The notes under the pieces: generated by a model
Seen by the model: the letters and a program-made list of their open reading frames with translations, nothing else
Database searches by the model: none
Told to the model about the DNA's origin: nothing
Assembly: GCA_905178155.1 (NCBI GenBank)
Contig: CAJINV010000002.1
Location: 7,222,743-7,286,742, forward strand
Source of the DNA: Amoebophrya sp. A120
Lineage: Eukaryota > Protista > Dinoflagellata
DNA: 64,000 bases
Direction of reading: 5' to 3'
Translations under genes and position numbers: made by a program
Shown: positions 1 through 64,000 of the stretch, piece after piece
Numbering within the stretch: position 1 is the first letter of the stretch
Layout: every line of letters starts with the position of its first letter

Positions 1-19
1 CCTCGCGTCGCCGGCGAAA

Positions 20-3000
20 TTGGAGAAGTACTTGACTGGTGGGTTGAAAAAGGGATCGCAGGTTTTGGTATGTAGAAAGAAAAAGCCGCCGAAGGTGGAG
101 GGCGGGAACTACCTTGGATTTTCGCCTCACTTGAAGAAGTATTTCGAAGCGAATGTGAAGAGACCCATTGGGTCCGAGCTGTGGGAAAAGTTCGCACTGG
201 AGTCCGGCGTCATTTCTGAAAGTCGTCCCGAAGGAGATGCAGCAGCATCGAGAGCAGTGGCCGCCAAAACAGATCTTCCGGAGAAGAAAAAAGAACCTAT
301 GGATGAAAGATCAATAAAAAAGGAGGAGGACACGCCGCCCAGAGCTTCTGCTGCGAAAAAAACTTCCGAGGACGCGAGTCAGAAGAAGCAAGACGGCGCT
401 GCTAGTACGACGGAAAATCAACAAGCCGCCACTTGTGCCGCAATAGTCACCGCGAGACGACAGGGTCGACAAACTGGCGTCGCTCTCAGCAAAACTCCGG
501 ACACGAGTGAGCAAGACCGCCACCTCTTTCTGCAACAGCAAATGGCGTTACGAAAGGCGGCGAAAGCCAAACGCTTATCCTCCCGTCTGATCGATTCGGA
601 ATCCGCGGAAGCTTTTGAGCGGAGGCGGAAGCGACAGCGGAGGTTGCAGCGGATGTTTTTGGAACAACACGAAGTTCAGAATAGCGAATCTCTCGGGACC
701 AAATTCCTCGCTGGGTTGAGTTCTCTCTTCGGAGTAGGAGAGACTGAGCACCAGCAACAGCCTACATTCAAGACATTAGAGCAAGCGAAGGCACTTGCCA
801 AATCCAAAGACAAAGCAGAACGGCACAAACACCACACCCATCTGCAGTTCGGGCAGAACCAAGAATCCAGGGACCCCCTGGTGTTGGACGACAAGGGCTT
901 CATCCTGGAACCTCCCGCCGGAAACCCGGAGCCGGTGCGCGTGTTGCCGCATTTGCTTTCCGAGGAGATGGCGTATTTGAAAATCGTGCTCGAGTGGATT
1001 GAATTGATCAAACAAACCACGATAAAACCCAGTAGCACTTTCAGCTTCAACGTCGGAGGATCTTCATCCGCGACGGCTTCATCCCTCAGCGACTACACGA
1101 TCCCAAGACCCACCGCAGCGACCATGCTGGCGAATTTTGGCAGCTCCCTTCTGAACACCATCACGGGGCGCGAGGATTTGTCGCAGCACGAGGGTGTCAG
1201 TGCGAAATTCCTCGAGTTGGAGAAGATGAGCGACGTCGCGCTTGAAAAAAGATTGCAGCGAAATGTGGAGGAGAATGCAGATTTGGTTGGGGACACAGGA
1301 AGAGGTCAAAATGCAGAAGATAATCGGTTCGATGGTGTCACAACTTCTTCATCCACGTTCTCCACAAACTTTGCACTTTTGCAGAAGAAGTTTTTCCCTG
1401 AGTACGTGGAGTACACTAAGCGCATCGCGATGCAGAAGTACTTGCGGCTGGCGAAGATCCGCACCCAGTATTTGTCCACCCTCTCCTACACCTGTCGCAA
1501 CACGATTTCCCACGAATTTGCGCTCGATGTTGAAGTTCATTTTCCGGAAACTGCGGAACTGGTGGAGATACAAACGCGGAAAAGGGTTTTGTCCGCATTG
1601 AAACTGATGGAAATCGAGTCCCACAACAGCCACTTGGCAACAGAATCTGCGCACCAGGCTGCAGTTGCACACGAAGAAGTTGCAGTCGACAATGAAGATG
1701 AAAATGGCGGAGAAGCAGGTGGAAAAGCCAAGCCCACCATCACGGCGTTTGCGATCGGCCTGCAATTGACCCGGATCAACGAAAAGGGAGAGCTAATCGA
1801 CCCGGTGCAGCGCCGGCGTAGATTCGTGAAGAAGCGGTGGAAGAAAGCGTTTAAGAAGGTGGTCCTTCTACTGAAAGTCACCACCCAGTTCCGTTCCCTG
1901 ATCCCAGTGTATGGTAAGCGCTCAACTGCTTTCCGGGTGAAGCAGCTGAGTCAGTTTCTGATGAAGAGCAGAGGTTTCATCGAGGATTTCTCCATGGGAG
2001 CAGGGACATCAACAACAATGCAGAACAACTATCAAAGGCATCAACTTCGCGACGAGCGGCAGATGGCGAAAGCGAGGCTGTTCGCCATTCGGGATTTTTT
2101 AGAACCATCCGTTGCCGTCGACGCGGAAAGACCACAAGAGGCAGCGCTGTTGTTTCCTGGCGACAGCAACAAACCGCAAACCGTCCGAGAAACAGCAGCA
2201 GAAACGAGGCGGAAAATCGCGTTTAAGCAGGGCCGGGGGCTGATTGAGCTGCGGCAGCTGGTACCACTGGTACCCTGGGACGATTCTATGGTCGCAGGGA
2301 AAACCAAACAAGAACCGAAGAAATTGTCCGGCCGACCGGTGAAGAAGCGAGATAGCAATGCTGCAAAGGAACAGCTTTCCGCTTTCACTTACGCGACTTT
2401 GTGGGAAGAAAGCACATCGGTAACTACAAGCGCAGGATCTACTTCTCGAGCTGGCGCGACGTCTCAGCAGCAGTTTAAAAACCACATAGCCTTGCTTCAA
2501 CCTGGGCAGTTAGCGTACAAAGAGTTGGCCTACATCTTGCACGACCCGAGTTTGAATTCCTTAATTCTCCCGGTGAAAGCGCAAGTTGCGAAAACGGAGC
2601 TGCAAACTGCTTTGTTGGGTCCTGCTGGTGCTGCTCAAAATGGAGAAGACAGTCCCGATCTTATCGACAATCTGTCAAATAACAACTACACCAATCACCC
2701 CTACCGGAGACGCTTTCAGCAGAACATGCAGAAAAACCAGAATTTGCAGGCCCTCCAGCAGGCGGCGAAGTATCCAAGAAAAAAACTGTGTAACTGTAAC
2801 TTCGCAGCAAGAACAGCATCACAAATTCGTTTTGCATTACAGGCAAAACCTGTCATGTGCAGCTAGTACATGGAAACACGTATGAAAGTTGCCTATCACG
2901 TACATCCAGCATAACAAGCGTATACGGTTTTGCATTTCCTGCATCACAGACTTACACTTACACAGTTTTTTTCTTGCATACGAAGCTGGAGGTTTTGAAT

Positions 3001-4024
3001 ATCAAGGAGGAGAACAAATTTCTAGAAAAGGTCCTCCACATATGGGAGTGTCAGGTTTGAAATCGACAAAGTTGAAATAATTTGTCATGCATAAAATGGA
3101 TGCCAGTTAGACCTGCAGTCTGTAGTCGGTGCATGACAAATTTTCCCGGTCCTGGAAGCCAGTCTGTCATGCGGTTTAGGGCAAAAGAGCTGCCTTCTGT
3201 CATGCTAGTCAGCAGCCCAACTTTTGACCCTTACCAGGACTATCATCTGCCTCCCTTGCGTCCTCTGCAATAGAGTCACTTTTTGTATCGCATTTTATGC
3301 ATTACAAGTTATTTCAACTTTGTCGATTTCAACTCTGACACATCCATACCACAGAGACCGAACGGAACTGCTGCTCGGCTGCACGAACGCGGATTTCGGC
3401 GGGGGAGCTGCATCCGGTTTGTCAGCACCTGTTCCGAGGATGATTTTACACGGAAATAATCCCAACAACGCGGAAATCTGGGGTAGCAACAACCCCTGGG
3501 TTTTGCAGCCGGTTTCCGCGGGAAGAAAGTTGTCTCGGTCGCCGAGCCCAATCGACTTTCAAACCCGGAACCGGCGCGGCAGCCGGAGTCCGTCGAACCA
3601 CTTCGGGAGCAGAAGTCGGAGTCCTCCCGGCTTGGTCAGGTCGCCCAGAATAAATCACGATCGGTTGATCGGTAGTCGGAGTCGGTCGCCGAATTTGATG
3701 CTGTCCTCTCGGCGTGGTCAAGTCCTGGAGCACGTCCCAGACGATGTGTTGATTCCGCAGTTGAGTCGCGGGAATTCGCCATCCCCAGTGATCGGGCGGA
3801 GCAGGAGCGTCAGTCGCGGCGGCAGAAGTGCGTCGGCAGGTAAGCGAGTTCGGTTTAACCCGAGTGACGCTGCAGTCGAGCCGGACAAACTGCGGATTAC
3901 GGTAAAGCAACCGACGGGGGAGAGATTCAACGAAAGAGCTTTTTTGAGGCACTTGCGGAAAAGCGCTCGAGGAGAAGCGGGGCCGGATGGAGAGGTTTTG
4001 TTTCACAATGTAAGAAGGATCTAG
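20..4024 (+). CDS. Large hypothetical protein, probably 5'-truncated by the window; exons ~20-2770, 2986-3040, 3354-4024
   Basis: The 948-aa ORF continues in frame once the elements at 2771 and 3041 (each plus one TSD) are removed: QAAK|LEVLNIKEENKFLEKVLH|RDRTELLLG. C-terminus is RS/SP-rich. No family recognised. Confidence 0.7.
2771..2980. mobile_element. TIR introner, family A (210 bp)
   Basis: TIRs tatccaagaaaaaaactgtgtaactgtaa / ttacacttacacagtttttttcttgcata; TSD cgaag at 2766-2770 and 2981-2985. Confidence 0.92.
3041..3348. mobile_element. TIR introner, family B (308 bp)
   Basis: Long TIR tatgggagtgtcaggtttgaaatcgacaaagttgaaataa / ttatttcaactttgtcgatttcaactctgacacatccata; TSD ccaca at 3036-3040 and 3349-3353. 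Confidence 0.95.
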
Positions 4025-5206
4025 GGAAGGAGGAGGGACGCGGATTTGAGGGACGCGGATTTTTTTTCAACATGGAAATCAGACTGAAAATCTATTCCAA
4101 GAAGAACTTTCATATTACTACTCAACAACAAGAAAGACGTTTCGAGTTTTTACGTTTCGTCCGGCTGACAAGTCACGTTTCGAATTATTTCCACTATTGT
4201 TGCAGATGCATATGCATTGAGCAAATGCAAGGTCAACAAGATGACACCAGATTCAATAGGTTTCTGTTGCAAGAACGCATGGCGAATCGTCCGCGGAGGT
4301 AAAAACAAACAAAAAAATGAATTACAGCCAGCCTACAACTTGAATTTGAATTTGTTGTCGGTTCCAACGAAGGAACCTGCACCCCCTGGCAGATTTTGAC
4401 CGTGCCTACTAGTGACTCACGACGGTCCAACATGTCCATTGCGAGCTGCTGGGCCCTGACATTCCTTGTCGTTCTCGGTTGGACGCATTACCAGAAATGT
4501 AATCGGTAGTTTGATAGACAACTTTTCGGCCACGGCGCAGGCCGCTCTGAGCACCGTCGTCCGCATCTCGATCAACAGCGAGAAATAACAAGTATTGTGC
4601 GCAGATTACTTGCTCGGTTCGTCAAGATTTACTGTTGTCGTTATTTTCGTTTACCATTTCGATTTCTCATATATCGGTCTTCTCGTCATCTATTCGGTTC
4701 ATTTGTCGTCAACTGCACAACTCAAAGTAGAATCGGTTTTTTGACTGAGAGGCGTTCCGCCTTCGGTAACCTCGTCATTTCAGCCCACTATGGCCAGCGA
4801 TTTTCGTCGTTGCTTTTAGTTGGTAGAAACACATCATACTTCGATAGCTTCCTCTACTCTCGTCCTTGCCACACCCATCTTCCAGGGATCTGTCGGCGAG
4901 AGAAGTTGTGGATTGTTGGGACCTAGGCCTCGCCAGTCTGCAGCGTCTTTCTCGCTTGAATCTGTTTCCTCCATCGACTGCTAATTTACTCCCCCTAATT
5001 TGAAGAATTTGAATTCGTTGCACATTTTACTCTTCCACTTTCAAAATGGCTCGACACCTTCTTGAACAATTGACCGTAAATGTACTACTTACGTGAGCTC
5101 TACCCCACCATTATTTACTTTCTTCCCTTTGTGTAGATCTACATTACATTTGCATTTCTGCTATTTTTTTACTTACATTGACGCGACACCCCTGGTTTTG
5201 CCCAAC

Positions 5207-7651
5207 ATGCCAGGCGGTTACGGCGAAAACTACATGGGTGATATCACGCGCAACAACACGGCCCCATCAACTCTGCCTTGCACTTATGCAGGAACATCAT
5301 TTTCACGCGCAGAGTCAAACTCAAAGTCAACAAACACAAACACAAAGACAAGCCGGAACTAGTTCCGCGGTCTCGCAGGGTCTAGGTCATGCTGGTGGAA
5401 TCCAGGAGTTCATCTTATTTGACTCATCATGCAACTGATTCCAGCACTACCATCAATATGACAAGCCTTTGCAAGAAATCAAAAAGGTAGTGTCGATAGT
5501 ACGGTGTCGTGTTTGCATGTGATATCGCGTTCTTTCGGTGGCGGGGAGTCTTCTTTTGAGGAGGAGACCCGAGGGCTGCAACACGACGAAGAACTGGCCG
5601 ACGAGGAGTTTTACGTTTCCAAGCCGAAATCCATGGTGCAGCACCCGCCGCAGCAGCAAACAAATTCCATGATGTACTCCGGAGAGGTATGGCATGAAGA
5701 ATGAAGAAAGGTGACTCGTCTCTTTACAACTGCATTTGCATGCTTGGAAGAAATGAATATGTCCGGGCTATTAAGTATGCTTTCGTATCCAGATTCACGA
5801 CTCCAAAGACTCCAGCTTGTAGTTAAGTCCATTAGTTGGTACCTCAACCCTGTGAACAAAAATAAGAGCACCTTTCTCGTCCCCTCGTTTCCATAGCCGA
5901 ACCCCCAGTACCCGAGCAGCTCCCCCAGTTCCGGGCCCGCCCTGCAGTACATTCCGCAGAGTGATTTTCTGTCTGACTTCGACAAGATCGACTTCATCCT
6001 GGACGCGAAGACCGGGTGCGCGGGCTACCGCTTCCAAATCCTGGGGAGACCGACGAAGACGCAGCGCGTGCACGTGATGACGATGACAATGAGCCGGAAC
6101 TGCTTCGACAACGGCGTGATGCGGCTGTACGAGGCGATGTACGACAAACCGCGAATTTCGCCCGGGAACTTTTCCGGTCTGCGCATGCGGTTCGGCGCCT
6201 ACGACGATTTGATCGAGAACCTGGATTACGGCGACCGCCCGCCGCTCGGCGAGTACGCGCTACCCTATCTCATGGCCGTCCCGCCGAAGACCTCCATCTA
6301 CACGGACTCCCGGGGCGTGTACCGGGAGGATGGAAATTGTTGTTGCGGGGCGTCGACCAACTGCAGCTGCTGCTACACGAACATCGACTACTCGGACAAG
6401 CAGAAGGACAGAATCCCGGCCGCGGCGTTGGAGCCCGTGCCCTGCTGCGAGGGCCCGGACTGCTCCGACCCGAAAAACAAAAATTGCTGCGCCTGTGGCT
6501 GCTTCGCGAAGAAGGACAAGCGCATTTGCTGCAACTACTGCGGCCCGAAGCCCGACGCGGTCGAGCTGTTTTCGCCGCAGGAGGAGCAGAGTGCGTGCAT
6601 GCTCAACTGTTGCGGCTGCAAGCTGAACGCCTGCTGCTGCCCCTACGAGGCCGGGTGCTGCTATGGATGTGTCAGAGTTGAAATCGACAGTGTTGAAATG
6701 ACTTGTAATGCATAAAATGCGATACAAAAAGTGACTCTATTGCAGAGGACGCAAGGGAGGCAGATTATAGTCCTGGTAAGGGTCAAGAGTTGGACTGCTG
6801 ACTAGCATGACAGAAGGCAGCTCTTTTGCCCTAAACCGCATGACAGACTCGCTTCCAGGACCGGGGAAATTTGTCATGCGCCGACTACAAACTGCAGGCC
6901 TAACTGGCATCCATTTTATGCATGACAAATTATTTCAACTTTGTCGATTTCAAACCTGACACTCCCATAGCTGCGCGCACGGCCCGGTGGAGCACGAACT
7001 GGTGTACTACGAGCGCGTGCTATGCAATGCAAAAGCATCGTACTAGTATAAATTGCATCACAAATTTTGGCAAGAAGAAAAGTGGAATTTGTAATGCTGT
7101 TTTACCTTAGAAAAGAGATTTGTCATGCATATTTGCAATTAGTACGACTACGATACTTTTGCACAGGATACGTGCCCAACCACGGCAATCTGGAGCAGCC
7201 CGGGCCCTTTCACCTCCAGGCCGTCAAGATCGGGAAATGCATCAACACCTCCTCCGCGGTGGAAAAGTGCTTCGGCCACTGCTGCAATTTCTTCTGCAAC
7301 CTGCCCCCGTGCTGCTGCTCGCAGACCGGCATGAGCGGCGAATACGAGTTGCGGGACATGAAGAACCGCCTGATTTTTACCATCGAGGCGGACGCCGGGC
7401 TCTGCCCGGGCAGCGACGCGGAGTTTCGCATCATGGAGCGGCGGGACGCCGGGAGGGCCCCCGTGCAGCGGGGGTCGATCAAGATGGAAATCCCGTTCTA
7501 CGCTTGTGGGTGCGGGGCGTGCGACTCCTGCTACGGGAAGATTCGTCTAGACTTCGGCACCATCGAGGACGTGTACCAGCGGTTCCACGTCTTGGGCTTC
7601 GCCATGCAGCTCTGCGAGAAGATGGTGGGCGCGCGACGCGGAGTGGCGTGA
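5207..7651 (+). CDS. Cys-rich phospholipid scramblase-like protein; exons ~5207-5241, 5530-5686, 5897-6661, 6975-7020, 7176-7651
   Basis: Exons join in frame (YSGE|PNPQYP, EAGCC|AHGPVEH, YERV|PNHGNL). The C-terminus FTIEAD...FRIM...GSIKME...RLDFGTIEDVYQRFHVLGFAMQL resembles the scramblase terminal strands and helix. First exon tentative. Confidence 0.6.
5242..5524. mobile_element. Degenerate TIR introner (283 bp), TSD not retained
   Basis: Left tatcacgcgcaacaacacg pairs imperfectly with right cgtgtttgcatgtgata. Flanks ggtga and tcgcg differ. Element+5 = 288 nt joins the flanking ORFs in frame. Confidence 0.55.
5687..5896 (+). other. GT-AG intron (210 nt) with decayed TAT...ATA inverted repeats
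   Basis: G|TATGG...CCATA|G; agaaaggtgactc near the 5' end pairs with gagcacctttct near the 3' end; in-frame exon join. Confidence 0.7.
6662..6969. mobile_element. TIR introner, family B (308 bp), inverted relative to 3041-3348
   Basis: Near-identical reverse complement of 3041-3348; TSD gctgc at 6657-6661 and 6970-6974. Confidence 0.95.
7021..7170. mobile_element. TIR introner, family D (150 bp)
   Basis: tatgcaatgcaaaagcatcgta / tacgatacttttgcacaggata; TSD cgtgc at 7016-7020 and 7171-7175. Confidence 0.9.
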
Positions 7652-9117
7652 AGGCGGCACGACCAGAAGCGGCAGAACTAAGTACAACATCTCTGCTGCC
7701 TTTATGGCTTTTTTTGTACGTTACGCATTTACAATTTTATCAGCATACATTTTGACATTTTTCGGGATTTTCATTCGTAAACTAGTTTAACATTTGCACA
7801 TCACATGTATTTAATAATCTTTATCATACGCATACGGACCTATTTCGTTTTTTTGTTTGGTTTAGCATAAATTCACGACTTGACGCTAACTCTAACGCAG
7901 AATTTCATCACAACTGACCCGCTAGGGCTAAAGATCATCGTTGAGTCGGTCGCACAAATATCGTTCGGTTGTTCTCTGAGGTAAGTTGAAGAGCAGTTAT
8001 TTTCCATGAGCAATAAAAATAAACATAGCGCATCCGTTCCACAGAGTAAAGTTTGAGTTCAATGGTATTCCTGTATTGTTTTTTGGCAGCCCGCGTCTTT
8101 CAGCCCAACACTAGGGTACTGCACCATACGTACGTACCTGGTCGTCACGAACTCTACAGGTTTTCTACGCTCCATGACTGGAACTATTTACAAAAACAGC
8201 ATCAAATTCAAAGTTGATGATTCGAAAAGTAATCTAGTGGAACTACAACTAAGCTTTATTGATTAAAATGCGCCAACAAGAACAGTATCGAATTTCAATT
8301 TGTTGGTATAGAAGAAGAATCTAGTAAGATAAATCCTCGCTTTACTTGTGTTGTAGCAAAACCATTTTCATGAAGATTTTATGGCGGCTTCTTTTAGTGT
8401 TCCGGAGCTCTGACTTCTACGCGAGCAGAAGCACTGTCGTGAAGACAACTTGACGGTGTAGCTCTCGCTCCGTTTCCAGCAGCGCAACGTCGGTGTAGTT
8501 TGATGTGGTCGCCTGTTTTATTCTGCCGTGGTTTTGCCCTGGGACGAGCAACCTCGTAGCCTGCTGGAAGAACCAGGTCGGTTGATTTTTGTCGTGTGTC
8601 CTTGTGTCATTGAGTTTCAAATAAATTTGTAATTGAGGAATTTGTTCCTGCTCGTTCGCGACCGATCCTATAGCAGCATTCTCCACTTCTAGCAGTTGCT
8701 CTTTGGTCATCAAATGAACAGTATCGGTAATTTGAATTCCTTTACCAAACGTTTCAGGAGAAACATCAGCACCCTCGCATGTATTAGCGTTCGACTTCCC
8801 ACACCCACAATATTTTTGTAGTTACTTGCTCAAAGTCTAAAGCTATTGGTGGTTTCTCTGACACGGTCCTTTTCACCCTCGCTCTTTTCTTTTCACCCTC
8901 GCGCGGCTTGACTAGTAAATCGAATTAAAGCAGCACCAAAATGAGATGAGTACGCATCTTTCGCAACCCCCAATTCTTGCGAGATTTTTGTGCAGGCACT
9001 TTTCGAAAGACGTTCGGGGAAGAAGTATAACGAGCACGCCCTCCTTTTTTGCGGTCGCAAGAGACCTTTCTCACAGCTGCAGCCTGCTACCACTCAACCC
9101 GCAACGAACAAGGACCA

Positions 9118-10829
9118 TGTCTACCGCAGCGACGTTTTCGAATTTTCCGACCGAGCATGAGCGTTTTCTCTTCGACCTGAATGGATACCTGGTCCTGCGC
9201 AATGTCTTCACCGAGGCAGAAATCGCGGGCATGAACGCTGAGGTCGATGGGTGGAAAAAAGAAAACAAAGTGGTATACCGGGAAAATATGAAACTAAAAA
9301 ACGCACCAACGACGACGTCGACGGAAACCCAGAAAAATGGCGATCAAACGGTCCCAAGTCCCATGAGTGGCTTGACCACGTCGGCCGAGCACTCCAGGGG
9401 CGATCTGGGGGGCATATTGTCCGCAAAAGCCTTTCGGAATGTGTTGACGCATCCAAAACTGGTCCCCTACTTCACGGCGTTGCTCGGGAGGGGCTACCGC
9501 ATGGACCACCAACCCTTTGTGATTCTGCAGAACAAGGACTCCGAGGGATTCTCACTACACGGCGGACCGGTCGGGGGGAAAGACCATCGGTATTTTGTGT
9601 ATCAATTGAAGGAAGTGAGGACTTTCACATATGATCTTCTGTTGCCTCGTTGAGTGTAGTCCTCACAACCACAAGAGTTCTTACGCTCTGTGTGTAACTA
9701 TCGTGAACGTGATGTACTACATGATGTGCTAACATTGGTTCCTGTAGATGATTTTTGTCCTGTAGATGATTCATTAAATCCTCTTCCTATCAAACTCACA
9801 GCCCCATCCCGGAGCTTCAATACCATTGCCAGAATGGTTGGATCACGCAATCCCTGCTCGCCTGTTCTGTAGCGCTGCACGACGCGCCCGCCGGCGCCGG
9901 CGGCTACGTCGTGGTCCCGGGGTCGCACAAGCTGAATTTCTCCATGCCGCACGGGTTCGACGACGCGACGACCCTACCCGGCAAGGCTTTTTTCGAAGAA
10001 CACGTGCAGCAGCCGGTGTTGAAGAAAGGGGACGTAGTATGCAAGAAAAAAACTGTGTAAGTGTAACTTTCTTTGAGAAACAACATTACAAATTTGCCCT
10101 ACATGACAGAGAAAACCTCTCATGCGTGGCATGTAAGGGAAACGGAAAACACACATGAAAAGAGGACTTCGTGGCTGTCTGGCATGACAGGTGTAACTCT
10201 GTTGCATGTTCTGCAACACAAAGTTACACTTACGCAGTTTTTTTCTTGGATACGTAGTTCTCTTCTCCGAGGCGACCATCCACGGTGCCGTCACCTGGAA
10301 GGCGGACTTCGAGCGACGAGTCGCATTGTACTATGGCGTAGTTCTCAACTGTTACATTCTCAAGTGTTACATGGATTTGTCATGCAAGAATGGGACAAGT
10401 GAAAGGGGGGAGGTTGCATCTGTAGCATTACAAATTCCGAACAGATTTGGGTTCTGTTTAGCCATTCGCAAATTTGTCATGCGAAGCAGCTTGATCGTGT
10501 GGATCTTGGTGATCATTTTGCATGACAAATCATGTAACAGTTGAGAGTGTAACGTTTGAGAACGCCATATGTACCGGTTTGCGCCGGCGAATGTCGCATA
10601 TGGAAGGATGTATCTCGGGGAGGAAACGAAAGGCCCATTTGGGCTGGATTTGAAAGAATTGACCGAAGAGGAAAAAGCGGTCTTGCTACCGCCGTATGCG
10701 GTGAGAACCGAAAGAATGTGTGTAGAAGTGGATAAGGAAGAAGGTGGCCGTGTGAAGGTAGGCTTTGACAAAAGGACCGCAGAGAAAAAAGAGCACGACT
10801 TTAAGGTGTTTGGGACGAAATGGTTTTAA
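9118..10829 (+). CDS. Phytanoyl-CoA dioxygenase (PhyH) family Fe(II)/2-oxoglutarate oxygenase; exons ~9118-9589, 9802-10037, 10258-10331, 10575-10829 (start may be 8946)
   Basis: FDLNGYLVLRNV, LHGG, GGYVVVPGSHK, and the motifs KGDVVLFSEATIHGA and RRVALYRF, which appear only after the two introners are removed. Confidence 0.88.
9590..9801 (+). other. GT-AG intron (212 nt) with a weak terminal inverted repeat
   Basis: cg|gtattt...cacag|c gives in-frame DHRPIPELQY; ttgaaggaagtgagga pairs with tcctcttcctatcaa. Confidence 0.7.
10038..10252. mobile_element. TIR introner, family A (215 bp)
   Basis: tatgcaagaaaaaaactgtgtaagtgtaacttt / aaagttacacttacgcagtttttttcttggata; TSD cgtag at 10033-10037 and 10253-10257. 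Confidence 0.95.
10332..10569. mobile_element. TIR introner (238 bp), singleton family
   Basis: tatggcgtagttctcaactgttaca / tgtaacgtttgagaacgccata; TSD tgtac at 10327-10331 and 10570-10574. Confidence 0.92.
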
Positions 10830-11854
10830 TATACTTCGAGCGGGATAAGATTCAACGGAAAGTTACGGCTAGATATCTGCCGAGTTTGCGAAGAGTTAGT
10901 CGACGAACTCAAATTTAATACATTTTTCCGCGCCAGAAGATCAAAAGAGTTGTGTTCAGTGCTAGTTCACTGTACTACAGCTGTCTAGGCCGTGGACATC
11001 GACCGACGAGAGGACAGAGAGATGCAAGCAGAATTAGTAGCCACAGCTGTCCCTTATCTATGTTTCGCCAGCAGGAGCAGGAGGTATTTTCTACAGCGAG
11101 AAGTGCTACGTATTGCTACTGTACTTGGGGGCAACAAAGAGGGATCACGATCTTTACTGAGCTGAGATGAGAAGAGCACGCACGTTGGAGAGGGTTGCTT
11201 CTTTTGTGAACTGCAAGATGTGGTTGTGCGGCCACTTTGCGTATATTATATTCGTATAAGAAGGTTTTTTCTTTTCGTGGTTGCCTGAGGCTGAGACCGA
11301 GCAAGAGTAGCATCAATGTGGTTTTGGGTCACATTCGGTAAAGAATACAGCAAAAGAAGCAAGTGCGGAGCAACAAAACAAAATAAGTGGCAAAAGAAGG
11401 GAAGGTACAATAAAACACTTCATTGTGCTGGCTCGTCGGTCCGAAAAATCGTCCCTCGTCTACTCAGAGAAGTAGAGACACAACAACATCATGTCGGCTG
11501 CTCCGCAGGTCTTATCCGACGCCACGCAGGAGGATCTGGCGATGGCCGTGGCGCACCTAAAGGAGAAAAATGACGAGGTGATTGCCGTGTGGCGTGTGAA
11601 CAAGGAGAACCACACCCTGTTCGACAAGCAGGTGCTCCCCTACCTCTGCATCCCGTGCTTGTGGCCCGCGGCCATCCTCGGTTCGCCGTGCTGGTGAACC
11701 GTCCGCCAGACCACGGTCAACATTCTGGCGGGTACGGTCTTCATCCTGGGGAAGAAAAACCTGTACCGTGTCATCGACGTGAAGACCGGAAGCTGCCAGT
11801 GCGCGCTCAAATGCGTCCCCAAGACCTGGTCGCAGGAGGGTGTTTGCGAGGACC

Positions 11855-12160
11855 TATGAGAATGCTGCACAAATGCTCCCCCTGCTTGCAGCTCTGATTT
11901 GCAGGACGTGCACCATCGGAATGAAATAAAATATTATAAAAGGCGAGCAGATAGTGGGTTGGGGTTCTCGTTCTGCATGACAAACCAACGTCGATGAGTT
12001 TTGTCGTTTGTTGGGCTTGTTCCAGATTTTGTCACGCAGGCGCTGGCAAAGGGAAACGAAAGGAAAGGGATTAGATGTCTAATATACTTGGTGATATGTT
12101 GATCTTGCGGGTCGTCACGCAGTCGAAGTCGTCGCGCGGGAGCAGTTGTGCACTCTCATA
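11855..12160. mobile_element. TIR introner (306 bp), singleton family
   Basis: tatgagaatgctgcacaaatgctccc / gggagcagttgtgcactctcata; TSD ggacc versus cgacc (4/5); removal gives EDLTKLDKVELIDKK. Confidence 0.82.
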
Positions 12161-12226
12161 CGACCTGACAAAACTGGACAAGGTGGAGTTGATCGACAAG
12201 AAACTGTTCTGTTTTCCGCTGCACCT

Positions 12227-12391
12227 TATCGCTCTGTGAAAAAGTTGCATCGTGTCGCTTTTCTTTGCAGCTCGTTTCGAACTTCCAATTTCCATAAAGC
12301 TTTCGAAACCTCCTGAAATTGTGTGAGTACTGCCAGCACATGCGGTGGTTGCTAGTTTGTGTTTACACAACGGGACTTTTTTTCTTGCATA
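12227..12391. mobile_element. Degenerate TIR introner (165 bp), family A-like right end
   Basis: Right end ttttttcttgcata; left end tatcgctctgtgaaaaagt is eroded; flanks cacct and catgt (3/5); removing element+5 links the ORFs in frame. Confidence 0.5.
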
Positions 12392-12877
12392 CATGTCGAG
12401 ATCAGCGCGCCGAGCCGTCTATGGAGCTTCTCGTCGCCCTTAATTGCGAAAGAGGAAGAGTGGGAAGGTGCGCGCTCAGAGCGAAGCTTCAGGCTTAATA
12501 CCATATTGACCTGTAAGCACCTGCACCGCTGCACCGCCGACGCGCCGCCCTACAGAGCGGTCAAATGAATTCCTGAAAGCATAGCTGCCCTTTCGCAATT
12601 TTTTTGCGAACGCCAGCCGCAGCCTGACGCAGCCGCTTGATGATTTTGTTGAATTTTGCGCCCTAGTAGCATAGACTTGTTGTACTTGGACTGGCAACGC
12701 CAATAGATACAGATAGTAAAGATGAAACTTTATTTTTATGATACTACAACTTGGTCATGAACGAAAACGAATGCCGACCCGCTGCCATGAATACGTCTTC
12801 CTGCAGAAAGTTCTCTACGAGTTGTTTTCCCTCGATATACCAAAGGTCTTGCCGAAGCTGAAGCGTTTGGCAAGGAA

Positions 12878-13663
12878 ATGGACGCGCAAACGTTTGAACG
12901 CCACACGCAGCAGTATGCAGTGCACAAGTATAATCGCACTAGCAGTACAACTAACTTCTTGTATGGCAACAAAATTTTTTGCCAAAATTGCGCAAATTAT
13001 GCAGCTCGTGCTTATTTCGCAACAAGAAAGAAAACGAAAAAATAAAAACGGGAATACATCATTCGTCGCTCGTAGTACCGGTGATAACAGTAACACAAGT
13101 ACGACTGCGATACTATTGCACGGGATACCTTCAAGGCAGACGCCAAAACGGCGATCCGCATTGGCATGCTGCGGAAAATGAAAAGGGTGAACTTTGGCCT
13201 TTTCGAAAACAACAATCAAGAATGGCAGGAACTGGAGGATATGCTGAAGAAAAAAATTGCGAACGAGATCAGCGAGGATGAGTTCTGGGAGCAGATGGAA
13301 AAGTTCAAGGAAAAGGACGACCAGCTGGCGGAGAAGGTCGCGGATTTGGAAAGGCAAATCGCGGAAAAGGATGAGAGACTCAACCTCGACAACACCTGTT
13401 GTTTGGTCTTGCTCGGCCCGCACATGAACTTCGAGGGTCTGACGGAGGGGAAAATGGGCCAGGGCGACTTCGACGCGGACCGCGAAAACTGGTGGGCCAC
13501 CACCGGCATGGCCTGCACACTGTGCCGCACACCCAACGGCTACTGGTGCCGCGAGGAAGCCGAGGCGCTCGACTTCGAGGCGCATGTGTACGAATACCAT
13601 CGCGACCAGTGCGATTCCTGGGCGACGGCCATAGAATGCGAAAAACATCACATGATCTCCTGA
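12878..13663 (+). CDS. Hypothetical coiled-coil protein with a CxxC-containing C-terminus
   Basis: MDAQTFERHTQQ is in the same frame as the 165-aa ORF 13166-13663, separated by the element at 12914. Start uncertain. Confidence 0.55.
12914..13127. mobile_element. TIR introner, family D (214 bp), TSD not retained
   Basis: tatgcagtgcacaagtat / gtacgactgcgatactattgcacgggata, matching the ends of 7021-7170; flanks agcag and ccttc differ; element+5 = 219 nt is frame-neutral. Confidence 0.7.
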
Positions 13664-15053
13664 ATTCTTGCGTGAGTACTGAGTAGCTCAAGTTTCGATT
13701 TTGAATAGCATTTCACCATGGTACGTAGTAGTAACTACTCTCCACAACTTCTTCCGGAGGCTCTGCTTAAGGACCTTTAACGTTTCGAATCGTTTATGAT
13801 TATGTTCGCTGGTCGACCAACACGTATCCCTTTTGCTTCCTTCATACGAGAGTGACCATTCTGATCATGTTTTTACTACAAGTGATGTGAACTATTCTTT
13901 TGGTTTCGCTACCCCTACCCTTCTTAATAATCATAAAAGCTATGCGAACGCGATCTGGTCCGTCGTGGACAAACGCGCAGGACTTTCTGACAAGGTGAAA
14001 GGCACCAGCCTCCACGAGGAAAGATGGGGCTGGAGCTTTTCGAATGTATCTTGTCTGTGTCTCTACTTTTTCGAATCCCGCGATTTACATTCTCCCTACC
14101 GTCGCCGCTTTAATACGTTTCCGCGACGTGCTATGCTTTTGCCTTGGACCATGTACTTAAACTAACACGAAGAAACTGACTTCTTATGAAAATTTTCCTC
14201 CAGGAGCCTGTGCCCGTTGAGAGCAGAACCTGGCTCCTCGGGCCGAGCATGAGAATCGGCCTCTGCCTTTCGTGCAAATTTCCTCGTCAATGTCCTCACA
14301 ACTTTATCGGTTATTTCCTTCTTCGGTCTCGTTCATGATGTCGGCGTCTTTTCACTGTCTCGGCTAGAAGTCAATTTCCTAGTCTGGCGGATGTTCTCAT
14401 GTGTGCCAACAGTTATTCGTTCAAAGGCGGCGCCAGTGGAGTTCCTTAGTTTCTTCGTGCGATGTTTCCGCTTCGTCCGCATCGTTAGCACTGCTATACT
14501 AGCGTTCTACGTCAATCGTTTGCTCCGCTTCGTCCCCGTTGAAAAAAATCTAGCGTTGTCTACTTGATGTGCTGGTAACACGACGTACTTGCGAACAATG
14601 CGTTCTTCCGTGTAGTGTTTGCGAAATCTAATCGTTTATGGCACACATCTTTTCTTCAACTGGCCGTGATCAAATCCAATTTCTCTCTCCAGTCCTTTTC
14701 TTTGTTGAAGTTGCAACTATAGAAGTAGTTCCCTCCCCCCTTTAACTCTTCTTCTATTTGCTTTTTCTACTACGAAAAGTACACAAGACCACAAATCAAC
14801 AAAAAAGTAACCCAAGGCCAGCACAAATATTGTATTCGTCAAGAGTTTTGTTTTTGAAGCCTAGAACCACGACCAGAATAAACGATCGACATAGAAGTGT
14901 AAAGGCGCGAAGGAGGCGACTCGCACGGCAAGAATCCATTCTTTGATACACAGGCAAACGACTCGACTGAATCGTTTGTGACCAGGACCTTGTGCTGGTG
15001 AAAAGTTGTAGTCCGGCGTTGCAACAAGGACACGCATAATTGTCAAACAAAAA

Positions 15054-16723
15054 ATGCATTTGAACACGGATTATTTCCTGCACGATCCGGTGCAGGAGCT
15101 GGAAAGCGCGGCGTCAAAGCCCAGCGAAATGAGAAAAACCACACCCGAGGGCTACATAGAAATCCTGCCCAATCGGCTGTACTGGACTGCGGTGAATTCC
15201 ACGCCGAGACCCACCTCCCAGTACCACTTTTTCTGCATCGACCAGGACTTGGTGTACGAGCCCTTCAACCAGGATTTTGGCCCGCTGAACCTCTCGTGCA
15301 CCTTCAAATTCGCCCGCTTGGTGAAGAAACTGCTGGACGACCCGAGTTTGTCGAAGAAGAAGCTCGTCCACTACTGCAGCCTCTCGGAGAAAAAGCGGCC
15401 TAACGCGGCGTACCTGATGTGTTGCTTCCAGGTGATGTACCTGAACAAGCCCGCGGAACTAGCCTACAGGCCGTTTGAGAACATCCGACCCCAGTTTCAG
15501 CCCTTCCGGGACGCGACGGCCGGCATGTGCACCTACGCGTGCACGGTGCTGGACTGCGTCAAGGGGTTGGAGTACGTATCCACAGTAATTTTCCTGTACA
15601 TGTACAAATGCGGTTTCTGCATGACAAAGCTTCCGTTTAATTCGATTCAGCATGAGAAGTGGCATGCTCCAAGTTGGTGAAATTTGTGATGCATTTTGTA
15701 CATGTACAGGAAATTTGTATTGCATAGTACGCCATGAAAATAAACTGGTTTAACCCGGAGACGTTCAACGTGCAGGCCTACGATTACTACGAAAAGGTCG
15801 ACAACGGCGACATCTCGTGGGTGATTCCGGAGAAATTTCTCGCGTTTTCCGGCCCCAGCGGGAACGGCATCGACACCTACGGCTACCCCGCCTTCACCCC
15901 CGAGGACTACGTGCCGATCTTCCGCAATGCGAACGTGTCCACCGTGGTGCGGCTGAACAAGGAACAGTACGATGCGGCGAGGTTCACGATGAACGGCATC
16001 AAGCACGTGGACATGTTTTTCCCGGACGGGAGCTGTCCCCCGAGAGACATTGTCAACCGATTTCTGCGCTTGGCGGAATCTGAACCTGCTGCGTTAGCGG
16101 TGCACTGCAAAGCGGGTCTGGGGCGGACGGGCACTTTGATCGGACTGTATGCGCAGAAGCACTACAAATTCCCGGGCCGGGCCTACATCGGGTGGAACCG
16201 GATCGCGCGACCGGGCGCGATCCTCGGACCACAGCAGCAGTATTTGTGCGATATGGAAAGGGAAATGATTGCTCTGGGCGAGCAGGAGCGCGCGACGAAG
16301 GGACTGAATGGTCGCAATTTGCCATCAGTGTCTGGTAGCGGAGCCTCAAACTCATTAAACGCAGGAGCAGCACTTCGCTCCCTCACCGCCGCTGAGAAGA
16401 AGGAAGACGTCGGCCAGGGCGAGCGTTTGGTCGCAGCTAAGGCGAAGCAAGGTGCAGGGGCTGGTGCTCTCACCGCGAAGTCCAGTATCAGTGCGAACCT
16501 GCAAGCGAAGTTGACTTCGAACGTCAGTGTGGGGGGAACAGGTTCGTACATCAACCGTTTAACCGGGAGCGAAATCTCCTTTTCGCGGTTCAGTCCGGGC
16601 CTCTCCTCGTCCAGTTCCCCGATGAAGCTCCTCGGACAGAAGCGCAGCGACAGTCGGCCAATCATGAAGGGAATGTTCGGGCCGCAGGGGCAACGCCCGG
16701 TGCGGTTGAGCTCGAATAACTGA
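15054..16723 (+). CDS. CDC14: CDC14 dual-specificity phosphatase, copy 1; exons 15054-15576, 15732-16723
   Basis: YEPFNQDFGPLNL, KRPNAAYL, PFRDA, FPDGSCPP, catalytic HCKAGLGRTG. Confidence 0.95.
15577..15726. mobile_element. TIR introner (150 bp), present only in CDC14 copy 1
   Basis: tatccacagtaattttcctgtacatgtacaaa / tttgtacatgtacaggaaatttgtattgcata; TSD gtacg; empty site gagtacgccatg in copy 2. Confidence 0.95.
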
Positions 16724-19072
16724 GGGGCTTCCGAGGAAAAGGAGACTGCACTGCCACGCTCATCGTTTTCGAGACGGTCGACACGGCAGCCGTCTTTACT
16801 GTTCCCGAGACATCAGAGACATACTCCCCTAAACCTTTTGCGAAGTAGAAACTTTTTCAGTGCCGCTGCTTAAGCGACACAAGCGACGAAATATGCTTCA
16901 ATTCAGGATTAATGGCTTCTGGCTTCATTATTTTTACACATTTTGCATTTTTCATTTTATTCCATTATCTTTTTTTTACTTCTTATTTCTTGCATATTTT
17001 TCTGTAGTTCAGTTTTTCACATTTTGCCACACCTTTTCATCGGCCTACTTCACATCGCATTCACAATCAAGTAAAAGCATCAGCACACTGTCGTCATCGT
17101 ACTAACAAGCGTCGCACATGCACAGTCACAGTACCCCTGTGCCGAACGTGCTCGCGTGACGTTCTCTTCGTTGTCCCCACGATTTCTGCGCTTTTTCGCA
17201 TGGCAAGGCTATTACCAATAGCACTGCGATGCAATCGATCTCACGGCAGTGCACGACCAGCCATCACTAGAATCAACCCAGCTGTAGTATTTCTAGTTAG
17301 TGTGTCCCGCGAAGAAAAGTGTGTCGTTTCCATTTTGTGCAGAAGTTGAGTTCAACTGAGATTTGGATTCGATTTCTTCTGAAGTACAAAGTAATAGGCC
17401 AGTAGTAGGTAGTCTTCCTGCCACTAGCATCTTCTGTTTGAGTTCTCCGCTGCTTTGTAGTACCCCTATTAATTTAGACAAGCGAACAGGACGGAGCACC
17501 CAAGCAGTTTTTAATTGAAATTTTTCAGATTAACCCAACCCCCCAAATTATTTCTGTACTACGGCGAGATCTGGCTCCCCTGATTTACCAAAGTGTCGTC
17601 TTCTTCCTCGATGCGATAAGTTACAAAAGTAACTGCGATCGCAAAAAGTAGCTTTGATAATTCAGGCTGCCACTCGTCTGAATATTGACCTGCGCAGCGC
17701 CTAAGGTTTTTTTCTGCTGTGGTAGCGCAAGACCGTGATTTTTTTGATCTTATTCATTCTGTAATGTCCTCGACCAACACGAAGACGAATCCCTTTTGCT
17801 TCCTTCATAGGAGAGTGACCATTCTGATCATGTTTTTACTACAAGTTAGTATGAGCTATTCTTTCAGTTTCGGTACCCGTACAGTTCTTGATAATCATAA
17901 AGGTCTGCGAACGCGATCTGATCGTAGACACGCGCGCGGGAATGTCTGATAAGTTGAAAGGCACCAGCCTCCATGAGGAAAGACGGGGCTGGAGCTTTTC
18001 GAATATATTATATCTGTGTCTCCTTTTCGTTTTCGAATCCCGCGATTCACATTTTCCCTACCCTCGCCGCTTTGATACGTTTCCGCGACGTGATATGCTT
18101 TTGCCCTGGACCAACATGTAAACACAAAGAAACTGACTTTTTATGAAAATTTTCTTCCAGGAGCCTGTCGTGCCCGTTGAGACCAGAACCTAGCTCCACC
18201 TCGGGCCGAGCATCAGAATCGCCCTCAGTTGTTCCTCTGCCTTTCGTGCAAACTTCGTCGTCAATGTCCTCACAACTTTATTGGTTAACTCCGTCTCCTC
18301 TCTCGTTCATGATTGCGGCGTCTCTTCACAGTCTCGGCTAGAAGTCAATTTCCAAGTCGGTCGGAATATCTCACGTGTGGGTGTGCCAACAGTCATTCGT
18401 TCTATCATCAAGAAAAGAAAGGTGGCGCCAGCGGAGTTCCTTAGTTTCTTCGTGCGATGTCTCTGCTTCGTCTTCATCGTTATCATTTTCATTGCTATAC
18501 TTGCGTTCTACGTCAATCGTTTGCTGCTTTTCGTCCTCGTTGGAAAAAATATGGCGTTGTCTACTTGATGTGCTGGCAACCCGTGCTTACGAATACCGAT
18601 GCGGTTTTTGTAGTGTTTGTGAAGGCTACTTCTTAGCGCAGACCTTTTCAGTAATTCGTCGTGATCATCAAATCCAATTACAATTTTTCTCGCCAGTCCT
18701 TTTCTTTGTTGAAGTTGCAAGTAGAAGTGCCCTCCCCCCTTTTCTTTAACTCTTCTATTTGACTTTTCTACTACGAAAAGTACACAAGCAACCACCACAA
18801 ATCAACAAAAAAAGTAACCCAAGGCCAGCACAATCACAAATATTGTACTCGTCGTTAAGAATTTTGAAGTCTAGAACCGCGACCAGAAGAAACGATCGAC
18901 GGACATAGAAGAAGTGTAAAGGCGCGAAGGAGGCGGCGCGCACGACACAAATCTATTCTCGATAAGAGGCAAACGATTCGACAATCGTTTGTGACCAGGA
19001 CCTTGTGCTGGTGATAAGTTGTAGTTCGGCGTTGCAAGAAGCACACGCAGAATTCGAATTGTCAAACAAAAA

Positions 19073-20854
19073 ATGCATTTGAACACGGACTATTTTCTGC
19101 ACGATCCGGTGCAGGAGCTGGAAAGCGCGGCGTCAAAGCCCAGCGAAATGAGAAAAACCACACCCGAGGGCTACATAGAAATCCTGCCCAATCGGCTGTA
19201 CTGGACCGCGGTGAATTCCACGCCGAGACCGACCTCGCAGTACCACTTTTTCTGCATCGACCAGGACTTGGTCTACGAGCCCTTCAACCAGGATTTTGGC
19301 CCGCTGAACCTCTCCTGCACCTATAAATTCGCCCGCTTGGTGAAAAAACTGCTGGACGACCCGAGTTTGTCGAAGAAGAAGCTCGTCCACTACTGCAGCC
19401 TCTCGGAAAAAAAGCGGCCGAACGCGGCGTACCTGATGTGCTGCTTTCAGGTGATGTACCTGAACAAACCCGCGGAACTAGCCTACAGGCCGTTTGAGAA
19501 CATCCGACCCCAGTTTCAGCCCTTCCGGGACGCGACGGCCGGCATGTGCAACTACGCGTGCACGGTGCTGGACTGCGTCAAGGGGTTGGAGTACGCCATG
19601 AAAATAAACTGGTTTAACCCGGAGACGTTCAACGTGCAGGCGTACGATTACTACGAAAAGGTGGACAACGGCGACATCTCCTGGGTTATGCATTGCAAAC
19701 ATGTCTGGGTCTGGAAGGTTGCAACTTGTAATGCTGTCTCTGCATTTTAGGAAAATCTGTATTGCATGATCAGCAAGAGGGGTCCAGTTTGTGCTTCATG
19801 GAGAGGGCATTTATCATGCGGAATATGCATTAGGAAGCCCTCCAAAAATCTGTGATGCTAGGTGATGCATTACAGGCATCGTGGGCCATGAAAAATCTGC
19901 ATGACAACTCTCGCAATCTTCCAGACCCAGACATTTTTGCATTTCACATGGGTGATCCCGGAGAAATTTCTCGCGTTTTCCGGGCCCAGCGGGAACGGTA
20001 TTGACACCTACGGCTACCCCGCCTTCACCCCCGAGGACTACGTGCCGATCTTCCGCAATGCGAACGTGTCCACCGTGGTGCGGCTGAACAAGGAGCAGTA
20101 CGATGCGGCGAGGTTCACGATGAACGGCATCAAGCACGTAGACATGTTTTTCCCGGACGGGAGCTGTCCGCCGAGGGACATTGTCAACCGGTTTCTGCGC
20201 TTGGCGGAATCCGAACCTGCTGCGTTAGCGGTGCACTGCAAAGCGGGTCTGGGGCGGACGGGCACTTTGATCGGGCTGTATGCGCAGAAGCACTACAAAT
20301 TTCCGGGCCGGGCCTACATCGGGTGGAACCGGATCGCGCGGCCGGGCGCGATCCTCGGACCACAGCAGCAGTATTTGTGCGATATGGAAAGGGAAATGAT
20401 TGCTCTGGGCGAGCAGGAGCGCGCGACGAAGGGACTGAATGGTCGCAATTTGCCATCAGTGTCTGGTAGCGGAGCCTCAAACTCATTAAACGCAGGAGCA
20501 GCACTTCGCTCCCTCACCGCCGCTGAGAAGAAGGAAGACGTCGGCCAGGGCGAGCGTTTGGTCGCAGCTAAGGCGAAGCAAGGTGCAGGGGCTGGTGCTC
20601 TCACCGCGAAGTCCAGTATCAGTGCGAACCTGCAAGCGAAGTTGACTTCGAACGTCAGTGTGGGGGGAACAGGTTCGTACATCAACCGTTTAACCGGGAG
20701 CGAAATCTCCTTTTCGCGGTTCAGTCCGGGCCTCTCCTCGTCCAGTTCCCCGATGAAGCTCCTCGGACAGAAGCGCAGCGACAGTCGGCCAATCATGAAG
20801 GGAATGTTCGGGCCGCAGGGGCAACGCCCAGTGCGGTTGAGCTCGAATAACTGA
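19073..20854 (+). CDS. CDC14: CDC14 phosphatase, copy 2; exons 19073-19686, 19954-20854
   Basis: Same motifs as copy 1; protein almost identical to copy 1. Confidence 0.95.
19687..19948. mobile_element. TIR introner, family C (262 bp), present only in CDC14 copy 2
   Basis: tgcaaacatgtctgggtctggaag / cttccagacccagacatttttgca; TSD tgggt at 19682-19686 and 19949-19953; right end reads ACA rather than ATA. Confidence 0.93.
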
Positions 20855-23059
20855 GTGGTTCCCGAGAAAAACGAGACTACACTGCCACGCTCGTCGTTTT
20901 CAAAACGGTAACGGTCGACACGGCAGCTGTCTTTACCGTTCCCGACACATCAGAGAATACTCCCCTAAACCTTTTGCGAAGTAGAAACTTTTTCAGTGCC
21001 GCTGCTCAAGCGACACAAGCGACGAACTATGCTTCAATTCAGGATTAATGGCTTCAGGCTTCAGGTTCACATCTTGCATTTAATTTTCAAAAAATCAACC
21101 AAAACTAAACATTATTTTTACACATTTTGCATTTTTCATTTTGTCACTTGTTCCATTATCTTCATTTTTTACTTCTTTGTTGCATATTTTTCTGTAGTTC
21201 AGTTTTTTACATTTTGCCACACCTTTTCATCGGTCTTCACATCGCATTCACAATCAAGTAAAAGCACCAGCACACTGTCGTCATCGTACTAACAAGCGTC
21301 GCACATGCACAGTCACAGTACCCCTGTGCCGAACGTGCTCGCGTGACGTTCTATTCGTTGTCCCCACGATTTCTGTGCCTTTTCGCATAGCAAGGCTATT
21401 ACCAATAGCCCTGCGATGCAATCGATCTCACGGCAGTGCACGACCAGCCATCACTAGGATGAACCCACCTGTAGTATTTCTAGTTAGTGTGTTCCGCGAA
21501 GAAAAGTGTGTCGTTTCCATTTTGTGCAGAAGTTGAGTTCAACTGAGATTTGGATTCGATTTCTTCTGAAGTACAAAGTAGTAGGCTAGTAGGTAGTCTT
21601 CCTGCCGCTGGCATCTTCTGTTTGAGTTCTCCGCTGCTTTATAGTACCCCTATTTAGACAAGCGAGCAGGACGGAGCACCCAAGCAGTTTTTAATTGTAA
21701 TTTTTAACCCACCCACTCAAATTTCTCTACTACGTCGAGATCTGGCTCCCCCTGATTTACCAAAGTGTCGTCTTCTTCCATGCGATTAGTTACAAAAGTA
21801 ACTGCGAGCGCAAAAATTAGCTTTGATAATTCAGGCTGCCACTCGTCTGAATATTGACTTGCGCAGCGCCTAAGGTTTTTCTGCTGTGGTAGCGCAAGAC
21901 CGTGATTTTTTTGATCTTATTCATTTTATTTTTCGACGCATAAGCCTAACTGCCTCTGCATTGCGGTGAAATCCGGAGTGTTTGCTATTCGAGCTTTGTG
22001 CCCAGTGTTCTTGCTGCCAAGAAATAAAGAAAATGCAAAGCTTCTAAACATCAGAAATCGTCCGCATCGACTTGCAATACGTATTTACAGCTCGACGCAG
22101 CACACAGCGCTCAGTAGATTTCGGTTTGAAGAGTCACCTTATAGGTATTGATATTGATTACGAAGAAAAAAAAAACACTACAGATGAACCTCACAGAATG
22201 CGCACGCGCAGTAGCAAGAAGCACGAAAGTAGTCGTAGACGTAGTGTTGTGCTCGGTATGATGATTGACTCGTGCGATAAAAAGACATGGAGCCGCGCTC
22301 CAAAGACTCTGTCTGCAAGCAAGCAAAAGTCGGTTGTATTTCGTACAAACCTGTTTATTTCGTGACGTTCATCAGAAGATTATCTGTGCCAACATCGGAA
22401 GAAGTAAATCTATTTTTGACGTCGACCTTCGTGCTGAAGCAATGCCTTCTTCGGACCACATGCAACTGGAGATCGTGCCGCGTTATTCGCTTTTGCGTTT
22501 CAAACCCTCCGCTTCCAGGTACACATCATTTCCCCCCATGGTGTAAAAACTCTACTTTTTTGAATCTCGCCTCGACTCAAACCAAAGCTAGTTCATCTTT
22601 TGTGGTACATACTTCGACAATTTGAAGAAGACTGACAATCTTGTCGCCACAAAATTGCCACGTCGCAACTTTTGCTCTTTTTACTAGACGAAGGATATTA
22701 CTTGGATTTGAAGTGGTTCAGGAGAAACTAGTTCGAGGAAGCGGATTCTTTTCAAAGTGAGGCTACGGGTTATTCAAGCAGCCACGCAACAAGCTTCTGC
22801 CGCGCGTGTGTTTGTTCTTGAAATAGTTACGTACAGTCTCATCTTTTGTCGCATATCATTTAAGTTGTTGCAGCCAGCAGTACCCTGCTCGCTGTCGCTC
22901 GCATTTGCATTGTGACAGACTGTGCATAGAACCAAACCTTTCACAGACTCTTTGAATTTTTGAAAAAGTACCATCAACCAGCAAAGCCAAGACTGCAACT
23001 GCTGCTGCTGCTGCTGCTGAACCTTTTCGGAGCCCACGAACCAAGCCGAAAACAAGAAG

Positions 23060-25045
23060 ATGCAGCACCTAAACAGCGACTACTTCGCGCAAGACGCGAA
23101 CCTGGTCGGCGAGCCGGGCAAGCTTTCCCCGGAGGGGTATCTGGAGATTTTGCCAAAACGGCTCTACTGGGTTGCCGTCTCCGCGATTCCGAAGGCAAAC
23201 TCACAATTCCACTACTTTTGCATCGACTCCGAGCTGGTGTACGAACCCTTTTACCAGGACTTTGGCCCGCTGAACCTCTCCTGCACGTACAAGTACGCCA
23301 GGCTAGTGAAGCAGCTGCTGGACGACCCGGCGCTCGCGAACAAGAAGATCGTCCATTACTGCAGCCAAGACCCGAAGAAAAGGCCGAACGCCGCGTACCT
23401 GATTTGCGCGTTTCAGGTGATGCTGTTGAAGCGACCGGCGGACATCGCCTACCGGCCGTTTCAGAACATAAAACCGCCGTTCATGCCGTTCCGCGACGCG
23501 ACCATGTCGGTGTGCACCTACCAGTGCACGGTACTGGACTGCATAAAAGGCCTCGAATACGCCATGCGCATCAAGTGGTTCGACCCGGCGACGTTTGACG
23601 TGAAGGCGTACGATTTTTACGAGAGAGTGGAGAATGGGGACATCAGCTGGGTGATCCCGGACAAGTTTCTGGCGTTTTCCGGCCCCTCCGCGACGCCCAT
23701 CGACATTCACGGGTACCCGACCTTCACCCCCGAGGACTACGTGCCGGTGTTCAAGGCGGCGAACGTCTCCCTAGTCGTGCGGTTAAACAAAAAGCAGTAC
23801 GACCGAAGGCGGTTCACGGACAACGGGTTGAAGCATGTGGAGCTGTTTTTCGTCGACGGCTCCTGCCCGCCCAAGGACATCATTGACAAATTTCTGCAGC
23901 TTTCCGAGGCGGAGCCGAACGCGATCGCGGTCCACTGCAAGGCGGGGCTGGGGAGAACGGGAACTTTAATCGGGCTGTATGCGCAGAAGCACTACAAGTT
24001 CCCGGGCCGGGCCTACATCGGGTGGAACCGGATTTGCCGGCCGGGCGCGATCCTCGGGCCGCAGCAGCAGTTTCTCGTGGACATGGAGCGGGAGATGATT
24101 CAATGGGGGGATATGGATTGTAAAAATGTCTGGGTCTGGAAGAATGCAACTTGTCATGCTAAATCTCAAGCATGCAAAAATCTGTGTTGCATGATTACCA
24201 AAGGTCGTCCGGTTTTGACCAAGTCGGGAGAGAGTTTGTCATGTAGGATAGGCATTAGAAAGGTCTCGCAGAATCTGTCATGCTATGTCCTACATACCAG
24301 ACCTCATCGGTCATGGAAAACCTGCATGACAAGTCTGGAAAACCATGGTATCTGGAAAACCTGCATGACAAGTCTGGCAATCTTCCAGACCCAGACACTT
24401 TTGCAATCCATAGGGGAAATGGAGCGACAACGGGTGGCGCCGCCCAGCCCACTGCAGTCGCTGGGTTTAGGGAGTCTTGGGTTCGGTGGCAATAGCAACA
24501 ACCCGGCCAACCGCATTTCCAACAGTCTGCGGGGATTGACGCAAGAGGAGCAACAAGAGGACGTCGGCCAGGGTATCCTGAGTAAAAATGTCCCCAAGCC
24601 AGAGTTGTGATGCAAATCTGCATGCCAAAAAAGTTTCTCATGCGGAGCCCCATGAGAGCGATTTTCTAGTCCTGTGAGGGAATTTGTGATGCTAGAATCA
24701 GCATGATATGCGAGATCTGTGATGCTTCGGAACTAGCTAAACAGGATTACACTACGAGGACATAACTTGGCATGCGAAACAACCAGAGGTGGCTGATTTG
24801 TCTAGCGGGTTTCCCATCTTGACTCTGGTGTGGGGGCATTTTTACTCAGGATACAGGGAGACCGTCTCGTGGCGGCGAAATTTGGCTTGTCGGGGGCGGG
24901 ACAGGCGAACTCCGGCTCGCTGCTCACCTCGAAACTGCAAATCATGGGTCAAAACCGAAACTCAAACGCCAACAACCCGGTCATGCGCGGGATGTTCGGC
25001 CCACAACCAGCCCCGGTCATGTTGCCGCCAAGTGGCAGCAATTGA
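23060..25045 (+). CDS. CDC14: CDC14 phosphatase, copy 3 (older paralogue); exons 23060-24111, 24418-24573, 24859-25045
   Basis: YEPFYQDFGPLNL, HCKAGLGRTG; the restored EDVGQGDRLVAAK matches EDVGQGERLVAAK of copies 1 and 2. Confidence 0.95.
24112..24412. mobile_element. TIR introner, family C (301 bp)
   Basis: tatggattgtaaaaatgtctgggtctggaaga / tcttccagacccagacacttttgcaatccata; TSD gggga. Confidence 0.93.
24574..24853. mobile_element. TIR introner (280 bp), singleton family
   Basis: tatcctgagtaaaaatgtcccca / tgggggcatttttactcaggata; TSD caggg at 24569-24573 and 24854-24858. Confidence 0.95.
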
Positions 25046-26619
25046 GGTGGTTGATGTAGGGACGTTTCGTAGTGATTGCGGCTCTAGTAACAAGAGCTGG
25101 ACCTCCTCCTAGCAGCCGACATATTTTTCATAAGCCAAAGTAGAACCCGTGCTGTTCGGACAGAACCGAAGTAGCTCCATTTCGCGACAGTAAATTCAAG
25201 AGTCTTGTTCATTAAACTGTTTTGCTCCTCACGATGTGTCATTTTTTACATAATTCTTTTGTATACGATTCATTTGCGATTACATTCAAAACATTCAGTA
25301 TTCACAGTTTAACTTTTCGTTTTATGACATTTTTCACATATTGCATCATTTCACATTAGAAATCCAAGAAGTGCAACTTGCGCTCGCTTTTAACGTATTT
25401 TCGATTTCGACATTTTACATTTTTTTCACACACAAAAATCTCTTGCTGAGTATCTACTACTCAACATCTCAAAAGCATTCTTGCATCGACAAGCCTGTGC
25501 AAGCAAAGTAGCCTGTTTTGAAATGCTGACCGACTACAGCGCTCGAGCTGGTACCCCCAGAGAGTGCTAGGCTCAGATTTTCTGTACCGTCTACGCATGG
25601 GATTTTCGTTGTGTTGGTCTGCTGTTGTACCCATTTTCCTTTCCAAAGTCTACTGTGAAAAATTCCAAAGGAACTTCATTCCACTCAAGAGGGTCGGACC
25701 CCGAAGCCGATTAGGTGATGTCGTCTGGCGGATATTTCTGCGGTAGTGCTGGTTTTTTTTTTCATTTTTTCAACATAAGTATGTTTTTTTACAACTCCAG
25801 CTCTCTTCTTCGGCTATCCCCAACTCAGGTGCGTTCCTTCGAGAACAACTTGGGTCACAATGCTAGCTTTCACAGTGGCACCCCCATGATCAGTTATGCT
25901 TACCTTTTATTTCGTGCTGCTCAATGGCAGCTGTTCTTGCTTTCTCCGCATAAGTCTTTCGTGGAGCAAGTAGTAATATCCTTTTTACTTCGAAGCACAG
26001 ACCTCCTTTATGTTGTCTACAGATCGTTGCATTGTGGTCCGATTTTTTTTTCGAAATAGTCTAGCGACTTCTTTTATGAAAATTTCGGAAACAATGCTGT
26101 GATCTGGCGATTAGACGGCGACCTCGAGTATTGAGACGAGCTGCACGCGTCCTAGTCGAAAAGGTGACGGAGCAAAAATATCTAAAACTCTACGTACAAC
26201 TACAATCCACGTAAAGTTTGCTATTGCAAACATGCGCGAGATGAACGATTCGGCAAAGAATGTGAGGACGAGAATTGTTGTAACGATAAGTAACGCAAAA
26301 CGCAATTTCCATACGCTTACGCGCTAGACCTAGAGCTGTAGTCAAGAGGGATTTGCAATGGCCCTCGCACGCGAGACGCCGAGAATAGAGTTAAGATATC
26401 GGGCGAAACATTTTATCACCGCACTTTCTCAGAATGTAGTCGTTCATTCAAAACAAAGCCTGCTTTCCCTCTCACTTGCTTCTTCGCGAGAGCGAAGGCC
26501 TTTTTGCTCTCGAAGGCATCAGTGTTCATCAGGTCGTCATCGCGATATTTCGACTTTGTCAGGGGTAGTCTGTCTTTGTTCGGCTTCGCTCGAGTTGGTG
26601 GCTGAATAGAAATGACGAT

Positions 26620-28145
26620 GGAACCGCCGGCACGCTGACGCGCTCCCTTTCTTCCTCGTAGCAGAGGCAGCACGCTTGCCGGAGCCCCGGGGGCGTCCCT
26701 TGCTTGGCCCGGGGTTCTTTCACACGGGCGCCGGCGTCAGAGGCAGCGCCTGCGGGGGATATATTATATCGCGGCAGGTTATCGCGGTACATCTTTGAAA
26801 GATGGCCGGACTGCGCAGCGGGCCGGGCTTGCGCGGCCTGGCTGCTATTTTTATGCAGCACGCCGCTACCGCAATACCGATCCGACAGAGCAGCACGGAG
26901 ACGGCAGGCGTGCCGGAAGCCTCGCGGGCCTGCCGAGCGGCGAAGTTGCCTGCTTCTGTGGCGCCCTTTTGCAAATGATTGCCAGCGGCCCCGTTTTCCA
27001 AATGACGAGACAGGGGCCCCGCGGGCTGGTCGAGGGTTCAGACAGGCCGTTGTAGGCTGATGCAAGCCGCGCGGGCCCCGCGTAGATTTTACAAAGATGG
27101 CCCAGAACCATAGCAGCGCTGCCGCGCGCACGCCTGGCGTCCAATAGAACTCTCGAACCCATCTGCCCAGTCCTCATTGACAAGCTGGCGGCGTTGGCGA
27201 CGCAGAGAAAATGCGCGCGAGCAGTTTCGCGCCCTCGCGGGCGACTATTTTTGTCGAAGTCTAGACCAAACGTGGGCGATTGCGAGGGGGGGGCGCCCCT
27301 TAATGGCGGGCCTCAGCGTCCGGGCGTTGCGCGGCGGGGGAGAGAGCGCCAAGCGGCAGCGCGCTGCGGATTGCCTTCCAGGAAAGTGCAAAACCAAACC
27401 GGCAAGCGCGCGCCGTCGCTTGTTTCGCTTGCTTCTTTGCCGCCCGCGGCGCCTGGCGTCTCTCTGCCGCCCGCCGGCCCAGCTGGTGCGAACCTGGCCA
27501 AGGAAGGCAAGGGGTTGGGGCTGGTTAGTACGTGCCAGAAGGCACCGATAGCAGCAGCTATGGCGGACCGGAGAGCAGAAGCTATGGCTAGCAGCAGCAG
27601 CCATGGCCGGGCTGGCTTTGGCGGACCGGAGAGCGTCACCCTGGCGGAAAATCCCCGCAGGATAAGCATCAAAACCGCCCCGCGAGGGCGTACGCGGAAG
27701 AATTGGAGTGGTTGGGGAATGTGCGCCCCTCCGCTTGCTGAACGGCGTCCGCCCTTTCTGGTCGTCCTTTTTGGTCGCCCCTGTGGTGGAGGGCCTCTCG
27801 GCCGCCCCGGCATTTGCGGGGGGGCTTGCTAGCTAAGTGGCCCCCGCCCCGCCTTGTGGCCCAGTGCGCCCGCGCGCCCCGCGTTGCGTTTCCGAACTGT
27901 GGCAGCCGGGCCCGGCGGGCGTTTTTTTATTTGAGTGCGCCCTCATGCGTGGGCTGTCGGTTGGGTTTGTGGGCGGGCGCCTGGCTTTGTCGTGGCGGGA
28001 AGGCGCCCGGGGTGCCAGTGTGTCGGCAGTCCTCTTCCTGCAACCTGTGCCGGCAGACTATATGGCGCATGGCGCCCCGCCGCGGCCGCGGCCGCAGCCA
28101 GTAGCAGTAATGAGTATATCAGAGTAAGACGGTGACCGGGCGGCC
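26620..28145. other. GC-rich island with no convincing gene
   Basis: Abruptly higher GC than its flanks; shadow ORFs on both strands; short repeat ggcggaccggagagc occurs twice at ~27561-27635. Confidence 0.4.
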
Positions 28146-28988
28146 GTGATGGATGGCGGCCAGCCTGCCAGAGCCTGTGGCTTGTATGTCTTTGCAGCTT
28201 GTTGCCCGTGGTTTTCTTATCGTTATGCCGTGTCTACATCCGCGCAGCATCCGACACATCGCGTGATGGTTTCGATTCGTTTCGCGTCCATCTTCCGTGG
28301 TGGTTCCGATTCTGATTTGTGGTCGGTGACGCGCTCATTTAGCCGTTTGTCGGTTTGGTTGGTTACACGTTGTTTGTTCATCTGTGTCCCTGCTGAGGAG
28401 ACTCTTTCATGCCATCTTGAAGCAGTTACTGTCTCGCTCGTGAGTGGTTATCGATGTGTTGTCGTGGTGTCGACGCTTTCAAGATCATGAGTGCGCAGGA
28501 TAAACGGTGAGACGGACTGATGTACTGCTGCTGTCGTCGGCTTTTCGTACATAAGAAAGTGAGACTTTCCCCTTGCCCGGCATGAGTCGTTGTTGCATGT
28601 GAAAAAAGCAGGAGCGAGCACGCGGAGCGAGTTCTTGACTCGTGATAGAAACTTTCGACAGTAGTGTAGATTGAGAATGATAATCAACAAGGTTTAGAAG
28701 AAGTAGGTCACATTAAGTCACTACACTACTTTTATTGCAAATGCAATCACTATCGTACGAAAGCGCATTTTCCTTTCGTACTAAGTCGTCGCCCCTCCTT
28801 GTCTTCCTTGTTGCCATGAGCAGAATGAAAAGAAGATACAGTTACAGAGGCTAGGCGCCAGGAAGCCGAAAGCAAAACATATCGGCCAACAACATACCTC
28901 CGCGGCGATGCCGCGTGGCTGTGTCGGTTGTGAGGATCGGAATGAACGGACTTTAATATAGCTCCTGAGTCGCAAAACCAAAAGCAAA

Positions 28989-31900
28989 ATGGTGACGGCT
29001 TGCAATTTTCTCCTCTCGATCAGTTTTCTGGTCGACTGGGTCTCGGTCCTTGTCGTCGAGGGTTTAACGCAGGAGAAGCCTAGCCACCTGGCCGCGACGA
29101 CAGGTCCTGTTGCGCAAAAATCACTTGAGGTTCCTCCTGCAGCCGCAGCATCCGAATCTACTACTGCCGTCGATGTTGCTGCCGCTGCAGAATCTCCAAG
29201 CGGCGCTGCGGAGAAGCCAACGCCGAGTGCGAGGAGCTTCGCGGACCTCTGTGCGCAGCATTGCGGTTTGGGCAAGCCGTTGAACAAGAAAACGCGGAAA
29301 AGGCTTATTCGAGCAATGAAAAGAAGTTCGGCAGAGGAGCAGGTACATACAGCAGCGAGCTGCTCTTTGTGGTTTTTGTTTTATGCATTATTGCAGCTGC
29401 TGTGCCTGTGCTGCATTCGCAGTTCGATCTTCATCTTCATGGCCATACAACTGCATACGCACATCAATCAGGAGATTTGGATGAAGACCAAGCTTGTAGT
29501 AGATCATGCGTTATCTTCACGCTTTCTGACCTTTCCAATACCACTCACCATAGGTGCAAGGCCTTCGCTCCTGCATCAAGCAATGGGCCCGGCCGGAGCT
29601 GGTTTCTACTTTGCTGAAAAAAGGCTGTGCGTGGAGAACTGTGAGAAGAGTCGACGGCTTCGTGCGAGAGGATCTTACCCTAGATCCAACTGTGGTGGAG
29701 TCAAAAGCAGGCATTTTGCCGGTTCCTTCGTCTTTCGACGATTTTGCGGCCACTGTAGTAGATACTAAGGAGCCTACGTCCGAGACGAGAACGAGAACCG
29801 TCAGGCCCGAAGAAGATGCCAATTTTTACGTCGACTACGGCTCGCGGCCAGATCTGTTTCCCAACGGCGCGCCGCCAACAGTGGCGAAAAAGACGAGCGC
29901 AGCATCTGCAGGTTCGGGTGAAGCGTCGGAAATCGGCCCGAACGGAGAGCTGATGGAGCCCCCGTCTGGGAATACCAGGAAAGAGGACCAACAAGAGCAG
30001 TTGCAAGAAAGCCCAACGACCTCCGCCGCAGCAGCCTCAACGACTGCGACCACCACCGCTACGACACGGCAAAAGCAACGAATGCTGAGACGGGTGCAGA
30101 AGCCCAAGGAAAAAACGGCAGAGGATTTTGAGAACCAGTACTACGCCGGGAACTACTACGAAAAAATGCGGCACACAGGGCCGGAGTTCCAGTTCCTGGA
30201 TGTCTTTCACGAGGTCTTGCGGGATTTTGTCACAATCAGCAGCGGAAGTGCGGAGGAGGCTTTGGGATTACTCGGAGGAGGAGGCGGCGCGCCTGGTGGG
30301 ACTGCATCCCAACCACGAGGAGCCACAAGAACTACACAAGAGCAGCCGATGGAGAACTACAGTACCCCACAAGATGATGAAGATTTGGACTCGATTTTCC
30401 GCAACCGAAAATCCTTCCGAGAAGAAACACAGCGGCTGCACGCGTACCTCGAGGCGTTTGTGATGCATGTGGGGCTGGAGTGTGGCGATCGGTGTTCGCA
30501 GTTGAATGGCATCTGGAACATGGACGAGTACAGGACCGACACGAGACGGCTCCTGGAGACCCTCGCGCCCTTCTCGCTTTTCTTCGGCCAGACGGATAGC
30601 AGAGTGTGGGCTGTGTGTACAGAGGTTTTTCTTTGAGATTGTCTACCATGCTCCGACAATTGAACTGAGTGTAGTTGGTACAGCAGTGGCGTGCTTGTAA
30701 TGCTTCACTCTAGATGTAGAAGATGAAGATCATGCTTTCTTATTTTTTTTGCGTCACGCACAACAAAATAAACCTTTCCAGTGTCCCTATTTCACGCTGC
30801 GGAGTTCGATCACTTCGGCCAGGTCTTCCTCCAGCAGTCGCTGTTTCAGGCCCTCGTCGTTTATCTCTACATTGCCTTGATGTTCTTCCTCCACCGCAGA
30901 CGCATTTACCAGCACGCGAAGACGAATTTCCGCCACTTAAGCGCCCTGGGAATTCCGGAGGTCGAGGCGGAGTCCTCTAATGTCGGCGATGCAAAGCAAC
31001 TCGTTGCTGGAAAGCTGAAGTTAGACCGGATATCAGCCGTGCGGGAACGGATTCAAAACTGGATTGTGAAGCGATACAAGAGCAGTTTGAAAGACCACCT
31101 CCAGGTGCAGGAGCAGGATCGAGGGGAAACACTTGCAATTTGCGACGGCAATACAACTAGGGACGTCATTTCATCTCCCGACCACGAAGTAGTGACGATC
31201 ACAACGCCAATCCTGGACCGAAAAAATCCTGCCCTAAGTTTGGGGTTCACCGCGTTTCAGAACGTTTATCAGCAACCGAGGAAACCGTCGGAAGATGCAT
31301 TGCAAACGCCCGCGCATGTTAGGGTTTTGGACGACGAAAAAAGTACTCTCTCCAGCATGAGATCGAAGGACGCAGCAAATAAACCGCAGGAAATTGTTTT
31401 GGGGAAATCGATCTTCTTGGAAGGCCGGCATCAGTCTTCTACGACGTCGACGCCGAGTGCGAGTCCGGCGATTGATGTAAACGCCCAGAACTACCGCCCG
31501 GGGGCCGAAGACCCGGAGCTGCCGGAGGTGAACCAACAAGCTACAGATCTCCATAAAGAAACGCAGGGACAAGAAACGAGCGAGAACGGTCCGGCCGCAC
31601 CTATAAAACATCAGCCCGAAGAACTGCAAGAAGGGCAACAGGTTGCTCTCCCACCAGCACCCCCAGAACTACGTGAAAACAATTTACCAACCCCACGGAC
31701 GAAAAAGATTTTGAACGAGACGGGCGGCAGCGTTACTGACACCGAGGACGAAGAAACAACTTCAGAGGCGGGGACGAAAGAAGTCGGTGAGCAACAGGGT
31801 GCACCAGCAAAGCGTGAAAAAGAAGAACAGCACGACTTAGGCAGAGATGCTGGTGCGACGGCAGAGGGACAGGACTCAATAGGACTGGTCGTCAATGGAA

Positions 31901-34900
31901 CAACAGCGCAAGTGCAGCCGTCGTCCTCATCTTCCACGACAACTCCGATCGATGCGCCGGTTTCCAGCGCCTCTTCCTCCTCGCCAACTTTTACTTTAGA
32001 GGACGACAATCGAGAACAGCAGCAAAGTAACATCACAGATAGTCGAGAACAACTGAACACCTCTTGGATCCTTGACCCAGCGACACACACGAATAAACAG
32101 CACCAGTTCAGGTCCTCCGGTTCTTCCAGCAAGCAGCACAGTCAACCATCTCCGGAAGACGACCACCCACCAACCGAGGATGAGAACGTGATCGCGATTG
32201 AGAGCACGCGCGGGCACACGACAAGGTACCGAATCGCGTCCAAAAACTCCATCCACATGATCGCGCCGAACCACGATGAGCAGATGAATACTTCCATGAA
32301 TAAGAGCAACGAACCGATTCTGCAGAACCCGTATCGGAAGTTATTGGATAGTGGGAGTAACACCAATCCGGAACAGCAAACTAACGACCTGTCTAGCACG
32401 ACAGCTACAACCTCTTCTGCGAGATCCTCGAAGCAGTCTGCAGCGAAGGAGGCCGCTGCACCAGGAAACTATAGCCAAATTTTGCGTTCCGCTGCAAGCA
32501 GCACGTCGACTTCGGCAGACGAGGGGGGAAACAAATCAACAGCCACTTTGAGCAAGCAGAGTGGCGGTGGTGGGGTCATGCAGCTTTTCGACGATCAACG
32601 GCAAACAGGACCACTTGCAAGAAGTCAGGAAGACAACCTCACTGATAACCTTACCAGCGAGGATAACATCCAAAGCAATTTCAGCCACCCGATACTAGTA
32701 GGCCACAATATCTCCCCCGAAGCGATCCCACTCTTCTCGCCGGCCGGGACAGGAGAAAGCCCCGGGGAAGACCAGTCCGACTCGAACACAAGCGAGTATG
32801 AACGGTCGTACTTCGAGCAGACGCCGGAGGTGGTGTCGGCCTTGAACTACAGCGTGAACAGGAGCATGATGCTGGAGTCTGCGGAGAAGCAGGTGCAAGC
32901 GCACAAAAAGCGAGTATTCGACGCGAACGACTTTTACTTGACCACCCCCGTGGGAGCAGCCGGGATGGACTACTTGGAAGAAAACGACATAGGTACTAGA
33001 GGGGTGCCTCCCCGTCCTTACGGTGGTAGCAGTCAGAGTTTGTTCGGCCGAGATTTAGAAGACCCGGCAAACAGCCGCGGTCGGGTGCTGGAGGTGCACA
33101 AGTTCAGGTTTGAGAAAACCACCGGAACCGGAAGCACACCGGAAGAGTGGAACAGTGCATCTTCCATGATGTTGCCTGGAGGACACGAAGAGAATGAAAA
33201 ATCAAACTCTGCCCAAAGTCGTTCCAGCAGCAGAAACAGCAGCAAGCAGGTCCGGTTTCAGATTGACAATGACGAAAAGATGCCCAGTGTGCCGCGCGTT
33301 GTAGACAGCAATGCTTCATCTTCTTTGGGAGCGGAAGTGGACCAACTTGGCATCTTTGAGGCTGAAATTAAGAAGCACTCCGATACGCAGACTAGTGACA
33401 CGCTGGCGATGATGAAGAGGGAATTTGGAGCAGCTTCCACCGCAGCTCAAGACCAGGTGAGAGACGAGCTGCACATCCAGCCGGTATTGGTCGGGTCGAC
33501 AATCGCAGTGATGCTGATCAGTGCCCCGGATGAGAAAGCGCTGTTTGGGAGTGCGTTTGTGGACACGAGAGGAAGTAGCGATTCTAGAACAAGGGTAGAT
33601 AACTTTTTGGAGCAGTTCGTCGTCGCGGCTCCGGCTGAAAACCCAATCCAGGTGAACAAGATGTCGCCCATGATTTCCAGTGCGACAAGACCACAAAGCG
33701 CTTCTGCCACTTTTCTCCCCGCACCCATTTCCACCGACAGTCTGTCTGCGCACGATAATCATTACTCCGCTCTTACCGGGGCGTTTGCATCTGCGGCGAG
33801 TGCGAGCAGCTCAATTTCGTCGACGCCTCAACGCAGCCATGGTAGCTTGGAAGCAAACTCATTTTACGAGCAAGGAGCTGTAACAAGCGAGGACGGTACC
33901 GTAACTGTCGATACTTTCTTCGGGGAGGGGTTGCACGCCCTGCTCGCGTCGGACCGGGCGAAGAAGAACCTATTAATCCTGAAGCACGCGATCTGTGGCT
34001 TTTGCAACCTGCACGTCAGTTTGATCTCCCATTTTCTCCCGGATTTCTTTTCGGCAAATAGTAGTACGGCGAGCTGGTGTTCTGGGTTTGCGGAAGATGG
34101 TCTTTCCGAGGAGACAACTTTTGACGAGAAGAGACATCTACCTTACATCCCATCCGACGAAGAAATTGAGGAAGATACTTCCGACGCAGGGAGAAGTAAA
34201 GATGGGCCAAGTAACCTGCAAAACCACGAATCCCTTCTCCTACAAAGAGAGATAGAGAAAGAATACGAAGAACAGCTACGGCAATCGCAGGAAGAATCGG
34301 AGCTGCTGTTGCAGAATCTGCTCAAAGATTTTGAAAAGTTCCTGAAGATCGTCTCAACCGTGACAGTCTTCCTGTGGTTGCACACAACCAACAGGCTGTT
34401 CGAATTCACGCTGCTTTTCGTCGCCAGCTTGCTGTTGGCCGCTGCCAGCGGGATCTTCTGTAGCGGGCTCTGCGATGTGCTGATTTTCGGACCAGATGGT
34501 GGCGCTCACTCGCTTCAGAGTGAATCAAAAAATGAAAAGGAGAACCACATCACGGAGCAGGCCATTTTGTCGAAGAAGCGGAAACTGATTCTGGTCAATT
34601 GGAATAGTTTGTTCGGCGTGGAAGGAACATCCTCATCGAGCTCTAGCACAGACGAAGAGCAAATGACATCACGCGGAAATAAATCAGCAGCACGAAGAAC
34701 AACGGCCCATCAATCTGCAACAACAAGCGTCACGAAACTGCAGGCAAAAACCGAAGACCCGGACTCGGTGAACATTGTGTCCGTGTCGAGAGTAGAATCC
34801 AGTATCAAGTGTAAAAATGTCTGGGTCTGGAAGAATGCAAGTTTGTCATGCTTGTCTGGCATGACTCGAGAATCTGTCATGCACATTACCAAAGAGCCAC

Positions 34901-36997
34901 ACTTTTCTGTCATGCAGAAACGTAGTTTGTCATGCAGAATAGGCAACACCTAGAAGCTCAGAAACTTGTCATGCTGAGCCAGCATTTGTAGCCTCATCAT
35001 GAGACGCCACCCAGCATCACAAGTTTCCAGACCCAGACATTTTTACTTTTGATATCCAGGAAGCGAAGACAACGACTTTTGGAAAAGAGGAAAATTCCTG
35101 GAGGTGCTGGAGCAAGTAGAACATCAGGAGCTGCAACGCCGACTACAGCAACTGTTCCGGAGCTGGAAAAGCAGGAGAAGCCCGGCGCGGCTATTAAGGT
35201 AGACGGGGGCACCAGTGCAACAAGTTCCAGCTACAGCAAGCCGGATAAACACAGTACGACTCTAGTACCAGCAACGACCAGCAACCAACAACTGTTCGAG
35301 CTCGGGCCGACGTTTACTGAGTACGAGAAGTGTGCGTTTATTTCCCTTTTCTGCGCCGGGGGCGCCGCGTTGCTACCGACTGTCGGCAGGTTGTTGGGGA
35401 TTTTGCCGTTGTTTCTTTACGAGGAAACGGACAAACAGGCGCAGGAACAGCTCCTCGGAAAGTGGAACGGGTGGACAAGATTTACGGCGGTAAGCCTCGA
35501 CACCGTGACGTTTCTGGTCTTACTCGACAGGTTCTACCAATTGTACATGATTGTGTACGGCTGCGGGTTTGTGTTGGCGAAACAGAATAGTACCAGCGGG
35601 AAAGAAACAGCAGAGGAGACCACATCGAAAAGCGGCAGTGGTGGTCCCCTCTCGAGAAGTACCAGCGCCGTGCCGAGAAGAAATACGTCGGCATCAGCGA
35701 GAAGCAAGAATCAGAAACAGAACGCAGAAAATCAGATTACCGACTTAGAGCAGGGCCTGGAGGTAGCGCCTACCGTAGAAGACGAGTACTTCTCAGTTGA
35801 TGCAGCAAACCAAATTACCGACGCAACTACAACGAAGATGGGCGCTAACGAAGTTCTTGTAGGAGGCCACGAATCTTCTTCGGTGACAAACCCGAAACGA
35901 GATCGATACACGACCAGCTTCGCCTTGCACACGCTTCGCTGGGAACTTTTGAAGTTGAAGCAGGTTTTCAAGCTTTTCGTCTTCACGCACTTTCTGACCC
36001 TGGCGCTCTTGCTTTGTCTCGTCTTTCACCAGATGTTTTTGTCTGGGTTTCTGCTGTCACCCGGGGGATTCGGTGGCGTTTTCGGGGGAAGTGGGCAAAC
36101 CAGCAATGCGTACGTTGACAACAGCCTGCAGGACAGCGACTTCAAGAAGAGCAGCTTCCCACACAACCCCTTCAACGCCAATAGCGGTCCGGATCTCAAG
36201 GACCGGCCTTTTGGGAACTCGGTACAAAATTTTCCCCTGTCTTCAACATCTTCTTCGACGGCAAGTGCGGCTTCCACTGCATCCTCCTCGTTTTTGGAAG
36301 GGTCGGAACAATCTGAGCAACAGCGGACTCCCCCCGATGACGAGGTGCAGTTCGCACGAGAGCTGCAGGAAGCGGACAATCGGAGGTATCTCGCGATGAG
36401 TAACGAGGAGCGTGCGAAGTTGGAAGTGGAGCAGCGCTGGGTGGCGCAGGAAGCGAGAAAGTGGTACAAGGAACAAGGGTGGTGGGCGTTCGGACAGTAC
36501 TCGCTACCACCAAATTCGGCACTGTTCAGCTTCGGGGAGGGAAGGGTATAGCCACTTCTTTTCTTGTTTTAGCATTTTTCGCGAGGAAAAATTAAAATAC
36601 ATGCCGTGGCTTCATAGTTCTATCTACTATAAGCCGTTTCTTTTATATCCACTTGTTGTATTTGAAGATAAAGATCATGCAAAACATCATACAGTGGAAA
36701 ATTGGCGCTGCCGTTTTCGCCTACGCCGTGTGTGCGTTTTCCGCACCGATGTACGTTGCTGCGAAGCATTTGGACACGCACGGGAGGATCTTGGAAAATT
36801 TGCTCGATGGGGGATTTTCGATTCTAATCGTGTGCTGTCTGATCACTATGTTGGGGCTGGCGGAAATCGGGCAGCAAGTTGCGGAAATGACACTCGAGGC
36901 GACGGCGTTGCAGGGAGAGGGAAATAACGCTGGTGTGGGCGTGGCAGCAGGGACTACAGCAGCTGCTGCGCCAGGAGGAGCGAGCGGGAATCCATAG
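28989..36997 (+). CDS. Very large multi-exon membrane protein of unknown function; exons ~28989-29342, 29554-30616, 30782-34802, 35060-36545, 36695-36997
   Basis: N-terminal hydrophobic segment, several TM-like stretches and long S/T/Q-rich linkers. In-frame GT-AG introns at 29343-29553, ~30617-30781 (donor uncertain) and 36546-36694, plus an introner at 34803. Confidence 0.65.
34803..35054. mobile_element. TIR introner, family C (252 bp)
   Basis: tatcaagtgtaaaaatgtctgggtctggaa / ttccagacccagacatttttacttttgata; TSD tccag; removal gives VESRKRRQR. Confidence 0.93.
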
Positions 36998-38046
36998 CAG
37001 TAGGTGGTGGATCGATTATTTATGAAAGCGAAAAAATCAAAATGAATATAATTGATGAAGATCAACATAACGAGCAGTTGTGAACTAGTCGTCCGAAACT
37101 GACAAACTGATGAAACTACGCGAACGTTTTTTGTGCCAATGCATTTCAACGATTTTACTTGTTTCAAGAACTGATTTTGACATGCAAAATGAATTTATTT
37201 TACACTACGAATTTCTATATTCTTCTGCTTCTGCAAGTGCAACACTCTTAGCATTTTAGCAAGATCGCTTGTACGATTGAGAAAAGATAGCGCACTAGAA
37301 TGAGTCACTATGACAAAGTCGATGAACTCACTACGGACAATTCAGGCCAGGCGGACAACAATGAACCTGATGTAGAGATGAAAGAACAATGTGATGATGA
37401 TCTCTCTGAGAATCAGGTAAAACAGCACCGATCCAGGAGTTACCGCCGCTGGTGCTGCAGGAAAAGCCAATTAGGAAACGGCAAGGATTCCGCACTCCCT
37501 GTCGAAGAGCAGGCAGAGTAGCGTCAAGCTGTAACAACTGTAAAACGACAAGATGATCATGATCTTCAGCAGGCGAAGAAATGATCACTTCACTTCTATG
37601 ACGATGAAGGCACACGATCTCGAACTCGATCTTTTGACGACACGATCTCGAGGAGCTCCTGTAGGAGAGCAGTACAGCTGTCAGGCTCAACCAAGGACAA
37701 GATTTGAAGAAATTCGTTGTTGACGATCCTTAATTTTTGAAAGCCCGCCGAGGATCATACTAAGTAAGTATTCGCTTGAATTCATAATTGGTTGTAAGTA
37801 GGAATGCACATACCTCAAGGAGGTTTTTATCTTTGCTCATTCTTGATGTATCGCTTTTGTCAAGTTCAACTCAATGCGCAGGACGAAGAACCAAGGCCAG
37901 GCGCATGCCAGACAAAGACCGTGCTTCCTGGATCAGAACATAGTAGGAGTAGGTAGCGACACTTGAATTTGCACAACGACAACGTTAGCCTTGGTCATTG
38001 ATTTTGTTACGACAGAACGATATTACATACAGGGATAGCGAATAAA

Positions 38047-61752: not shown

Positions 61753-64000
61753 TTGTTCGTTGTAAAAACCAAAACGCGGAGAATCGACATGATGGAGACG
61801 ACCCTGAATGCCCGACAGTCCTTGCGCCCTGAGCTGAGGTGTGTAGGCGACACCAATCGAGCACGCCGACGCTGCTACGACGCAACGGCTACAGGGACAT
61901 CTCGCAGCTCCTCGATGGTGGTTGCGAAGCGAGACCGCGACTGCAGTTCTTGGGGTTCTGTTGTATCAAAAAGAACGACAAGAAGACTACTCGCTGTCGC
62001 TACGCTGAGCTGTGTTTCGATCATTAGTTCACATACGAGCGCGAGTTCGAGCCTCTACTTCTATGCCGCAGCGCTGCAAACAGGGGCTGAGGAGCACCAG
62101 GGGGGCAGCTTTGTAGGCTACGGCCAGCTCGTCAATCATGTGATCAATAATTATCCTGGCGCGCTGAGCAAGGCCGAACCGCGCGCCGCGGGACCGGCGT
62201 CCGGAATCGGCTCGATTCGCCCTCCCCCACCGACTCCGGCGGCTGGGCCGTTTCTTCTTACACACCCGCACGAACAGCCTCGCATTGCGCCGTTCCAGCT
62301 CAATGCGGCATCGTCACTCGCTCGCACCTCCAGCAGCGGTGGAACTTATGTGACAACCGGGGGGACGACCACAACTACAACACGCACACCTACTCCTACA
62401 CCCCGATTGATTCCCCCCCGCCGAAATAGCCTTGACACGACAAGAACACCTTTGGAGCAGGGTCGTGAAAGCTACCATGCGACGAGCAGTAGCCAACAGC
62501 GTGAGGTGCTGGTCGACCACGACCAAGATGAGACCCACAGCAGCGCTGGCACCACTCCCGCGCAGCCGTTGAGGAGATTACCTCCATCTTCGGCATTGTC
62601 ACCGACGCTACCACGCCCACCCGGGCCTGTTGTGCCTGTTTTTCCAACACCGGATCGCCACAATGTAGTTGTTACGGACGACGCATTATGGGCAGTGTTG
62701 ACAGGCCCGATTTCACACCGGCCTGGTACGAGTGCACCGGCCGAAATGAACGCGCACCAACAGGGCCGCCACATGAGAAACAGCCCGTTTTTCAGCAACT
62801 ACCCTTCCCACCCGGCCGGGGCGCAAGTGACGGACGACGAGGCTGGTACTGTTCTAGTTCTCGTGAGCATCGTGCTGAAGAGCAGACTGATTATCATGGT
62901 CAAGTTCTTGCAGTACACAGAGATATAGTCATCATGTTGAAGGAAAGAGTCTAGCTTTAGAGGAGGCGAGATAAAACATGTTGCCAGCACATGCCAATGC
63001 CTCAGTACTTCATCCCTAGACCCGCCACGGCGTCGCTTTCTCGGATCTCGATCTTCTTTTTAGGGCCACGCCACTAGGCTGTCAGCCCGCTGCTTCTGGA
63101 CCAGGCCGCTCTTTGATATTTACTGTTCCTTGTTCCTGACCAGAGCACAGGAGCAGGTTGCTCCTCCTAATTCTCGGCAACAAGACTTATTATATCATAC
63201 AAGCGAAAGTAGGACCGTTTTTTTTTTTTTCAGGCTCCCGCTTTTCGGTCTCATTCCAGGTACGAACGATGCGGCGCTTTTCGGTCTTAACTCGTCGCAT
63301 GGGCGACAAAATGGCGACACACTTACGAGATTGCAGCGGATAACGGGCGACCTGATGCAGGGACGTCGCGGGCTCGGATCCTCGACCACTACGGACCATG
63401 ATTATAATGATGAAAACTCCACGACTTCTGTGGTGGAGAGTCCTCCAGCACTGTCACCAGCGAACGTGATTCCCAGTAGCAGCTCCAGCACTGTCGCCAG
63501 CACTCGCACTCCACAAGCACCAGCGGCACCACGCCACCGAGACCCACAGCAGCGAAGCCCGTCCAGCTTGATACTCGATACTGAGTTCGACCCCACGAGC
63601 TTTCGTGGGCAGCAGGACCGTCAACACAGAAGCGGCGCGGGCAGGAGAAGCCGGTGGAGCAGGCTGGCTTCGTCGACGAGAAGTAGGACCAATTACGTTT
63701 CTCCCTTTGAAATGTTTGAGGCACATCTTCAAGCGGACGAAAGCGATGAAGATCAGCACGATGAAGACATTGATATCCTGCTGGAGGGCGGCGATGATTA
63801 TGATGTAATTCTTGGCCCCCCCGCGCCGTTGGATGATATCCACGGAGATGAAGGAGCTCCATCGACCCCTCCGGGATCCGGAACATTCGCGCCCGTGACG
63901 CGGGGAGGTTGGATCAGTCCGCCTCGCGCAGAGACAAGAAGAGCTACTTCATCCTACGTCGAGCTGCACCAGCAGCAGCCACAGCGCGTTCTTGTAAGTC
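61753..64000 (+). CDS. Orphan S/T/P-rich protein, probably spliced (GT 62846 to AG 63259) and running off the window
   Basis: 391-aa ORF with hydrophobic LLAVATLSCVSII; a second frame is open from 63260 to the window end and is phase-compatible. Confidence 0.45.

What the first reader, a model, noticed from the sequence alone, without database searches (positions are those of the whole stretch)
3041..6974. The same introner sits in opposite orientations in two + strand genes
3041-3348 and 6662-6969 are both 308 bp and are reverse complements with few substitutions and different TSDs (ccaca, gctgc). Both must be removed to restore the frame. Spliceosomal donor, branch and acceptor signals are strand-specific, so excision here appears orientation-independent. 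That implies recognition of the symmetric TIR stem (RNA structure), or removal at the DNA level, rather than U1/U2-type signals.
Basis: partly seen in the sequence, partly recalled or inferred. Interest (0 to 1): 0.85.

Follow-up and report, generated by a model that had tools for sequence, protein, structure and literature searches.

The report
Two-way hairpin introns cut by ruler
In a parasitic marine microbe resembling Amoebophrya, one jumping-gene-derived intron is cleanly missing from transcript-like contigs whichever way round it is inserted, without the usual splice signals, and it is likely cut at fixed distances from a hairpin formed by its two ends.

Summary
Observation confirmed. 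3041-3348 (A) and 6662-6969 (B) are 308-bp reverse complements (11 mismatches) with different 5-bp target-site duplications, in two + strand genes. Transcript-like contigs lack each element plus one duplication (313 nt): A in 2 of 4 runs, B in 4 of 4. A DNA-like run shows filled sites. Copies elsewhere sit both ways (5 vs 14; 5 unresolved). The elements match published Amoebophrya TAT-type introners.

The ends are near-identical either way (49/58 and 52/58 nt), and two-way spliceosomal introners are published.

A better argument turned up. All 10 non-GT-AG joints fit one register: the intron starts 1 nt before TAT and ends 4 nt after ATA. Two joints with decayed duplications allow only this register, and one of them was predicted beforehand. 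In it, AG ends 3 of 68 elements, +1 is any base, and no branch motif is shared.

Likely mechanism: RNA-level cutting at fixed spacers from the paired ends, like Euglena nonconventional introns. A relaxed spliceosome remains a real rival; DNA excision is unlikely. Efficiency and catalyst are untested.

The parts
3041..3348 (+). Introner copy A (TAT..ATA, 308 bp; TIRs 3041-3098 and 3291-3348). Inferred intron 3040-3352, ends AT..AC
   Evidence: joint 3035->3349, 313 nt, in X3 and X1; register
3036..3040 (.). Left TSD of A (ccaca); right copy at 3349-3353
6662..6969 (-). Introner copy B, reverse complement of A (TIRs 6662-6719 and 6912-6969). Inferred intron 6661-6973 on the + strand transcript, ends CT..TG
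   Evidence: joint 6656->6970, 313 nt, in X1-X4
6657..6661 (.). Left TSD of B (gctgc); right copy at 6970-6974
2..4024 (+). Host gene 1 (5' end outside the window; 1164 aa after splicing; no Pfam match in the two exons tested)
5207..7651 (+). Host gene 2, Cys-rich 491-aa protein with four TAT..ATA introns; no Pfam match in the two exons tested
5241..5528 (+). Old TAT..ATA intron with fully decayed TSD; junction unambiguous, 1 nt before TAT and 4 nt after ATA (AT..GC)
   Evidence: joint 5240->5529, both=0, in 4 of 4 runs
5687..5899 (+). Old TAT..ATA intron with decayed TSD and TIR; allows only registers 2+3 or 1+4
   Evidence: joint 5685->5899 in 3 of 4 runs
12913..13131 (+). Old TAT..ATA intron with decayed TSD; junction unambiguous, 1+4 (GT..TT); predicted before the reads were laid
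   Evidence: joint 12912->13132, both=0, in X2 and X1; unspliced contig in X3; strand
11854..12164 (+). TAT..ATA intron with 4/5 TSD; compatible with 1+4, excludes 5+0
   Evidence: joint 11850->12162 in X3 and X2
2771..2980 (+). Other-family TAT..ATA introner in gene 1, spliced (215 nt)
7021..7170 (+). Other-family TAT..ATA introner in gene 2, spliced (155 nt)
10038..10252 (+). Other-family TAT..ATA introner, spliced (220 nt)
10332..10569 (+). Other-family TAT..ATA introner, spliced (243 nt)
9590..9801 (+). Canonical GT..AG intron (donor GTATTT, no ATA at -7..-5) in a PhyH-like gene: both intron classes coexist
40803..41109 (+). Third family copy C (307 bp, TSD cattc), A-like orientation, in a UQ_con gene; not tested with reads

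Best explanation
A and B are copies of one non-autonomous TIR transposon inserted in opposite orientations; each is absent, with one 5-bp duplication, from transcript-like contigs, and they are likely cut from the pre-mRNA by a machinery that finds the hairpin formed by the two ends and cuts 1 nt before its TAT and 4 nt after its ATA. Because 1+4 equals the 5-bp duplication, the original exon sequence is restored at any insertion site. Because the TIRs are symmetric, it works both ways round. Shown: precise removal in both orientations; one common register; no GT, AG or shared branch motif. Inferred: that removal is at RNA level, that pairing (not only the TAT and ATA letters) is what is read, and that the catalyst is not a normally guided spliceosome. 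I think a separate or heavily rewired machinery of the Euglena type is most likely.
For: Joints 3035->3349 and 6656->6970. All 10 of 10 non-GT-AG joints in 2000-14000 share only register 1+4; two allow nothing else and one excludes all but 2+3 and 1+4. In that register, over 68 oriented elements (52 of 61 in loci L001-L024 plus 16 in the window), +1 is G27/C24/A11/T6, AG ends 3 of 68 (background 7.3%, p=0.49), and 60 of 68 cannot be read GT/GC/GA..AG in any register. Branch-like YTRAY is below shuffled expectation outside this family (29 of 104 ends vs 38.7). The terminal stem is predicted in both orientations (duplex -75.5 and -65.2 kcal/mol; first pairs p>=0.9) and would bury donor and branch regions. 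TAT and ATA are intact in three old introns whose TSDs have decayed. All nine predominant A120 splice-site pairs in Table S4 of PMC7789003 have T at +2. Euglena has a tested code of the same layout, N3-CDG..CH'G-N5-6 (PMC12501133).
Against: Three of the 10 spliced elements (5688, 7021, 12914) have weak predicted pairing of the terminal pairs (first three pairs p 0.07-0.26), yet are removed; two of them help fix the register. TIR pair 4 is mismatched in 22 of 77 elements. TAT at +2..+4 is in the register of a GT-A donor, and the one read-supported canonical intron starts GTAT. G at +1 is mildly enriched (27 of 68, p=0.044; composition p=0.01, one of five positions tested). Only two joints are fully unambiguous. 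The runs are contigs of 2 samples, 1 study, labelled RNA by guess; they show neither strand nor efficiency.
Confidence: 0.55

Rival explanations
1. A relaxed U2-type spliceosome removes them by reading sequence carried in the TIRs: N-TAT as a degenerate donor, and a 3' site counted 4 nt from ATA (possibly using one of its As as branch). Orientation does not matter because both ends carry the same letters.
For: Ends near-identical in both orientations. T at +2 and A at +3 as in GT-A donors. Weak-stem elements still splice. Nearly all spliceosomal proteins plus U2, U4 and U6 are present in A25 and A120 (PMC7789003 section 10). The U2 spliceosome is reported necessary for TIR-derived non-canonical introns in Fritillaria (10.1101/2025.08.15.670264, passages). 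CTGAC lies near the 3' end of both A and B.
Against: +1 is C or T in 30 of 68 elements and both last bases are free. That spliceosomes need matched first and last intron bases is recalled knowledge. No shared branch motif across families. A 58-bp duplex covers the signals. U1 snRNA was not detected in A25 or A120.
Confidence: 0.37
2. The elements are excised from DNA (transposase or programmed elimination) in the transcribed stage, so transcripts come from empty sites.
For: TIR plus 5-bp TSD anatomy; filled and empty paralogous sites show DNA insertion. Life stage of the runs is unknown, and contigs drop rare forms.
Against: DNA-like run X5 (depth about 42-50 outside repeats) has contigs running through element borders (3322-6688, 6942-7046, 7143-10062) and 0 support for the seven transcript joints displayed, including B's. 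A's joint row was among 46 rows not shown. A symmetric DNA cut would give both 1+4 and 4+1 products at decayed TSDs; only 1+4 appears. A GT..AG intron is removed in the same contigs.
Confidence: 0.05
3. Only one orientation is really spliced, or the other uses cryptic sites.
For: A's joint rests on two low-depth contigs (7.7 and 4.2) plus a 10-letter loose end in X2. Orientation counts lean to B-like (14 vs 5, p=0.064).
Against: The A joint is exact (313 nt) in both samples. No other joint is listed inside A or B. Five A-like copies elsewhere restore stop-free frames.
Confidence: 0.03

Closest known systems
Amoebophrya introner elements, A120 type (PMC7789003)
   Same: TIR starting TAT with an A-run after about seven bases, 5-bp direct repeat, hairpin, non-canonical ends, co-oriented gene blocks; nearest named CDC14 relatives are Amoebophrya proteins.
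   Different: The paper calls splice sites variable relative to the hairpin and the border unknown (Fig. 3 legend). Its four main-text and three supplement hits for 'orientation' that I saw concern gene orientation. Here one register (1+4) and two-way removal are shown. TIRs here reach 58 nt versus 8-20 nt reported.
Euglena nonconventional introns (PMC12501133; review PMC11282704)
   Same: Paired triplets near the ends, fixed spacers with the 3' spacer longer, free terminal bases, direct repeats, proposed MITE origin, coexistence with GT-AG introns.
   Different: Motif CAG/CTG with spacers 3 and 5-6, versus TAT/ATA with 1 and 4. Unrelated lineage. Circular excised RNA is reported there and untested here.
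Polarella and Aureococcus introners (10.1101/2020.10.14.339549)
   Same: TIR/TSD DNA transposons creating introns in either orientation.
   Different: They carry or co-opt GT/GC/GA and AG; here 60 of 68 elements have no such reading in any register.
Fritillaria borealis non-canonical introns (via 10.1101/2025.08.15.670264 and PMC11282704)
   Same: TIR-transposon origin, non-GT-AG ends.
   Different: Dominant AG-AC/AG-AT ends and a reported need for the U2 spliceosome; here no dominant end pair and the machinery is unknown.

Membership tests
Amoebophrya introner (A120 type) | Inverted repeat at both intron ends starting TAT, with an A-run further in | tested here: met
   TIR pairs 10-14 complementary in 70-75 of 77 elements (elements were picked partly on pairing)
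Amoebophrya introner (A120 type) | 3-5 nt direct repeat at the borders | tested here: met
   5-bp TSDs; 54 of 61 locus elements have 5/5 (picked partly on TSD); empty paralog sites
Amoebophrya introner (A120 type) | Repeated across the genome | tested here: met
   3 copies in the window; 24 full copies in 22 of 24 loci of one other or related assembly
Amoebophrya introner (A120 type) | Removed from transcripts at non-canonical sites | tested here: met
   runs are labelled RNA by guess, supported by gene-wise depth and loss of a GT..AG intron
Amoebophrya introner (A120 type) | Host is Amoebophrya | tested here: inconclusive
   Best named hits of the CDC14 exon are Amoebophrya proteins at 80% and 76%; genus likely, strain left open
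U2-type spliceosomal intron | GT/GC/GA donor and AG acceptor | tested here: not met
   none in any register for A or B; 8 of 68 elements overall
U2-type spliceosomal intron | Shared branch-point motif near the 3' end | tested here: inconclusive
   CTGAC in both ends of this family (50 of 50 ends, partly by how the family was defined), not enriched in other families
U2-type spliceosomal intron | Lariat intermediate, snRNP dependence | not testable with these tools
   only contigs available
U12-type intron | RTATCCTT donor (consensus recalled) | tested here: not met
   A reads AT..AC but ATATGGGA; +5 is G40/C25, +6 mostly G, +7 mostly A; U11/U12 reported absent in A25 and A120
Euglena-type nonconventional intron | N3-CDG..CH'G-N5-6 signature | tested here: not met
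   motif and spacers are N1-TAT..ATA-N4: works alike, not a member
Euglena-type nonconventional intron | Excised as full-length circle, no lariat | not testable with these tools
   needs raw or RNase R-treated RNA

The most novel reading that the evidence does not exclude
Amoebophrya has a second, spliceosome-independent nuclear pre-mRNA splicing system, convergent with that of Euglena. It recognises a UAU/AUA-closed hairpin and cuts 1 nt before and 4 nt after it. The offset is matched to the 5-bp target duplication, so these transposons become seamless introns at any site and in either orientation.
Probability: 0.35. Interest if true: 0.9.

Novelty: new member of a known kind. Interest (0 to 1): 0.62.

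Why it matters
How Amoebophrya removes its more than 60% non-canonical introns was left open in 2021, with borders called variable or unknown. A fixed N|TAT..ATA-NNNN| rule gives exact borders. That makes circle, lariat and end-chemistry assays and minigene designs directly possible, and would fix gene annotation. It also explains why these transposons can spread freely: spacers of 1+4 equal the 5-bp duplication, and symmetric ends remove any orientation cost. A and B are a natural matched pair (96% identical, opposite strands) for testing that the interior is irrelevant. The element class and two-way introners as such are already published.

Tried and rejected
No whole genome is held, so no genome-wide count was possible. 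The run search listed no holder on record as RNA. Huff 2016 (PMC5684705) is not held; its two-way result is taken second-hand from the Roy preprint. Earlier-findings look-ups returned nothing. Pfam found nothing in the tested exons of host genes 1 and 2. A homolog search for gene 2 was not completed (wrong frame).

Rejected: canonical sites hidden by the TSD slide; U12-type introns; host genes on the - strand (the gene at 11.5 kb stayed unresolved by codon score); assembly artefact (different TSDs, 11 substitutions, X5 contig 3322-6688 joining A to B). Orientation bias (5 vs 14 in loci, p=0.064; 7 vs 15 with the window copies, p=0.13) is not significant. Dropped before that count: 5 copies with unclear gene strand, loci L013 and L018 (truncated or partial), and one L006 copy missed by the filter. 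Summed contig depth over the elements was not used as a copy number.
Full report
Observation. A (3041-3348) and B (6662-6969) are 308 bp each; A and the reverse complement of B differ at 11 positions without gaps. TSDs are ccaca and gctgc; TIRs are 58 nt. A third copy C (40803-41109, 73%) has A's orientation. Both host genes are + strand by frame length and by a codon model trained outside 1-14000. Retention truncates them at aa 948 and 336. The unit removed is 313 nt, element plus one TSD.

Is it spliced both ways? Contigs of four runs guessed as RNA (2 samples, 1 study) give 11 joints in 2000-14000, with none hidden. 3035->3349 appears in X3 and X1, and 6656->6970 in all four; no other joint lies inside A or B. 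The runs behave like RNA: depth differs by gene, falls to about zero between genes, and a GT..AG intron is removed. The DNA-like run X5 has even depth, contigs through the element borders, and no support for the seven transcript joints displayed (46 rows were not shown, including A's). Raw RNA run X8 gave no reads. Contigs drop rare forms, so efficiency is unknown. Retention is seen at 12913-13131 in X3 and partly at the 11855 element in X4.

More copies. A TIR pattern scan gave 24 loci from one assembly whose relation to the window is unknown. Of 24 full copies in 22 loci, 5 lie A-like and 14 B-like relative to the predicted host strand, and 5 are unresolved; the skew is not significant. CDC14-like paralogs at 15-25 kb show filled versus empty sites with 5-bp duplication, and removal restores two 504-aa frames.

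As transcribed, A and B share 49/58 nt at the 5' end, 52/58 at the 3' end, and a CTGAC at the same position; only the middle differs (53/192). Sequence signals and the stem are therefore both orientation-proof, and orientation cannot tell them apart. Two-way introners with ordinary splice sites are described for Polarella and Aureococcus (10.1101/2020.10.14.339549).

What does discriminate. Perfect TSDs blur a junction, decayed ones do not. Joints 5240->5529 and 12912->13132 are unambiguous, and both start 1 nt before TAT and end 4 nt after ATA. The second was predicted. Joint 5685->5899 allows 2+3 or 1+4. The only register shared by all 10 non-GT-AG joints is 1+4. In it A is AT..AC and B is CT..TG. 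Over 68 oriented elements, +1 is G27/C24/A11/T6, the last four positions do not differ from coding background, AG ends 3, GT..AG occurs once, and 8 can be read canonically in some register. TAT and ATA were selection criteria for that set, but not for the 10 joints. No branch motif is shared across families. The asymmetry 1+4 follows the transcribed strand; a symmetric DNA cut would be expected (inference) to leave both 1+4 and 4+1 products. All informative genes are on +, so this polarity test is limited.

Mechanism. Most likely the paired ends are recognised on the pre-mRNA and cut at fixed spacers whose sum equals the TSD (0.55). The stem is predicted in both orientations. Against this, three spliced elements have weak predicted terminal pairing and pair 4 is often mismatched; TAT sits in the register of a GT-A donor; and G or C is mildly favoured at +1. 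A relaxed spliceosome reading N-TAT and counting from ATA is thus a serious rival (0.37). DNA excision is unlikely (0.05).

Comparison with what is known. The anatomy matches Amoebophrya A120-type introners (PMC7789003), and the best named CDC14 hits are Amoebophrya. The strain is left open, so these may belong to the published set. That paper notes hairpins and missing U1 and expects a distinct mechanism, but calls the borders variable or unknown. Its Table S4 lists nine A120 end pairs, all with T at +2, as the 1+4 rule predicts. Euglena's tested code has the same layout with other letters and spacers.

Literature seen. PMC7789003: abstract, passages, sections 10, 11, 12, 16, supplement part 2 and Table S4 rows; figures (Fig. 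3 logos, S19-S25) could not be seen and may show the offset. PMC12501133: abstract, passages, section 7. Passages only: 10.1101/2020.10.14.339549, 10.1101/2025.08.15.670264, PMC11282704, PMC9860276, PMC12130899, PMC12787238, PMC11453091; their supplements were not read, and those of the preprints are closed. Huff 2016 and Henriet 2019 were not read. Eight searches and these readings showed no statement of a fixed 1+4 register or of two-way splicing in Amoebophrya; subscription papers are not covered.

Verdict. The feature is real and spliced both ways. It is a member of a published introner class, with a splice-site rule not found in the papers searched that makes the open mechanism testable. 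Interest 0.62.

Noticed in passing
window 11491-12240: Small Cys-rich + strand gene with an in-frame TGA (GSPCW*TVRQ) that is also present in the X3 contig; pseudogene, readthrough or selenocysteine.
   Followed up: no
window 15054-25046: Three tandem CDC14-like phosphatase genes (two about 97% identical), each with different introner insertions, giving filled and empty site pairs.
   Followed up: partly
window 19687-19948: Introner whose right end reads ACA instead of ATA; removal restores a 504-aa frame, but splicing was not tested.
   Followed up: partly
window 12913-13131: Weak-stem old intron spliced in X1 and X2 but retained in the X3 contig.
   Followed up: partly
window about 41276-41480: Likely canonical GT..AG intron (donor GTACTA) in the ubiquitin-conjugating gene that also hosts copy C; read from sequence only.
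   Followed up: no
window 9590-9801: The canonical GT..AG intron shows partial end-to-end complementarity and starts GTAT; possibly a decayed introner that became canonical.
   Followed up: no
68 oriented elements (window and L001-L024): The fifth TSD base (intron +1, and first base of the next exon) is G or C in 51 of 68, while the first TSD base shows no mirror bias; may reflect RNA-level selection or codon phase.
   Followed up: partly
L006, L016: Two or three copies of the same family within about 1 kb; several families share internal CATGACAAA-like words, suggesting local hopping and a shared transposase site.
   Followed up: no
window 1-64000: Nearly all long ORFs are on the + strand, a co-oriented gene block.
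   Followed up: no

Follow-up and report, generated by a model that had tools for sequence, protein, structure and literature searches.

Four elements, E1–E4, that interrupt three neighbouring CDC14-type genes of Amoebophrya sp. A120 are very probably introners of this strain, that is, non-autonomous inverted-repeat DNA transposons that entered CDC14 exons in separate events, each duplicating 5 bp of target, and that are removed together with exactly one copy of the repeat, by which the codons are restored. The three genes are all on the + strand and occupy positions 15054-25045 of the window, the whole stretch of 64,000 nucleotides that was analysed. As far as the accessible parts of the published work go, the element class, the 5-bp repeats, and the TA ends are already in print for A120; new here are the direct empty sites, the upper age bound, and the uniform 5-nt repeat across several families.

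The CDC14 genes and their products

The source organism is a marine algal parasite, and CDC14 is a cell-cycle phosphatase. Copy 1 (15054..16723, + strand) encodes 504 aa after removal of E1 and one repeat, and its product is identical to the A120 protein P0122 (CAD7934657.1), while that of copy 2 (19073..20854, + strand), also of 504 aa, is identical to the annotated A120 protein P0013 (CAD7934658.1); in both cases, the gene minus its element and one repeat gives the annotated protein letter for letter. Copy 3 (23060..25045, + strand) encodes 464 aa after removal of E3 and E4 with one repeat each. The open reading frames of all three predicted proteins are intact, and their alignment is free of gaps at all four element sites. 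Homologues of the genes bear the name ‘cell division cycle 14’, and the domain order is that of CDC14, DSPn followed by the DSP catalytic domain (PF14671, E about 1e-53; PF00782, E about 1e-5, which is below the curated cut-off). All three copies contain HCKAGLGRT, which we take to be the HCxAGxGRT-type motif of the CDC14 dual-specificity phosphatase. Pfam matches to a ‘polymorphic toxin DSP-PTPase’ were set aside as generic phosphatase-domain matches. Copy 3 shares 80% identity with protein P0002 of strain A25 over its first exon. In a quick version of the protein tree, copies 1 and 2, which are long-branched, form one unresolved clade with copy 3, A25 P0002, and P0123, and the tree therefore gives no order of the CDC14 duplications.

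Ends, repeats, and folds of the elements

E1 (15577..15726, 150 nt) lies at LEY^AMK in copy 1 between two copies of GTACG (15572-15576 and 15727-15731), and E2 (19687..19948, 262 nt) lies at SW^VIP in copy 2 between two copies of TGGGT (19682-19686 and 19949-19953). Copy 3 carries both E3 (24112..24412, 301 nt), at WG^EM with the repeat GGGGA (24107-24111 and 24413-24417), and E4 (24574..24853, 280 nt), at GQG^DR with CAGGG (24569-24573 and 24854-24858). All four are found where the initial annotation had placed them, and the 5-nt direct repeats are perfect (5/5) at each. The inverted ends read TAT…ATA, with the exception of the right end of E2, which is ACA; this element ends in ...CACA where other copies of its family end in ...CATA, a private terminal change. 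The ends of E3 and E4 are complementary at 18-19 of 20 positions; the outer ends of E1 are so at 14 of 20, with a weaker A-run at the left end. Long hairpins are predicted for all four by folding, with z of -4.6 (E1), -6.6 (E2), -7.6 (E3), and -8.1 (E4).

E2, E3, and a further segment at 34803-35054 share one end family, whose 20-nt end motif has no match in viral contigs. E2 and E3 are 72% identical over 234 nt and 65% identical globally, a divergence too great for either to have arisen from its partner by local copying. E1–E4 are repeated elsewhere in the genome. Over the elements, contig depths add up to hundreds to thousands of times the single-copy depth of about 28, a figure that is not a copy number, and E3 and E4 match high-copy families at 92% or more over the aligned stretches. 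Contigs from other loci depart from the window at element ends, namely at 15726, 19687 (or 19686, depending on the run), 24112, and 24412, and the pentamers therefore lie outside the elements and are target duplications.

Taken as a class, the elements show the features of miniature inverted-repeat elements (MITEs), namely terminal inverted repeats, a target-site duplication (TSD) of constant length and variable sequence, a non-coding interior, and an empty homologous site. The features described for A120 introners are found as well: E1–E4 have TAT-type inverted ends, a boundary repeat within 3-5 nt, and repetition in the genome, and E2–E4 are removed in a non-canonical manner.

Empty sites in the paralogues

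The site of E1 is empty in copy 2, with a single exact GTACG (19591..19595, + strand), and in copy 3, where the pentamer matches at 4/5 (23557-23561). That of E2 is represented by a single exact TGGGT in both copy 1 (15818..15822, + strand) and copy 3 (23648-23652). At the E3 site, copy 1 has GGCGA (16277..16281, + strand; 4/5), and the pentamer of copy 2 (20408-20412) also matches at 4/5; at the E4 site, a single exact CAGGG stands in copy 1 (16415..16419, + strand) and copy 2 (20546-20550). All eight empty sites are in register, so each site is uninterrupted in both other copies, as the initial annotation held, with the pentamer exact at 5/8 and matching at 4/5 in 3/8. The single duplication copy that had been read at the empty E1 and E2 sites of copies 2 and 1 is confirmed, and, beyond that earlier reading, the empty E4 sites of copies 1 and 2 are likewise single-repeat and exact.

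It had also been held that the paralogues fix the 5-bp duplication by themselves. The 5-bp duplication is supported, but the filled/empty comparison for E1 alone permits a 6-nt repeat, as the base before the repeat equals the last base of the element. The repeat of E1 is taken as 5 nt because of the inverted ends and of other family copies that end at 15726.

Tandem duplication of copies 1 and 2

Copies 1 and 2 belong to a tandem duplication (13813..21937, + strand) with a unit of about 4 kb that includes the flanks and a junction near 17771-17775; since the flanks are included, neither copy is a retrocopy. The pentamer TCGAC occurs at the junction and at both outer ends (13813 and 21933). Between the two copies, dS is 0.095 overall, 0.15 over codons 1-334 (bootstrap 0.10-0.21), and 0 over codons 335-496, and it comes to about 0.12 once contig variants in the identical block are counted, compared with 1.2-1.6 between copy 3 and copies 1 and 2. 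The identical block (16211..16698, + strand; partner 20342-20829) spans 488 nt, over which some 16 differences were to be expected; in the contigs, 8 letters depart from the window within it, and 7 of these changes are synonymous. The block was probably homogenised by assembly. Gene conversion was judged a less likely cause, given these other letters; a further CDC14 copy might also stand behind the variants.

Such a block, together with a redundant copy-2-like fragment carrying the tail of E2 on a 1,733-nt A120 scaffold (P0121), is what might be expected if copies 1 and 2 were mis-assembled haplotypes or an assembly duplication, a concern raised in the initial annotation. This is, however, scarcely credible, as the synonymous differences within the block are real in the contigs, the unique 5′ flanks of both copies have a depth close to that of a single copy (27.7 and 21.7, where copy 3 has 28.8), and the 3′-to-5′ junction is bridged by contigs (17577-17840) with no other letters. 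The bridged junction and the flank depths bear out a real tandem duplication, at a dS of about 0.10-0.15.

Gain, loss, and age of the insertions

E1 and E2 were likely gained after the duplication of copies 1 and 2, at dS of about 0.10-0.15, as judged from the sequences. This is the simplest reading because their sites are empty in the sister copy, in copy 3, and in all four distant intron-bearing loci: a metagenome scan yielded six loci, of which L003-L006 run continuously across both sites (4/4), while L001 and L002, which are uninterrupted and may be transcripts, were left out of polarity. The initial view that these two insertions post-date the duplication is upheld, and dS, proposed there as a bound on insertion ages, sets an upper limit of about 0.10-0.15 for E1 and E2.

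cDNA-mediated intron loss and retro-recycling are known in dinoflagellates, and an intron lost precisely leaves a single repeat behind, just as an empty site has. The parent of copies 1 and 2 could have carried E1 and E2, perhaps with E3 and E4, each copy then having lost one through recombination with spliced cDNA or precise excision. Such differential loss is improbable: for E1 and E2, it needs two gains and two reciprocal losses instead of two gains, and it has to accommodate the emptiness of copy 3 and the distant loci. In addition, the 5/5 repeats, well-paired ends, and close family matches of E3 and E4 are unlikely for introns as old as a dS above 1.2, and the accessible text of Farhat et al. 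(2021; PMC7789003) describes A120 families as strain-specific. The preferred reading is therefore one of gain. The three paralogues cannot polarise E3 and E4, which are called gains because of their perfect repeats, near-perfect ends, and close high-copy relatives; both would have entered the copy 3 lineage long after its split from copies 1 and 2. Of the four independent gains originally claimed, those of E1 and E2 are polarised by the paralogues, while those of E3 and E4 rest on element youth.

Alternatively, unequal crossover may have joined divergent alleles that were polymorphic for E1 and E2, making the insertions older than the tandem event and younger than the divergence of the alleles. 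A dS of 0.10-0.15 could fit deep allelic diversity in a large marine protist population, but the 5′ flanks of the two copies are about 15% diverged with many indels, and the pentamer at the junction and outer ends is in keeping with the duplication of a single template through microhomology. This reading is highly improbable, and under it the gain interpretation of E1 and E2 would be unchanged.

With gain after duplication as the working interpretation, copies 1 and 2 have two private gains and no shared element; the gains amount to 0.66 per kb of coding sequence (0.08-2.4 as the 95% range), close to the genome-wide density of A120 elements from published counts (0.64 per kb). The likelihood ratio is about 40:1 against 90% of elements pre-dating the split and only 2.5:1 against 50%; as the locus was chosen for its filled/empty pattern, the density match and these ratios serve as a lead only. 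As to the original claim of ongoing intron gain by transposition, gain by transposition is supported, but the word ‘ongoing’ goes too far, given that the age bound is an upper one and that E2 carries a private end mutation.

Elements across the window

A repeat-first scan of the window, demanding a 5-nt direct repeat and end complementarity of at least 15/20, returned 13 segments, one of which is the inner part of E1 (its outer ends pairing at 14/20), against 0, 0, and 1 in three shuffles. A repeat-blind scan returned 12 TAT..ATA segments, a filter outside which E1 (14/20) and E2 (ACA end) fall, and in 11 of the 12 the repeat is exactly 5 nt long, for which the chance is about 0.001 each; the twelfth consists of the inner parts of two neighbouring elements paired with each other. 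The 13 curated elements of the window have 13 different pentamers, and the uniform 5-nt repeat spans several families. All 13 share the internal motif TGT[CGA]ATGC, with 45 occurrences in the 3,062 nt of element sequence as against 10 in the remaining 60,938 nt. Removal of the element plus 5 nt gives the longest open reading frame for 10/13 elements, the exceptions being those at 6662 and 7021 and E4; for E4, the 5-nt addition was kept despite this because homology and RNA support it. The elements at 3041 and 6662 differ at 11 of 308 nt and have unrelated flanks. From sequence comparison, this pair would be the best local sign of recent activity.

Removal from transcripts

Contigs from the sequencing runs X3–X6 are treated as likely RNA, which is a guess backed only by zero depth in intergenic bins and by the skips themselves, and contigs drop rare forms. 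An X3 contig aligns on 24004-24106, 24413-24568, and 24854-26000 with no other letters, skipping 306 nt at E3 and 285 nt at E4, with 5 letters that fit either side at each skip; neither skip is present in the likely-DNA run X1. X4 and X5 show an exact 267-nt skip at E2; they align to copy 2, and no differing letters are listed for its diagnostic positions 19681 and 19957. E2 is thus skipped exactly with its terminal base mutated. E2–E4 thus likely leave RNA with exactly one repeat copy and non-canonical borders. In-frame GT..AG alternatives exist within 15 nt of E2, E3, and E4, and none is among the listed joints; at any offset compatible with exact removal, GT..AG borders are found for 0/13 window elements and GC..AG borders for 1/13.

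For E1, no joint is among those listed; once spliced, its junction would match the DNA of copy 2 over about 90 nt and is hence inseparable in contigs. Among the contigs listed, no DNA contig bridges an E1 junction. Exact removal of E1 and one repeat from copy 1 transcripts is presumed, and a canonical GT..AG cut that adds one codon is possible. The environmental RNA run X8 contains short, near-identical pieces, none of which spans the four sites, and the raw-read run X11 contributed just 2 aligned reads, too few to inform on the elements.

Relation to known introners

According to the accessible portions of Farhat et al. (2021; PMC7789003), A120 introners have inverted repeats that start with TAT followed by about 7 nt and an A-run, direct repeats of 3-5 nt, and non-canonical borders; they form strain-specific families with 29,850 copies, 97 pairs of which are identical. 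E1–E4 share with them the organism, the TAT plus about 7 nt plus A-run ends, the hairpin, the short repeats, a length of 150-300 nt, and, as seen for E2–E4, the non GT-AG borders. The same portions give repeats of 3-5 nt with the borders unresolved and present no empty site, whereas here the repeat is exactly 5 nt (11/12 scan segments), with empty sites and an age bound. The legend of Fig. S19 in that work shows 5-bp direct repeats, and its figures may already reveal a predominance of 5-nt repeats. Its authors found no putative transposase in A120 and speak against mobilisation by a transposase as a general process.

A family resembling the present elements is found in Dataset S2 of Gozashti et al. 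(2025; PMC12130899), in the parts accessible to us, where A120 family 38 is listed as Ginger, a TIR DNA transposon with ‘5-bp TSD, TA/TA Termini’, and homology to Copia/Gypsy elements is reported over a putative transposase region. E1–E4 also have TA/TA termini and a 5-bp TSD, a link made by end and repeat features and not by alignment. Family 38 is about 808 nt long with ORFs, in contrast to 150-301 nt of non-coding sequence in E1–E4. In the 56 of 58 A120 rows of the same dataset that were covered, the automated TSD calls for the other families are 2-6 (one 11) or NA.

The introners of Micromonas and Aureococcus (PMC11282704, PMC9860276), as far as these sources could be accessed, are similarly non-autonomous TIR transposons with target duplications that have turned into introns, and orthologous sites that lack the insertion have served as evidence there. 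They carry or co-opt canonical splice sites, whereas E2–E4 are removed exactly without GT-AG. The nonconventional introns of euglenids and the non-canonical introns of Fritillaria borealis are described in the accessible text of PMC11282704 as transposon-derived with inverted ends, junction repeats, and non-canonical borders, although lineages and end motifs differ from those of the A120 elements. Within the accessible open literature, we found no paper that deals with this CDC14 locus or with empty sites among Amoebophrya paralogues.

Proposed mechanism

We propose that a DDE transposase of the integrase type (Ginger/Copia-like), supplied in trans, would recognise the TA ends and TGT[CGA]ATGC and cut with a 5-nt stagger, which would leave the different 5-nt duplication seen around each element and present once at each empty site. 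Duplications of 5 bp are typical of Copia-type integrases, and this, together with the annotation of family 38, is why an integrase-type enzyme is favoured. No transposase was found among the 20 ORF pieces scanned in the window. In this scheme, E1 and E2 would have landed after the duplication of copies 1 and 2, and the copy 3 lineage would have long been separate when it received E3 and E4. In the pre-mRNA, the 30-40-nt inverted ends are predicted to pair, forming a hairpin in which the two repeats lie close to each other, whereupon the element and one repeat would be skipped exactly without GT-AG ends, as seen for E2–E4; the splicing enzyme would most likely be a modified spliceosome guided by the hairpin.

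A broader and more tentative extension, which we regard as possible rather than probable, is that most A120 introner families, despite unrelated interiors, owe their movement to a single transposase of the integrase type that works with a fixed 5-bp stagger and TA ends. Most of this burst would fall below a dS of about 0.15, and the geometry of the hairpin, not splice-site sequence, would direct splicing.

Implications

This locus bears on the movement, the age, and the splicing of the roughly 30,000 non-canonical introners of A120. It supplies the sequences as they stood before insertion, the precise limits of the elements, a constant 5-bp duplication, and a maximum age, in contrast to the accessible published accounts, in which transposase mobilisation was doubted by Farhat et al. 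and TSD calls range from 2 to 6 nt. Moreover, exact removal persists despite nearby GT-AG options and, in E2, despite a mutated terminal base. A genome-wide paralogue test could date the invasion from one genome, for which the locus is a worked example and a pointer to the method, not a new system. If a single transposase and a young burst do account for most families, paralogue pairs would provide an internal clock, and tens of thousands of introns, along with the tolerance for them, would have arisen in a very short evolutionary interval.

Additional likely introner elements in the CDC14 neighborhood

Besides the likely introner elements E1 to E4 of the CDC14 paralogues, the window carries nine TAT..ATA elements, all lying in + strand reading frames and each with a perfect 5-nt direct repeat, at 2771-2980, 3041-3348, 6662-6969, 7021-7170, 10038-10252, 34803-35054, 40803-41109, 44530-44638, and 48780-48989. 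The end rule and the internal motif TGT[CGA]ATGC are common to several families of elements in the window whose interiors are unrelated. The elements at 3041-3348 and 6662-6969, each 308 nt long and in opposite orientation, differ by only 11 mismatches and have unrelated flanks, and therefore would represent a transposition more recent than the CDC14 duplication. Judged from this pair, + strand genes appear to tolerate elements in either orientation. Two degenerate candidates, at 10332-10569 (ends 10/20, repeat 5/5) and 11855-12160 (ends 13/20, repeat 4/5), are possibly older insertions. Among neighboring genes are an arginine-methyltransferase-like ORF (38002-39717) and a DEAD/DEAH helicase (42741-48779) in which the element at 44530 splits the domains. 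In CDC14 copy 3, E3 (24112-24412) and one repeat together make 306 nt that are free of stops in frame (window 23021-24610), and thus retention of E3 would add 102 residues and leave the frame unbroken.

Divergence of CDC14 copies 1 and 2

The 5′ flanks of these tandem duplicates (13813-15053 versus 17771-19072) have diverged by about 15% and the 3′ flanks by about 5%. Within the genes, 16211-16698 of copy 1 and 20342-20829 of copy 2 show no differences in the window sequence, an identity that is probably due to homogenization by assembly; contigs from sequencing runs imply at least eight real differences in this block, one of which alters a residue. In the runs that are likely RNA, copy 1 contigs are far shallower than those of copy 2, depth being a poor measure. 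Because copies 1 and 2 have a long branch in a quick protein tree (1.03 versus 0.19 for copy 3) and yet a dN/dS of about 0.02 between them, the pair (15054-20854) seems, from sequence comparison, to have undergone fast change earlier and strong constraint afterwards. A partial gene resembling copy 2 is present on a 1,733-nt A120 scaffold. Its annotated protein, P0121, has kept part of the E2 tail, a stretch of six or seven residues that includes the private end variant of E2. Either this fragment is redundant or there is a fourth copy.

E2-family sequences in an aquatic metatranscriptome

An aquatic metatranscriptome (run X8) contains short pieces identical or nearly identical to the window sequence within 15953-16217, as well as further copies of the E2 family. 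The presence or absence of elements is thus testable in wild populations.
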